From the IMG/VR virus record IMGVR_UViG_3300049846_001081: a stretch of 64,000 nucleotides of DNA, one strand, 5' to 3'. Origin of the DNA: a virus (taxonomy: Duplodnaviria; Caudoviricetes). Below the pieces are notes generated by a model that made no database searches, was not told where the DNA came from, and saw only the letters and a list, made by a program, of their open reading frames with translations. Made by a program: the position numbers and the translations under genes. Each line of letters starts with the position of its first letter. Position 1 is the first letter of the stretch. This document shows positions 1 through 64,000 of the stretch, piece by piece.

Positions 1-1518
1 CTTGCTGGTGTTGGTGTAGGCACAACCGCAAGTATCAATACAACAGGAATTATTACTGCATCATATTTCTATGGAAGTGGTATAGGTATTACAAATGCTG
101 GTCCTTTAGGTAGAATTTCACCTATCACTTACTCTCCTGGTATTGGTCAAACAAACGTAGGACTTACAACTAATATTGTCATCACATTCAATAAACCATT
201 AGTTGCATCTTCTGGAACGATTACTTTAAGAACTGATAGTGCTACTGGTGCAATTATTGAAAGCTTTGATGTTGGTACTAGTTCTTCTATTAGTATCAGT
301 GGTGGTGTTTTGACTGTGAATCCAACTAGTGATTTGGTTGGTTTCACAACTTATTTCCTTGTAGTGCCAGAAGGATGTTATAAAGATAAGTTAAACAGTA
401 GCACGAATGCTGGTATTACAACTTATAGTTTTACTACACAGCAGTTGAATTTTACTTTATTTGCTGTTGGTGATGGTCAATATGGCCAATTAGATAATAA
501 CATATCTGATACGACAGGTCATCGTTCATCACCAGTACAAATTCCAGGAACTCAATGGGGCACAGTTAATTTTGATTATATATTCAGTGCTGCATTGAAA
601 ACTGATGGGACTTTATGGACTTGGGGAAATAATGTTGAAGGACAACTAGGTCATAACAGTCAAGGTATTGATCGTTCATCACCAACACAGGTTCCAGGAA
701 CACAATGGAATAAATTATCAACTGATCAATATCATGTTTTTGCAATTAAAAATGATGGAACTTTGTGGGGTATTGGTGGCAGAAATCAAGTAGGAGAATT
801 GGGGCAAAACTTTACTGGATCACGTTCTTCACCGGTCCAAATTCCAGGAACACAATGGTCTGAAATTTCGGGGCAATTAAATAGTGAAGTCGCTCTTAAA
901 ACTGATGGAACGTTGTGGTCATGGGGAATTGGATCTAATGGGTGCTTAGCACAAAATAATACAACACAATATTCGTCACCAAGACAAATTCCAGGAACAC
1001 AGTGGACAAATATTTACTCAGGAAATCTTGGATCAGTAGCAAAAAAAACTGATGGAACTTTTTGGATATGGGGAGCAAATCAATATGGACAATTGGGATT
1101 AAATGATCAAGTAAATCGTTCATCACCAATACAACTTCCGGGAACACAATGGAGTGCTTTTTCTTTAGGTTATACATCTGCACTGGGAGTTAAAACTGAT
1201 GGAACTTTATGGGCATGGGGATATAACACAAATTATGGCGCATTAGGTTTAAATGATGTAGTTCACAGATCATCGCCAACACAAATTCCAGGAACACAAT
1301 GGAATAAAGTAAATGCTCATTATTATAGATCATATGCAACAAAAACAGATAATACTTTATGGGCATGGGGATACAATAATCGTGGGCAATTGGGACAAAA
1401 TGATGTTGTATCATATTCATCTCCAAGACAAATTCCAGGGACTCAATGGGTAGATCCATTTGCAAAAACACCTTACGCTGGATTTCATAACCATGCTTTG
1501 TTTATAAAGAATGAATAA
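1..1518 (+). CDS. 5'-truncated RCC1-repeat (7-blade beta-propeller) virion/tail protein with Ig-like (Big_5/SbsA-type) domain
   Basis: Frame 1 is open from base 1 (LAGVGVGTTASINTTGIITA...), so the true start lies upstream of the window. Ig-like segment (ITFNKP...ITLRT..A.G..IESFDV) is followed by 7 SSPxQ(I/V/L)PGTQW...KTDGTLWxWG repeats. Confidence 0.85.
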   Translation, partial: LAGVGVGTTASINTTGIITASYFYGSGIGITNAGPLGRISPITYSPGIGQTNVGLTTNIVITFNKPLVASSGTITLRTDSATGAIIESFDVGTSSSISISGGVLTVNPTSDLVGFTTYFLVVPEGCYKDKLNSSTNAGITTYSFTTQQLNFTLFAVGDGQYGQLDNNISDTTGHRSSPVQIPGTQWGTVNFDYIFSAALKTDGTLWTWGNNVEGQLGHNSQGIDRSSPTQVPGTQWNKLSTDQYHVFAIKNDGTLWGIGGRNQVGELGQNFTGSRSSPVQIPGTQWSEISGQLNSEVALKTDGTLWSWGIGSNGCLAQNNTTQYSSPRQIPGTQWTNIYSGNLGSVAKKTDGTFWIWGANQYGQLGLNDQVNRSSPIQLPGTQWSAFSLGYTSALGVKTDGTLWAWGYNTNYGALGLNDVVHRSSPTQIPGTQWNKVNAHYYRSYATKTDNTLWAWGYNNRGQLGQNDVVSYSSPRQIPGTQWVDPFAKTPYAGFHNHALFIKNE

Positions 1519-1544
1519 ATTGGATAAATACCTAAAAAACGATA

Positions 1545-3716
1545 ATGGCAATAAATTTTCCTGATAGTCCTTCATTAAACGATATTTTCACTGATGAAAC
1601 TTCTGGGTTTACATATCAGTGGGATGGTGAAGTATGGAAAAGTTATGTTGACCCAACGATTGGAAACGTCACAAAGTTAGATGACATCAGTGGTTCATTT
1701 AATGGAATAACATCATCATTTGCACTGACTGTAAACAGTAGTCCTGCAACTGCAGATTTAGATCCAGCAAAAATTATCTTAAGTTTGGGTGGTGTTGTAC
1801 AAAATCCAGTACAAGATTACACAATCAGTGGCACAACCCTTACATTTACAACAGCACCAGCAGTTGGTCTTTCGTTTTTTGCATCATTTTATGAAACTGG
1901 CATCAATAAAAATTATATTTCTTCTAATACAATTTCTCCATCAAATCTTACCACTGGTGGATTTTCTTGGAACACTGGTGGTGACTTATATATCAGTGGT
2001 GTTTCTACAGTCTCTAATACTGGAACCGCAACTACAGCACTTTATGTTTCTGGAAATGCTAGAGTTGCAGGTATTCTAACGGTAGGATCTTCTAGTATTA
2101 CAATTGATGGAACAAATAATAGAATTACAGGCACAGGAATTACAATCAGCAGTGGTGGTATTGTAGGTGTTGCAATTACTGCGACTAGTTATTTTGGTGA
2201 TGGAGTAAATCTTGTTGGTGCGGGAATAGGTACACAAACAAGCATTAACACATCGGGTATCATTACTGCATCTAAGTTTTCTGGTGATGCAACATATATC
2301 ACTGATGTTGGTGGAATTTTAGATGCGATTGTTTATAGTCCAGGTGTTGGAGTTACTAATGTATCTCTTACATCAAATATTATTCTTACATTTAATAAAC
2401 CAATCAAAGCCAACACTGGTACAATTACATTAAGAACTGGCAGTGCATCAGGTACTATTGTAGAGAGTTATGATATTACATCAAGTAGTAATTTAACAAT
2501 CAGTGGTGCAAAGTTAACAATTGACCCAACTAGTTCTTTAAGTGGATTCACAACTTATTTTGTTGTTGTACCAGCAGGAACTGTTAAAGATTTGTATAAC
2601 ACTGGAAGTAGTGCAGTAATTGATGATTATAGTTTTATAACCACACAACCAAATTTTCAATTATTCGCTTGGGCAAGCAATAATGCTGGTCAATTGGGTC
2701 AAAACAGTACAACATATTATTCATCACCAATACAAATTCCAGGAACACAGTGGAATCAGATTAGTGCAGGTGATGGTCAAGCTTCATATGGAATAAAAAG
2801 TGACAATACTTTGTGGTCATGGGGATATAATCAGTATGGAGATTTAGGTCAAAATAATAAAACAAATTATTCCTCACCAATACAAATTCCAGGAACACAG
2901 TGGTCTTACATAGAAGGAGGAGCTAATCATGCACTTGCGACAAAAACTGATGGAACTTTGTGGGTATGGGGTGCTAATATTAATGGAAGATTAGGTCAAA
3001 ATTCACTCAATGATCACAAATCATCACCAGTGCAAGTTCCAGGAACACAGTGGAAAACAGTGAGAGGTGGAGTGTCTGGGGGGAGTTTTCAATCATTAGC
3101 AATCAAAACTGATGGAACACTATGGGCATGGGGAAGAAATCAACAAGGAAATCTTGGACAAAATAATATTGTAGATGCATCATCACCAGTTCAAATTCCT
3201 GGCACTCAATGGAGTTACGCAGATAGTGGACTTCAACAATCATTCGCACTTAAAACTGATGGAACATTATGGGTATGGGGATATAATCACAGAGGTCAAA
3301 TAGGAGATAACTCCACTATTAATAAGTCATCACCAACACAACTTCCAGGAACATCATGGAATTCTGTTAGTTGTGCATATCTTCAAGGTTATGCAATTAA
3401 AACTGACGGAACATTATGGTCTTGGGGATTTAATTATGGTGGAGGTCTTGGATTAAATCAACCCGGAGGATTTGCTACAGATGTATCCTCACCAACACAA
3501 ATCCCAGGAACACAATGGAAGGGTGTTGATGGAGGATTGTATAGATTCCTTGCAACCAAAACGGATAATACACTCTGGGCAGCAGGAAGAAGTTATGGTG
3601 GAAACAATGGACAGAATAATGCGATTGATTATTCATCACCAATTCAAGTTCCAGGAACACAGTGGTCTTCCGTAAGTAATGGAAATAATCAATCATTGGC
3701 AATCAAACAAACATAA
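1545..3716 (+). CDS. RCC1-repeat tail/receptor-binding protein, MAINFP N-terminal class
   Basis: 723 aa. MAINFPDSPSLN start, LDDISGSFNG module typical of T4-like cyanophage fibres, GIITA/FxGDG repeats, Ig-like domain, 7 RCC1-like repeats; ATAAATA upstream. Confidence 0.85.
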   Translation: MAINFPDSPSLNDIFTDETSGFTYQWDGEVWKSYVDPTIGNVTKLDDISGSFNGITSSFALTVNSSPATADLDPAKIILSLGGVVQNPVQDYTISGTTLTFTTAPAVGLSFFASFYETGINKNYISSNTISPSNLTTGGFSWNTGGDLYISGVSTVSNTGTATTALYVSGNARVAGILTVGSSSITIDGTNNRITGTGITISSGGIVGVAITATSYFGDGVNLVGAGIGTQTSINTSGIITASKFSGDATYITDVGGILDAIVYSPGVGVTNVSLTSNIILTFNKPIKANTGTITLRTGSASGTIVESYDITSSSNLTISGAKLTIDPTSSLSGFTTYFVVVPAGTVKDLYNTGSSAVIDDYSFITTQPNFQLFAWASNNAGQLGQNSTTYYSSPIQIPGTQWNQISAGDGQASYGIKSDNTLWSWGYNQYGDLGQNNKTNYSSPIQIPGTQWSYIEGGANHALATKTDGTLWVWGANINGRLGQNSLNDHKSSPVQVPGTQWKTVRGGVSGGSFQSLAIKTDGTLWAWGRNQQGNLGQNNIVDASSPVQIPGTQWSYADSGLQQSFALKTDGTLWVWGYNHRGQIGDNSTINKSSPTQLPGTSWNSVSCAYLQGYAIKTDGTLWSWGFNYGGGLGLNQPGGFATDVSSPTQIPGTQWKGVDGGLYRFLATKTDNTLWAAGRSYGGNNGQNNAIDYSSPIQVPGTQWSSVSNGNNQSLAIKQT

Positions 3717-3733
3717 TAAATACCTAAAAAACG

Positions 3734-5452
3734 ATGAGCCAAAATAAAGCACAACTTATTGCGCCAGTTGGAATATTTACTGCATCAGGTATTAATGCAA
3801 CTGGTGTAGTAACTGCTTCTAGTTTTATTGGTGATGGTTCACAACTTCAGGGTGTAGGTATTGGAACTACTGGAAGTGTTAACTCTTCTGGTATTATCAC
3901 TGCATCTGCTTTTTATGGGGATGGTTCAAATCTTACTGGTATCACACTTTTAGGTCCAACAAATAGTTTAAACACATCAGGTATCATCACTGCAGGGAGT
4001 TTTTATGGTGATGGTGTTGGTATTACAAATATTGGTGGTCCATTAGATGCAATTTCTTATTCTCCAGCAATTGGATCAACAAATATATCTTTAACAACAA
4101 ATATCGTCATTACATTTAATAAACCCATTGCTGGATCAGCCGCAACAGCAGGTATTGCATCAGTTACATTAAGAACTGGAAGTGCATCAGGAACTATTGT
4201 AGAAACTTTTGATGTTGCAACGAGTACTGCTTTAAGTATTAGTGGTGGTGTATTGACAATTGACCCAACTAGTTCTTTAAGTGGATTCACAACTTATTTT
4301 GTTGTTGTACCAGCGGGAACATTTGAAGATACTTTGGATAGTAGTAGTAATGTTGGTATTACAACTTATAGTTTTACAACGATACAACCAAATTATGAGT
4401 TGTATTCATCTGGGGTGAACTCGTATGGACAGTTAGGTACTGGTGATGCAATACCACGTTCATCACCAGTGCAAATTCCAGGAACACAATGGAAATCAAT
4501 CAACAATGGATATTATGATGTAACTTCCGTAAAAACTGATGGAACATTGTGGGCATGGGGTTATAATGGAACTGGAGGATTAGGATTAAATGATGTAGTA
4601 CATCGTTCATCACCTGTACAAGTTCCAGGAACACAGTGGGCATGGGTTGTAATGGGTTATCAACCTACAATGGCAACCAAAACTAATGGAACTTTATGGT
4701 CATGGGGTTATAATTTATACGGACAACTAGGACAAAATAGTATAATAAATCGTTCATCACCAATTCAAATTCCAGGTACGCAGTGGGATTATTCTGACAG
4801 AAAAAAAATATCTATGGGAGACTATGCCATTTTTTCTCCAATGGCATTAAAAACTGATGGTACATTATGGACATGGGGTTATAATTACCATGGACAATTG
4901 GGTCAAAATAATGTAGTAAATTATTCATCACCAGTTCAAGTTCCGGGAACACAATGGTCAAAAGTATCGTCTGGGGGAGCAAATTTTGCACTTAAAAGCG
5001 ATGGAACATTATGGACATCCGGAATTAATGCCAGTGGATCATTGGGTCAAAATAATAAAGTATATTATTCATCACCAGTTCAAATTCCAGGAACACAATG
5101 GAATGATGTTGATGCTAATAGATATGCTGTCATGGCAACAAAAACCGATGGAACTCTATGGTCATGGGGAAGAAATCCTGTAGGTCAATTGGGTCAAAAT
5201 AATTTAACCAGATATTCTTCTCCTGTACAAATTCCAGGAACACAATGGGCATCATTCTCACAAAACTACTATAGTGCTAATGCAACAAAAACTGATGGAA
5301 CTTTATGGGCATGGGGAGCCAATTCTAATGGTGAGTTGGGTCAAAATAATATAACATATTATTCTTCACCAGTTCAAATTCCAGGAACTCAGTGGAAATA
5401 TTCAGCAGATTCTGGAACACTTTATACTTTATTTGTTATTAAGGAATCATAA
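3734..5452 (+). CDS. RCC1-repeat tail/receptor-binding protein, MSQxKAQL class
   Basis: 572 aa. GIITAxxFYGDG repeats, Ig-like domain, 7 RCC1-like repeats. Confidence 0.85.
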   Translation: MSQNKAQLIAPVGIFTASGINATGVVTASSFIGDGSQLQGVGIGTTGSVNSSGIITASAFYGDGSNLTGITLLGPTNSLNTSGIITAGSFYGDGVGITNIGGPLDAISYSPAIGSTNISLTTNIVITFNKPIAGSAATAGIASVTLRTGSASGTIVETFDVATSTALSISGGVLTIDPTSSLSGFTTYFVVVPAGTFEDTLDSSSNVGITTYSFTTIQPNYELYSSGVNSYGQLGTGDAIPRSSPVQIPGTQWKSINNGYYDVTSVKTDGTLWAWGYNGTGGLGLNDVVHRSSPVQVPGTQWAWVVMGYQPTMATKTNGTLWSWGYNLYGQLGQNSIINRSSPIQIPGTQWDYSDRKKISMGDYAIFSPMALKTDGTLWTWGYNYHGQLGQNNVVNYSSPVQVPGTQWSKVSSGGANFALKSDGTLWTSGINASGSLGQNNKVYYSSPVQIPGTQWNDVDANRYAVMATKTDGTLWSWGRNPVGQLGQNNLTRYSSPVQIPGTQWASFSQNYYSANATKTDGTLWAWGANSNGELGQNNITYYSSPVQIPGTQWKYSADSGTLYTLFVIKES

Positions 5453-5466
5453 ATATCTAAAAAACC

Positions 5467-7161
5467 ATGAGTCAATCTAAAGCACAACTTACAAACCCAT
5501 TAGGAACTGTAGATCTCAGTGGTTTAAATGCAACTGGTGTGGTTACTGCTACAACATTTAAAGGTGATGGAACTGCTTTAACTGGTATTGCACTCACGGG
5601 AAATATCAATACAACAGGTATCATTACCGCAGGTAAATTTTATGGTAGTGGAGCAAACCTAACTGGCGTTGGATTAGGAACACAAAGTAGCATTAATACT
5701 ACGGGAATTATCACCGCAGGTAAGTTCTATGGTGATGGTTCAGGGTTGACTAATATTGGTGGTGCTTTTACAGTCTTAACTTATCAACCAAATATTAGTT
5801 CAACAAATGTAGGATTAACAACAAATATTATTCTCACATTTAATAAACCAATTAAGAAAGGAACTGGTACAATCACCTTAAGAACTGGTAGTGCATCAGG
5901 TACGGTTGTAGAGAGTTATGATGTATCTACCAGTAGTAATTTAAGTATCAATGGTGGTGTATTAACGATTGATCCTACTTCTTCTTTAAGTGGATTAACA
6001 ACTTATTTTGTTGTTGTACCAGCAGGAACTGTTAAAGATGTATATAGCGTGGACAATAATAGTTTAATTGATACTTATAGTTTTACCACACAACAGTTGA
6101 ATTTTGAATTATGGGCATGGGGATTTAATGCATACGGAAACCTGGGTCAAAATAATTACACACAATATTCATCACCAAGACAAATTCCAGGAACACAATG
6201 GACTAAAGTTTCTTATGATTACATTGGCCCAGTTTTGGCAACAAAAACTGATGGAACTTTATTTGCCTGGGGAAATAATGGTAGTGGTGAATTGGGTCAA
6301 AATGATGTAACGCCACAATTATCTCCTGTACAGATTCCAGGAACACAATGGAATAATATTTGTGCAGGATATAATACAGGACTAGCAACAAAAACTGATG
6401 GAACTTTGTGGGTATGGGGAAATAATGGTAATGGTAATTTGGGACTTAATAATGTAGTAGCACGTTCATCGCCAGTTCAAATTCCGGGAACACAATGGGA
6501 ATATGTTCAAGGTTCAGATTACAGTGCCAGCACTATAGCAACAAAAACGGACGGGACTTTATGGGTTTGGGGAGATAATGGTGCCGGAAAGTTAGGTCAA
6601 AATAACTTAACACAATATTCATCACCAATTCAAGTTCCAGGAACACAATGGAATGGAGCATACATGAATATTGCGTATCCTACATATGTTGGCAAAACTG
6701 ATGGAACTTTGTGGGCGTGGGGATATAATTCTGATGGCCAATTAGGACAAAACAACATAATACCACGTTCATCACCAGTGCAAATTCCAGGAACACAATG
6801 GACAGGTGATATTGGTACTGGGTATATTCATGTACTTGCAGTAAAAGGTGATGGAACATTATGGTCATGGGGATATAATGGTAGTTCAAGATTAGGTGAT
6901 GGAACAACAACATCACGTTCATCACCAGTGCAAATTCCAGGAACACAGTGGAGTAAAGTTGAAGGTGGATACAATCATAGTGCTGCATTAAAAAATGATG
7001 GAACTTTTTGGGCATGGGGCGAAAATACCTATGGTCAGGCGGGAAAAAATAATACTACAGCATCAACAACACCAGTTCAAGGTGCAACGAATGCAAGTGG
7101 ATTTATTGATATTGCAGGAAGAATTTATAGTGCGTTGGCAATCAAACAAGTAGCACCATAA
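5467..7161 (+). CDS. RCC1-repeat tail/receptor-binding protein, MSQxKAQL class
   Basis: 564 aa. Same architecture as 3734..5452; last repeat divergent (TTPVQGATNAS). Confidence 0.85.
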   Translation: MSQSKAQLTNPLGTVDLSGLNATGVVTATTFKGDGTALTGIALTGNINTTGIITAGKFYGSGANLTGVGLGTQSSINTTGIITAGKFYGDGSGLTNIGGAFTVLTYQPNISSTNVGLTTNIILTFNKPIKKGTGTITLRTGSASGTVVESYDVSTSSNLSINGGVLTIDPTSSLSGLTTYFVVVPAGTVKDVYSVDNNSLIDTYSFTTQQLNFELWAWGFNAYGNLGQNNYTQYSSPRQIPGTQWTKVSYDYIGPVLATKTDGTLFAWGNNGSGELGQNDVTPQLSPVQIPGTQWNNICAGYNTGLATKTDGTLWVWGNNGNGNLGLNNVVARSSPVQIPGTQWEYVQGSDYSASTIATKTDGTLWVWGDNGAGKLGQNNLTQYSSPIQVPGTQWNGAYMNIAYPTYVGKTDGTLWAWGYNSDGQLGQNNIIPRSSPVQIPGTQWTGDIGTGYIHVLAVKGDGTLWSWGYNGSSRLGDGTTTSRSSPVQIPGTQWSKVEGGYNHSAALKNDGTFWAWGENTYGQAGKNNTTASTTPVQGATNASGFIDIAGRIYSALAIKQVAP

Positions 7162-7178
7162 ATATCTAAAAAACGATA

Positions 7179-9323
7179 ATGGCAATAAACTTTCCTGATA
7201 GTCCATCGTTAAATGAAATCTTTGCTGATGCCACTACTGGATTCACATATCAGTGGAATGGAACTGTTTGGGTAAATTATAATGTTTCTACGCCTGCAAA
7301 GATACAAGAACTTGATGATATTAGTGGATCATTTAATGGTTCAACACAAACTTTTTCATTAACAGTATCAAGTGGTGCAGTCACTCCAGTAAAGCCAGAT
7401 CAATTAATCATCAATATCGGTGGTGTTGCACAGAATCCAGGTGTTGACTATACATTATCAGGAAGTAATATTACCTTTACAACTGCACCCACAGCAGGAT
7501 TAAGTTTTTATGGTGTATTGTTAGGTGGATCAACAAGTATTACTTCAGTAGAATCAGGGACAGTAAGACCAGATTCATTTACAACTGGTGGTCCTACATG
7601 GAATACTGGTGGAGATTTAAAAGTTACTGGTGTTACAACGATTGCAAACACTGGTTCTGCAAGTACAGCACTTTATGTTTCAGGAAATGCTAGAATTACT
7701 GGAATTGTAACTGTTGGATCATCAAGTATTACAATTGATGGATCAAATAATTCAATTAAGGTAGGGACTGGTGCAACATTAAATGCATCAGGAATTACTG
7801 TTGGTATTATTACTGGTAAGTTCTATGGTAATGGTAGTGGATTATCAAATGTAGGTGTAGGTACAACAGGAAGTATTAATACATCTGGTATTGTTACTGC
7901 ATCAAGTTTTTATGGTGATGGTTCAGGACTTACAAATCTTGGTGGACCATTATCTGTTTTAACTTATCAACCAAGTATTGGTGCAACAAATATTGATTTA
8001 AATCCAACCATTGTCCTTACATTCAATAAACCAATTAAAGCAAACACAGGTACAATTACCTTAAGAACTGGTAGTGCATCCGGTGCAATTATAGAGAGTT
8101 ATTCCGTTGGTACAGGTTCTTCAGTAACAATTAGTGGCGGTGTTTTAACAATTACACCTACAGTAACTTTAGGCGTAGGAGTTACTCATTACTTGGTTAT
8201 CCCATCTGGTGCTTATAAAGATGATTTTGAAAGTTCTTCAAATTCTTTAATTGATAATTATTATTTTAAAACCGTAGATTCAGTATATCAGTTGTTTGCA
8301 TGGGGAACTGATGGTCAAGGACAGTTGGGTCAAAATAATGCAGGAAATCGTTCATCACCAATTCAAATTCCGGGAACACAATGGTCTAAAGTTACTGCAT
8401 ATTATCATGTCACAGCAACAAAAACTGATGGAACTTTATGGACTTGGGCACAAAATAGTAATGGCCAATTGGGACAAAATGATGTACAAAGGAGGTCATC
8501 ACCAACACAAGTTCCAGGAACCCAATGGAATGCTATTAGTGCGGGATATACGCATACTTTTGCAACCAAAACAGATGGTACTTTATGGGTATGGGGAAGA
8601 AATAATGTTGGAGAATTAGGAAAAAATAATAAAACATATTATTCATCACCAGTTCAAATTCCAGGAACACAGTGGAATAATATATCTGCTTCAATATTTT
8701 ATTCATTAGCAACTAAAACTGATGGAACTCTATGGGCATGGGGTTCGTCTGGTAGTGGTCAATTGGCACAAAATAATGTAACATATTATTCATCACCAGT
8801 TCAAATTCCAGGAACACAATGGAATAAACCTTTTACTGGATATGTATGGTCAGGAGCAACCAAAACAGATGGTACTTTATGGGCATGGGGTTATAATCCA
8901 ACAGGTGTCGCAGGTCAAAATGATAGAATAGATTATTCATCACCAAGACAAGTTCCAGGAACACAATGGAACAATGTTTCAGCAGGATATTATCATGTCT
9001 TAGCAACAAAAACTGACGGAACCTTGTGGGCATGGGGTAGTGAGGGTGATGGATCTGTTGGTCAAAATAATAATGTAAGATACTCATCACCAGTTCAAAT
9101 TCCAGGAACATCATGGGTATTAACTGATGATAGTGGTAGTGGATATACTTCTTTAGCAAGAAAAACTGATGGAACCTTATGGGCATGGGGTAAAAATGGT
9201 TCAGGACAATTGAGCACAAATGATGGAGTAGCACGTTCATCACCAACACAAATTCCAGGAACACAATGGAATGCAACTTCTCAAGGATACGCAAGTTGTT
9301 TTGTAATCAAGTCGCCAATATAA
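7179..9323 (+). CDS. RCC1-repeat tail/receptor-binding protein, MAINFP class
   Basis: 714 aa. Paralog of 1545..3716 with 7 RCC1-like repeats. Confidence 0.85.
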   Translation: MAINFPDSPSLNEIFADATTGFTYQWNGTVWVNYNVSTPAKIQELDDISGSFNGSTQTFSLTVSSGAVTPVKPDQLIINIGGVAQNPGVDYTLSGSNITFTTAPTAGLSFYGVLLGGSTSITSVESGTVRPDSFTTGGPTWNTGGDLKVTGVTTIANTGSASTALYVSGNARITGIVTVGSSSITIDGSNNSIKVGTGATLNASGITVGIITGKFYGNGSGLSNVGVGTTGSINTSGIVTASSFYGDGSGLTNLGGPLSVLTYQPSIGATNIDLNPTIVLTFNKPIKANTGTITLRTGSASGAIIESYSVGTGSSVTISGGVLTITPTVTLGVGVTHYLVIPSGAYKDDFESSSNSLIDNYYFKTVDSVYQLFAWGTDGQGQLGQNNAGNRSSPIQIPGTQWSKVTAYYHVTATKTDGTLWTWAQNSNGQLGQNDVQRRSSPTQVPGTQWNAISAGYTHTFATKTDGTLWVWGRNNVGELGKNNKTYYSSPVQIPGTQWNNISASIFYSLATKTDGTLWAWGSSGSGQLAQNNVTYYSSPVQIPGTQWNKPFTGYVWSGATKTDGTLWAWGYNPTGVAGQNDRIDYSSPRQVPGTQWNNVSAGYYHVLATKTDGTLWAWGSEGDGSVGQNNNVRYSSPVQIPGTSWVLTDDSGSGYTSLARKTDGTLWAWGKNGSGQLSTNDGVARSSPTQIPGTQWNATSQGYASCFVIKSPI

Positions 9324-9340
9324 ATACTTAAAAAACAACA

Positions 9341-9676
9341 ATGACCGTACCTGCAGTCAATATTATAATTGAAAAAGGAACTGATTTTGAAGCAATATAT
9401 AATGTCACAAATAATGATAGTTCTGTTTATTCACTAACAAATCAAACAGCGACTGCAAAGATTCGTAAGCACCCTACCGCAACTTCATCTAAATCATTTA
9501 CAACAACAATTACAGTGGCAACTGGTGAAATTAAGATTTCAATGGGTTCAACTGTAACTGCAGATTTGACTGCTGGTAGAAATTATTATGATGTGATTCT
9601 TACACATGCAACAACTGGTAAAAAAGTAAAAATCTTTGAAGGAACAGCACTCGTTCACGACACGGTATCTGTATGA
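9341..9676 (+). CDS. Small virion structural protein (tail/baseplate adaptor-like beta protein)
   Basis: 111 aa. NIIIEKGTDF...YYDVILT...KIFEGTALV pattern common in cyanophage tail modules; late promoter at 9319. Confidence 0.55.
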   Translation: MTVPAVNIIIEKGTDFEAIYNVTNNDSSVYSLTNQTATAKIRKHPTATSSKSFTTTITVATGEIKISMGSTVTADLTAGRNYYDVILTHATTGKKVKIFEGTALVHDTVSV

Positions 9677-9987
9677 CTTACAAAGTATCTGTTTCAAATA
9701 ACAGTTATTCAGTTAAGCAAGCATCTTCTCCACAATTTAAGGTATCGGCAATTCTAGGATCAGGAGCATCAGAAGTGGCAAATCTATCAGACCTAGATGA
9801 CGTAAACGTATCTGGAGTTCAGAATGGATATGTTCTGACTTATAATGCATCTACCGGACAGTTTGTAACAGTTGATCCGGATACAGTTCTTTCAAATGCT
9901 GTCACTGGTGGACTACCAACTGACTTTGTTGATAAACTAGATGTAGACCTTGATGATAAGATTGATTTAGATGCAGGGGGTTTCTAA
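9673..9987 (+). CDS. Small tail-associated structural protein
   Basis: 104 aa. LSDLDDVNV..VQNGYVLTYN fibre-type motif; ends in LDAGGF. Confidence 0.55.
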   Translation: MTYKVSVSNNSYSVKQASSPQFKVSAILGSGASEVANLSDLDDVNVSGVQNGYVLTYNASTGQFVTVDPDTVLSNAVTGGLPTDFVDKLDVDLDDKIDLDAGGF

Positions 9988-10020
9988 ATCAATAAATAAT
10001 AAAAAAGTGTATAAAGAAAG

Positions 10021-12120
10021 ATGGCAGCTCCTGTTTTACAGTTTAAGAGAGGTCTTCTTGCTAATCTCCCTGGACTGAGGGTAGGTGAACCTGGATTTAC
10101 AACCGATTCTTACGACCTCTATGTTGGTATTGATAGTACCACAACTAATAATAAATTCTTTGGTTCACATAGATATTGGACTAAAGGAACTGCCTCTACA
10201 GGTAGCGGTGTAAACTTTGTAGAAGGTACAACAAACGGGACGCAGTATATTACCCTTAAGGGACCAGATAATTTATCAGGTATTACAACTTATACCTTCC
10301 CAGCAACTCCAACTGCTGATTACTTCCTAAAGACTAATGCAAGTGGTGACCTGTCCTGGGCAGCAGTCACATTAAATTCTTTTGCTGGTATTGTTACCTT
10401 TACTGATACTACAGATAATACATTAGGTAATGCAAATACTGGTTCCGTTCAGTTTGATGGTGGTGTTGGTATTGAAAAGAATCTAACAGTTGGTGGTAAT
10501 CTTAACGTTCAAGGGTATTCAGAGTTTGTAGGAGTTGCTACATTCAAGGGTGGTACAATCAACCTTGGTGATAGCACTGGTGATGATATCAATGTTGGTG
10601 GTGAATTCGTTTCTGGTTTATTCCCTAACACCACTGCAACCTACGATCTTGGTGATGGATCAAGACAGTGGAGACACGGTAACTTCTCTGGTATTGTAAC
10701 TGCATCAGCTGGCGCTGTTATTGATGCTCTCCGTATTGGTATTACCGCAACTAATGAAATTGATACTTCAAGTGGTGCTTTAATTTTAGATTCTGCTTCT
10801 GGTCAAACAACAATTGATGACAATCTTTCTGTTACTGGTATTGCAACGGTAACAGGTGCATTTGTCGCAAATGGAAACGTAACTCTTGGTGATGCCGCTG
10901 GCGATACAGTTACTGTGAATGGAACTGCCACTTTTGGTCAAACGATCACTGGCACAATTTCAACTGCAACCAGAGCAACTTTAGTTGATACTACTTCAAC
11001 AACAACGAATGCATCATATTATGTTCCTTTTGTTGATACACTTGGTGGAGAAAATGGAGAAACTCTACGTGTCGGCATTGGATTATCTATCAATCCTTCA
11101 ACTGGTGCTGTTGGTGTTGCAAGTGTTTTGAGTGTTGGTACTGGAACAAATTCCTACATTAAAGCAGGTGGTGGTTCCAATGCAATGTTCATTTATTCAA
11201 ATGGAAACGTATCATTCCAAGGGACCATTGGTGCATCTCAAATTAATGGAGCAGCTGGTAATAAAGTTGTCGGACTTGCTGGAAGTGATGCATCTTTTGT
11301 AAATAACGTATCTATTGCTGGCATTGCTACCGTTGGAACTGGTGTTGGAATTACTCAATTCTCATCTTCAGTATCTACAGGAACATCAACTTCTTCTGTT
11401 CCAACATCATCGGCAGTTATCAATTATGTTGGAACTCAAATTGCAGCGGTTGATTTAACAACAGGTATTGCTGGTGATAGTGGAACTGGAACCGTCAATA
11501 CATCACAAACACTCACAGTTGCCGGTACTGCAGGAGAGATTGAAACTTCTGCATCAAGTCAAACAATTACTATTGGACTTCCAAATACTGTCATCGTTGG
11601 AACTGCATTAAGTGCCCCAACACTCTTAACAGCAACTTTACAACATCGTAATGGAACACAAGCTGCGACGATTGATACTTCTGGTAATATCACTGCATCA
11701 CAGAACTTAACTGTTACTGGAAACCTTTACGTTAATGGTTCCACAACACAGGTCAATACATCTTCAATGACTGTTGAAGATCGTACCATTGAACTTGGAC
11801 AAGTTGATGGTTCTGCTCCTTCATCAGCAACTACCTGGGATCTTGGAGTTCTATTTAACTACAACTCATCAGGTGCAAAGAAGTCTGGTGTTATTTGGGA
11901 ACACGCTAGTGGAAGATTTAAGTTTGGTTCTCAAGTCTCTGATGGTGGTGGAACTGACAATGATAGTCCACAGATTACAATCACAGATAATACTGGATAT
12001 GCATCAATTGAAATCAAGTCTCTGTGGATTAATGACTGTGCAGGGACTCATGAAGTTATTTCATGTTCTGGAACAACCAGATCTCTGAATGATATTACAA
12101 TTGACTGTGGTACTTTCTGA
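10021..12120 (+). CDS. Tail fibre-like protein with Mtd-N/hyaluronidase-N-like start
   Basis: 699 aa, G/T/S-rich. N-terminus LQFKRG...GEPGFTTD; C-terminus IDCGTF; ATAAATA at 9992. Confidence 0.75.
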   Translation: MAAPVLQFKRGLLANLPGLRVGEPGFTTDSYDLYVGIDSTTTNNKFFGSHRYWTKGTASTGSGVNFVEGTTNGTQYITLKGPDNLSGITTYTFPATPTADYFLKTNASGDLSWAAVTLNSFAGIVTFTDTTDNTLGNANTGSVQFDGGVGIEKNLTVGGNLNVQGYSEFVGVATFKGGTINLGDSTGDDINVGGEFVSGLFPNTTATYDLGDGSRQWRHGNFSGIVTASAGAVIDALRIGITATNEIDTSSGALILDSASGQTTIDDNLSVTGIATVTGAFVANGNVTLGDAAGDTVTVNGTATFGQTITGTISTATRATLVDTTSTTTNASYYVPFVDTLGGENGETLRVGIGLSINPSTGAVGVASVLSVGTGTNSYIKAGGGSNAMFIYSNGNVSFQGTIGASQINGAAGNKVVGLAGSDASFVNNVSIAGIATVGTGVGITQFSSSVSTGTSTSSVPTSSAVINYVGTQIAAVDLTTGIAGDSGTGTVNTSQTLTVAGTAGEIETSASSQTITIGLPNTVIVGTALSAPTLLTATLQHRNGTQAATIDTSGNITASQNLTVTGNLYVNGSTTQVNTSSMTVEDRTIELGQVDGSAPSSATTWDLGVLFNYNSSGAKKSGVIWEHASGRFKFGSQVSDGGGTDNDSPQITITDNTGYASIEIKSLWINDCAGTHEVISCSGTTRSLNDITIDCGTF

Positions 12121-12141
12121 AATTGAATCTATAATCTAAAT

Positions 12142-12170
12142 AGAGGGAGTTTATATCTCCCTCTTTTTTT
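12142..12170 (+). terminator. Rho-independent terminator
   Basis: AGAGGGAG-TTTATAT-CTCCCTCT followed by a T run. Confidence 0.8.
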
Positions 12171-12338
12171 ATGACTGACGATGATCTGAAAGCAGTTCTT
12201 GCAAAATATCAACAGAAAGCATTTGAATTGTTCAATCAAAATATTGTTCTTGAGACGCAAGTAGAACAATTGAATAAAACAATTGAACAGTTACGAAAAC
12301 CAAAGAAAACATCAACCAAGGAAGAGGATTTCCAATAA
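12171..12338 (+). CDS. Small coiled-coil hypothetical protein (55 aa, not in ORF track)
   Basis: ATG 12171 to TAA 12338; MTDDDLKAVLAKYQQKAFELFNQNIVLETQVEQL... Confidence 0.65.
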   Translation: MTDDDLKAVLAKYQQKAFELFNQNIVLETQVEQLNKTIEQLRKPKKTSTKEEDFQ

Positions 12339-12393
12339 ATAATAAAAACTCTTATATAAGAGTTCTACGGTTTATACCATCATATGAGGTTGA

Positions 12394-14793
12394 ATGGCAA
12401 ATCCAATCATTAAGATTAAGAGATCGGCTGTTGCCGGTAAAATTCCCACGACGACAAGTTTGGAACTTGGGGAATTAGCCATTAACACATATGATGGTAA
12501 AGTTTATATTGAACAAGACCAAGGAGCTGTTGGCGTAGGAACTACGATCATAGTAGTTAATCCTTGGTCTGTAGGAACAGGAACAGATACATATAACACA
12601 TATTTTACTGCCGGTAATGTTGGTGTTGGAACCACAAATCCAGGATCAAAACTTACTATTAATGGTGCAGTACAAATACAACAAGATTCTGGTTCTAATA
12701 ATAGACTCATTTTTAGAGGACAACCTGGATCTTCTTATCGTTGGAATATTGATAACTATTCATCCTCCAATGAATTTAGAATTTTTAGAGAAGATGATGC
12801 TACTGCGGCAAATGGATTTGCTCCCTTTAGTATTAGCACTACAGGTACTTTAACTGCTAATAAATTTTCTGGTGATGGTTCATTACTAACTAATCTTCCT
12901 AGTAGCGGTGGTTCATCACAATGGGTTACAACATCAGTAGGTATTCATACACTTTCTAATGTTGGAATAGGAACCACAAATCCAACATCAAAACTTACTG
13001 TTTCTGGTAATGCTTCAATTACTGGTATACTTACAGCAGACCAAGTATACACATCAAATAATGGTAACGGACAAAATATAAGAATAGGTGATGATTTTTG
13101 GTTGGGTGATGTTAATGTAGCAGATACTACACGTTTTTCTGGTGCTCAAGATAGCACCAGAGCGTTTGTTATTTTTGGTAGTTCTGATGCTGTTGCATTG
13201 GGAAGAACTGGAACAGGTCCTTTATATTATGGGGGAAATTTTAATGTTGCGGGCGTAATTACAGCGTCAAGTTTCTCTGGCAATGCTTCAAGTGCTACTT
13301 ATGCGACTTCATCGGGAATAGCAACTTATGCTACAACAGCAGGAGTTTCTACATCAGTCATAGGTGGAATTGCATCTGTTACTTCTTTGAGTGTTTCTGG
13401 TTTTGCTACTGCAACTGAATTTGATATTTCTGGAAGTACAAATACCTTAAACGCTGGCGGACTTTCTGTTGGTTTTGGAACATTTAATGAGAATATTGCT
13501 GTATCCGGAGTTACTAGATCTCAACATCTTTTTATTACTGGTGTCTCTACATTCCAAGGCACTGTAAATTTAGGCGATGCTATTACAGACCAGATTATAT
13601 ACACTGGTAGAATAAACAGTGATATTATTCCACTATCCGATAATAATGTTGATGTAGGAACAACTTCAAATCGCTGGAGATCTGTTAACGTTGGTAGTCT
13701 TATCAGAACATCCAACTTACTAGTCACTGGAGTTACCACTGTAACTGGTATCACCACAACTCAACATCTGAGAGTTACTGGATTTACTACTGTTTCCAAT
13801 GCATCCATTACTGGTGTTGCAACTGTTGGATCTAACTTAGCAGTTGCTGGAGTTACAACAACTCAACACCTAAGAGTAACTGGATTTACTACTGTTTCCA
13901 ATGCATCCATTACTGGTGTTGCAACTGTTGGATCTAACTTAGCAGTTGCTGGAGTTACAACAACTCAACACCTTCAAATAACTGGCGTTTCAACTTTTGC
14001 AGGCATTGCTACACATACAGCATCCATTTTTGGAACTCAAGCAAATTTCAGCGGTATTGTTACTGCAACTGAATTTGATATTTCCGGAAGTACAAATACT
14101 TTAAATGCTGGTGGTCTCAATGTTGGTGTTGCTACCCTAGGCACTCTTACAGTAACTGGTGTCACTACAACTCAACACTTTAGAGCAACTGGTGTTTCCA
14201 CCGTAGTTAATTTGAATGCTACAGGAATTATCACCGCATCCAGTGGTATTCAAGGCATTGGAATTTATTCAGGTGGAACGTCAATATCCACCGGTATCAT
14301 TACTGCATTAAATTTTGTTGGATCTGGAAATACTTTTGCAGTTGTTGGGAATAGAGTTGATATTAGTATTTCTGGTGGTGGTTCACAAGTTAGTGTAAGT
14401 ACAGTTGCACCAACATCACCAACAGAAGGATCTTTATGGTACAACACAAATCTAGGAAGAACATTTGTATATTATGATGATGGATCATCACAACAATGGG
14501 TTGATGTTGCACCATTCAATCAGGGTGGAACAAATTCTACCGTCACAGTAAGTTCTTCTGCACCAACATCACCAGTTGAAGGACAACTTTGGTATAGCAC
14601 ACTGTTAGCAAGAACATTCATTTATTATAGTGATGGGACATCATCACAGTGGGTTGACGCGGCACCATTTAACACACAAACTGTCAATAAAACTCTAACG
14701 ATTGGGACAAGATCAACCGCAGGAACATTAACACTTGTTGGAACTGGATTAACAATTTCCCTTCGTTCAGGTGTTGGCACAGCGAGTTTCTAA
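12394..14793 (+). CDS. Tail fibre protein
   Basis: 799 aa. IKIKRS...LELGELAINTYDGKVY N-terminus, VGIGTTNP motifs, TTQHL repeats, two APTSPxEGxLWY modules at the C-terminus. Confidence 0.8.
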   Translation: MANPIIKIKRSAVAGKIPTTTSLELGELAINTYDGKVYIEQDQGAVGVGTTIIVVNPWSVGTGTDTYNTYFTAGNVGVGTTNPGSKLTINGAVQIQQDSGSNNRLIFRGQPGSSYRWNIDNYSSSNEFRIFREDDATAANGFAPFSISTTGTLTANKFSGDGSLLTNLPSSGGSSQWVTTSVGIHTLSNVGIGTTNPTSKLTVSGNASITGILTADQVYTSNNGNGQNIRIGDDFWLGDVNVADTTRFSGAQDSTRAFVIFGSSDAVALGRTGTGPLYYGGNFNVAGVITASSFSGNASSATYATSSGIATYATTAGVSTSVIGGIASVTSLSVSGFATATEFDISGSTNTLNAGGLSVGFGTFNENIAVSGVTRSQHLFITGVSTFQGTVNLGDAITDQIIYTGRINSDIIPLSDNNVDVGTTSNRWRSVNVGSLIRTSNLLVTGVTTVTGITTTQHLRVTGFTTVSNASITGVATVGSNLAVAGVTTTQHLRVTGFTTVSNASITGVATVGSNLAVAGVTTTQHLQITGVSTFAGIATHTASIFGTQANFSGIVTATEFDISGSTNTLNAGGLNVGVATLGTLTVTGVTTTQHFRATGVSTVVNLNATGIITASSGIQGIGIYSGGTSISTGIITALNFVGSGNTFAVVGNRVDISISGGGSQVSVSTVAPTSPTEGSLWYNTNLGRTFVYYDDGSSQQWVDVAPFNQGGTNSTVTVSSSAPTSPVEGQLWYSTLLARTFIYYSDGTSSQWVDAAPFNTQTVNKTLTIGTRSTAGTLTLVGTGLTISLRSGVGTASF
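13777..13973 (+). repeat. Intragenic tandem duplication, 102-nt period
   Basis: 13777-13871 is identical to 13879-13973 (95 nt); encodes the 34-aa unit TTQHLRVTGFTTVSNASITGVATVGSNLAVAGVT. Confidence 0.9.
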
Positions 14794-14815
14794 ATACATT
14801 TAAGAGATAAGAACC

Positions 14816-15244
14816 ATGGCAAATAGATTTCCTCTCATTTTCAATTCATCAGCAAATCAAATTCAAGAATTAGCAGCATCTGATAATCTTGACTTGTCTT
14901 CAAGTGGAATTACAGGTGTTACAACAATTACTGCTACTTCTACAGTAACTGCTGCCGACTTTAATTCAACTTCTGATCAAAACTTAAAGGATAATATCAG
15001 AACAATTGAAAACGCACTTGATAAAGTTTCAAGTATCAATGGTGTATTGTTTGAATGGAAATCAACAGGTGATACTTCTGCAGGTGTAGTCGCACAAGAA
15101 GTTGAAAAGGTATTACCTGAAGTTGTTAAAGATATGGATGGAAAGACAGTAAATTATAACGGATTGATTGGATTATTGATTGAAGCTATCAAGGAACAAC
15201 AAGCACAAATAGAAGAACTTAAGTCACAAATCAACAACCAGTAG
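14816..15244 (+). CDS. Peptidase S74 / intramolecular chaperone (endosialidase-chaperone) domain protein
   Basis: SDQNLKDNI...ALDKV..INGV.FEWK...GVVAQEVEKVLPEVV...VNYNGLIGLLIEAIKEQQ.QIEELK is the typical S74 pattern. Confidence 0.85.
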   Translation: MANRFPLIFNSSANQIQELAASDNLDLSSSGITGVTTITATSTVTAADFNSTSDQNLKDNIRTIENALDKVSSINGVLFEWKSTGDTSAGVVAQEVEKVLPEVVKDMDGKTVNYNGLIGLLIEAIKEQQAQIEELKSQINNQ

Positions 15245-15300
15245 ACAGTTTAAGAACTGGCACACCATACCCCGAAACTGGGTTCTTGGCACCCTATAAT
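15244..15300 (+). promoter_or_regulatory. Early promoter with upstream palindrome
   Basis: GACAGTT-TAAG-AACTGGC-AC at 15244-15263; TATAAT at 15295-15300. Confidence 0.65.
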
Positions 15301-15321
15301 AGTTGGAGACACACAAAACCG

Positions 15322-15426
15322 ATGCGGTTCTCCAACCTGGACAGATTGATTTTTGTCACATCCTTCCTAGTTTTTATGAACTGGGGTGTTAGAATCTGTA
15401 ACGTAGCAATCAATGCAGTATTCTGA
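15322..15426 (+). CDS. Small hydrophobic hypothetical protein (34 aa)
   Basis: ATG 15322 to TGA 15426, coupled to the next ATG. Confidence 0.5.
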   Translation: MRFSNLDRLIFVTSFLVFMNWGVRICNVAINAVF

Positions 15427-15881
15427 TGCTTACATTATACACCAGTGGGTACAACTATAGCAAGCGTAGGTGTGCTGATGCTGTAGACTGGTTCATTCAA
15501 AAGTATCTTCCCAAACACAAACTAGAAATCAACATCATTCATCGTGGATTAGCACGAGAAGGAGTTTATGGTTGGTGTACTGTTCTTGATTGTAACTATC
15601 GCCCTCGTGAGTTTGAGATTGAACTTCATAACCAAATGAACACTGACTTATACCTTCAGACCCTCTTTCATGAACTCTGGCACGTTTATCAACACGTTAT
15701 GGGTAATCTAAAGGATAAGCACGGCAAACGCCTCTGGAGGGGCATAGACTACACGCAGACGGACTATGAAGACCAACCATGGGAGATTGAAGCACGACAG
15801 ATGGAAGAACAACTCTACAATGAATACCTAGGAATCAATGACTTTGTTTATTCTTTCCCCAATCGCTTGACACAACCCTGA
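15426..15881 (+). CDS. Putative zincin-like metallopeptidase
   Basis: HEXXH motif LFHELWHVYQH plus downstream YEDQPWEIEA. Confidence 0.65.
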   Translation: MLTLYTSGYNYSKRRCADAVDWFIQKYLPKHKLEINIIHRGLAREGVYGWCTVLDCNYRPREFEIELHNQMNTDLYLQTLFHELWHVYQHVMGNLKDKHGKRLWRGIDYTQTDYEDQPWEIEARQMEEQLYNEYLGINDFVYSFPNRLTQP

Positions 15882-15897
15882 TAACTCTGTACAATGA
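15869..15897 (+). promoter_or_regulatory. sigma70-like early promoter
   Basis: TTGACA-N17-TACAAT upstream of the GGAGG RBS of 15920. Confidence 0.75.
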
Positions 15898-15919
15898 CCT
15901 TTGTGGAGGTTGAAAAACT

Positions 15920-16138
15920 ATGATCTCAATGAAAACTCCTAAGACCAAGAAACAATTCGTAACCGTCACACCCCTAAGTTCCAAGGCAAAGAATCGCTTT
16001 GTGAATATTATGGATTCACTTCATTCTTGTGAGGTGGAGCAGGAAACTACGGATAAGTTCTTCTTAGTTTCTATCAATCGTCAATACTGCTTTTGGATTC
16101 AAAAAACTGGTAACGAACACTGGAAAATCGAGAAATGA
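15920..16138 (+). CDS. Hypothetical protein
   Basis: 72 aa, good RBS, tiles with neighbours. Confidence 0.7.
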   Translation: MISMKTPKTKKQFVTVTPLSSKAKNRFVNIMDSLHSCEVEQETTDKFFLVSINRQYCFWIQKTGNEHWKIEK

Positions 16139-16506
16139 AAAAACTTCTTCTGATTGCGACTCTTCTGTTTTCCTCTCCTGTATTTGCTCAGGAGACGAAG
16201 ACTTATCGCCCTTTCCGTTATGAAAGTCCTTGTATTTTGGAGGCAGGTATTCAAACCTATCCTGATACTTGCGTAATAGTTGAAACCCGCGAAAAGGGTG
16301 GAGCACTTCGCACTCGCAACATTTATTCAAATAAACATGCTCTGACAATCAAAGGTCGCTTTGATAAAGAGAAAGGATATATGACTTGGGACAGTCATAA
16401 TAAGTTTGAATACAAATGGGAATACAAAGTTGGTGGAAATCAGGAACTTGGTGCTTGGACTTATGTAATGCCTGGGTTCTTAGTTCAAAACATAAGTTGG
16501 GATTAA
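16135..16506 (+). CDS. Exported hypothetical protein
   Basis: Signal-peptide-like MKKLLLIATLLFSSPVFAQ. Confidence 0.7.
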   Translation: MKKLLLIATLLFSSPVFAQETKTYRPFRYESPCILEAGIQTYPDTCVIVETREKGGALRTRNIYSNKHALTIKGRFDKEKGYMTWDSHNKFEYKWEYKVGGNQELGAWTYVMPGFLVQNISWD

Positions 16507-16557
16507 TTATTAAAGCTTTATAAACTGTATTAAATAGTGTTAGAATAGGATATTACT

Positions 16558-17462
16558 ATGGTTGTTCTAGTTGCATCAACCATTATCACTTGCTCTCAAG
16601 CAATGAATGTTATTAATCGTGTTCAAAGAGTTGTTGGATTAACCGAAGTTCAAAAAACAGAAATAGTCCAAGAAATCCGTAAAGTTATTCCTTTTTGTCC
16701 CGTTACAGTTAAAACAAATGGAAAATGAGTCACAAGAAGTTAAGTGGAATCGTGGACTTGATTTGTTCATAGAATCAGTTCATAAACCAGATCATGAACT
16801 TCGCCAATGTGCTCACAATCAAAAGTGTTTTAATGAACTCATGGAAGTTCGTGAACACGTTCTAGATTATCTTAAAACCATAAGAAGATGAGTTATTATG
16901 TCTGGTTTGTTGTGTTTTCAGTGGTGGCATATTTCATCTTAACCGATGAAAGTGCCGCTGCTGGTTTTTATTATCTAACAAGAATCATTAAAAACAAATA
17001 TTTGGTATTTCAATGGTGGTTGATTCATAATCCAGCAACACCCTGGGCGCGATATTCAATGTGGAGACGCTCAAATAAACTTGCAAAGGAGTTGATGGAT
17101 GAGTTAGAATCTAGAAATAAATAATCATTATCTGAATAATACATATGCTCTCAACTCAATATCGTCTGCGTGTGGAAGCAATTTGCGAGAAGATTGTCAA
17201 GGGAGAAACAGTAGAGTTAAGTGAAATGATCTGGGTTGAGAAGTTAGCGAAGGCAAATAGGAGTGCCTCTACTCTTTTAAGGCAAGCAAGAAGAAAAGCG
17301 GCAAATCCTGATATGCAAGAGGGTGGTCTTGATGATTTTATGAACGCTTTGGATCTTGGAGATCCTGATCCATCAAATCATCGCAGTCGCTTTGAAAGTG
17401 CTGATGATATTATAGACTTCTTTAGTCGTGATAATGAAGGAGACTGGAAGCAACGTGATTAA
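16558..17462 (+). other. Run of small hypothetical CDSs: 16558-16728, 16718-16891, 16888-17124, 17145-17462
   Basis: Overlapping start/stop tiling on the + strand; the first two were read manually. Confidence 0.65.
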
Positions 17463-17491
17463 TAAAATAAATATCTAAAAAATATTAATTA

Positions 17492-18523
17492 ATGGGAACG
17501 TTTAGTAAAGTTTTAAAATATAAAAAACCAACTCTTCCCATTGACGAGAAGATAAAGAAACTTGATGTTGAGTTGAAGAAAACTCTTGGTGAGGCTATTA
17601 CAAATAGCACACAAGGACTTTATGTTGTAACTGGATTTGAACCTGGTGATCCTGCAATTCCAGAAGTTCCTGCAGTTCCAGCAGTTCCTCCAACATATGA
17701 AAATGTAACTGGAGGACTTTCTAATACAAATGATTTTGTGTGGGGAGATCAGGGAGATGGAAGTAATCCAAATGCTCCAGTTAATATACCTTCTAACTTA
17801 TATACAACTTATAATGGGGAACAAGTAGCAGCACTGAGAACACCAGAAGTTGATCATGGAGAAGGTGTTACTCCACTTGCATTTATATATCATGGTAGAG
17901 CAATTTCTAGTCAAGTTCTTGGTTTTTTGAGTGATAGTGGATTTACTGGGGTTGTTCAAAGTGGAGTATTTACAACTCCAGGTCCATATACAGATCTTCA
18001 ACAAGCGTATCTAGATGCTTGGAATAATTTTGGGGAAAGTGGAATATATCAATATTATACGACAAAAACAATATATCTTTGGGGATCATTAGATTGTCTT
18101 TTTGGATCTTGTTTTGGTGGTTCAGCGTATTCTCCATCTAATCTAACGAATACTAGCACTCCAAAAGCAGACCGTGCTTTGTATGCTTATACAATGGTAA
18201 TACCAACGGATGCAAATGGTAATCCCTTACCAAACAGAATAATGACAGATCCAGGTTCTCCAGAAATTCCTGCAATTCCTGGTGTTCCTGAAGGTCCTCC
18301 TAAACCTGTTGTTATAAGTAGAAATGCATTAGGTGATCCTAATTATTATCCCGGACCCGTTCAAGTTGCGGGATTGACTCCACTTGAAGCTGCGGCACTT
18401 GTTGATATTGTTAGGAAGTCTCCTCCTGGACCAACTAGAACTAATGCAATAAATCAATTGTATCAGGGTTTGCCTGGCGCTAAAAATCAACAACTTCTCA
18501 ACAATCTTATTCGTGGAATATAA
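17492..18523 (+). CDS. Late-promoter hypothetical protein with Pro-rich linkers (possible virion protein)
   Basis: ATAAATA at 17467; PAIPEVPAVPAVPP and PEIPAIPGVPEGPP segments. Confidence 0.6.
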   Translation: MGTFSKVLKYKKPTLPIDEKIKKLDVELKKTLGEAITNSTQGLYVVTGFEPGDPAIPEVPAVPAVPPTYENVTGGLSNTNDFVWGDQGDGSNPNAPVNIPSNLYTTYNGEQVAALRTPEVDHGEGVTPLAFIYHGRAISSQVLGFLSDSGFTGVVQSGVFTTPGPYTDLQQAYLDAWNNFGESGIYQYYTTKTIYLWGSLDCLFGSCFGGSAYSPSNLTNTSTPKADRALYAYTMVIPTDANGNPLPNRIMTDPGSPEIPAIPGVPEGPPKPVVISRNALGDPNYYPGPVQVAGLTPLEAAALVDIVRKSPPGPTRTNAINQLYQGLPGAKNQQLLNNLIRGI

Positions 18524-18960
18524 TGGAAAAAATAATTCATAAAGGAAAAGAAGTTACCTTAGATAACATAACATTAGAAGATATTGAGGAATTGTTTGAG
18601 TTTGATAAAACTATTCTGCTTAATCATAGATTGAGATTGGGTCAAGAATATATTGATACTCATTTTCCAGAAAATCAAAAGTTATTCAAAAAAGTTCAAC
18701 AATCAATTAAAAGAAATATCAAACTTACAGATCCAAAGACTTTTAAGAATGTTAAAGATACACCATCATTTGGTAAGTTACTTTCTGTTGATTACATCAA
18801 TCAAATTGATAGACCAAAAAAGAAGTTGAAGTTGCAGAGCAGAAATAAAAAAACAGCAGCAAGATTTATAAAAAAACCTAGAAAAAAATCTGCGATGGAG
18901 TTAATTGATGCCAAAATAATTCAATTAGAAAAAGATATGAAAAAGACTGGACTTGCATAG
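18523..18960 (+). CDS. Lys-rich hypothetical protein
   Basis: 145 aa, translationally coupled to 17492..18523. Confidence 0.65.
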   Translation: MEKIIHKGKEVTLDNITLEDIEELFEFDKTILLNHRLRLGQEYIDTHFPENQKLFKKVQQSIKRNIKLTDPKTFKNVKDTPSFGKLLSVDYINQIDRPKKKLKLQSRNKKTAARFIKKPRKKSAMELIDAKIIQLEKDMKKTGLA

Positions 18961-19016
18961 TCCAATTTAAAAACCGTCCATTTACCCTTGACTTTCGCGG
19001 TCAGGGGTTTTATAGT
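18960..19016 (+). promoter_or_regulatory. sigma70-like early promoter with degenerate upstream palindrome
   Basis: TTGACT 18988-18993, N17, TATAGT 19011-19016; CCAATT-TAAA-AACCGTCCA upstream. Confidence 0.75.
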
Positions 19017-19039
19017 ATGTGTATTGAAACGCCTTCACA

Positions 19040-22000
19040 ATGACTTACAACGCAGAAGTTCAATTCAAGTTTGATGCCACCTGGACTCCCAGTTATAATT
19101 CTTCGTTTTCTGATGACGACTTTATTCCTGAAGAGCACTATTTGATTACTGCTCCTGCTGCTGACTTGAACGCAAAGCAGTATTTCAAACTGTTTGAGAA
19201 GTTTATGCTTTGTGTTGGTATGTGTCCCGCAAGTATTCGTAGTGGTGCAATGTCATTGGTCTTTAATGATTTTGTGACTGAAGAAGAACAACGTAAGGTT
19301 TGTAAAGAATACGAACTGACGATGGATGAAGACCTTGAAGATAAGTTCAAGGAGTGGAAAGTGCGGGATGAAGAGATTGCCCGTTTGATGAAAGCACCTA
19401 AAGGTCCAATGGGAACTGTGTTGAGTGAAGAGGAACTGACGAACCTGGAAGAAGGGCAATGAAACTGATTTCATTCAAACATCGTGAGGATTATGGACAC
19501 GAGTGGTATGTTCAAGTTCTTCATACCAAACGATGGGCACTTCTTCAGACATCAGTTTCTTGGAATGATTATGCTGGTTGGCCTTACATCCAAATCAAAT
19601 CTGGAACTGGAACTCTTTTGAGTATTATGTTCTGGGTGTATAGGTTTGGATTTGATATTGGTGTCTGTGAGCACACTTGGAACTTTGAGTATCTGAAAGA
19701 CCTTGATGAAGACTTTGCCAAAGATTTGGATAAATGGAGTGAAGAATGAGGTTCCGTAACATAGAGTTCCGTTGGAGTAAATGCAACAACAAGTATGAAC
19801 TCGTCAAGTGGAATCAACGCAATGGTTCCGTAGAAGAGACTTGTTATGTGATTGCTTTCTTTGATAAAGGTTCAGAGTGTTATGATATGAGAACCATAGG
19901 TGATAGGTTCTTTGAGGATAAAGATGCTTGGGTTGTTGGTAAGTATGGTCTGGAGTTTTTAAATGAAGTCTTTGAGATTGAAAGGATTGAAGAGGAACTG
20001 AAATGACTGAACGAGCACAAAGAGTAAAAGAAGCATTTTGGGGAAACACAGAATATCCAGATGACCTTGATGAATGCAACCTTGCTAATGCTCTCCGTGA
20101 GGTTGTTATTGAAGTGATACTTAAGTATATGCAGTATGCTGAATGGGAAATAGTCAATAAAATTATGGAAGATATTAACGAACTTGCTGATGAATTGGAG
20201 GCACTATGAAAAACTTTGATGGAATTGATTGGGCAGTTTTGTTTGTATTTTTTATTGCAATCGTTGCTGGTGCTATCATCAGCTATGATGCCCAACAACA
20301 ACGAGTATTATTCCAACAAACATACAATAAAAACTTGGAGTGTCGTCAAGCACTCAAAGACCAAACAGTAGTAAGAGTGAATGAGATTTGTGGAACTGTT
20401 CCACAAATCAAAGATTTTACAGGAGGAAACTGAAATGACTAATTATAATGATGATTTCTTTGGAATTATTGTTCTATTTGTTCTTATTGCGTCTTTTATG
20501 GGTATGTTGGTATTTGCTCACGGAGAAGGATATAAAAGGGGAGTGGATGAAACTCTTGTTTTGTGTATGGAAAACGCAAAGGATTGTAAAATCAAGTATG
20601 ATTATTTGAAGTTGGAGGAGCAGAAGGGATTATGATATTAAAAATCCTCAAGTTCTTATTCTCAAAAGAAATTGAAGTTGCTCCTGGTGTTTTTTGGTTA
20701 GGTGGAGTATTATATGAGAACCGCAATAAACCAACAACACCACCACCACTCAAATGGAAAACTGCCGAATTGGTAAATGTAGAGGAGATTGAAAATGATT
20801 GAACTTCGTATCGTTGAGAATGAACTGGGAATGAAACCAGATATTCAGTATCGTCATCATATGCTTAGAGTTGATGCAAATGGAGCATTATGCCCACCTC
20901 CATATGAGTATGTGTGGAGTGAATGGAGAACTGCCGAATATGTGAAGGCAGAGGAGATTGAAAAGTGAGTATTCTTGAAGATTTTAGAACTTGGTTGTGG
21001 ATTATGAAAAATAACTATAACCCACATATGAGTGAATATTTTTTCAATCGTGTTGGTTCTAACCTTCCAGAACAAACATTTATAAAAGCAGAGGAGATTG
21101 AAAATGATTGAAATTCAAAAGAACTACAAACTCACACTCACAGAGCAACAAGCAAAAGAACTCTACTGGATTTTGAAAGATGTAAATTTGGATGTTGATA
21201 ATGAGTTGAAACTTGTTTATCACGAACTCAAAAAACTCTTTGATAGTGGTATCCGATGAAAACTTTTATTGCTTATCTACTTAAATTGCCACTTTATTTT
21301 GTGTCTTTATATGGTATCGCAGCACTCACAGGATTTTCAATTTGGTGGTGTATTCCAATCTGCACCGTGATTGGTTTGTCTTATGAAATTGGTGAGATGG
21401 TGAGGAAAAGGCAATGAAAAAGTATCGTATCAAAAAAGAAACTTATAATGATACTACAAAGTATTATCCACAAGAGAAATTTTTGTATTCTTGGTATAAT
21501 ATCTTTGCCTATGAGGTTTATTTTGATGGTGGATACGATACTCTAGAAGAAGCACGGAAACAACTTTGTGAGTATTGTAGAGAACCTGTGGTAGAATACC
21601 TTGACTTTGACCCTACGAGGGATTGTAAATGAACGAAACACTCAATAAGAACCTCACACTCATTCAAGAGGTTGCTAACAAAGCCCTGGAACTTCATAAG
21701 AATTCAACAGAACGATTTGGTGGTGTAAATTATGCTGACCTACGAGTGGTGGATGTATGGGTGAAGTATAGTATTCACGAAGAGGATTTGGAGTATGGTG
21801 TGCTGATTGAAGAATGCTCACCAACTGCTTATGATTTACAGGATTATATGGTAGAATACCTGAAAGAAAACCTTCCTGATTATTTGAAGGATTTAGTAGA
21901 TGTGGTGACTGCTTGGTAATTATGACTGAAAGAAAACCTATACAAATCTCTGGTGATATGGTATTGTGTTCTGATAATACCTTATGGAAACTTGATGGTG

Positions 22001-24743
22001 GTTGGTGGGAAAAACTTGCTCCCATTCCTACTGATGAAGAATATGAAGCACAACAAGATGCACGATTGGAATGGAATAACAAATATATGGAAGCACTATA
22101 CGAACGAGGTAGTTTGGGTAAAAAATGACTGAATTTCAACCAAAACCACAACATCCAGAAGAAGTTGCTGATGGACTTCGTAATGCTTTTATACAAGCAA
22201 AGGAAGATGGAGTGTTTGATGAACCAGAGCATTATGATGAAGTAGAGTGGGATGAGAATGACAATACACCAAACCTCCAAAAGATTATTGATAAAATGGT
22301 AGAGGAACGTAAAGCACAAAAACTCTATAATATCCTGAAAGATAGATGGTGTTTTTCCGAAGATGCTTGTGAAGAAATTGTAGAGGCAGTTGCTGAATGG
22401 TTGCCGAAAGAACAAAATGCTTCTGGTTCTCAAAATGTGAATACTGAATTACTTGTTGATGGTTTCAACAACTGTCTTGAAAAAATTAAAGGGATGCTAC
22501 GATGACCGAACATAATCTCCCAGTTCCTGATGATTTGCCTTATCTAAATCTATCTCAAAGTGAATTGGATGAATTGAGAAAATCAAAGAAAGAATTAACG
22601 GAATACGGCAAACAGAGGTTGAGAGAACTTATCTACAAACAGGATATGCACAAAATGGAAGATGCTGCAAAAGACCTTGTTCTTGAAAATCTTACGCACG
22701 AAGAAATGTTGGAAATTGCTGAAAAAAGAGAGGCAGAGAACAAGGCACTTGATGCTCTGGATAAACTTTATGAGAAGCACGGTGATGCTATGCTGAAACT
22801 TGCTGAGATCGAAAAAGAAGAATGGGAACGCAAAGAACGCAGTGATACTGTCCTTCGACGATATAATCACTTCTACAACGAAGAATGTTCTGGGTTGCCT
22901 CACGGAACACCAATTACTCCGGAACATATGCAGGCAATCACACTAGAATGTGCTGTTGATGCTCTTATGTGCGAAAATCTGAATGTAGAGTATAATGTGA
23001 TTGCGATTGATGACATCAAAGATTTGATTGCACGATTGTATCAACAGAGTAATGAGTTCCTGAAACGAGTACAAGAGTTCAAAGATAGTGCTGATGGAGT
23101 AGCATAATGAACATTACATTTAAACAGCATATTCTATTGTTAGCAGGGCTTACATTGTTGTGTGATGAAGCTGCAAAAGTGAATAATACAGAAATGCAAC
23201 ACGAAATCTTGAAACTATCTGATATTATTCAAGAATATGCTGAAAGGAAGCAAAGAGCAGATGAACGACGGGAGAAGAAAAATGAAACTCTGTAAGGATT
23301 GTAAGTATTATCGTAAGGATTGGTTCTCTCATCTTATGGGGATGGGACACCGACACGATACTTGCACTTCTCCTAATACTTCCACAAATCTTATAACTGG
23401 TAATGAGAACAGATTTTGTGATATGTTGAGAGCAGAACGATGGGAAAAACTTGATTATTCTTGTGGACCTGATGGTAAGTTCTGGGAGGCAAAATGACTA
23501 AACTAGTAAGGTGGGAAGAAAACCCAGACGAAATCGTGCTGGAAGAGGTGGAGATGTTTCACCTGGAAAGTATGAACGAACGGAGTTTGTGGGTGGGTAT
23601 TTACACACAAGACAAAAAGATTTACCACTTGAATATTCACGCAGATGGTGATAAACTAAATTATTATTGGAGCGATGAAACGCCGTGAGATTTGAAAACC
23701 CAACAAAATGGGAACTCTTCCTTGATGGTTTCCGTAATGTCTTGTATATTCTTGACTGTTATGATGATGGTGATGAATGGGGATATGATGAGTTCTGGGA
23801 GAGTTTGAGTATTGGTTGGTTTCAAGAGTATATCTATCCTTATGATGATGGATACGTTCCAACTATCAGTCCAGAACGTAGGTTGAGATTAGGACAAGAA
23901 CCAGAAAGGATTATTGTATCTGCAGAAGCATATGATGAACTTGTGCGACGAATCAATGAACCACCAGATCCTGCTGTGGTAGAACGAATTAAAGAAATTA
24001 TGAATCGTAAAGCCCCTTGGGATGATGACCGAGAAATCTAAGATCTTCTATAACATTTGGTGCTGTGCATATCAACGCAGGGGACTATATAGAGGAACTG
24101 ATAGGGAACATAGAGAGCACGAAACTGTGCGAATGTGTCTTGATATGAAAGATGTGAAGTTCTACCAGTTTGATACAGAGAAACCGCGATATGTCTAAGA
24201 AACCAACAAAAACTACATTAAACTGGTGGGAATATTGGATCGGTCATTGCTGGATGATGGGGTGGCAAAATATTCGTGGATCTTTTCGTATCTGGAGAGA
24301 TCTAATGACCGGTAATTATAATGATTATGCACTGATGTGGTATGATGATCCTTATGAGGAATGTGTTAGTTGGTTCTGGGGAACTCTTGGTGATGATGAT
24401 ACTTTACCTAAAGAATTTCTTGAAGGATTGTTAGTTCAAGTAGCACAAATTGAAAGTGGTGAAGTGAAACCAGTTCCATTTACTAGAGAAATGTTTGATG
24501 AACTTGAAGACCTTGTGGGTGATATTGAAGTAAACCTTAATGAAAAGTTAGATGATGACAATCTTTGATTTGGTTCAGGATGAACGTAGATATGGTTGGG
24601 TTGTAGATAAACGCTATGACTGGATCAATATGTTGATGACAATGCAGAAGAAGAAACCACAACGATTTAAAGAGTTTCAGTACACAAATGCCACAATTTA
24701 TCATTACATAGATAGAGTACAGATGGAACAAACTTATGAGTGA
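19040..24743 (+). other. Dense cluster of about 25 small hypothetical CDSs (e.g. 19040-19462, 19459-19749, 19746-20006, 20003-20209, 20206-20433, 20435-20635, 20632-20802, 20795-20968, 20965-21111, 21414-21632, 21629-21919, 22125-22505, 22502-23107, 23107-23295, 23494-23688, 23685-24041, 24552-24743)
   Basis: Continuous ATGA-type stop/start overlaps, acidic phage-like composition, no recognisable family motifs. Confidence 0.7.
20781..21107 (+). repeat. Three copies of an 18-19 bp gene-junction repeat AGAGGAGATTGAAAA(T/GT)GA
   Basis: Copies at 20781-20798, 20950-20968 and 21090-21107. Confidence 0.85.
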
Positions 24744-25209
24744 AGTAACGTTCAAGAAGCACAGAGTATTCCGTGAAACAGACGCAGTTGTTTTCTATGA
24801 TATATCAGTTGAGCATTCAAACGCTCAGGATCTCGTTGTTCATACTGGTCCTGCTATCAGTCCTCCTGATGATATTGTAGGAGCAAAACAATTTTATATT
24901 CATTATCACCAGGTAGATCATAATCGTGTTCTGTCTGGACTTCGCACGTTTGAACTTGTAAATCCTGAGTGGAGATACCCATATCATATCGTTCATCTTA
25001 ATCGTTCTTCTGGTGCATTAGTCATTCCTAAGATGACTTATCATCGTTCATATTCTGGTGAAGATGGATCTATCGTGATTAACCAAGCAATCCGCGATGA
25101 TGAGTTTAATCCAGAGACAGAGTTTATTCCAGTATCTGCTGCACAAAATCAAGAACTTTATCGCATTCTTGCACATGAAAAACCGGTGATTCATACGCTT
25201 GGAGAATAA
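24736..25209 (+). CDS. Cupin-fold (RmlC-like) protein
   Basis: FYIHYHQVDHNRVLSG.RTFELV...LVIPKMTYHRS matches the two-motif cupin His pattern. Confidence 0.55.
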   Translation: MSEVTFKKHRVFRETDAVVFYDISVEHSNAQDLVVHTGPAISPPDDIVGAKQFYIHYHQVDHNRVLSGLRTFELVNPEWRYPYHIVHLNRSSGALVIPKMTYHRSYSGEDGSIVINQAIRDDEFNPETEFIPVSAAQNQELYRILAHEKPVIHTLGE

Positions 25210-25211
25210 CT

Positions 25212-25607
25212 ATGGGTATGTTTGATTATGTGCGTTCTTCATATAATCTGGGAGAACAATTCACAAATGTAGAGTGTCAGACAAAAGATATTGAAGAGGG
25301 ATATAGTGGAACAATGTCTCACTTCTGGATAGATCCTGCTGGTTATTTGTGGTGTGGTGATTATAAAGGAACATCAACATTTGAAACTATTGAAAAGGAC
25401 GATCCACGCTATAGTTCCAAACATCTATTCCTAAACTATGAGTGGGTTCCTACGGGTCAACGTGGAAGGTATCACGTTCATCCGATTACAAAATATGTTG
25501 AAATATATCCAGCACAATGGGATGGATTGTGGGAAGATTGGCCTCGCTGTAGATTGCACTTTAAACATGGTAAGTTAATGGATTTTGAGGATGTTACTGG
25601 GCGATGA
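25212..25607 (+). CDS. Conserved phage hypothetical protein
   Basis: MGMFDYV...QTKD...F.HGKL pattern widespread in phages. Confidence 0.6.
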   Translation: MGMFDYVRSSYNLGEQFTNVECQTKDIEEGYSGTMSHFWIDPAGYLWCGDYKGTSTFETIEKDDPRYSSKHLFLNYEWVPTGQRGRYHVHPITKYVEIYPAQWDGLWEDWPRCRLHFKHGKLMDFEDVTGR

Positions 25608-25728
25608 GTGATAAAGTAAAAGTAGTCACTATGCTGAGTGTCCTAGTGGCACTTGACCTGTGTATCATTGGTGGGATATTATGGAAGGGTCACGCAAATT
25701 TCCCTGAACTCATCAAGCATCTACATCA

Positions 25729-26190
25729 ATGAAGGAATTTGACTATGCCCTGGACTACAAGGTTCTGGACTTCACACTTCCAGAGAATCGCAAACTTTAT
25801 CGCATTGCACGAGGGGAGCAAGGCGTATTATTGGTGCGCCCTTATACTGACGACATTTGCGCTCATTGGAGATTTGTAGATGTGGTTACTGCTCGTAAAT
25901 CTTCTGCTAAGATATACGAAATGTATCAAGATTATAAACGACAGAAGGATTTCATTGGAATGGATATGGCACGGAAATTCCTTGAGATGGGATTCACTCG
26001 CGCCAGACGGTACGCGAATCATAGTAGTGGACGGAAATATGATAAGACTGGAAAGGTACGTCCTCAAGAAATAGATTGGAAAACAAATGAAAAAGCACAA
26101 GCAGCACAAATCTTCAAAGAGGTGAGAGATAAAGTTGCTTATGATCCAGAGTATCAACAAATGCGTAAAGCATGGAGAGCATCAGAGTGA
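25729..26190 (+). CDS. DUF4385-family protein
   Basis: YRIARGEQGVL...HWRF...DFIGMDMARKFLEMGFTRARRYANH signature. Confidence 0.75.
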   Translation: MKEFDYALDYKVLDFTLPENRKLYRIARGEQGVLLVRPYTDDICAHWRFVDVVTARKSSAKIYEMYQDYKRQKDFIGMDMARKFLEMGFTRARRYANHSSGRKYDKTGKVRPQEIDWKTNEKAQAAQIFKEVRDKVAYDPEYQQMRKAWRASE

Positions 26191-26855
26191 TTAGTACAGA
26201 ACTATTCCCATACGAAACCTTCCCCATTCGTCTTGAGTTTGGTGAGAAGAAGAACACTACAGTGTCTTATTTTCAGTGTCAGGAACACCTTGACAAATAC
26301 CTAGAAAGGTATAAACTGGATAAGAGAACTATTAAACTTGATTATCGTGATGGAGAACCCTCTAAACCCAGTCAAAAACGTAAGAGAAGTGTGGAACAAA
26401 AACCTGAACCAAAAAGTAAAGGAAGTGTTGGTACAGGTAAAAAACGAACCACCCGCTTGGATTCCACTAGAAACACTACTAGCACTACAAAGCGTAAAAA
26501 ATGACTGAAGAAACAAAACTTATTCTGGGACTGATGCAGATTGATAATCTGACTTCGCTTCTGGAAGGCAACGAATATGAAAAGTTTTTGTGTAGTCATC
26601 TCATTTCAATTCAAGTAGAACTCAATAGGCAATTAAGTCATTATGGAAAAACAATTGATTGATGATGCTTTCTATGTGGAGCAAAAGAAATGGGGAACAT
26701 GGGACTCTTACGATAAAGAAGGAAAGTGTATCGTAACGTCACTGACTGAAGAGGAATGTGTAAGGGCAACCAGATTTCTTCTCAAGGGAAGACAAGAGGG
26801 ATTTGATGAAACTGCTCATATAAAATATGATGGAGTAGTTGGTGGAAAATTATGA
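26172..26855 (+). other. Hypothetical CDSs 26172-26504, 26501-26662, 26643-26855
   Basis: Tiled + strand ORFs. Confidence 0.6.
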
Positions 26856-27256
26856 CTCAAAGTGTTTACAAGACAGAACTTTATCGTAACCCCAAAATAC
26901 AAATTAAAAGATCACCAGTTCAAGGTTGGGGAATGTTTGCAAATGAACCTCTCAAAAAGTATGAACTTTTAGAGGAATCTCCAATTATTATTATTGGGCA
27001 AGAAGAACTTGCAAATCCACATAATCTTGGTAGATATTTTGCCACTATTAAAGACGGGAGAGTTTTCATAAGTTTGGGTTCTGGTGTTTTGTATAATCAT
27101 TCTCTCACACCTAATGTTGAATGGTATATTGATGGAGTTAATCTGACTCAGAACTATTACACATTAAGAGACATTGAAGTTGGCGAAGAACTTTTTTCAT
27201 GCTATAATCCAAATATAACTTTTGAAGAACAAAATGGCAATCAGATCGTTCACTGA
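26852..27256 (+). CDS. SET-domain protein (putative protein lysine methyltransferase)
   Basis: IKRSPVQGWGMFA (motif I), LYNHSLTPNV (NHS motif), TLRDIEVGEELFSCY (ELxxxY motif). Confidence 0.85.
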   Translation: MTQSVYKTELYRNPKIQIKRSPVQGWGMFANEPLKKYELLEESPIIIIGQEELANPHNLGRYFATIKDGRVFISLGSGVLYNHSLTPNVEWYIDGVNLTQNYYTLRDIEVGEELFSCYNPNITFEEQNGNQIVH

Positions 27257-27910
27257 TAAAAATGGTAACGTTTGGGAATGGAAAGAAACTCCCGAAGTTC
27301 TAGAAGCACTTAAAAACTTTCACGCAGGAGATTATCAAGGTCCTCTTTATGCTCCACATCCTGATTTGAATAATGAAAATAAGACTAACACCTAATCAAC
27401 AGATGTGGGCTAATATCTTTCGTTGTGCTGTAGAACGTTCTAATCTTTACTTCGCAGATAAAGATCTAGATAGACACGCAAGAGAGCACACTACAGTTGT
27501 ATTAGCACTTCAAAAAGGAGAACAGTTTTGGAAGGAACTCCTGTAGAACAACCCTATCACGTTCTTGATCCTACGACTCCTTGGTATGAATGGATGTCAT
27601 ATCTTGAGTGTTGTCAGAGTTTGAACATAAAACCTAGCATGAATAGATTTCTTGCCTATAATAGATACTATAAATCCGTTATAGAGGAATGAATTTTTTA
27701 CGCTGGTTGTTTTCTCCCACCGACAAAGAAATGTGTGAAGAGACTAATATCTACTCCATCCTTCTTGATCTACAAGAAAGAGTAGAAGTATTAGAGGCAG
27801 AGAACATTGAAACCACAAATACTCTTTATGAACTTATGAATTCTATTGATGCAGTTGATGCACGTATAGATATTCTGACTTTAGAAAAGTGGAAAGAGAA
27901 AGATGTATAA
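27234..27910 (+). other. Small hypothetical CDSs (27234-27395, about two more, 27689-27910)
   Basis: Tiled + strand ORFs, partly read manually. Confidence 0.55.
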
Positions 27911-27919
27911 TAAATAGAT

Positions 27920-28019
27920 TGTCTGTTGGTACTGCAATTCTCTACAGACAAGATTAGGTGCTCCTGTGAGCACCTTTTCTACTATGAACTTTAATAAATA
28001 ATAATGCAGTACCAATAGA
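27920..28019 (+). promoter_or_regulatory. Structured leader of the GIY-YIG gene with internal late promoter
   Basis: 15-bp inverted repeat 27922-27936/28005-28019; inner hairpin AGGTGCTC-CTGT-GAGCACCT at 27956-27975; TAATAAATA at 27992-28000. Confidence 0.7.
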
Positions 28020-28025
28020 ATAGAA

Positions 28026-28772
28026 ATGACTAAAAAAAGTCCAAGAATATACACGTATAAAATTACTTTTGAAGAAGTTCCATATTATTACTATGGAGTA
28101 AAAAAAGAAAAATATTTTAATCAAAAATATTTTGGTTCTCCTATAACACATAAATGGTGCTGGAAATTTTATACGCCAAAGAAACAGATATTAGAAGTGT
28201 TTGATTATACTGATGAAGGATATTGTAAAGCATTTGAAGTTGAAAAAAGACTAATTAAACCAGTTCTAAATGATAAGTGGTGCCTAAATGAAAATGTTGG
28301 TGGAGTTATATCTTTATCTTCTTTAAGAAAAGTAGGTGAAAATCATTTCAAAAATGGTACAGGTTGTTTTTGTCTATCTAAAGAAGAAAGAACAGAACTG
28401 AGTAAAGAAATTGTTGAAAAGAATAGAAAAAATAAAATCGGATTATTTGGTATGAACAAGAAACAAGTACTTGATGCTGCCAAACTAGGAGGACAGAAAA
28501 GTTTTGAAATGAAAACAGGAGTTTTTTCATTAACGAAAGAAGAAAGAAAGGAATTAAATCAAAAACTTAAAGAAGAAAAAAGAGGAATTTATGGAATAAG
28601 TAAAGAAAGAAGAGAAGAAATTGGTAGAGTGTCTGGAAAAAAATCTGCAAAGATAATAAATTCTCAAAAGTGGGAATGTTCTGAAACTGGTTATATATCA
28701 ACGCCTGCAGGTCTTACGCATTATCAAAAATCAAGAGGTATAGATACTTCCAAAAGAAATAGGATTAAGTAA
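28026..28772 (+). mobile_element. Free-standing GIY-YIG-family (Seg-like) homing endonuclease
   Basis: N-terminal IYTYKIT...YYYGV...Y.GS...E.RLI...LNEN catalytic pattern; Lys-rich repeated C-terminal DNA-binding modules; very AT-rich relative to its neighbours. Confidence 0.75.
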
Positions 28773-29070
28773 ATGTATGAAAATCAAAGTAATTTTGAAA
28801 AAGCACTCTTGCTATTTTGCAATAGAGTTGATATAATATGTGCTATGGAGATGTCTAACAAAATTGATGCTGACTCTGCTTACAAAAATATTAAGGCTGA
28901 ACTTAAAGAACTCAAACGAATCCGCAAACAACTCAAAAAAGACGCGGATTTGTGATAAATGTGGTGTTGTAAAACCTCTTGACAAAGATCACTATCAAGT
29001 GGTAAAGTATTTTCGTGATGGTTTCTCTTACTATTGCCACGACTGTTCTAAACCTAAACCCAGAGATTGA
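28773..29070 (+). other. Hypothetical CDS 28773-28955 and a small CxxC...CxxC zinc-finger ORF ending at 29070 (start uncertain)
   Basis: CDKC...CHDC motif. Confidence 0.55.
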
Positions 29071-29501
29071 TTATGGACTATAAAAAGTATTCACTTGAAA
29101 ATCTTGAAAACTGGATGCATGATGCACTTTCTTGTAGTGAAGCATCGTCGCAAGAGATTTATGATGTGATTAAAAATGTCGTGAGTGAAAACTACTACAT
29201 TTACAAAGATCATACTGAAAGGTGTTATGAACTTCTTGCACTACTGAATGGTAATGGTAAAAAAGTACAACTTGATTTTGATGTTGAGGCAATTAGAGAA
29301 GCAGGTGGATATGAATGGACTCCAGCATTATCAAACGATAAAGTTGTAAAGTGGCAACTTCCTGTTGAGGTTGATGGTGCAAGTGGGGAATACTTTGTTC
29401 AGTTTCCTGATGATCTCTTAAAGGCAACAAATCTAAAGGAAGGAGATCAAGTTCAGTGGATAAATCAAGGTGATGGTTCTTATCTATTGCGTAAAGTATA
29501 A
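29067..29501 (+). CDS. Hypothetical protein with C-terminal AbrB/MazE-like domain
   Basis: GEYFVQFPDDLLKATNLKEGDQVQWINQGDGSYLLRKV resembles a swapped-hairpin AbrB fold. Confidence 0.6.
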   Translation: MIMDYKKYSLENLENWMHDALSCSEASSQEIYDVIKNVVSENYYIYKDHTERCYELLALLNGNGKKVQLDFDVEAIREAGGYEWTPALSNDKVVKWQLPVEVDGASGEYFVQFPDDLLKATNLKEGDQVQWINQGDGSYLLRKV

Positions 29502-30163
29502 TGGAAACCCTCCAATTTCTTGCTCCCATTCTTGGTGGTCTTTGTATCAATAATTTTATGGAAAAACAAGGAGATTTTTGTAATTTTAGACAAGAACCAC
29601 CATCTGTGGTAAAATACTATGAACCTGGAAAGTCCTGTTATGTAAATGGGACATTTTACACTAAATGTGAGGATAGATTAAATGGCATTAAGTAAGCAAA
29701 CACTAGATCACCTTTTGGAGGCAGAATCACATCTTCGTGCTGCAATCAAGTCCGCTGCCATAAATGAAAAACCATTAGTAGTTAAGCAATTATCACAACT
29801 TCTTCTTGATGTGGAACAATGTAAGAAGTTTGAGGAGATTATGGATATTCTGGAGAACAGAAAACCAGGTAGTCGTGGTAGTTTTGGTTCATTCTTTGAT
29901 GAAGATTAAGAACTGTAAAGCAATCCCGAAGAGATTATTAAATGTCTAGATAGTTTATGTTGATATGCTAATATATCTGGGTACTCGGGAGCAAAACAAT
30001 GACACTTTCATCAGATAACAAAAAAAATCTATCAGACTCTGAGTGGAATGAAATGAACGCTCTTCGTAAAGCAATCAATGATCGTCCACAAGCAGTTCAT
30101 CCAGATAAAATGGAAGAGTTCACTGCTTACCTTGTGCGAAGTTTGCGAGAAATGGGCAATTAA
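29501..30163 (+). other. Small hypothetical CDSs 29501-29695, 29682-29909, 29999-30163
   Basis: Tiled + strand ORFs; the last was read manually (MTLSSDNKKNLSDSEWNEM...). Confidence 0.6.
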
Positions 30164-30174
30164 ATAAGTGTCAT

Positions 30175-30210
30175 AGGGTGCTGGACAAGCACCCTTTTTT
30201 GATATATACT
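30175..30210 (+). promoter_or_regulatory. Overlapping terminator hairpin and sigma70 promoter
   Basis: AGGGTGCT-GGACA-AGCACCCT plus a T run; TGGACA(30182)-N17-TATACT(30205). Confidence 0.65.
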
Positions 30211-30231
30211 GTTTTGAGAATAACAAATCTA

Positions 30232-30648
30232 ATGAATCTTAAAGCAGTTTTAATTGCTAGTCTAATTACATTACCTTTTCCTGCATTTGCTCAACAAACT
30301 AACATCTATTCTGTTTGTACTAATTACCAAGAAAACTATACTCCTGGGTATTATGATCAATATGGTAATTATATTCAAGGAAATGTAAATACACAACGTT
30401 ATAATGTTCAGTGTGGAACTGGTACATACTATCGTCCTAATGGTGGGGCAGTATATCAATCTCCAGTCACTGCACCTGTAGCGCAACCTGGATATGGTAG
30501 AGGTTACTGTTCTCCAGCAAGAACCACTCTTGGTGGTTTGCTTGGTGGAGGGATTGCTGCGTCAGTTTCTAAAAAGAATGCTTGGAGTTGGGCTATTCCT
30601 CTTGGTGCAGTATTGGGAACTGGTGTAGCAAATGCCACATGCTATTAA
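30232..30648 (+). CDS. Exported glycine-zipper protein
   Basis: Likely start ATG 30232 (MNLKAVLIASL, signal-like); C-terminal LGGLLGGGIAA...IPLGAVLG; stop codon lies inside repeat R1. Confidence 0.65.
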   Translation: MNLKAVLIASLITLPFPAFAQQTNIYSVCTNYQENYTPGYYDQYGNYIQGNVNTQRYNVQCGTGTYYRPNGGAVYQSPVTAPVAQPGYGRGYCSPARTTLGGLLGGGIAASVSKKNAWSWAIPLGAVLGTGVANATCY

Positions 30649-30678
30649 AGTTACTCACCTCCAAAGTGTCTTAGTAAT
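30643..30678 (+). repeat. 36-bp element R1
   Basis: TATTAAAGTTACTCACCTCCAAAGTGTCTTAGTAAT, then GTAAG. Confidence 0.95.
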
Positions 30679-30694
30679 GTAAGCACGCAACACA

Positions 30695-31105
30695 ATGGCA
30701 ACTCGCTCACGCATCGGTCTTGAACTTGCTGATGGTTCTATTCTCTCCGCATATGCACACTGGGATGGTTATCCTGAGTGGATGGGTCGTATTCTTCGCA
30801 CTCATTACAATACCAAAGATAAAGTTGCTGAACTGATTGATGGTGGTGATATGAGTTCTCCTTGGACTAATGCTGGTTTCAATAATGAAACTGTTGAACA
30901 AGGTCCACTGTATTATTCTCAACGTGGTGATAATTGCCCTCCTCGCCTTGATGCTGATCTGTGTGAGTATCTTCTGCCCGATAACAGCGAAGAGTTTGCA
31001 TATGTCTTTAGCAGTGGTGAGTGGGTGTGCTATAATATGAATCAGTTTGATGATACCAAACTTCCCGAAGTTGTTGAGATTCCCTCTGGAGCACTTGCTG
31101 TATGA
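30695..31105 (+). CDS. Conserved phage hypothetical protein (TRS...HWDGYP family)
   Basis: MATRSRIG...YAHWDGYPEWMG motif, widespread in phages. Confidence 0.7.
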   Translation: MATRSRIGLELADGSILSAYAHWDGYPEWMGRILRTHYNTKDKVAELIDGGDMSSPWTNAGFNNETVEQGPLYYSQRGDNCPPRLDADLCEYLLPDNSEEFAYVFSSGEWVCYNMNQFDDTKLPEVVEIPSGALAV

Positions 31106-32783
31106 TTAGTAAGAAGTATATTATTACTGGACTAATTGGTTTTGCTGTCATTCTTGGGTGGAATGTATTTCTAATTCAGCGTGATGAGCGACTTTATGAT
31201 GCTTACTATCGTGCTAAAGCGATAGAGAACCTGAAAAGTCCTCCAAGCGATAAGATTCGGTGATTTACTTTCTTATTATTTCAGCAGGATTTGGATGGTG
31301 CTTTTTTGTACTGTTTTCTAAACACTTTGATTACCTAGACGATCGCAAACGCAAATGATTTCAAAACGTATCCGAGAACTGATTATGAAAGCTGAACGTG
31401 AAAAGATTGCCCGCGAATTTTGGGAGGAAATTGAGCGGGAAGCAGCAAAACTTGAAGTAACAGTTGACTATTACCTTGCAGAGTTTTACTGATGACTTTT
31501 ATTCTTGGAGTTGGAGTTGGTATTCTTTTAACTATCGGATACGCAATCTTATCAGTTGCATCTGATGCTGATGATGTGATTGACAATGAATACAAAAAAG
31601 ACTAAACTTAAGAGGTAAATTACACAAACAAATGGCACAAAAGTTTCTTTACATCGTTGATCATTATGTTCCTTTTCCTTCTTCTGAGTATGGTGGACTG
31701 TGGAATGTAATTGCAGAAGATGATGACGAATGTTTTGATTTGATTTCCGCAGAGGATAATGGTAATTTTTACGAAAAGTTTTATAGCAATCTGAGAGAAA
31801 ACATCCTCAATGCAAGAACTTATGCCCTTGCCGAAGATTTTGATTCTGTTGTTGTTGAGTCTTTTACCACTTGATGATTGACACCTCACTAAATCGCCTT
31901 GAGTTTAACCTCAAGGAACAGTATCAAGATCGTATCAACTATCTTCAACAAAAGATTACGGAGCAACAACATGAAATCTTGCGACTCCAAGAACAAATCA
32001 AATACATGTCAAAAGATAGATTTTACGATTGCTGAGTTTCCACACAAACCACCGAAAGATTATAGTTATGAGTTTGAAGAGTTCAAGCGTGGTGTGGTCT
32101 CTATTTGGTTGCGTTGTCATCGCAAGTTTGACTACAATAATGGTGCCACAACTCGCACCATTTGGGGATTCTACAAATCCAAAACTAGAGAATACTTTGC
32201 CCCAGTCAATAGTAAGACCATCGGTGCTTGTGTAAATATCAAAGACACGAGAAACTATACAGCGATGCCATTGAAACTATCACCTCTAGATGCTTTCTTT
32301 GTATGAACTACGAACCTCAAGTCAATGACTATGTTAAATGGACAAAAGGAGTTGAGGGGTGGGTATATTTCAAAGACAAAGAATACATTACCATTGAGTA
32401 TGTTGTTCGTCCTAAAGATGAAGTAAATCTTGAATGTTGTCCCATTCATAAAAACGAAAGATTACTTGTAGTTTGTTATGCCGAACAATGGAAAGAGTTA
32501 GAGTACATCAAGTCACGAAAATCAATCTATGAAGAAGAACAGAACATTTTGGCGATTGCTAGCTAAATCTCTTGGAGAAAAAGCAAGTAAATGTGACAAA
32601 GAGGCGGATAAGGTTGCTCTTATCCGTCTTTTGATGTTTCTATCCATTTTTATCACCAACTGTTTTATTGTTGCTAATGCAATAAGACATTGGAATGATA
32701 AACCAGTCATTCATCTAATTATTGATGGAAGTTATGTACCAAATGAATTGCCAAACCAAATAAATACTCAAAAAGTTCTGTAA
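31102..32783 (+). other. Small hypothetical CDSs (31102-31263, 31632-31874, 31874-32035, ~32030-32306, ~32303-32566, 32529-32783 and others)
   Basis: Tiled + strand ORFs. Confidence 0.6.
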
Positions 32784-32785
32784 AA

Positions 32786-32977
32786 ATGAAAACCTTTCAA
32801 CAGTTTATTGAGCAAACTCCAGCGATGCAATCTAATGAGTATAATAAACAGGTTGCACGTCAATCTGCACGTTGGAAAGGTATGCAAATCCGTCAAGCAC
32901 ATGGAGAAATGGAGCATGAAGCAGGTGCAGAACAATCTGCAAAGAAAGCAAGACTGAAAGCAATCATGTCTCGTTGA
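32786..32977 (+). CDS. Putative internal head protein with capsid-targeting-like N-terminus
   Basis: MKTFQQFIE (T4 CTS is MKTYQEFIAE); ATAAATA at 32760. Confidence 0.6.
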   Translation: MKTFQQFIEQTPAMQSNEYNKQVARQSARWKGMQIRQAHGEMEHEAGAEQSAKKARLKAIMSR

Positions 32978-33012
32978 ATTAAAGTTACTCACCTTCAAAG
33001 TGTTCTAGTAAT
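32977..33012 (+). repeat. 36-bp element R2
   Basis: AATTAAAGTTACTCACCTTCAAAGTGTTCTAGTAAT, then GTAAG. Confidence 0.95.
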
Positions 33013-33030
33013 GTAAGCAACAATCCTATT

Positions 33031-33168
33031 ATGGACTCTTTTGACGACATTCAAATTGAAGATTTCTCCTCTTTTGATTTCGTTGAGGAGATGAATGAAG
33101 GTCTCTTTGATGAGAAAGATGATGACAAATCTTTTCAAGCATTTCTTAACTCTAACTGGGATTTCTGA
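33031..33168 (+). CDS. Small acidic hypothetical protein (45 aa)
   Basis: MDSFDDIQIEDFSSFDFVEEM..., read manually. Confidence 0.6.
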   Translation: MDSFDDIQIEDFSSFDFVEEMNEGLFDEKDDDKSFQAFLNSNWDF

Positions 33169-33222
33169 CAGTTTCTAAACTGTCCACTAAATCACCCACA
33201 CGGTTCTTTTATCCTTTATCAT
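33167..33222 (+). promoter_or_regulatory. Palindromic site plus early promoter (likely leaderless transcript)
   Basis: GACAGTT-TCTA-AACTGTC-CAC; TATCAT at 33217-33222, then 6 nt, then ATG 33229. Confidence 0.65.
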
Positions 33223-33228
33223 ACTCAA

Positions 33229-33429
33229 ATGACTGAACAAATCCCTAACGTGCTTTCTCATATCAACGAACTGAAAGAAGCATGGCGCAAACAAGATTTT
33301 GTATTCACTAAACAACAACAAGAAGAATATGATTTACTTCTTGCCACTCGTCGTGAGCGTGTGAAGCAATTTTATGCTGAAGGACGTGTCTTTAAGGGTT
33401 CCTATAAAGCAAAGGAAGTTGAAATCTAA
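33229..33429 (+). CDS. Hypothetical protein
   Basis: 66-aa ORF directly behind the promoter. Confidence 0.7.
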   Translation: MTEQIPNVLSHINELKEAWRKQDFVFTKQQQEEYDLLLATRRERVKQFYAEGRVFKGSYKAKEVEI

Positions 33430-33455
33430 ATACTAAAAAGAGTGTTTAGATAACA

Positions 33456-34133
33456 ATGCGTACATTTCAGGAGTTTATGTCTCTTTGTGAAGCATCTGAT
33501 GCTGATACTGCCAGTCAACTTGGATGGGGTGGTGGTGCATCTATCACCCGCACAGGTGCTGGCGGTAGAATAGGGAAAGAACGCAAAAAGACTGCTCCTG
33601 AAGTTAGAAGAACCAAAGCAGTTGGTGGTGGTAAAACAGAACCTGTAGGACCATATAAAACACGCAAAGATGTTGGGCAACCACGTGGTTCTTCTGCACC
33701 AGCACCAGGAAGAGGTAAAGGTGCAACTGAACTAAAACCTGGCACTGCTGGAACTCAAGGTAGTGCCGCAATGTCTGCAAAAGAAAGACAACGTAAAGCA
33801 TACCTTGAGCGTAAAGCAAGAGAAGGTGGTAAAGCACAACCAAAAACTGCATCTCAAGCAATCTCTCAAGCAAAACCAACAGCAGAAAAACCAGCATCAA
33901 AACCACGCAGAAAGTGGGAACATGAAGGTGGTGGTGGTATGACCCGACAAGAAAGAGATAAAGCAAGGAATAAAGAGAAAACTGCAACAGCACAAAAGAC
34001 AAAGAAGTCTGCCACTGAGATTCTTGCACAAATGCGTAGAGAATACGAAGCAAATGGTGGAAAGTGGAGCAATGCTGTTGCTGTTCGTATGAGAGCAAAA
34101 GCAAAAGCGGTAGCACAAGCATCAGGAAGTTGA
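33456..34133 (+). CDS. Highly basic putative internal head protein with capsid-targeting-like N-terminus
   Basis: MRTFQEFMSLCEA start; K/R/G/A-rich; CTAAATA at 33427. Confidence 0.6.
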   Translation: MRTFQEFMSLCEASDADTASQLGWGGGASITRTGAGGRIGKERKKTAPEVRRTKAVGGGKTEPVGPYKTRKDVGQPRGSSAPAPGRGKGATELKPGTAGTQGSAAMSAKERQRKAYLERKAREGGKAQPKTASQAISQAKPTAEKPASKPRRKWEHEGGGGMTRQERDKARNKEKTATAQKTKKSATEILAQMRREYEANGGKWSNAVAVRMRAKAKAVAQASGS

Positions 34134-34137
34134 GATC

Positions 34138-34173
34138 AATTAAAGTTACTCACCTCCAAAGTGTCCTAGTAGT
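34138..34173 (+). repeat. 36-bp element R3
   Basis: Consensus copy immediately followed by ATG 34174. Confidence 0.95.
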
Positions 34174-34395
34174 ATGACTGATGCCTTCGCTATGGACCGA
34201 ATTGAAATCCAACGCAAACTCTATGATGCTCGCAATGAGTATCTAAAGGCAAAGAAGTCTATGGAGTTTTGGAAACGCGAAATCTCTTTCCTGAAAGAGT
34301 GTGAAGACAACCTCAAGAAAGGTCGCACTGGAGATTGGTTGTTCCGTGAAATGTTTGGCGATACTCCTATTGCTGAAGAAGTTTATGGTGGTTGA
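34174..34395 (+). CDS. Hypothetical protein
   Basis: Starts at the end of R3. Confidence 0.65.
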   Translation: MTDAFAMDRIEIQRKLYDARNEYLKAKKSMEFWKREISFLKECEDNLKKGRTGDWLFREMFGDTPIAEEVYGG

Positions 34396-34485
34396 TTAAC
34401 TGCCACCAGCACCCCTCCACAATCGCCAGGAAGGGTGCTATAATAGTCTTTAGATACCAAACCACCCGAAACTCTGTAATTCGTA

Positions 34486-35727
34486 ATGTTCTCTGATCTG
34501 ATTAAACTTCGCCCACATCAAGAACGCGGTGTTGTTGCTATGCAACAGCATGATAAAGGTCAGGTGATTGTTCCCACTGGTGGTGGCAAGACTCTCAAGA
34601 TGATCTACGATGCTCTGCGCGAGTTACAGTCTGAAACTCCTCAGACCATTGTTGTTGTTGCTCCTCGCATCTTGCTTGCTGAGCAACTCTCTAGCGAGTT
34701 CCTTGAGTTCATCACTAACGCTAAAGTTTTCCACGTTCACAGTGGCGAAACTCATCACGAATCTTCTACTCGCCCTCGTGAAATCCGTAACTGGGTTGAT
34801 GCCAACGCTGACAATCATAAACTGATTGTAACCACCTACAACTCTCTGTCGCGTCTTCAAGTGGCAGAGATTGATGTGGATACGATCTACTTTGATGAGG
34901 CACATAACTCTGTTCAGCGTCACTTTTTCCCTGCAACTGAGTATTTCTCTGCTAACGCACGACGTTCGTATTTTTTCACGGCAACCCCGAAACATTCCCT
35001 CGCTGTTGGCAAACCTGGGATGAATGATACTGCGGTTTATGGTCAGGTAATCTGCAAAGTTCCTGCTCCTGAACTTGTTGAAGGCGGATATATTGTGCCT
35101 CCTAAAGTTATCGTCAAGCAACTGCAGATGGTGCAGGGCAAGCAAACCAACTTTGACCGAGACTCTGAGAATCTGCTAGAAACCATTGATGACAACAAGG
35201 TTGGCAAGATTTTGGTTTGTGCTAAGGCAACGAAGCAGATTGTGTCTTTGGTGACTGAAACTGATTTCTGTTTCCAGTTGGAGTGCCGTGGTTACTCTTG
35301 GATGTATATCACTGCTAAGACTGGTGCTGTCATTGATGGCAAGAAAGTGAACCGAGAAGTATTCTTTGACACGCTATCTGCCTGGGGTAAGGATAACGAT
35401 AAGAAGTTCGTAGTTCTTCACCACTCCATCCTTGCTGAAGGTATCAACGTGTCTGGTCTGGAAGCAGTGCTGTTTCTTCGCAATATGGACTTCATTGGTA
35501 TCAGTCAGACGATTGGACGTTGCATCCGTCTGCATCACGATGATGCTAAAGGTTTGCGTGATGGGCGTATCCAACCTGGCAACCTGGAGCAGTATAGCAA
35601 ATCGTTCGGTCTTGTGTGTATCCCAGTGTACTCCAAGGTTGGTATTGCTACCGCTCGCAGTGTGCAGTCGGTTGTTGATACGATCTTTGAGAAGGGAGAA
35701 CCTGCCATCTCGGTGGTGAGGCGCTGA
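34486..35727 (+). CDS. Superfamily 2 DEAH helicase (ResIII-like)
   Basis: PTGGGKT (Walker A), FDEAH, FTATP, ILAEGINV, QTIGRCIR motifs; TATAAT at 34439. Confidence 0.9.
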   Translation: MFSDLIKLRPHQERGVVAMQQHDKGQVIVPTGGGKTLKMIYDALRELQSETPQTIVVVAPRILLAEQLSSEFLEFITNAKVFHVHSGETHHESSTRPREIRNWVDANADNHKLIVTTYNSLSRLQVAEIDVDTIYFDEAHNSVQRHFFPATEYFSANARRSYFFTATPKHSLAVGKPGMNDTAVYGQVICKVPAPELVEGGYIVPPKVIVKQLQMVQGKQTNFDRDSENLLETIDDNKVGKILVCAKATKQIVSLVTETDFCFQLECRGYSWMYITAKTGAVIDGKKVNREVFFDTLSAWGKDNDKKFVVLHHSILAEGINVSGLEAVLFLRNMDFIGISQTIGRCIRLHHDDAKGLRDGRIQPGNLEQYSKSFGLVCIPVYSKVGIATARSVQSVVDTIFEKGEPAISVVRR

Positions 35728-35751
35728 GTCTCATAGTAGACTCAAGTATTC

Positions 35752-35777
35752 ATCAGGGGTGAAACCCTGATTTTTTT
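35752..35777 (+). terminator. Rho-independent terminator
   Basis: ATCAGGG-GTGAAA-CCCTGAT plus a T run; preceded by the hairpin TGAGTCT-N6-AGACTCA (35725-35744). Confidence 0.75.
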
Positions 35778-35845
35778 GTAATTCTACCTGGAGGGTGTCA
35801 TAGGTCATCCACCGCAACAAAATTAACGATTTATTGGAAAGTGTA

Positions 35846-36022
35846 ATGAAAGAAGGATTTATTGTTGGCAAAGGTAATTACTCTGCGATTCCTTATGGTA
35901 ATCAACTGATGGTAATTCACAACGGTCAGCAACTCAAAGTGTGTAGGACTGAAGCATCTGCTAGGAAGTTCATTGATGACCATAAAAAGGGTAAACCATT
36001 GGGCAAACTTCCATTGAATTAA
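35846..36022 (+). CDS. Hypothetical protein
   Basis: ATG 35846; stop codon inside R4. Confidence 0.6.
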   Translation: MKEGFIVGKGNYSAIPYGNQLMVIHNGQQLKVCRTEASARKFIDDHKKGKPLGKLPLN

Positions 36023-36052
36023 AGTTACTCACCTCCAAAGTGTCCTAGTAGT
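36017..36052 (+). repeat. 36-bp element R4
   Basis: Consensus copy, then GTAAG. Confidence 0.95.
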
Positions 36053-36070
36053 GTAAGACGCATCTAATCT

Positions 36071-36316
36071 ATGCCTCGCACTCGCAAGCAAACCGCTAAT
36101 GTTGTTGCTGAAGTGAAAGTTCCTGAGGTTCTCATCACTCGCCAGCAATATATTCAAGACATTAAGGTTCGTTGGCAAATCCATCAATACGAAGTGAACA
36201 AACTTCGTGAAGATGTGAGCAAAGTTACTCAAACTGTTGCTCCCTATGTGAAAAACGCACTCGATTATGTTGTTACTCAGTTTCAACAAGTCCGTGCTAA
36301 GTATGCCACTAATTGA
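36071..36316 (+). CDS. Hypothetical protein
   Basis: 81 aa after R4. Confidence 0.7.
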   Translation: MPRTRKQTANVVAEVKVPEVLITRQQYIQDIKVRWQIHQYEVNKLREDVSKVTQTVAPYVKNALDYVVTQFQQVRAKYATN

Positions 36317-36327
36317 AGTGGAACTCT

Positions 36328-36349
36328 GGACTCTCTGAGTCCTTTTTTT
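36328..36349 (+). terminator. Rho-independent terminator
   Basis: GGACTC-TCT-GAGTCC plus T7. Confidence 0.65.
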
Positions 36350-36794
36350 ATTTGTATGAGTATCCTTCTTTTATGAACTGTTCTCTATAGTAATCTGCTA
36401 TTTTCTTAAACGATGATAAATCTGTTGATGCTCTAACATTATTAACACATTTTAGACACCAACAAAGATTATCTGGATGGTTTGCTTCATCAATCGTCAT
36501 TCCCATTATGAAACAAACTGCGAGTGGTATTTTGTGGTCTAATGATCTTTTTCTTGGGTCATTTGGATTGGGAAACTCTACTTCAGTATCCACAAATCTA
36601 ATCCCAGTATGATAGCAATAATCGTATTCTTTCAGAACTGGTTTAGCATCTTTTCTTAAATGTTTTACTTTTCCTATTCTTGTTCTGCTGTGTCTTTTTC
36701 TCACTTGATCTCCAGCAACTCTGATGTATTCTGTTAGTTCTATTTGAAACTTTGGTTGTTTGTATTCTATGCTGTTTCTTTCTATTAAGTTCAT
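36348..36794 (-). mobile_element. HNH endonuclease (probable homing endonuclease), antisense insertion
   Basis: SLDHKIP...NL.W.L..VN HNH pattern; exact TATAAATA late promoter on the minus strand at 36819-36826. Confidence 0.75.
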
Positions 36795-36830
36795 AAGATA
36801 GATGGTTTCCGTCTACTTTATTTATAAGAG

Positions 36831-36886
36831 GACAGTTGTAAAAGTGTCCACTATCTCTTGACTTTTGCCCCTTGGAATCCTATTAT
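36831..36886 (+). promoter_or_regulatory. Palindromic site plus sigma70 promoter (likely leaderless transcript)
   Basis: GACAGTT-GTAA-AAGTGTC-CAC; TTGACT(36858)-N17-TATTAT(36881), then 6 nt, then ATG 36893. Confidence 0.75.
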
Positions 36887-36892
36887 TTGATT

Positions 36893-37816
36893 ATGAACAA
36901 AACAACCACTAAAAACCTACACCTTGAGCACCCTGAAGATATGGTGCTGACTGGAAATCTTGAGGTTCTTGATTGGTTCTCTGAACCTGATAGTTTTATC
37001 TCTACAAAACTTGATGGAAGTCCTGCTATTGTTTGGGGCACAAATCCTCAGAATGGCAAGTTTTTTGTCTGCACCAAAGCAGCATTTAACAAGAAAAAGA
37101 TTCGTCTTTGCTATAACGAAGATGACATTTTCACTCATTTTGGTGGGCAACCGCGTGTAACGCAGATTCTCATTTTCTGCCTGGATTTCCTGCCTCGCAC
37201 TCAACAAGTGTTGCAAGGTGATTGGATTGGTTTCGGTGGTGGGTTGGATACATTTACTCCCAACACAATTACCTACAAGTTTCCTGCACCAGTTCGTCAG
37301 GATATTATCATCGCTCCGCACACAATCTACAGCGGTTCGGATGACATTCGTGAGATGACTGCTTCCCCTCTGAATAGCAAACTCATCAGCACTAAACATT
37401 GTCTTTTCGTGCAACCTGAAGTGGAACTGAATCCTTATCGCGAAGATTTGGAGGATGTGTGTAAGTTTGCCAAGCAAATGTCAACTCTGTGTGAGTTTGT
37501 GAGTGATCGTAAAGCATCACAAATCAAAAAAGAGATTAACGCTTGCATCCGTGAGCAAAAGGTCATTGATGAGGATGAAATTGCAGAAAAATGTGATTGT
37601 GACAAGAACCTGATCCGTTTGTGGAAGTTGGTAGCATCTATCAAGGATGATTTGTTCTTGTTCATTCACGAAAAGGATGATATTGATTGCTACATCAATG
37701 GCGAACAATCTTTCCACGAAGGTTATTGCATTTCTAACAAATACGGCATTTACAAAGTTGTTGATAGGGAAACTTTCTCACACGCTAACTTCACAATCGC
37801 TAAGAATTGGGGTTAA
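36893..37816 (+). CDS. Conserved phage protein (DUF6267-like) with ligase/nucleotidyltransferase-like KxDG motif
   Basis: NLHLEHPED N-terminal motif; STKLDGSPAIVWG; likely start at ATG 36893. Confidence 0.6.
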   Translation: MNKTTTKNLHLEHPEDMVLTGNLEVLDWFSEPDSFISTKLDGSPAIVWGTNPQNGKFFVCTKAAFNKKKIRLCYNEDDIFTHFGGQPRVTQILIFCLDFLPRTQQVLQGDWIGFGGGLDTFTPNTITYKFPAPVRQDIIIAPHTIYSGSDDIREMTASPLNSKLISTKHCLFVQPEVELNPYREDLEDVCKFAKQMSTLCEFVSDRKASQIKKEINACIREQKVIDEDEIAEKCDCDKNLIRLWKLVASIKDDLFLFIHEKDDIDCYINGEQSFHEGYCISNKYGIYKVVDRETFSHANFTIAKNWG

Positions 37817-37850
37817 TTGAAGTTACTCACCTTCAAAGTGTTCTAGTAGT
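37815..37850 (+). repeat. 36-bp element R5
   Basis: AATTGAAGTTACTCACCTTCAAAGTGTTCTAGTAGT, then ATG 37851. Confidence 0.95.
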
Positions 37851-38285
37851 ATGACAACCACAACTTTCGCTGAATACGCTTCCCAGCAAGAGGCACGTCA
37901 GAACATCGCTAACGCTGTTCTAGCACATACTTACGCATTGTGTGAAGCATTGCGTCAGAATTACATTGATTATAGTATCAAATCTCATCAACTTCGCACG
38001 TCTGATGTAGAGTATCATGATGCCTGTATTGCTAAACTCAAGCAAGGCATTTGTGATTATGATTTCTATCCTGAGACTGGTAGAAAGTATCACAAAATTA
38101 TTATGAACGCTGCAGGATCTCGCTCTGTCCATGCTTTTGTGGATAAAAAGACTGGTGAAGTGTATAAGTCTGCCAGTTGGAAGTCTCCTGCCAAAGGTGT
38201 TCGTTATGACCTGCGATTGATTGAGCAACGTGAATGGTTGTTGCAACATGCTGACTGGGCAGGTGGTTATTTGTACGCAAGGTGA
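37851..38285 (+). CDS. Conserved phage hypothetical protein
   Basis: KYHKI...SVHAFVDKKTGEVYKSASWKSPAKGVRY motif. Confidence 0.7.
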   Translation: MTTTTFAEYASQQEARQNIANAVLAHTYALCEALRQNYIDYSIKSHQLRTSDVEYHDACIAKLKQGICDYDFYPETGRKYHKIIMNAAGSRSVHAFVDKKTGEVYKSASWKSPAKGVRYDLRLIEQREWLLQHADWAGGYLYAR

Positions 38286-38736
38286 TGATTATGAATCAAG
38301 AGCAACTTATCCGTTCAATCAGTCAACAACTTGAAAATCTAATGTCCTTAGATGAAGAGTTGTCTGAAAAGTATGATGCGTATTGTTTCTACCCTGACAC
38401 TGATTATGAACCGATTGTAGAACGATTCACTCCCGAACTTCTCAAAGAACTTGAGAAACTTGTTTATCAACTTGAGACCGAATGACTTACTCTAACCTCT
38501 CAAAGATCCGTCCTAAACTTCGTACAACTGGGCGTGTGTCTGGTAACTTCGGACGCAACAAAGTATCAGCAGGATCATCACTCAATGACATTGGTGGTGA
38601 TGGTAACATAGGGGCAACACAAGATGAATACCTGAACCGATTGTATTATGCTTTTGATAACACTACCGAACCTAAACTTCGCCAGTTCATTTATTCGGAA
38701 ATCCGCAAAATCCACATTCAAAGAGGAACGTGGTAA
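38282..38736 (+). other. Hypothetical CDSs 38282-38485 and 38482-38736
   Basis: Tiled ORFs. Confidence 0.65.
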
Positions 38737-38741
38737 CAAAC

Positions 38742-38777
38742 AATTAAAGTTACTCACCTCCAAAGTGTTCTAGTGGT
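38742..38777 (+). repeat. 36-bp element R6
   Basis: AATTAAAGTTACTCACCTCCAAAGTGTTCTAGTGGT, then ATAAC. Confidence 0.95.
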
Positions 38778-38798
38778 ATAACCACTGAAATCCACCAA

Positions 38799-39338
38799 AT
38801 GTTTAATTCTATTTTTGAAGATGGATCTCTCCAAGATTACATCAATCAAAATGCACAAGATCCTTGGATTGGTACACCTTTCCAAGGTTATGTGTTTATG
38901 TCTCCCAAGCAAAAAGGTGAGTTTGGTGAGCGTTTCGTATCAAAGTTCTTTGAGAGTGTGTTGCTTTGTGATGTAAAACGTGCAAAAACTTCTACTGCTG
39001 GGCACGATCGTGTCATTGATGGTATTCTAACTGAAATTAAGTTTTCTCTTGCTACCCGTGACAAAAAGGGTGGCACAAAGAAAGATCAATTCATCATCAA
39101 TCATGTCTCAAAGGATAAGGATTGGGAGCGTCTTGTGTTCTTTGGTATCAATCAAGATGAGAAAGATTGTCGTTTGTTTTGGTTTAGCAAAGAGGATTTT
39201 CTGAGTCATCTTGAGTCTGATGATTGTCTGTTCGCATCACAGCAAGGTGGCAAATCTATCGGCAATGATGATTACATTTGCACAAAAGTTGATCGTCTGG
39301 TAGAATGTTCGTTTGTGAAGAGCATAACCGAATGGTGA
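38799..39338 (+). CDS. Putative PD-(D/E)xK restriction endonuclease
   Basis: KQKGEFGE...HDRVIDGILTEIKFS catalytic-like pattern; overlaps the methyltransferase start. Confidence 0.6.
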   Translation: MFNSIFEDGSLQDYINQNAQDPWIGTPFQGYVFMSPKQKGEFGERFVSKFFESVLLCDVKRAKTSTAGHDRVIDGILTEIKFSLATRDKKGGTKKDQFIINHVSKDKDWERLVFFGINQDEKDCRLFWFSKEDFLSHLESDDCLFASQQGGKSIGNDDYICTKVDRLVECSFVKSITEW

Positions 39339-40060
39339 ATCTATTTCACGGTGATTGTTTAGACATTCTACCAACACTTGCAGATAATTCTGTTGATCTG
39401 GTGTTAGTAGATCTGCCATACGGAACAACAGCATGTAAATGGGATTCTATCATTCCTCTAGACAAATTGTGGGAGCAGTATAACAGAATCTGCAAGGAAG
39501 ATGGTGCGATGGTATTCACCGCAGCACAACCATTCACAACTATACTTGCATCATCAAATCTTGAGAACTTTCGTTATGAGTGGATTTGGGAAAAACCACA
39601 GGGAACTAATCCTATGAACGCGAAAGTGATGCCTCTCAAGTCACACGAAAACATTCTGGTTTTTTATCGCAAGAAACCCACATATAATCCTCAAATGTGG
39701 TATTCAACTCCTTACAGTGGTTTCTCATCAGATACCAGCAAGATTGGGGAGGTTTATGGTAAAGCACAATCAAAGCATCGCGATAATCCTGATGGATCAA
39801 GATATCCAAAGACAGTGTTACGATTCAAGCAAGAAAAGGGATTGCATCCTACACAGAAACCTGTAGATTTAATGGAGTATTTGATCAGAACATATAGCAA
39901 TGAAGGTGATACTGTTCTTGATAATACCATGGGATCAGGTACAACTGGTGTTGCATGTGTGAACACTAATAGAAACTTTGTTGGTATTGAAAGTGATGAT
40001 CAATACTACAAGATTGCCAGTGATCGTATCAACAATCCTCTGCTATCTGCTCTGAATTAA
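39332..40060 (+). CDS. Beta-class N6-A/N4-C DNA methyltransferase
   Basis: GDCL...DLPY (motif IV) near the N-terminus; HPTQKP...VLDNTMGSGTTG (motif I) at the C-terminus; likely start ATG 39332; stop inside R7. Confidence 0.9.
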   Translation: MVNLFHGDCLDILPTLADNSVDLVLVDLPYGTTACKWDSIIPLDKLWEQYNRICKEDGAMVFTAAQPFTTILASSNLENFRYEWIWEKPQGTNPMNAKVMPLKSHENILVFYRKKPTYNPQMWYSTPYSGFSSDTSKIGEVYGKAQSKHRDNPDGSRYPKTVLRFKQEKGLHPTQKPVDLMEYLIRTYSNEGDTVLDNTMGSGTTGVACVNTNRNFVGIESDDQYYKIASDRINNPLLSALN

Positions 40061-40090
40061 AGTTACTCACCTCCAAAGTGTCCTAGTAGT
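40055..40090 (+). repeat. 36-bp element R7
   Basis: Consensus copy, then ATG 40091. Confidence 0.95.
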
Positions 40091-40755
40091 ATGAACGACA
40101 CTATCATGGATCAAGTCTACCACTATCACACCAACTGGAAAGAAGGTAAAGTGAATCAAATGTGGATTCAGCAAGTAGAAGACAAGTTCATTGCTATTGC
40201 ATACAATCCCGAAAAGAATGTGTCAATGCCAATGTCCAAACCCCGCACTTCCTACGATGAAACTCTACAATGGGTTCGCAAGTGGTGTGGAACTTTCTGT
40301 CCTCTTTACTGATTGATTGATGATGAAAAACTACAAAATTACGGTTGAAACATTTGATGGATTGCGTACTATTTGGTATGAAAAATCCAAAGCAAAAAAA
40401 GCAACCGATATTATCTGCAATCGTGTTTATCAACAACTTTGTGGATTGAATGTGAAGCGAATCTCTGTTGATCTTTCCGTATGATTACACTTGCTGTTGG
40501 TGGAGTTATTCTCACCATATTCTGCACCATGTTTTATCTTGAGGACCGCGATGGTGGTGGTCTTTATGATCCCGATCCGTCTGCATCTTACCGTCACAAA
40601 CAATCAAAAAACAAATGAAATACGAAGTCAAACTGTACGTTGGTGGCAAAGTCTTCACTGAAGAAGTATATGCTAACGATCAAAAATCTGCAAGAGAAAC
40701 AGCAGAAGCACGAAATCCTACCGCAAAAGTTATTGGTGTCAATGCAAAGTTCTAG
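40091..40755 (+). other. Small hypothetical CDSs 40091-40312, 40615-40755 and two short ORFs between them
   Basis: 40615-40755 = MKYEVKLYVGGKVFTEEVYAND...ARNPTAKVIGVNAKF, read manually. Confidence 0.6.
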
Positions 40756-40756
40756 G

Positions 40757-40792
40757 AATTAAAATTACTCACCTTGAAAGTGTTCTAGTAGT
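40757..40792 (+). repeat. 36-bp element R8
   Basis: AATTAAAATTACTCACCTTGAAAGTGTTCTAGTAGT, then ATG 40793. Confidence 0.95.
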
Positions 40793-41572
40793 ATGAGCAA
40801 GACTTTCACCGTTCGCTTCACCTCTGAAGCACTCAATTCTCCCGAATACATTGGACCTTTTTACTCTGAAGATGATGCCAATGATTATGCTGATGATCGC
40901 AACAGTTCTTTAGCATTATCTGGTATTCCTTCCTCTGTTGCTTGTTATTCTGTTGTTGACTGATTATGATACAAACTACTCTCACTTTTGAGGAGATTGA
41001 TGCACTTCTCAAGTTCATCGAGTTTCACACTGATTCATTTGTTGACGAAGAATCTGTAGAAGAATTGAATGGAATTGTGGGGTGTGATGTTGATGCACTC
41101 TACACCAAACTTTCTGAAATGCAGGATGAAGTCTGATGCAATTCCAAGTTACTGAAATTGAGTTTGATTTCACTGATGATCTTGATGATGAAGCACTAGA
41201 TGTTGAAACTCAAGATGAGATTTATGATGAGGTTCTAGGTACAATCTGGGAAGCAGATGATGAAGATGATCTCATTGAAGAAATCACATGTGCAACAGGT
41301 TGGTGCATCAAATCCATTGATTATCGTCACATTCTTAACACTTTCTGAAACGAACTAAAATGACACTTACTTCTGACCAACTTCGCAAACTGATTCAACT
41401 TTATGCTGAGCGAGTTGTTGATAGTATGGATGTGCGCGATTTGTGTGCATTTGCCATTGACACAATTTGTGATAACATGACGGACTATAATGAGTCTGAA
41501 TTGATGGAAGAATTGTCGCACTATTATGAGGACGACGAACTCAACGAATTGGTTGAATCTGTCAAGAATTAA
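40793..41572 (+). other. Small acidic hypothetical CDSs 40793-40963, ~40967-41136, 41136-41348, 41360-41572
   Basis: Tiled ORFs; the last stop lies inside R9. Confidence 0.6.
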
Positions 41573-41602
41573 AGTTACTCACCTCCAAAGTGTCCTAGTA
41601 GT
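41567..41602 (+). repeat. 36-bp element R9
   Basis: Consensus copy, then ATG 41603. Confidence 0.95.
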
Positions 41603-41956
41603 ATGAGCATCACACTTGACCTTGAAATGGCATCTGAACTGATCGGATTTATGAATGACTTTCCTGTCGCAGATTTGAATGATTGTGTAGACTTCATCTG
41701 TGACAAGTTTGATGTATCTGCAACCGATGAGTTGATTGATGCTGTTGCTGACTTTTTCTTTGCTAACTGATAACAAATGACACACTACAATCCTTATGTT
41801 CAAAACCTGATTGAGATGGGTTATGATGAGAAAGACTGCCAAACTGTAGCAGTTGCTGGTATGAAAAAGCAATTTCCACTTAACATTCACGGTCGCATCT
41901 TTGAGACTGAAAGTGAATACAAGGAAGCACTTGCTGACTTTATCAATGGTCTGTAG
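41603..41956 (+). other. Hypothetical CDSs 41603-41770 and 41777-41956 (not in ORF track)
   Basis: Read manually; TAG at 41954-41956 abuts R10. Confidence 0.65.
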
Positions 41957-41992
41957 AATTAAAGTTACTCACCTTGAAAGTGTTCTAGTAGT
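41957..41992 (+). repeat. 36-bp element R10
   Basis: AATTAAAGTTACTCACCTTGAAAGTGTTCTAGTAGT, then ATG 41993. Confidence 0.95.
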
Positions 41993-42613
41993 ATGAATCA
42001 AACCACTTACACCTCTCCTGATACAAACAAGACTTATACGGTTATTGAATCACAATCTGAGCGTGGTGCATGGGATAAGGATGGAAACTATGCACCAGTT
42101 GTTGTGACTCAGTACAGCATTTATGATGATAACAAGATGGTGCAATTTGCTTTTGATGTAGAAGGAATTGCACGTTCTGTAAAGCATTATGAATTGCCTG
42201 GTCCTGATTTAGGTTCACGCTTTGACTAAAAGTTTAACATTCAAGAGTCCAAGTAAAGTGAAAACCATCGCATTGATTTTTATTGTTGCGATGATATTCT
42301 CACCACAAGTGAGATACACAACCGCACAAACATTACACACCGTTGCTGATCTAATTTCCCCACAATGAGAAGCGTAAAAGTTCATTCAAGCAAGAGTGTT
42401 AATTTCACATCAAAGGCATCATTTTGGTGTGAGATGATTAATCTTTATAGGCGAATCTATCCGTCACATTCTTTTGCTCAAATCGCAAAACATTTCAATC
42501 TGTCAGAGACAAATACTCGTCGGTATTATTACGGGATTCATCACTACAACTCTTTTCCCGTTTATTATACACAGATGAGGCAGGGTGCATGTGTCTCAAT
42601 TCCACACAATTAA
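41993..42613 (+). other. Hypothetical CDSs 41993-42229, a short hydrophobic ORF, and 42365-42613
   Basis: The last stop lies inside R11. Confidence 0.6.
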
Positions 42614-42643
42614 AGTTACTCACCTCCAAAGTGTTCTAGTAGT
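42608..42643 (+). repeat. 36-bp element R11
   Basis: AATTAAAGTTACTCACCTCCAAAGTGTTCTAGTAGT, then ATAAG. Confidence 0.95.
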
Positions 42644-42667
42644 ATAAGACCTCTGAAATCTCCAACC

Positions 42668-42979
42668 ATGCGAGTCATTGAAAAGCAAATGAATCAAGCA
42701 ATCAGCACTGAAACTGATTGGAAGAAAGATAATACTCAAGTTATCAACATTGAAGGTGTAAGTTTCGTCTATCTGTATAACAATCTGATTGCAATGGTAG
42801 GTGACACTTGGTTAGAATTGTTTGATGGTGGATGGAAGACTAATACCACCAAGTCTCGCCTCAATGCTATTCTCCAAGAGCATGGAAATGGAGAGTACAT
42901 TTTCCAGAAAAACTTCAACTGGTTTGTATCAACAATCAACGGTGATGTTCCTTTCAACAATGGCATCAAACTCGACTGA
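42668..42979 (+). CDS. Conserved phage hypothetical protein
   Basis: MRVIEKQM...DGGWKTNTTKSRLNAIL motif. Confidence 0.7.
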   Translation: MRVIEKQMNQAISTETDWKKDNTQVINIEGVSFVYLYNNLIAMVGDTWLELFDGGWKTNTTKSRLNAILQEHGNGEYIFQKNFNWFVSTINGDVPFNNGIKLD

Positions 42980-42983
42980 CTGA

Positions 42984-43951
42984 TTGAATAAAATGACTGA
43001 ACTTGAACTTCAATGTGTCCATCTTGCCTATCAACTTGCAGAGGAAATCAATGGTGATGTGAGTTGCGTACCTGATGAAGATATGGAGGTTATTCTTAAC
43101 AAACTGAATCGTAATAACGTTCAAGAAGTTGCACAAGAAATCGCTGATCTTGCACACTGGTTTAACTAATGACTGATACCGACAAAGTATTTGCTCTAAC
43201 TGAACTTCTGGGTGATGTAATTCACACTCTTGAAATGAAACAGTATGACATTGAAGATGCTACTCTGTCTTATGAATGTGTGACTGATGCTGATAAGTTT
43301 CGCCAAAAGATGATCGACATTCTTTATCCAAACAAATGACAAAATCAATCAATCAAGAACTCAAAACCCAAGCAGTTGTAGAAGCACTAGAGTTCTACAT
43401 TCAGAATCTCAAAGACACCAACTGTACGCAATCTTCAATCGACTTTTATACTCAAGTATTGAAAGAAGTTGATTCTGAACTCCAACATTCTGTACTCTAA
43501 ACTAATGCAAAAGACATTCAAAAAGTTCATCTGGAAAGACTCAAGATCCAATCAAGTTAAAGTCATTCTAGCAAGGTCAGAATACCAAGCAAGGAAACAA
43601 AACTTTGGTAATCTTGCTGGTTATCTTTACTCTCACTCTGTTGCGCTTGCGCTTAACCCTTCGGGCACTCTAAACTGATGTTTCTCATTCGTTATTTCAC
43701 TCCTTATCAACAACAATGGAGGACACAATCATTCTCTACACTTGATGAGGCACAACGCATGATTGAGTTCTATCGTTCTTGTGGAAGTCCTGCTGAACTT
43801 ATCAACAACTGAAACTCTCATGATTGAAACACTGATCGCATCAATTATCGTAGGACAAGTTATCTCTGGTCCAAACACTTTACAGACTGAATACCTAACT
43901 GAAAGGGATGAAGTTATCACTATAGTGGAGACGATTCAAGAGGTTCCGTAA
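42984..43951 (+). other. Run of very small hypothetical CDSs
   Basis: Tiled short + strand ORFs ending before the terminator at 43960. Confidence 0.5.
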
Positions 43952-43959
43952 TAACATAG

Positions 43960-43984
43960 AGGCACCACATCAGGTGCCTTTTTT
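43960..43984 (+). terminator. Rho-independent terminator ending the early array transcript
   Basis: AGGCACC-ACATCA-GGTGCCT plus a T run. Confidence 0.75.
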
Positions 43985-44213
43985 AATGCCTATTTGTACG
44001 ATTTATGCTAAAAAAACAATAAAAAACGATTAAAAATGTATTAAAAAATATATGTATGTTGTTTTAATCGTCTGATCATTATTGTTATCAATGTGTGATA
44101 ATGATATGAATTCGTATCATTTATGTGCTTGTAATCTCTCTGTGTGCCTATAAACCTCTCCAGATATGTGTGCTGATACCTTATAAATGTGCTGAGGTCT
44201 TGTGATCTAAGCG

Positions 44214-44242
44214 AGCATAACATAACGACCGCACTTTGTCAA
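44214..44242 (-). promoter_or_regulatory. Leftward sigma70 promoter with no downstream ORF
   Basis: Minus strand TTGACA-AAGTGCGGTCGTTATGT(17)-TATGCT, with extended -10 TG. Confidence 0.7.
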
Positions 44243-44314
44243 CTTCCAGGGTCACAAAATCCCCACAATCCCCCCATCAAAATCCACACCCCGCTCATAA
44301 ATACGCCCAGGGAC

Positions 44315-44343
44315 TTGACACTTATTCCCAGGCATCTTACAAT
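44315..44343 (+). promoter_or_regulatory. sigma70 promoter
   Basis: TTGACA-N17-TACAAT; ATAAATA at 44297; AAGGAG RBS before ATG 44372. Confidence 0.75.
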
Positions 44344-44371
44344 ACTCTCATAACACCAAAGGAGCGTACTT

Positions 44372-44545
44372 ATGTCAGTTGCTTATAGTCAAGCGCAGAA
44401 GCAGCGTTATAGGATCACTCTGGATCTATCAGTGTTCGGTGACTTTGACCCACATCAGATTGATTGGGAGAAGTTATTCAAGTTGGAACCTGCAGAAAAG
44501 TGTGATGCTTACGTTGAGGATCTAAGTACACCTGACCGTTGGTGA
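44372..44545 (+). CDS. Hypothetical protein (57 aa)
   Basis: MSVAYSQAQKQRYRITLDL..., read manually; good RBS. Confidence 0.7.
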   Translation: MSVAYSQAQKQRYRITLDLSVFGDFDPHQIDWEKLFKLEPAEKCDAYVEDLSTPDRW

Positions 44546-44554
44546 TTTAGCAGT

Positions 44555-44590
44555 CATTAAAGTTGCTCACCTTTAAAGTGTCCTAGTAGT
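44555..44590 (+). repeat. 36-bp element R12
   Basis: CATTAAAGTTGCTCACCTTTAAAGTGTCCTAGTAGT, then ATG. Confidence 0.9.
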
Positions 44591-44638
44591 ATGAGGGGCA
44601 GACAAACGACCCCCCACACAGACACTAACTCTTCACAA

Positions 44639-44887
44639 ATGACTGTTACTTATCAGACCAACATTCAGGACCAAACCTATAACGGTTGGACGAATTATGA
44701 GACCTGGAATGTTGCACTGTGGATCAGCAATGATGAGGGTCTTTATGACATTGCACGTCGTTGTGATGATTATCAAGACTTCGTAGATGCAGTGGAAGGA
44801 CTTATCACTAAGACGCCTGACGGAGTATCATTCACCAGCGATATGTTGAACTTCCACGAACTCAACGACATGATTGAAGATCTCTGA
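44639..44887 (+). CDS. Conserved phage hypothetical protein (YNGWTNYETW family)
   Basis: YNGWTNYETWNVALWI.ND motif; alternative in-frame start at 44591. Confidence 0.7.
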   Translation: MTVTYQTNIQDQTYNGWTNYETWNVALWISNDEGLYDIARRCDDYQDFVDAVEGLITKTPDGVSFTSDMLNFHELNDMIEDL

Positions 44888-44970
44888 TCTAGATTATACT
44901 CAAAGGGAATAAGATGCGCCCTATAAAGACACTTACTGTTCACACACTAACTAACACACTTTTCCTGATT

Positions 44971-45111
44971 ATGTCTAAGTCCGTGATGCTTTCTCTGCTT
45001 GCTCAAGGTAACACTGGCAATGAGATTCTGTCCATTCTGGATACACTCACTGCTGATCAATCCTCTGAGCAGAGTTATAATGAACCGACCGCAGATGTGA
45101 TTGATTTCTGA
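44971..45111 (+). CDS. Small hypothetical protein
   Basis: MSKSVMLSLLAQGNTGNEILSILDTL... Confidence 0.6.
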   Translation: MSKSVMLSLLAQGNTGNEILSILDTLTADQSSEQSYNEPTADVIDF

Positions 45112-45156
45112 TACTAACTGTGTGCCCCTTGGTCGTTAGACAGAGCGTGAGCGATG

Positions 45157-45185
45157 TTGACACTGAGGGGCACTTATGTTATGCT
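45157..45185 (+). promoter_or_regulatory. Rightward sigma70 promoter with no adjacent ORF
   Basis: TTGACA-CTGAGGGGCACTTATGT(17)-TATGCT; inverted repeat GTGCCCCT(45122)/AGGGGCAC(45166) spans the -35. Confidence 0.75.
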
Positions 45186-45191
45186 TGGTGA

Positions 45192-45300
45192 TGACAGTGG
45201 TTCGGCAGTTATTTGCGGTCGGTTGTTTATATCGTCGGCGGGCGTCGCGTATATAAAAATCCCAAACTACCCTAACCTACAGAGGTGACAAAACGCGAGC
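45192..45300 (+). ncRNA. Candidate structured non-coding RNA or origin transcript
   Basis: GT-rich 5' half pairs with AC-rich 3' half in a long imperfect hairpin (45197-45280); lies downstream of a consensus promoter; no ORF. Confidence 0.4.
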
Positions 45301-45334
45301 TCTATATCAATCTCATAAAAATTTTTCCGGAAGT

Positions 45335-45493
45335 ATGATCAGTCGTAAAAACCCCCACAGAACTCCTTACTGGAATTTTTGGAGAGTAATTTTCGCAGGA
45401 TGGATAATCAGATATCCAAAGACAATGGGTAGAATTGTATTCGTCCCCCTGGGATTTTTGATAGTAATGATATATAATGCGTTAAGTAAGTAG
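45335..45493 (+). CDS. Small membrane-like hypothetical protein (52 aa)
   Basis: MISRKNPHRTPYWNFWRVIFAGWIIRYP..., read manually. Confidence 0.55.
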   Translation: MISRKNPHRTPYWNFWRVIFAGWIIRYPKTMGRIVFVPLGFLIVMIYNALSK

Positions 45494-45529
45494 TTTGCCC
45501 CCATAAAAATTTTTGGGAAATTTTTTTAT

Positions 45530-45721
45530 ATGGAAAAGATTTATCACATTTATGCAAAAGATAAATGTTTATTTCACTCTCTCAAGGAAGAAGAATTTAG
45601 AGTAACATGGAATACTTTGAAGAGACTCGTTGGGGTGATGAAGAGTGATTATGCTGAGGAAGATTTAAGTTTTGTAGAACTACAAGTAAATAAAGAATTA
45701 TCACGCAATTCTTCTTATTGA
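45530..45721 (+). CDS. Hypothetical protein
   Basis: 63-aa ORF. Confidence 0.65.
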   Translation: MEKIYHIYAKDKCLFHSLKEEEFRVTWNTLKRLVGVMKSDYAEEDLSFVELQVNKELSRNSSY

Positions 45722-45770
45722 CAAAAGCATATATAGACTGATAAAATTGATCTGAAGGTTAATTTAACTT

Positions 45771-46538
45771 ATGGCAAAAGGATTTACTGTAAAGGCATCA
45801 GCACCAAAACCAAAAACTGAAGAATGGGATATTGATGCAATTAAACAAAGAATGCGAGGAAAGAATATTGTATTCTGTCTTCCTGGACGTGGATGTTCTT
45901 TCACTTTTCTAAAAGCATTTGTACAACTATGTTTTGACATGGTACAAAATGGAATGAGTATTCAGATTTCACAAGATTACTCATCAATGGTTAATTTTGC
46001 ACGTTGCAAATGTTTAGGTGCAAATGTTCTTCGTGGACCTAAGCAAGTACCTTGGGATGGAAAACTAGAATATGATTATCAACTTTGGATTGATAGTGAT
46101 ATTGTTTTTGATTCTAACAAGTTCTGGCAACTCTGTGATCTAGCACTTTCAGAAGATGGCACAGAAAAAGAAGTAGTTGCTGGGTGGTATGCTACTGAAG
46201 ATGGTCACACAACTTCTGTCGCACACTGGTTAGAAGAAGATGATTTCCGTAAGAATGGTGGAGTGATGAATCACGAAACTGTGGAATCAATTCAGAAACG
46301 TCGTAAGCCATTCACTGTAGATTACACAGGTTTTGGGTGGGTGCTCATTAAGAAGGGTGTATTTGAGAATCTTGAATATCCTTGGTTTGCTCCAAAGATG
46401 CAAGTCTTTGAGTCAGGGAATGTTCAGGATATGTGTGGAGAAGATGTATCATTCTGTCTTGATGCAAAAGAGGCAGGCTTTGAGATCTGGTGCGATCCTC
46501 GTATCAGAGTGGGACATGAAAAAACTCGCATAATCTAA
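45771..46538 (+). CDS. GT-A fold glycosyltransferase-like protein
   Basis: ARCK...LWIDSDIVF (DxD)...VDYTGFGWVLIKKGVFE...GEDVSFC...DP..RVGHEK; TTGACA-N18-TAAAAT upstream at 45718. Confidence 0.75.
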   Translation: MAKGFTVKASAPKPKTEEWDIDAIKQRMRGKNIVFCLPGRGCSFTFLKAFVQLCFDMVQNGMSIQISQDYSSMVNFARCKCLGANVLRGPKQVPWDGKLEYDYQLWIDSDIVFDSNKFWQLCDLALSEDGTEKEVVAGWYATEDGHTTSVAHWLEEDDFRKNGGVMNHETVESIQKRRKPFTVDYTGFGWVLIKKGVFENLEYPWFAPKMQVFESGNVQDMCGEDVSFCLDAKEAGFEIWCDPRIRVGHEKTRII

Positions 46539-46823
46539 TGAAATACAACGTTCTTTATAATGGGCGTAAAATTTATATGAACCTCAGTGCTGAAGAATGT
46601 ACTGAGGTTCTTCAAGACTTTTCCGAACGGTTTTTCTCGGAAGAAAATATTGATCCTAGTTTAATTGAATTGGAGGAAATTTATGGCTAAAGGTGGAAGT
46701 AATAAAGTACTGTTTCAACCAGGAGCACCCAAGAAGACTCGTCAGGGGCGTTCTCCTCGCACATTACTTAGTGCAACCTCTCGTAATGGACGCAAAAAGA
46801 AATATCGCGGTCAAGGAAAATAA
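46538..46823 (+). other. Two small CDSs: 46538-46690 and basic 46683-46823
   Basis: Read manually; the second is PKKTRQG...SRNGRKKKYRGQGK. Confidence 0.6.
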
Positions 46824-46828
46824 TATTC

Positions 46829-46862
46829 AGAGTGCTTAAATAGAAATAAGCACTCTTTTTTT
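46829..46862 (+). terminator. Terminator hairpin containing a TAAATA late-promoter core
   Basis: AGAGTGCTTA-N8-TAAGCACTCT plus a T run. Confidence 0.7.
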
Positions 46863-47625
46863 ATGTTTTCAGATAAAGAACTTTATATCTTAAATTGGAT
46901 AAAGGAAGTATCAAAAATTCGTCCAGAGTTGAATGGATTTGCAATCTGTCCTTTTGCATCTAAATCAAAATTTAAGATCATAGAGTGCTCTGTAGAAGAT
47001 ATTTTACCAATAGAAGGATATCAAGTCATCATTTATATCATTGAAGATTACTTTGATTTAGATACGGTTCAATTATGGGTAGACTATTACAATCAAAAAC
47101 ATGAGGGTTGGAAATTTTTTGAAGATTGTGGTGCATATAAGACATATATTAAAGATATTCAAACAAATAACGGCAAATATAATTTAATATTGGGACAACC
47201 AACTGATAAATTACGTAAATTTAGAGAAAATCTTGCTAAAACTGAGTATTATAAGATGTGGGATGATGAGTACTTGAAGGAAATTCTTGAAGATGACTAT
47301 GATTTGATTGAAAAACGGGATAGCAACCCCGTAAAAAGTTCTGATTTAACAGATCAGGAGCAAAAAAATGACCAAACAAGTGGATAAAGACGAAAATTTC
47401 ATGAAAAATGAGTGGGGAACTCAATATTTGGCATCTGAATATGGTTGGGAATCTAAAGTTGAGAGGCAAAAAATGCTTCGTGAAATTGCAAATGACGATT
47501 TAACCCCCAAAAAACACGATTTTTACCATCAAAACGAAATTCATCAAAAAATTCGTAATGACGAAGACTATGATGACTGGGAATATGGCACTGAACCCCT
47601 TTATGAATCCAAAAATCCCGAATAA
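46863..47625 (+). other. Hypothetical CDSs 46863-47387 (CPFA motif) and 47368-47625
   Basis: ORF track; they tile in front of gp25. Confidence 0.65.
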
Positions 47626-47648
47626 ATAAGACAGAATTATTATAATCA

Positions 47649-48050
47649 ATGCCTTTAGAAAGGGTTAGTCAAGGATTTAAAGATATCAGTATGTCATTTC
47701 AGATTAACCCTCTGAATAGTGACTTGATTGCCCTTAAAAATGAAACTGCAATTTCTCGTTCAATTCGTAATATTGTTTTTACAGTTCCGGGTGAGAAATT
47801 TTTTAATGAAAACTTCGGATCAAATATCTCTAGATCTATTTTTGAAAATGTTGATGACATTTCGGCATCAGTAATTGTTGATGAAATTAGACAATCCATT
47901 CAAAATTATGAACCAAGAGTTGAATTGATTGATGTTCAGGCATATCCTGACTACGATAACAACTCATTTGATGTTATTATCACTTACAATATTATTGGTG
48001 CAGACGTACCTGCACAACAACTACAGTTTGTATTGCAACCAACAAGGTAA
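47649..48050 (+). CDS. gp25: Baseplate wedge subunit (GPW/gp25 family)
   Basis: FKDISMSF..NP...I.RSIRNIV.T.PGEKFF..NFGS...QNYEPRV; ATAAATA at 47622. Confidence 0.9.
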   Translation: MPLERVSQGFKDISMSFQINPLNSDLIALKNETAISRSIRNIVFTVPGEKFFNENFGSNISRSIFENVDDISASVIVDEIRQSIQNYEPRVELIDVQAYPDYDNNSFDVIITYNIIGADVPAQQLQFVLQPTR

Positions 48051-49976
48051 ATGCCATTAGTAAATTTTACAAATCTGGACTTTGACCAGATTAAAGCAAC
48101 ACTTAGAGACTACCTAAGAGCAAACTCTAACTTCACTGATTATGATTTTGAAGGATCTAATCTTTCATCAATTCTTGATGTTTTGGCATACAATACCTAT
48201 ATTACCTCATATAATGCAAATATGGTTGCAAATGAGGTCTTTATTGATAGTGCGACTCTTAGAGAGAATGTAGTTGCTCTAGCAAGAAACATTGGATACG
48301 TACCAAGATCAAAAAAGGCATCCAGAGCAACAATATCCTTTTTTGTTGATTGTTCAAATATCACACCATCTCCAGTATCATTAACTCTTAAGAAAGGACC
48401 AGTTGCTAGCACGTCTGGAACTTTTGGAAATCAATCTTTTGTATTTTCAATTCTAGAAGATATTACAGTTCCTGTTTTTGATAATATTGCTACTTTTAGT
48501 GAGATCCCTATTTACGAAGGAACATTATTAACTTCAAACTTTACATATACTTCAAGAAATCCTAATCAACGTTTTATATTACCAAACTCAGGTATTGACA
48601 CCAATTTAATTTCCGTAATTGTCAAAAATAATCAACAATCATCACTTTCGGTAAAGTATAATCAACAAGATAGTCTTTTTGAAATTGACAAAGAATCGGA
48701 AATTTACTTTTTACAAGAAATTGAAGATGAGAGATATGAACTAATTTTTGGAGATAATATTTTCGGAAAAGCACTTCAGGAAGGAAATTATATTGAAGCA
48801 TCATACATTATCACAAATGGTGATAGTGCCAATGGAATCAATCAGTTTTTATATTCTGGTAGATTAACATACACAAGAAATTCAGTTGAATATATCGTTA
48901 CATCTGGAATTTCTCTTCTAACTACTGGACTAATTTCTTCTGGTGGAGAAAATATTGAGTCTGTAGAGTCTATTAAAAAGTATGCCCCAAGAATATATTC
49001 ATCGCAAAATAGAGCAGTTACTTCAAATGATTATGAAACCTTGATTCCATCAAAAATTTATCCAGAAACAGAATCAATATCAGTTTTTGGTGGAGAAGAG
49101 TTGGTTCCACCACAATATGGAAAGGTATTCATTAGCATTAAACCAAGAAGCGGTGATTTCTTATCAAATTTGGTAAAAGAAAATATAAAACTAAAACTTA
49201 AAAAATATGCAGTAGCAGGTATTGTTCCTGAAATTTTAGATTTAAAATATCTTTATATTGAATCTGATTCGAAAATTTATTATAATACAAATCTTGCTCC
49301 TAGTGCCTCATATGTTTCAAATATTGTTCAACTTAATGCAAATAAATACGCAGAATCAACAGAATTAAATAAGTATGGTGCTAGATTTAAATATAGTAAA
49401 TTTTTGAAAATAATAGATGATAGCCATGATTCAATAACTTCAAATATAACGAAAATTCAAATCAGAAGAGATTTGAGAGTTTCTTTGAATTCATTTGCAG
49501 AGTACTCTATTGGTTTTGGAAATGAATTTCACATCAATAGTATGGATGGATACAATATAAAATCCAGTTCGTTTAAAATAAGTGGAGTTTCTCAAGACGT
49601 TTATCTATCTGACATTCCAAATACTAACCGTACTACTGGAACCATCTTTCTTTTTACCATACCAAACGTTTCTTCAAGAACAACAACAATTTTAAGAAGA
49701 AACGTTGGATCCATAGATTATAAAAATGGTGTCATTACTCTCAATCCGATAGTTATTACATCAGCAAAACAGAAAAATGGTCAACCCATTATTGAAATAT
49801 CAACAACACCAAAATCAAATGACATTATTGGATTACAGGATTTGTATTTGCAACTAGATATTAGTAAGAGTAATTTTGAAATGGTTGTTGATGAAATCTC
49901 ATCTGGATTAGATCCTTCAGCATCAAATTACATAGTATCATCAAGTTACACCAACGGGAATTTAGTAAGATCATAA
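48051..49976 (+). CDS. gp6: Baseplate wedge protein
   Basis: LDFDQIK..L...F.DYDFEGS.LS.ILDVLAYNT...NE.FIDSATLRENVV; QNRAVT..DY; YGKVFISIKP. Confidence 0.92.
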   Translation: MPLVNFTNLDFDQIKATLRDYLRANSNFTDYDFEGSNLSSILDVLAYNTYITSYNANMVANEVFIDSATLRENVVALARNIGYVPRSKKASRATISFFVDCSNITPSPVSLTLKKGPVASTSGTFGNQSFVFSILEDITVPVFDNIATFSEIPIYEGTLLTSNFTYTSRNPNQRFILPNSGIDTNLISVIVKNNQQSSLSVKYNQQDSLFEIDKESEIYFLQEIEDERYELIFGDNIFGKALQEGNYIEASYIITNGDSANGINQFLYSGRLTYTRNSVEYIVTSGISLLTTGLISSGGENIESVESIKKYAPRIYSSQNRAVTSNDYETLIPSKIYPETESISVFGGEELVPPQYGKVFISIKPRSGDFLSNLVKENIKLKLKKYAVAGIVPEILDLKYLYIESDSKIYYNTNLAPSASYVSNIVQLNANKYAESTELNKYGARFKYSKFLKIIDDSHDSITSNITKIQIRRDLRVSLNSFAEYSIGFGNEFHINSMDGYNIKSSSFKISGVSQDVYLSDIPNTNRTTGTIFLFTIPNVSSRTTTILRRNVGSIDYKNGVITLNPIVITSAKQKNGQPIIEISTTPKSNDIIGLQDLYLQLDISKSNFEMVVDEISSGLDPSASNYIVSSSYTNGNLVRS

Positions 49977-49980
49977 TAAC

Positions 49981-52900
49981 ATGACAGAAAAAAGAGTTCA
50001 GTTTAGCAACATTGTTAACAATCAACTTCCTTTATACGTTAGGGAGGAGTTTCCATTAATATCTGAATTTCTTTCACAATATTACATTTCACAAGAATTT
50101 AAAAGTGCTCCCGTTGACCTTATACAGAACATAGACAAATATGTAAAAGTTGATGAAATTACAAATCGTACAGATTCTGTAATTTTAGGAGCAAACATAA
50201 GTGATATTGATACGACTATTACAGTTAATGTAGGAACTAATCCAGAAGGAACAACAAATTTTCCAGATTCTTATGGTTTAATTCAGATTGATAATGAGAT
50301 CATTACTTATACGTCCAAAACTTTCAATTCATTTCGTGGGTGCATAAGAGGATTTAGTGGAATATCCTCATATGTTAGTGAATCTACCCCAGATCAACTT
50401 ACATTTAAATCAACAGAGTCATCTAATCATAATAAGGGAGCAACTATATTAAATTTAAGTTCTTTATTCCTTAAAGAATTTTTAACAAAAATAAAGTATC
50501 AACTATCTCCAGGATTTGAGAATAGATCTTTATATTCCGGAATAAAAGAATCAATCTTCCTAAAACAGATAAAAGATTTTTATCAGAGTAAAGGAACTGA
50601 TGAATCTTTTAAAATTCTTTTTAAAGTCTTATACGGAGAAGAAGTAAAGATTGTCAAACCAAAGGAAAATCTTTTTAGACCATCTGATGCACAGTTTAGG
50701 TTAACAAATGATTTAATAGTTGAGAGTATTTCTGGAAATCCAGAAACACTATTAAATCAAACTCTGTATCAGGATCAATATGGAAGCATACAATATGCTC
50801 GCAGTCCAATAGCATATGTTGAAAAAATAATATCAGGAGTTGGAAACACTTATTATAAACTAAGTTTAGATGCTGGATATGATAGGGATGTTATCACAGA
50901 AGGGACTACAATAGGAAGATTTACTGTTCATCCCCAAACAAAAATAGTTGGACCAGTTTCAGTTGGTGTGACTGTTTTTGATGTTGATTCTACTGTAGGG
51001 TTTCCAAATAGTGGAGAACTTTTAGTTCAATATGGAGATGAGACAACAGGAATTGTTTCGTACACATCAAAATCTTTAAATCAATTTTTTGGATGTTCTG
51101 GTGTATCAAAAACAATTTTTGATACTGCACCTGTCGGAATTAACACATATGCACATGCGTACAGCAGTGTTGATGGGTCTTTAGTATCATTAAGAATTAC
51201 ATCTGTTTTAAATTCTGTAACAATACCAGATAATACAAGATATTATTATAAGAATGATACTTCAATAATCAGAACTTTAGGAGTAAATGCAAAAGATATC
51301 TCATCAAAAAATTGGTTTTTTAATGTTCCGATTTCTTATAAAGTAAAAACAATAACTCTTCGTGGAACAGGTGATACTTATGACATAACCACCGAAAAAG
51401 AAAACATATTTAAAATTGGTGATAAAGTTGAAATTATATCTAGATCTGGATCTAAGGTAACATCTTCAATTTTTGATCTTGTATCAGAAAAAACCTTTAG
51501 TATTAAAGGTCAGGGAAATATAACTTTATCTGAAATTTATATTGTTAAAAAGGTTATTTTAAAGACAAAATCAACTTTTTTCCCCAATGTCTCTACGGTC
51601 AATTCAAACGTACAAAACTCATACAAACTAGATGAAAAAACTTTAATTGCTTCTCCATCTCTTCCAAATTATCTAGACCAATCACTATCAACCACTGATA
51701 GATCAATCACTTTTGGTGGAACTTTTTCCGGAACCGTTTTCACAATAACACCCAATTTTGATCATGGATTTTATACTGGAGATTGTGTTTACTATACTCC
51801 CCAGAAATCATCAAGAGATAATGTATTAAGTTCTATATTTGATGAGGGAATCTATTTTATTAAGAGAATAGATTCTAATAGAGTTAGTTTTGCTAAGAGT
51901 AGATCAAATATTTTCAATAATATATTTGTATCAGTTTCTTCTAGTACAACTGTATTAAACAATAAAATTGATTTTTTTGATTATAAATCAAAAACTTTAA
52001 ATAGTCAGAAGTTATTGAGAGAAATATCTCCACCAGTTGATAATGGAGATATTCATAAAACAGAACCAGGGTTTACTGGAATTTTGGTCAATGGTGTAGA
52101 GATATTAAATTACAAGGCAAATGAATCAATTTACTATGGCAAAATTGAATCAATTAATGTCAATTCATCAGTAACAAATTGTGATGTAATCAATCCACCA
52201 ATTTTAAATATAACTGACACCGTTGGAACTGGTGCAACTGGATTCTGTGCTGTAAGAGGGTCACTCCAAGAAATAAGAATTATAGATCCAGGATTTGATT
52301 ATGTTGATACCCCAATAGTTAAAATAACTGGAGGTAATGGAACTGGTGCAAAAGCATATGCAAATATGAAATTAATTGAGCACGAATCAGTGTTCAATTC
52401 TGAAGTTAATTCTGCTCTAATTTCTTTAGGTGCTAGTTCGTCTACAATTGGGTTTAGTACTTATCACAAATTTAGAAATGGCGAAAGAGTCATTTATAAA
52501 ACTGATTCCCAAAAAGGAGTTGGAGGATTATCTACTGATTCGTCATATTTCGTTTCTGTTGTTAATAACTACACTGTCAAATTACATAAAACATTATCTG
52601 ATGTTGTAGCAGGTATTAACACAGTTGTATTATCTTCATATGGAACTGGAAATCACAAGTTAAAGTCATATTATCAAAAATCAGTTGTAGGATCTATTAA
52701 TATAGAAAACAGTGGATCTAATTATGAAAATAAAAAGAGAACCACAACTCATATAGGAATTAATACTGCCTTATCACAGATTGAAATCAAAAATCATGAT
52801 TATCAATCAGGCGATACTGTAATCTACACAACAGATTTTACACCTATAAGTGGTTTAACAACTAATACTGAATATTTTGTAACTAAGATTACGGATGATG

Positions 52901-55900
52901 CTTTTAGATTATCACCAGTTGGTTTGGGAAGCACAAATCGCGATTTTTATTATAAAACCAATCAATATGCCAAATTAAACTCAGTTGGTCTTGGAACTCA
53001 TGTATTCAATTATCCAGAAATAAAAGTAGAATTAATTGGTAATATTGGCATATCCTCTATTGGCACAACAACTTTCAAAGCCAATGTTCAACCTATTTTT
53101 AGAGGAGAAATAACATCCGTACACCTAACTTCTGGTGGTGTTGGATATGGATCTTCTGATATAATTAATTTTTATAGACAACCTCTATTTGAACTTAAAA
53201 CAGGAAAATCTGCTGAACTTACGCCAGTAGTTTCTTATGATGGAAAAATTACAGAAGTTTTAGTTAACAACACTGGTTCTGAATACAATTCACCCCCAAC
53301 ATTAATCATTGATGGAGATGGTATAGGCGCAGTTTTAACACCAGTTATATCTAATGGAAAAATTATTGATGTGAAAGTTATTGATGGTGGAATAGGATAT
53401 AACCCCGGGTCTACTTCAATAACGGTTATTCCATCTGGTTCAGTAGCAGAATTTAGTGCAAATATACAATCTTGGACTATCAACCTATTCAAGAAATATT
53501 TTTCAACAATAACATCAGATGATGGATTTGTTGTAAAGGGATTAAGTGATAGTTTTGGTCTTCAATATTCTCACTTGTATGCTCCAAGAAAATTAAGAGA
53601 GATATTGCAACCATCTGATCAAAATGGAAATAAAGTTTACGGAAAAACAGATTTAGTAAAAATAAACAATATTGAGTCAAATTCAACCAGCCATTCCCCA
53701 ATTATTGGGTGGGCATACGACGGAAATCCAATTTATGGTCCATATGGTTATATTACAAAAACTGGTGGAATTATTTCTCAAATAAAATCTGGTTATGTTT
53801 TAGAAGAAAAAAATAATAGACCATCAAAAAATTCATATGATCTTGGATTTTTTGTTGAAGATTATACTTATTATGAAAAAAATGACGACACAATTTTAGA
53901 TGAAAATAACGGAAGATTCTGTGTAACTCCAGAATTTCCAAATGGAACATACGCATATTTTGCGACATTTGAATCTTTTGCGGATAGTAGTGGAAAGTTT
54001 GTAAATTACAAGCAACCACAGTTTCCATATTTAATAGGAAATAATTTTAAGTCAAGACCAATTGATTTTAATTTCTTAAAAAATTCAAATCAGGATAACT
54101 TAGATTTGAATCAGACAAGTTGGTCCAGAAATACCTATTTCTATAATTTAATAAATGACGATTCTTCATATTCATATCTTACAATACCAAATGAATTAAA
54201 CCAAACACTAGATGTAAAATATGCTTCACCAGGATCAGTTGATTCAATTGGAATTGAAACTGGTGGACAAAATTATCAAATTAACGATACTGTAATATTT
54301 GATAATGCTGATACTCAAGGATATGGAATCAGTGCAAAAGTTTCTAGAATTTCCGGAAAATCAGTATCATTTGTTAGTGTTGCTACAAGTACAATTTCTT
54401 CCGTTGAAATATATCCTTCTGAAAATAAAGGAGAATATATTATTTTTGCAGAAAATCCACACAATTTCAAAAATAATGATATTGTTTCTGTATCTGGTTT
54501 AAGCACTACTTCTTCATTAATAGAAGGATCTTATAAAGTTGGTATATCTACAAATATACTTACAGTTTCTGGTGTAGGAACAACATCTGGGACTGTAACA
54601 ACAGGAATTGCATCTGTAGGTGTAACTGGAATAGTAACTTACATCAATGTTTTTGGAAATATTAGATATCCAAACATAAAAGAGAACGATATTCTAGAAA
54701 TAGGATCTGAAAATGTAAAAGTTCTCAATGTTGATAATCTAAACTCAAGAATTAGAGTTATTAGAGCATATAATGGTACATCTGGAACTGCACACACATC
54801 TTCAACTCAGATCAAAGAAAAATCAAGAAAACTTATAATAAACGCAGGATATAGAACTTCTTATGATTACAAGATCAATAAACAATTCTATTTTAATCCC
54901 ATAGATTCTGTTGGACTTGGAACTTTATCTGGAGTTGGTATAGGGACAACGATTAATTTTACAAACCCAGGCGCAGGTTTAACACAAATATTCATACCGA
55001 CCAAATCAATTTACATTCAGAAGCATGGACTAGAAACTGGAGATCTTGTTACTTATTCAAATAATGGTGGATCTTCACTTGTAGTTTCATTTACTGGAAT
55101 AGGAACAACATCTTTGAGTGATCAATCAAGTCTATATGTAGCTAAGATTTCGGATGATATTATTGGATTAGCAACTGTAAGGGTTGGTCTTGGATCCACT
55201 GGAACTTTTGTGGGAATTGCAAGTACACAAAGGTCTTCAACAACACTTTATTTTGTAGGATTGGGGTCTGGAGTTTATCACAGTCTCAAAACAAATTTTG
55301 ATGTTATTACGGGAGCAATAGAGAGAAACCTTGTTACGGTTTCTTGTTCCTCCACACATGGATTGAATTCCAATGATGTAGTTTATGTTGACGTAAATCC
55401 TTCTATTTCTACTTCATTTGCAGTAAAATATGATGATTATAATAGAAAGGTCCTCGTAAATACAAGAACCTTTATTTCTGGAAATGTTAACACGAGTGCA
55501 AATACAATCACATTAATTAATCATAATTTATCTACTGGACAAAAAGTATTACACACATCAGATTCTCCTTCTGGAGGACTACAAAATCAAAAAGAATACT
55601 TTGTAGTTAAAGTAGATAAAAACACAATTAAACTGGCAAATACTTTTTATGATGCAACATTACGCAAACCCAATATAGTCAATATTACAAGTTCTTCTTT
55701 TGGTACAATTTCGCCAATAAATCCACATATTTCCCTTTATAAAGATTCAGTTGTTACTTTTGATTTGTCCGATGCTTCATTATCTTATACTATTCAATCA
55801 CAGAAATATCCAGCCTTTATCTTAGATTTTTATACGGATAAAAACTTTACTCAAGTTTTTGATTCCACTAAAGAAAAAAATACTTTTGAAGTTCAAAAAT

Positions 55901-58900
55901 ACGGAGTAGTTGGGGTTACATCCGACGCAAGAGTTGTTTTAACTGTAAACAAAGATATTCCACAAAATCTATATTACAAGTTAACTCCAGTTTATGATTC
56001 AAATAATAACCTACCAGATATTAAAAAACAAATATCTATAGATTATGATGTTCAATCAAATAATCAGATTAGTGTATTATTGAGCAAATATAATGGAAAA
56101 CAAACTATAATTTCTTCCTCATCAACTTCCTTTACATATACATTACCAGAAACTCCAGAAGAGTCTTCTTATACAAACCCCACTTCAATCATTAATTATA
56201 CAACAGATTCAATAAATGCCTATGGTCCAATATCAGAAATAGAAATCACCAATTCTGGAAAAAATTATTATTCTTTACCTGGAATTTCTACTATTAAGAC
56301 CAAAATTGGTTATGGTGGAATATTAAATGTTTCAAGTCAGTCAATAGGCAAAATAAGAAAAACAAAAATTAATGATATTGGGTTTGATTTTCCAAGTGAT
56401 TTTACTTTAAGACCAAGTGCAATATTAACACAAATTATTAAAATAGAACCATTATCTTCCTTAAAATCTGTGGGAATTACTTCTTTTGGTAGGGGTTATT
56501 CCATTGCACCAAAACTTATAGTTATTGACGGAAAAACTAATAAATTAGTTCCAGAAATTGATTTGAATTATACCTTAGGTAAAAATCAAGTTGAAATACG
56601 TAAAAATGCATATAGTTTGTCTAATGTAACTCCCATTATTTTACCAACACAAAATTCAAATGGAGTTGGCATAGGATCAATTAAATATAATTCATCGTCA
56701 AAAGAAGTTACTGTAACTTTAGCGGTTGGATTTAGCACTGCGGATTCATTCCCATTCAAGGTGAATGACAGGGTTATGATTGAAAATATAAGTGTTGGTG
56801 TTGGATCTACTGGAATTGGATATAACTCAGAAAATTATAATTACAAATTATTCCCAATTACATCAGTAACTGAAAATAGAGGCGGTATAGGATCAGTAAC
56901 TTATAGTTTGAATGGTTTGCTTACAGGATCACAAATACCTGGAATTTATGATGCCGTCAATTCTTCTGGTAGAATAATTCCAGAAAAATATTTCCCAGTA
57001 TTTGATGTTCAATTGCAAAAAAATAATTATTTGTCTGGTGAAACTGTTAAGTCAAAATCAGCGACTGGATATGTTGATGGTTGGGATCCATTATCAAATC
57101 AGTTGAGAGTTGTATCAAAAGAAAACTTTATTAAGGGTGAAGTTGTAGAGGGAACTATTTCAAAAACCCAAGGAATAGCAAACATTTTAGATTATAATGA
57201 GATTTTCTTCAATTTAAATTCTTCATCCATAATTGATAACGGTTGGCAAGTGAATGCTGGATTTTTAAATGCAAATAGTGAAAGAATTCAAGACAGTGAT
57301 TTTTATCAAAACTTCTCATACTCAATTAAGTCATCAGTAGCATATGAGGATTGGAATGATGCGGTAAGCACTTTAAATCATACTACAGGATTTAAAAAAT
57401 TTGCGGAACTTCAGGTAGAAACTAAAAATTCAAATTCAATGTCTGTTGGTCTTTCAACAAACCAAACATATTTGGAGGTTATTGCTGATCTTACTGGATT
57501 TGCAAATTTAAATTGTGTTTCTGATTTTGATCTCGTTAAAGAGAATTTCTTATCTGGATCTGGAAGAAGTTTTTCAAACGAGATTACATTTTCTAATCGT
57601 GTTCTGACAGATTATTTTGAATCCATTGGTAATAGAGTTTTATCCATAGATGATTTAAGACCAGAATTCAATAGTAATCCAAGAGCAACAAGATTTTCTG
57701 AAGTTCATAGATTCTTATTAACTGATGCCAGAGCACAAAAGTATATTACTTATGTTGTTGATAGAAGATATGTTGGACAAAGACAATTAATGTTAGTTAC
57801 TCTAATTCAGAGTGGAGGAACTGGATACTTAAATCAATATGCAAGATTAGAATCTTCTTATGATCTAGGATCTTTTGATTTTAATGTTGATGGTGTTGAA
57901 GGTGTTCTTACCTTCAATCCAACAAATTATTCTGTTAATGACTATAATATTACAACTCTTTCATATAATTTGAAAGATTCTATGCTTGGTATTGGAACTT
58001 CTTATTTTGGAGATCTGGCAACAGTAAAAACAACTAGCAATTTTGTATCTTCTGGATCAACAACTATTGTTGGTATGGGAACAACATTTAATTCTGCTAA
58101 GGTCTTGGTTGAAATTACTGCATCCAATGGTCAATATGAATTTGATGAATTAAATATTGTCCACGATGGAACTAACATTGAACTTCTAGAATATGGACAA
58201 ATTACCAACCACTCCGCAGATGTCCTTTCAAGTTCTGGATTAGGAACATATTATCCATATATTTCTGGATCAAATGTAATGGTAGACTTTTATCCAAATA
58301 CAGGGATAGCAGTCACTGTTAATACATTCCAAACCCTTTTGGGAGGATCTTCTTCTGGAATTGGAACATATGACATGAAACATGCCAGATTACAAGGCAT
58401 TTCAACTTCAATATCATCATCAGGGTCACCAATTGCTACACCAATTATTGAATATCCAGGAGACTATGATTGCTCATACGCTTTGGTACAAATTGCTGAT
58501 ACAACAAATAACAGATATCAATTATCGGAGATTGTTGTATTAGATGATCAGACCGATTCCTCTACTGGTGAGGTTTACATTGTAGAATTTGGAACAATTG
58601 AAACTTATGCAGGTTTAGGAACTTTTGGTGCTGTGAAGAATGGCTCAACCACCCAAATAACATTTACTCCATTACCAAGTATTGATATTAGAGTTAGTGC
58701 GTTCTTTAATGCACTAAGATATCAAGATGATGCAAAAGATATAGTATCTTTTAATAATGGAAGTATAGAGACAAATGATGGAACATATTTTGGAACAGAT
58801 AGAGATGTTAGGAGAGCATTTGATTTAAGACACAAAGGAAATGAAATTTTTAGAAGAGACTTTGATGGAAGTTCTTCTACAATTATTGATATTTTAAATA

Positions 58901-61900
58901 ATACAATAACAATTCCAAATCATTTCTTTGTTACTGGTGAAAGAGTAGTTTATTCGCACGCAGGTGCGGGAACAACACAAGCGATTGGAATTGCATCTAC
59001 TGATTTTGGTGTTGGTATAGGGACCACAAATAGAGTTCCATCATCAGTATACATCGTAAAAGTAAGTGAAAACACAGTTAAATTAGCAAGAAACGCTGAA
59101 GATGCATTAAAACCATCTCCCGTTGTTTTAGATTTCACATCTGTTGGAATAGGAACATCACATACATTTACATCAATTAACCAAAATTCAAAAGTTATTA
59201 TTGCAATTGACAATATTATTCAGTCTCCGATAGTTTCCACCGCTCAATCAACAACTTTATCATCAAATGTATTCACCACAGATGATACAATATTTGTAAG
59301 TGGTATAACATCTTTCTTTGGTGGAGATTTAATCAAAATCAATAATGAGATTATGAGAGTAGATGGCGTAGGAATTGGTAGTACAAATTCAATGAGAGTT
59401 CGTAGACCTTGGATGGGAACAAACGTTTCTACACATTCTGTTGGGGACGTAGTAATAAAAGTCGTTGGTAACTACAATATCGTTGATAACACATTAAATT
59501 TTGTTGATGCCCCATATGGAAATATTCCACTTTCCACATCTACAAATCCACCAGATGAAAGAGATTGGGTAGGGATATCAACAAGCTCAACTTTCCAGGG
59601 AAGATCTTTCATGAGATCTGGAATACCAGCAAGTTCAAATGAAACATATCATAAAAATTATATTTTTGATGATATCTCAAATCAATTTACTGGAACAAAC
59701 AAAAAATTCAATTTAAAATCAAATGGCGTAAATGTAACAGGAATTTCCTCCGAAAATGCAATCATATTGATAAATGATATTTTCCAAGGTCCAGGTCTCA
59801 CTAATGATTATTATTTGACAGAATCTGTAGGAATAACCACCCTCAATTTTACGGGAACGGCAACATCTATCTCCAATGATATTAATACTGCATCTATCCC
59901 AGCTGGTGGAATAATAGTATCCGTAGGATCAACTGAGGGATTTGGATATCAACCTTTAATATCAGCAGGTGGAACTGCTATAGTTTCTGGACTTGGAACT
60001 ATTTCTTCAATTAGTATTGGAAACAGTGGATCTGGATATAGAGTTGGAGTTCAAACCGTAAAGGTTGGTGTAGCAACATCAACAACTGGTACTCCATCAA
60101 TTCATTTTGTTGGAACTGCAATTGTAAGTAATGGTAATGTTGTCAGTATTGCGATTACAAATCCAGGGACAGGTTATACTTCAACAAATCCACCATACGT
60201 AGTTATTGATGACCCACTTTCATATTCCAATCTTCCTTTAATTTATAGTTCAAGTTCTTCCTTGGGTATAGGAACTCAAGCATCAGTTGATATAGTTGTT
60301 GGCCAAGGATCTAGTGTAATTGATTTTGAAATTAGAAATCTTGGATATAGCTATAAGTCAGGTGAAATATTAACCGTTTCAATTGGTGGGACAGTAGGTA
60401 TCCCAACAGATCCAACAAAATCATTTAAAGAGTTCCAAATTTCTATTCAAAGTACAGTTACAGATGAATTTACTGGGTGGTCAATAGGTGAACTTCAGGT
60501 TTTAGATAATATTGAAGATTTATTTGATGGATCTAGATTTACTTTCCCACTAAGAGTCGGTGGATCTTTAGTATCCATTAGGTCTGCTAAAGGATCAAAT
60601 ATTAATGTTCAAGATAATCTTTTAGTATTTTTAAATGATGTTCTCCAGGTTCCAGGACTTGGATATCAATTTACTGGTGGAAGTATAATCACTTTTAGTG
60701 AACCACCAAAATCTGGTGATACTTGCAAGATTATTTTCTATAAAGGAAGCGGATCCATTGATGTTATTGAGAGAAACATTTTAGAAACTGTTAAAATTGG
60801 TGATGATTTAACAATTGGATATGACTCTTCCTTGGGACAAACAGAACTTTTGCAGGAAACTGAAAGGGTTGTTAGTTCTATTGAATCAACAGATCTAGTT
60901 GAAACATTACCATATTATGGACCAGGTTTATCCAATGATTCAAATTTATTAAGACCCGTAACATGGTGTAGACAAACAGAAGACAGAATTATCAATGAAA
61001 AAGAGGTAGGAAAGGATAGAGAGTTATATGAAGCTTCAATATATCCTTCATCATATCTCATCAATTCTATTGGTATTGGATCAACATTCGTATTTGTAGA
61101 TTCTATTAGACCATTCTTTAATCCAATAAATGAAAATGATATATCTTTAAATTTCCAAAAAGATATTGTTATAGTATCACAAGATATAAGAGTATCTGCT
61201 TCCGCAACTGCTATTGTTTCTGGATTGGGCACAGTTTCTTCTGTCGTAATTTCTGATGGAGGAGTTGGATATACTACAGCTACTGTAAGTTTTGGTTCTA
61301 CTACAGGAGTTGGTGGAACATCACAAGCTTTTGGTTCCGTGATTATTGGTGTCGGAGGAAGTGTTACTGGAATAGCAATTACGTCTCCAGGATTTGGATA
61401 TACTTCAGCAAATCCACCACAAGTATTGATTTCTCCACCATCCTTTATTTTGGAAGAAAATACGGTAAATGTTTATGAAGGTGACTTTGGTATTATAACA
61501 GGAATTTCCACAACAACAATTGGTGTGGCTTCTACTGGAATTGTGTTTGATTTCCTAATTCCTCAAGATTCTCCTTTAAGAAATTCATCAATTACTGGGT
61601 TTACATCAATCAGTGGAATCAATACTGGATATTACTTTGTTGTTCACAATTCAAATGTTGGAAATGGTGTTACTTCTTTAGACTCAAGTGGATCAGTAAT
61701 TGGAATAGGAACCACATTCTTAGATAATGTATATCAAGCGGTTTCTGTATCTATAGCACAAACCTCTACCCCAGGTCTTGGTGTTACTTATGTTGCTAAA
61801 GTAACTGTGAGCCTGTCTTCATATAATAATCTTTCTGGAATTGGATTTAGTAATTTCTATGGTGAATTTAGTTGGGGAAGAATTTCTTTGGGTCCAAGAA

Positions 61901-62007
61901 AAGAGTCTAATGCTTATACTGCATATACTACAAATGGTTATGTTGGAATATCTACAGGAACTATTTTAAGGAGAAAAACTCCATTAAAATATCTCAATTA
62001 CACTTAA
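49981..62007 (+). CDS. gp7: Giant baseplate wedge initiator (cyanophage-type gp7)
   Basis: 4008 aa between gp6 and gp8; IKDFYQSKGT..SFKILF; PIIGWAYDGNPIYGPYGY...GRFCVTPEFPNGTYAYF; QDSDFYQNFSY...H.TGF.KF. Confidence 0.75.
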   Translation: MTEKRVQFSNIVNNQLPLYVREEFPLISEFLSQYYISQEFKSAPVDLIQNIDKYVKVDEITNRTDSVILGANISDIDTTITVNVGTNPEGTTNFPDSYGLIQIDNEIITYTSKTFNSFRGCIRGFSGISSYVSESTPDQLTFKSTESSNHNKGATILNLSSLFLKEFLTKIKYQLSPGFENRSLYSGIKESIFLKQIKDFYQSKGTDESFKILFKVLYGEEVKIVKPKENLFRPSDAQFRLTNDLIVESISGNPETLLNQTLYQDQYGSIQYARSPIAYVEKIISGVGNTYYKLSLDAGYDRDVITEGTTIGRFTVHPQTKIVGPVSVGVTVFDVDSTVGFPNSGELLVQYGDETTGIVSYTSKSLNQFFGCSGVSKTIFDTAPVGINTYAHAYSSVDGSLVSLRITSVLNSVTIPDNTRYYYKNDTSIIRTLGVNAKDISSKNWFFNVPISYKVKTITLRGTGDTYDITTEKENIFKIGDKVEIISRSGSKVTSSIFDLVSEKTFSIKGQGNITLSEIYIVKKVILKTKSTFFPNVSTVNSNVQNSYKLDEKTLIASPSLPNYLDQSLSTTDRSITFGGTFSGTVFTITPNFDHGFYTGDCVYYTPQKSSRDNVLSSIFDEGIYFIKRIDSNRVSFAKSRSNIFNNIFVSVSSSTTVLNNKIDFFDYKSKTLNSQKLLREISPPVDNGDIHKTEPGFTGILVNGVEILNYKANESIYYGKIESINVNSSVTNCDVINPPILNITDTVGTGATGFCAVRGSLQEIRIIDPGFDYVDTPIVKITGGNGTGAKAYANMKLIEHESVFNSEVNSALISLGASSSTIGFSTYHKFRNGERVIYKTDSQKGVGGLSTDSSYFVSVVNNYTVKLHKTLSDVVAGINTVVLSSYGTGNHKLKSYYQKSVVGSINIENSGSNYENKKRTTTHIGINTALSQIEIKNHDYQSGDTVIYTTDFTPISGLTTNTEYFVTKITDDAFRLSPVGLGSTNRDFYYKTNQYAKLNSVGLGTHVFNYPEIKVELIGNIGISSIGTTTFKANVQPIFRGEITSVHLTSGGVGYGSSDIINFYRQPLFELKTGKSAELTPVVSYDGKITEVLVNNTGSEYNSPPTLIIDGDGIGAVLTPVISNGKIIDVKVIDGGIGYNPGSTSITVIPSGSVAEFSANIQSWTINLFKKYFSTITSDDGFVVKGLSDSFGLQYSHLYAPRKLREILQPSDQNGNKVYGKTDLVKINNIESNSTSHSPIIGWAYDGNPIYGPYGYITKTGGIISQIKSGYVLEEKNNRPSKNSYDLGFFVEDYTYYEKNDDTILDENNGRFCVTPEFPNGTYAYFATFESFADSSGKFVNYKQPQFPYLIGNNFKSRPIDFNFLKNSNQDNLDLNQTSWSRNTYFYNLINDDSSYSYLTIPNELNQTLDVKYASPGSVDSIGIETGGQNYQINDTVIFDNADTQGYGISAKVSRISGKSVSFVSVATSTISSVEIYPSENKGEYIIFAENPHNFKNNDIVSVSGLSTTSSLIEGSYKVGISTNILTVSGVGTTSGTVTTGIASVGVTGIVTYINVFGNIRYPNIKENDILEIGSENVKVLNVDNLNSRIRVIRAYNGTSGTAHTSSTQIKEKSRKLIINAGYRTSYDYKINKQFYFNPIDSVGLGTLSGVGIGTTINFTNPGAGLTQIFIPTKSIYIQKHGLETGDLVTYSNNGGSSLVVSFTGIGTTSLSDQSSLYVAKISDDIIGLATVRVGLGSTGTFVGIASTQRSSTTLYFVGLGSGVYHSLKTNFDVITGAIERNLVTVSCSSTHGLNSNDVVYVDVNPSISTSFAVKYDDYNRKVLVNTRTFISGNVNTSANTITLINHNLSTGQKVLHTSDSPSGGLQNQKEYFVVKVDKNTIKLANTFYDATLRKPNIVNITSSSFGTISPINPHISLYKDSVVTFDLSDASLSYTIQSQKYPAFILDFYTDKNFTQVFDSTKEKNTFEVQKYGVVGVTSDARVVLTVNKDIPQNLYYKLTPVYDSNNNLPDIKKQISIDYDVQSNNQISVLLSKYNGKQTIISSSSTSFTYTLPETPEESSYTNPTSIINYTTDSINAYGPISEIEITNSGKNYYSLPGISTIKTKIGYGGILNVSSQSIGKIRKTKINDIGFDFPSDFTLRPSAILTQIIKIEPLSSLKSVGITSFGRGYSIAPKLIVIDGKTNKLVPEIDLNYTLGKNQVEIRKNAYSLSNVTPIILPTQNSNGVGIGSIKYNSSSKEVTVTLAVGFSTADSFPFKVNDRVMIENISVGVGSTGIGYNSENYNYKLFPITSVTENRGGIGSVTYSLNGLLTGSQIPGIYDAVNSSGRIIPEKYFPVFDVQLQKNNYLSGETVKSKSATGYVDGWDPLSNQLRVVSKENFIKGEVVEGTISKTQGIANILDYNEIFFNLNSSSIIDNGWQVNAGFLNANSERIQDSDFYQNFSYSIKSSVAYEDWNDAVSTLNHTTGFKKFAELQVETKNSNSMSVGLSTNQTYLEVIADLTGFANLNCVSDFDLVKENFLSGSGRSFSNEITFSNRVLTDYFESIGNRVLSIDDLRPEFNSNPRATRFSEVHRFLLTDARAQKYITYVVDRRYVGQRQLMLVTLIQSGGTGYLNQYARLESSYDLGSFDFNVDGVEGVLTFNPTNYSVNDYNITTLSYNLKDSMLGIGTSYFGDLATVKTTSNFVSSGSTTIVGMGTTFNSAKVLVEITASNGQYEFDELNIVHDGTNIELLEYGQITNHSADVLSSSGLGTYYPYISGSNVMVDFYPNTGIAVTVNTFQTLLGGSSSGIGTYDMKHARLQGISTSISSSGSPIATPIIEYPGDYDCSYALVQIADTTNNRYQLSEIVVLDDQTDSSTGEVYIVEFGTIETYAGLGTFGAVKNGSTTQITFTPLPSIDIRVSAFFNALRYQDDAKDIVSFNNGSIETNDGTYFGTDRDVRRAFDLRHKGNEIFRRDFDGSSSTIIDILNNTITIPNHFFVTGERVVYSHAGAGTTQAIGIASTDFGVGIGTTNRVPSSVYIVKVSENTVKLARNAEDALKPSPVVLDFTSVGIGTSHTFTSINQNSKVIIAIDNIIQSPIVSTAQSTTLSSNVFTTDDTIFVSGITSFFGGDLIKINNEIMRVDGVGIGSTNSMRVRRPWMGTNVSTHSVGDVVIKVVGNYNIVDNTLNFVDAPYGNIPLSTSTNPPDERDWVGISTSSTFQGRSFMRSGIPASSNETYHKNYIFDDISNQFTGTNKKFNLKSNGVNVTGISSENAIILINDIFQGPGLTNDYYLTESVGITTLNFTGTATSISNDINTASIPAGGIIVSVGSTEGFGYQPLISAGGTAIVSGLGTISSISIGNSGSGYRVGVQTVKVGVATSTTGTPSIHFVGTAIVSNGNVVSIAITNPGTGYTSTNPPYVVIDDPLSYSNLPLIYSSSSSLGIGTQASVDIVVGQGSSVIDFEIRNLGYSYKSGEILTVSIGGTVGIPTDPTKSFKEFQISIQSTVTDEFTGWSIGELQVLDNIEDLFDGSRFTFPLRVGGSLVSIRSAKGSNINVQDNLLVFLNDVLQVPGLGYQFTGGSIITFSEPPKSGDTCKIIFYKGSGSIDVIERNILETVKIGDDLTIGYDSSLGQTELLQETERVVSSIESTDLVETLPYYGPGLSNDSNLLRPVTWCRQTEDRIINEKEVGKDRELYEASIYPSSYLINSIGIGSTFVFVDSIRPFFNPINENDISLNFQKDIVIVSQDIRVSASATAIVSGLGTVSSVVISDGGVGYTTATVSFGSTTGVGGTSQAFGSVIIGVGGSVTGIAITSPGFGYTSANPPQVLISPPSFILEENTVNVYEGDFGIITGISTTTIGVASTGIVFDFLIPQDSPLRNSSITGFTSISGINTGYYFVVHNSNVGNGVTSLDSSGSVIGIGTTFLDNVYQAVSVSIAQTSTPGLGVTYVAKVTVSLSSYNNLSGIGFSNFYGEFSWGRISLGPRKESNAYTAYTTNGYVGISTGTILRRKTPLKYLNYT

Positions 62008-62031
62008 TAAATAGATAAAAAACTCCATCAA

Positions 62032-63582
62032 ATGTCTGCAATTATAACTGACCAGATTAGAATATTGAATGCTAAAAATTTTGTTAATGAAGTTAGTTCT
62101 GCAACAAATTCTTATTATTCTTTTATAGGACTTCCAAATTCTAATGAAATACAAACTAATTGGGATATAAGTCCACCCTCTCCCAAAGATTCTTTTGATG
62201 AAGAGAATAGTTATTGGGATACCATGATTGCATTAAAAAAAATTAATGCATCCGATGTAAGACAGGTTGTTCAAAAAAGATTTTGGTCTTCTGGAACAAC
62301 TTATGACATGTATCGTCATGATTATAGCAGATCAAATACGGCTAAAGTTTCTGGAGCAACAAATTTATATTCAGCAACATATTATGTTATTAATAGCGAC
62401 TATAGAGTTTATATCTGTTTACAAAATGGAACAACACCAGATACTCCAAATGGAAAACCATCTTTAGATGAACCAACATTTACTGATCTGGAACCAAGAT
62501 CAGCTGGATCTAGTGGCGATGGTTATTTGTGGAAATATTTGTATACAATAAAACCATCAGAAGCAACTAAATTTGAAACTGCAGATTTTATTCCAGTTCC
62601 TCAAAATTGGAGCACTTCTTCAGATAATTCTGCAGTTAGAAATAATGCGGTGGATGGATCTATAAAAGTTGTAACTATAACTAATCGTGGTGTTGGAGTT
62701 GGAACTGCAAATAGAACATATACCCGAGTTCCAATTCGTGGAGATGGCACTGGGGCAGAATGCACAATAGTAATTAATAACGATCAAAAGGTAGAATCTG
62801 TAACTATTTCAAGTCAAGGTTCAGGTTATACTTATGGTAATGTTGATTTAGTTGAGGGAAATGTTCCAACTGGAACAACTAGACCAACTTTTGATGTCAT
62901 TATTCCACCAAAAGGTGGACATGGGGCAGACATATATCGCGAACTTGGTGCCTATAATGTTCTTTTATATTCTAGAATTGAAAATGATAACCAAAATCCA
63001 GATTTTATAACAGGAAACCAAATTGCAAGAGTAGGAATTGTTGAAAATCCAAAGGTAAGTTCTGGATCTTTGTTAACTTCCGATAAAGCAAGTGCTGTTT
63101 ATGCATTGAAATTGACAGGTGCTGGTTACAGTTCAGCAACATTTACCTCTGATTCATATTTTACACAAACAGTATCTACTGGAACTACAGCAGTTGGTAG
63201 AGTTGTTAGTTATGATCAAACTACAGGGGTTCTTAAATATTGGCAGGATCGCTCTCTTGCTGGATTCACAACGGTTGGTGTGGCAATAACAAATCCTACT
63301 TATGGATTTGATTTAGTTGAGTTTACTAGTTCTCCATCTACTGGGGGAAGTTTAACAATTATTCCATCAAGTGGTTCAAATCTAACGATAGATTCTGCCT
63401 TCACGGGTATATCCACAGTGATAAATAGTAGGACATACTATCTTGGTCAGGAATTTACATCTGGTGTTTCTTCTCCTGAAGTTAAAAAATATTCAGGAAA
63501 TATAATTTATGTGGATAATCGTCCTTCTATAACTAGATCATCAAACCAAAAAGAAGATATTAAAGTCATTTTGCAGTTCTAA
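62032..63582 (+). CDS. gp8: Baseplate wedge subunit
   Basis: MSAIITDQ.RI.NA..F; W..G..YDMYRHDY; VY.CL.NG; DGY.WKYLYTI; ends YSG.IIY.DNR..ITR..NQ.EDIK.IL.F; ATAAATA at 62007. Confidence 0.92.
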   Translation: MSAIITDQIRILNAKNFVNEVSSATNSYYSFIGLPNSNEIQTNWDISPPSPKDSFDEENSYWDTMIALKKINASDVRQVVQKRFWSSGTTYDMYRHDYSRSNTAKVSGATNLYSATYYVINSDYRVYICLQNGTTPDTPNGKPSLDEPTFTDLEPRSAGSSGDGYLWKYLYTIKPSEATKFETADFIPVPQNWSTSSDNSAVRNNAVDGSIKVVTITNRGVGVGTANRTYTRVPIRGDGTGAECTIVINNDQKVESVTISSQGSGYTYGNVDLVEGNVPTGTTRPTFDVIIPPKGGHGADIYRELGAYNVLLYSRIENDNQNPDFITGNQIARVGIVENPKVSSGSLLTSDKASAVYALKLTGAGYSSATFTSDSYFTQTVSTGTTAVGRVVSYDQTTGVLKYWQDRSLAGFTTVGVAITNPTYGFDLVEFTSSPSTGGSLTIIPSSGSNLTIDSAFTGISTVINSRTYYLGQEFTSGVSSPEVKKYSGNIIYVDNRPSITRSSNQKEDIKVILQF

Positions 63583-63588
63583 AGAATT

Positions 63589-64000
63589 ATGTCTCAGGCA
63601 ACTAATCTCAACGTATCTCCGTATTTTGACGATTTTAACGCAGATAATGACTATTATAGAGTTCTTTTCAAACCAGGTTATCCAGTTCAAGCTAGAGAAC
63701 TGACAACTTTACAGTCAATATTACAAAATCAAATTGAAAAATTTGGTCAACATTTTTTTAAAGAAGGCGCTAAAGTTATACCAGGCAACACAGGATATAC
63801 GAGACTATATTATGCAGTAGAACTTCAAAATACTTATCTTGGAGTTCCAGTATCTGCTTACGCCGATCAATTAGTTGGCACAAAAATTACAGGACAATCT
63901 TCTGGAGTAACTGCAGTAGTTGATAAAATTTTGTTACCATCCGATTCGGAAAGAGGAAACTTAACTCTTTATATCAATTACTTAGCATCCAATACACAAA
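63589..64000 (+). CDS. 3'-truncated structural protein (DUF4815/VrlC-like)
   Basis: MSQATNLNVSPYFDDF...YYRVLFKPG.PVQARELTTLQSILQNQIEKFG; runs off the window. Confidence 0.8.
   Translation, partial: MSQATNLNVSPYFDDFNADNDYYRVLFKPGYPVQARELTTLQSILQNQIEKFGQHFFKEGAKVIPGNTGYTRLYYAVELQNTYLGVPVSAYADQLVGTKITGQSSGVTAVVDKILLPSDSERGNLTLYINYLASNTQ

Follow-up and report, generated by a model that had tools for sequence, protein, structure and literature searches.

Promoter-early stem-loops (PeSLs), described in the T4-type myoviruses RB49/phi1, PST/T4 and nt-1/KVP40, combine a strong sigma-70-like promoter with a terminator stem-loop (Arbiol et al. 2010, PMC2839356; Comeau et al. 2014, PMC4122927). The element family reported here, from a freshwater T4-like cyanomyovirus, most likely represents an unusual form of a feature that T4-type phages are already known to carry. 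Like PeSLs, it is made up of short regulatory cassettes, numerous, nearly identical and all in one orientation, which cluster in the hyperplastic early region (here 12 copies within 14 kb). Each cassette precedes small non-essential genes. Gains, losses and rearrangements of genes among relatives end at PeSLs, and several clear cases of this kind, described below, are seen for the element. Neither system involves a site-specific recombinase, and homologous recombination of the phage is the presumed engine. Unlike PeSLs, the element contains neither a sigma-70 consensus nor a stem-loop, and a hairpin with a T-run lies within 60 nt upstream in only 26 of 514 copies. It is also shorter, is joined directly to the stop and start codons on either side, and is conserved across far more divergent phages.

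The early elements of marine cyanophages offer a second comparison. T4-like cyanophages are not known to encode MotA or AsiA, nor to express early genes from ordinary host-type promoters. Doron et al. 2016 reportedly found early genes under the control of a novel element in Syn9 and P-TIM40, and middle genes under host-like promoters; the motif of this early element is not given in papers citing Doron et al. 2016. The marine elements resemble ours in being repeated, conserved and located directly upstream of early genes. They also share its genomic niche, the block of small ORFs between the tail-fibre and baseplate genes, which in P-HM2 is the early cluster, and canonical TTGACA-N17-TAnnnT promoters coexist with the elements in neighbouring blocks. 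The sequences differ, however. In P-HM2, P-SSM2 and ACG-2014f, GTGGCACA is followed after about 28 nt by TATAAT and a leader of roughly 20-30 nt, and a GTGGCACA box ~28 nt upstream of a TATAAT-like -10 is absent from our element. Syn9 carries its own motif in the corresponding region, in only 4-5 copies and with no match to the element, of which Syn9 has no copy within 3 mismatches. Our element, in contrast, lacks a clear -10 at a usable distance, and half of its copies end in a start codon.

With integrons, the locus shares a one-orientation array of short repeats between unrelated, individually dispensable genes. It differs in that the element has no hairpin-forming imperfect inverted repeats, and that there is neither an integrase nor a single upstream promoter with an attI site. 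Instead, the element lies 5' of its gene and is apparently itself the expression signal.

Twelve copies between stop and start codons

The window, by which we mean the whole 64-kb stretch of DNA that was analysed, contains twelve near-identical copies of a 36-40-base element, all on the plus strand (repeat family D7). The array occupies the block between the tail-fibre genes and the baseplate genes (gp25/6/7/8). The copies and the genes discussed below are as follows.

30643-30682, plus strand: element copy 1; positions 4-6 are the TAA stop of the upstream gene
30695-31105, plus strand: T4-GC66 family gene (phrog_1987); starts at position 53 of element copy 1
32977-33016, plus strand: element copy 2; leader present, next ATG at 33031
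34138-34177, plus strand: element copy 3; ATG at element position 37 opens ORF 34174-34395
36017-36056, plus strand: element copy 4; leader present, next ATG at 36071
37815-37854, plus strand: element copy 5; ATG at position 37 is the start of the DUF7717 gene
37851-38285, plus strand: DUF7717 gene; Pfam profile aligns from residue 6
38742-38781, plus strand: element copy 6; left border of the mobile methylase cassette
38799-40060, plus strand: two-gene methylase cassette; 179-aa protein (phrog_6927) and N6/N4 DNA methyltransferase
40055-40094, plus strand: element copy 7; right-hand border of this cassette, ATG at position 37
40757-40796, plus strand: element copy 8; ATG at position 37
41567-41606, plus strand: element copy 9; ATG at position 37
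41957-41996, plus strand: element copy 10; ATG at position 37
42608-42647, plus strand: element copy 11; leader present, Kyano_Gp96 gene starts at 42668
44555-44594, plus strand: element copy 12; most divergent copy, ATG at position 37

An earlier note on this DNA had listed twelve direct copies and no others in the window. The repeat search and a search with a 22-nt core bear out every coordinate: at up to 3 mismatches the core gave 12 matches, all on the plus strand and none elsewhere in the 64 kb, versus 0 in a shuffled-sequence control. Aligning the twelve copies yields 28 invariant columns and five nearly invariant ones, all within ~40 nt, and the flanks are unrelated.

The element is compact (~36 bp) and unstructured, has stop codons in all three frames, and is placed exactly between the stop of the upstream gene and the start of the next. 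Judged by the ORF ends, the upstream stop overlaps or lies inside the left end in seven copies (30643, 32977, 36017, 37815, 40055, 41567, 42608) and ends 0-9 nt before the element in the remaining five, as had been noted. An ATG directly after base 36 is likewise confirmed in seven copies (34138, 37815, 40055, 40757, 41567, 41957, 44555), where it opens the next ORF each time. The description of the element as standing in place of the intergenic region is supported.

By synteny and orthology with P-HM2 only, the element lies upstream of early-cluster genes. The first gene it leads, the T4-GC66 family gene, has the P-HM2 ortholog PHM2_061, a member of the early cluster, and in P-HM2 RNA-seq the corresponding block is the only early-expressed cluster (PHM2_056-074).

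Conservation among phages

The database search that had been proposed recovered about 500 copies in 117 public viral contigs. All are intergenic and on the gene strand, and none of the 117 loci has copies on both strands. The marine Synechococcus phage SynMITS9220M01 carries 12 copies. The 15 copies of one complete genome and the 12 of another are each confined to a single ~15-kb region and to one strand. The sister families E2 and E3 have only the right ~20 bp in common with the element and coexist in one genome. A text search of the literature with the core sequence returned nothing relevant.

Between phages the element is 95-100% identical, compared with 70-87% for the genes there. Its core is identical in a marine and a freshwater phage whose DUF6267 orthologs are 57% identical, which argues for a sequence-specific expression signal as its primary function and for shuffling as a by-product of homologous recombination. 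Most copies occupy conserved slots before conserved genes. For a given gene family, the element is present upstream in almost all cases (81-100%) or in almost none (0-5%), and among relatives the element keeps company with its downstream gene. The earlier suggestion that the element serves expression of the next gene is supported.

A candidate early promoter

We think it probable that the element is an early promoter with adjoining 5' control sequence, used in one T4-like cyanomyovirus lineage, whose copies are also recombination substrates. The purine at position 37 would be the most likely transcription start. Genes with their ATG there, about half of those led by the element, would then be leaderless, and the remaining ones would carry an A/C-rich leader of 15-21 nt that lacks a Shine-Dalgarno sequence. 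Position 37 is a purine in every copy and is preceded by T in 494 of 509. Gene starts are bimodal, with 235 at position 37 and the remainder mostly at 51-58. Where the ATG is at 37, it opens a long ORF in 94% of copies, and downstream out-of-frame ATGs are nearly absent. In 11 copies, a terminator hairpin with T-run lies ~10 nt upstream of the element, and in these no second in-frame ATG follows within ten codons after the ATG at 37. Most of the 11 lead DUF6267, for which the ATG at 37 is the only possible start of a conserved protein.

Some observations count against a start at this position. It would put TGTCCT at the -10 position, where the essential A at -11 is missing, whereas early promoters in P-HM2, P-SSM2 and ACG-2014f show a regular TATAAT box with ~20-30-nt leaders. 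Among the other genes of the window, leaderless geometry is not enriched (7/113 versus a background of 7.7%).

A sigma-70 consensus scan called 0 of the 12 copies and called canonical promoters elsewhere in the region; the best hexamers in the element are TTACTC (2/6) and TAGTAT (4/6), 18 nt apart. Speaking for the promoter reading and against an RNA structure, the element contains no inverted repeat or hairpin, its RNA fold is no better than that of shuffles on either strand (z +0.7 to +1.3), and it shows no long-range covariation. Hexamers tried by hand, namely TAAAGT (4-9), CAAAGT (20-25) and a T4-late-like TAAATA in some marine copies, do not fit all copies. In the assembled contigs of one metatranscriptome, where DNA carry-over is possible, contigs end at the element, since the repeat exceeds the word size of the assembler.

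The element departs from the sigma-70 consensus, and only its right half recurs in the sister families. Its recognition therefore probably requires a putative specificity factor beyond the plain housekeeping holoenzyme. A more elaborate combination, which we hold to be rather doubtful when all its parts are taken together, would make this a phage factor, possibly delivered with the virion, with transcription starting at the A of the ATG and half of the early mRNAs leaderless. Interchangeable left boxes (element, E2, E3) would define sub-regulons, and the signals would double as a scaffold on which co-infecting cyanophages exchange anti-defence and defence modules.

Other promoters in place of the element

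Upstream of the DUF6267 gene (ATG at 36893), which is element-preceded in 81% of relatives, the window has a sigma-70-type promoter instead. The stretch 36017-36893 contains, downstream of element copy 4, the following features.

36328-36342, plus strand: intrinsic-terminator-like hairpin with T-run, 3' of gene 36071-36316
36348-36794, minus strand: endonuclease VII-like ORF (phrog_1035), on the opposite strand
36858-36886, plus strand: canonical sigma-70-type promoter (TTGACT, 17 nt, TATTAT)

In the relatives L024 and L066, a matching gene end and a matching terminator are directly followed by the full element and the DUF6267 gene. The endonuclease VII-like ORF, which looks like a homing-endonuclease-type insertion, occupies the site of the relatives' element. 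The same comparison overturns the earlier identification of a 9-bp element remnant at 36311: these bases belong to the gene upstream, whose 3' end is conserved. A second candidate, AAAGTGTCC, ~50 nt upstream of the ATG at 36893, was rejected as a remnant of the right half. It overlaps GTCCACTATC, which also heads a Syn9 repeat, and therefore more probably belongs to another type of promoter, similar to that of Syn9.

The promoter at 36858-36886 ends 6 nt before the DUF6267 ATG, which is a leaderless geometry. At five loci, the element before DUF6267 is replaced by three or four different promoters, of sigma-70 or extended -10 type, in which 6 nt separate the -10 box from the start codon. This interchangeability speaks for the promoter reading.

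Host promoter or RNA signal

Could the element be an ordinary promoter of the host RNA polymerase? The sole good TAnnnT, TAGTAT at 33-38 (TATAGT at 31-36 in a variant), would be its -10 box, TTACTC a weak -35-like box, and transcription would start at about A43-A46. Conservation at these positions is high (T33 in 504, A34 in 460 and T38 in 488 of 509 copies) and extends to copies that have no ATG there. C42-A43 resembles a start dinucleotide, TAGTAT is the -10 box of the P-HM2 ortholog of the first led gene, and other cyanomyovirus early elements have clear -10 boxes. Yet the predicted start lies downstream of the ATG at 37, so that genes starting there would be translated only from read-through of upstream promoters. 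For conserved genes the transcript would thus begin past the sole available start codon, even where a terminator stands directly before the element, and the other copies would be left with leaders of just 6-15 nt. The -35 match of 2/6, the sigma-70 scan without a call in the twelve copies and an invariant "spacer" that goes unexplained add to the difficulty, and we regard this explanation as unlikely.

We give still less credence to an RNA-only intercistronic signal in polycistronic early transcripts, such as a translational-repressor site (RegA), a processing site or an enhancer of Shine-Dalgarno-free translation. The exact packing of stop, element and start, the stops in three frames, the A/C-rich, G-poor stretch downstream and the absence of a sigma-70 consensus would suit such a signal, and RegA is encoded by cyanomyoviruses (Syn9 annotation). 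However, the element is found directly after intrinsic terminators, and bona fide promoter sequences take its position in relatives. Structure and covariation were not detected, and the element is limited to the early block rather than spread across all operons.

Movement of element-led modules

The preferred reading, a promoter whose copies also recombine, agrees with the movement of modules among relatives. The earlier note had proposed gain, loss and reordering of element-bounded modules, and the methylase, helicase and module-order cases support this. The methylase cassette occupies at least 5 different array slots in relatives, mostly flanked by elements, and the limits of its block coincide exactly with the outer edges of an element on either side. 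The helicase module is relocated in L004, L020, L087 and L096, and in L085 the order of two conserved modules is inverted. Nevertheless, the element does not emerge as the main driver of plasticity: neighbours change at 81% of junctions with an element versus 68% of those without, a modest excess in counts that are not phylogenetically independent and that come from relatives 70-87% identical, not from near-identical pairs. Joints in metagenome contigs have sides of mostly 20-40 nt, which is the element itself, and are thus no proof of rearrangement.

Copies are more similar within one locus (88.9%) than in the same slot of other loci (85.0%), which could reflect gene conversion or else co-evolution with a genome-specific factor. 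Given their near-identity, their single orientation and the presence of a RecA/UvsX homolog, the 12-15 copies per genome would also serve as substrates for homologous recombination. Recombination between them may homogenise the copies and move, delete or exchange element-led modules, much as in PeSLs.

A dedicated recombination site of the integron attC type, at which an enzyme would capture and excise cassettes site-specifically, is highly improbable, despite the array-like layout, the mutually unrelated cargo genes and the different slots of the methylase cassette. The observation that the window encodes no integrase extends to whole genomes: searches with positive controls found neither PF00589 (tyrosine recombinases) nor PF00239 (serine recombinases) in two complete genomes that carry the element. 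The resemblance is therefore to T4 PeSL recombination and not to an integron. The element has no inverted repeats and forms no foldable single strand, at conserved slots it remains linked to the gene it precedes, and many indels end away from elements. An integron-like acquisition system is not supported. A promoter for a phage single-subunit RNA polymerase (T7/SP6-type) is similarly improbable, although the right half of the variant form resembles the SP6 promoter by eye (about 11/17 positions, including CTATAG) and the sister families keep a conserved right half of ~20 bp, since T4-like cyanophages use the host polymerase and PF00940 had no match in the two complete element-bearing genomes, a weak result because that search had no positive control.

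Implications

The element provides a sharp handle on how T4-like cyanophages start early transcription. It is ~36 bp long, almost invariant from marine to freshwater phages and outside the sigma-70 consensus, it has a base-exact position relative to stop and start codons, and it comes with natural sister families in which the left half is swapped. Through it, one can test directly where transcription starts, whether a phage factor is needed and whether picocyanobacteria translate leaderless messages. The array also extends PeSL-type modular shuffling to cyanophages, and bears on the exchange of small early genes among these phages. Methylases, likely nucleases and internal proteins are examples of such genes, with probable roles in defence and counter-defence.

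A repeated element between the genes of one block

The window derives from a T4-like cyanomyovirus of freshwater metagenomes, and its gene order is that of Synechococcus phage SynMITS9220M01, gene for gene.

Organisation of the window
1–15 kb: tail-fibre-like repeat proteins
15–30.6 kb: small ORFs without the element
30.6–44.6 kb: element array; adjoining genes all on the + strand
31971–32306: DUF7717 (T4-GC68) paralog, within a module
37851–38285: second DUF7717 (T4-GC68) paralog, directly element-led
44.9–47.6 kb: further small ORFs
47.6 kb onward: the baseplate genes, one of them (4008 aa) gp7-like
49981–62007: this 4008-aa reading frame; SynMITS9220M01 and P-HM2 have their gp7-like 'baseplate wedge initiator' at the syntenic position

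Several large ORFs at 1–9323 consist of dozens of 147–150-nt (49–50-aa) repeats with the motif SSPxQIPGTQW and are probably tail-fibre or propeller-repeat proteins. Periodic repeats of 9 nt occur at 17641–17697 and 18250–18306, within an ORF at 17492–18523.

A repeat finder run on the 64 kb returned one direct-repeat family of 12 copies, starting at 30643, 32977, 34138, 36017, 37815, 38742, 40055, 40757, 41567, 41957, 42608 and 44555. A search with the 22-nt core (≤3 mismatches) recovered the same 12, all on the + strand, with no match elsewhere in the 64 kb and none in shuffled sequence. When the copies are aligned with their flanks, the conserved block extends from about position 2 to 40, with 28 columns invariant and a further 5 nearly so; outside it the sequences are unrelated to one another. 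The array described in the earlier note is thus real, and its counts were correct: the upstream stop codon lies within or overlaps the left end of the element in 7 copies and 0–9 nt before it in the other 5, and in 7 copies base 36 is immediately followed by an ATG, which each time opens the next ORF.

Recognisable cargo families are a DEAD/ResIII helicase, DUF6267, the two DUF7717 paralogs, an N6/N4 methyltransferase with a small partner, and a Kyano_Gp96 protein. The DUF6267 protein (36893–37816) and its relatives share a conserved HPED...KxDG N-terminal region resembling motif I of nucleotidyl-transferases (ligases); because of the KxDG motif, its earlier label as 'ligase-like' is a fair one.

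Conservation and anatomy of the element

The exact 22-mer is present in 117 stretches of IMG/VR contigs. Allowing ≤4 mismatches yields 627 copies, of which about 510 are unique, and at every locus the copies share one strand. In SynMITS9220M01 a variant form is present 12 times; S-SM2, S-B05, S-B43 and two further isolates have a few copies each. Two complete genomes, of 222 kb and 190 kb, contain 15 and 12 copies, respectively, in each case confined to a single block of ~15 kb on one strand. Between the window and its relatives, element copies are 95–100% identical and genes 70–87%; a 19-nt core is unchanged even in the marine phage, where the DUF6267 ortholog has only 57% protein identity. 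Since the element is kept while the genes and the DUF6267 protein diverge, its sequence must be under strong constraint, whereas a mere recombination substrate could drift from lineage to lineage.

In 149 of these copies the upstream ORF terminates with the TAA at element position 4; in others it terminates between positions -1 and 3 or a few nucleotides further upstream. Every reading frame is closed within the element, by stops at positions 4–6, 30–35 and 38–40. Downstream gene starts are bimodal, with an ATG at position 37 in 235 copies and most others at positions 51–58. Where an ATG stands at 37, it is the start of an ORF ≥35 codons long in 235 of 249 copies (94%). In a slightly larger set of 514 unique copies, a second in-frame ATG follows at 49–61 in 146 of the 266 copies with ATG at 37, and out-of-frame ATGs are nearly absent. 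The 15 nt past position 37 are A/C-rich and G-poor in coding and leader copies alike. No structure of the RNA or DNA strand was found in the copies (z-scores +0.7 to +1.3); mutual information is confined to adjacent bases and separates two alternative forms, TAGTAGT and CTATAGT.

Two sister families, E2 (loci L079, L017 and L003) and E3 (L042 and L100), share contigs with the main family. They keep the right half, GAAAGTG..CCTATAGTATGA (~20 bp), and differ in the GC-rich left and central boxes, the central one being CTGGGGCC or CTGGGCCCC. This pattern suggests a shared core with a variable recognition box.

The element as probable expression signal of the downstream gene

ORFs from all loci were grouped into families, and each family was scored for a preceding element. 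Some are almost always element-preceded (helicase 95%, DUF6267 81%, T4-GC66 88%, Kyano_Gp96 93%, others 90–100%), the remaining ones almost never (0–5%); the element therefore moves together with the gene that opens a module.

In five loci, including the window, DUF6267 is preceded by ordinary promoters instead of the element. These comprise three or four different sequences (TTGACT-17-TATTAT, TTGATT-17-TATTGT, or extended -10 types), and in each the -10 box ends 6 nt before the DUF6267 start codon; in locus L109 a GTG takes this place, and the called ATG lies 15 nt further downstream. This spacing suggests leaderless mRNAs in several relatives. In the window the replacement is accompanied by the only sizeable opposite-strand ORF of the array (36348–36794, - strand), which is AT-rich and endonuclease VII-like (phrog_1035, E 2e-6). 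Inserted after the upstream terminator and ahead of the DUF6267 gene, this ORF resembles a free-standing gene of the homing-endonuclease type. Locus L070 has a similar insertion beside an intact element.

The position of the array also fits early expression. In P-HM2, the transcriptome table places the early cluster in one contiguous block, PHM2_056–074, which includes the T4-GC66 gene PHM2_061. The block is bordered on one side by small genes of the middle class that follow the tail fibres, and on the other by the genes that precede g25/6/7/8 (PMC5082946, S2 Table). The first element-led gene of the window (30695–31105) is an ortholog of this T4-GC66 family, and the element, being restricted to one block, matches the early genes in one block of P-HM2. 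A different repeated element, GTGGCACA followed after ~28 nt by TATAAT, is found at the early genes of P-HM2 and at their counterparts in P-SSM2 and ACG-2014f; Syn9 has yet another motif in 4–5 copies. At the compared loci of ACG-2014f (L124), P-SSM2 (L122) and P-HM2 (L125), GTGGCACA is often followed by a perfect GC-rich inverted repeat and then TATAAT or TATACT. The leader of this type is roughly 20–30 nt, and the P-HM2 genes behind the element are assigned to the early class by RNA-seq. Canonical promoters are present in the blocks flanking the array in the window. The work of Doron et al. in 2016 is said to place early genes of such phages under a novel element and middle genes under host-like promoters.

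Where transcription would start

An intrinsic-terminator-like hairpin with a T-run ends ~10 nt before the element in 26 copies. In 11 of these, most of them preceding DUF6267, the ATG at 37 is followed by no second in-frame ATG within ten codons. The DUF6267 protein begins there with MKNTH, which directly abuts the conserved HLEHPED, so this ATG is its only possible start. With a terminator upstream and the sole start codon at 37, the transcript must begin at or before that position, and conservation begins only ~35 bp upstream of it. We infer a start at position 37, in which case the element would span about -35 to -1. This start is favoured by the purine at 37 in every copy and the T at 36 in 494 of 509, by gene starts lying 0 or 15–21 nt downstream, and by the substitute promoters, whose geometry is leaderless. 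Its main difficulty is that no TAnnnT box occupies the -10 position. The main alternative takes the only good TAnnnT hexamer of the element, at positions 33–38, as the -10 box and predicts a start near 43–46, but a sigma-70 scan called none of the 12 copies in the window.

Movement of modules

Among the loci the modules largely keep one backbone order, with clear exceptions. The helicase module has moved to the front of the array in L004, L020, L087 and L096, the DUF6267 and DUF7717 modules are inverted in order in L085, and individual small genes change module between loci. The comparison of relatives proposed in the earlier note also found the methylase cassette in five contexts with different neighbour pairs; between the window and L070, where the flanks differ, the aligned segment begins exactly with one element and ends exactly with the following one. 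Neighbours differ across element junctions in 81% of comparisons, against 68% without the element, although the comparisons are interdependent. Plasticity is found throughout the region, and the element contributes only a modest excess. Copies of the same locus are more alike (88.9%) than copies in the same slot of other loci (85.0%) or unrelated pairs (83.3%), which fits gene conversion between copies.

Both complete element-bearing genomes encode a RecA/UvsX homolog, and tyrosine and serine recombinases are absent from both. This matches the model for T4 promoter-early stem-loops (PeSLs; PMC2839356, PMC4122927) and does not match an integron. Of the repeat-mediated cassette system envisaged earlier, the movement and reordering of modules stands. 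The element is not a new class of mobile-cassette system.

The element belongs with the known cyanophage early elements and the T4 PeSLs, and differs as a variant of both. Most likely, it is primarily a lineage-specific, non-canonical early promoter family and secondarily provides homologous-recombination break points for gene modules. Its recognition mechanism and exact start site are worth testing.
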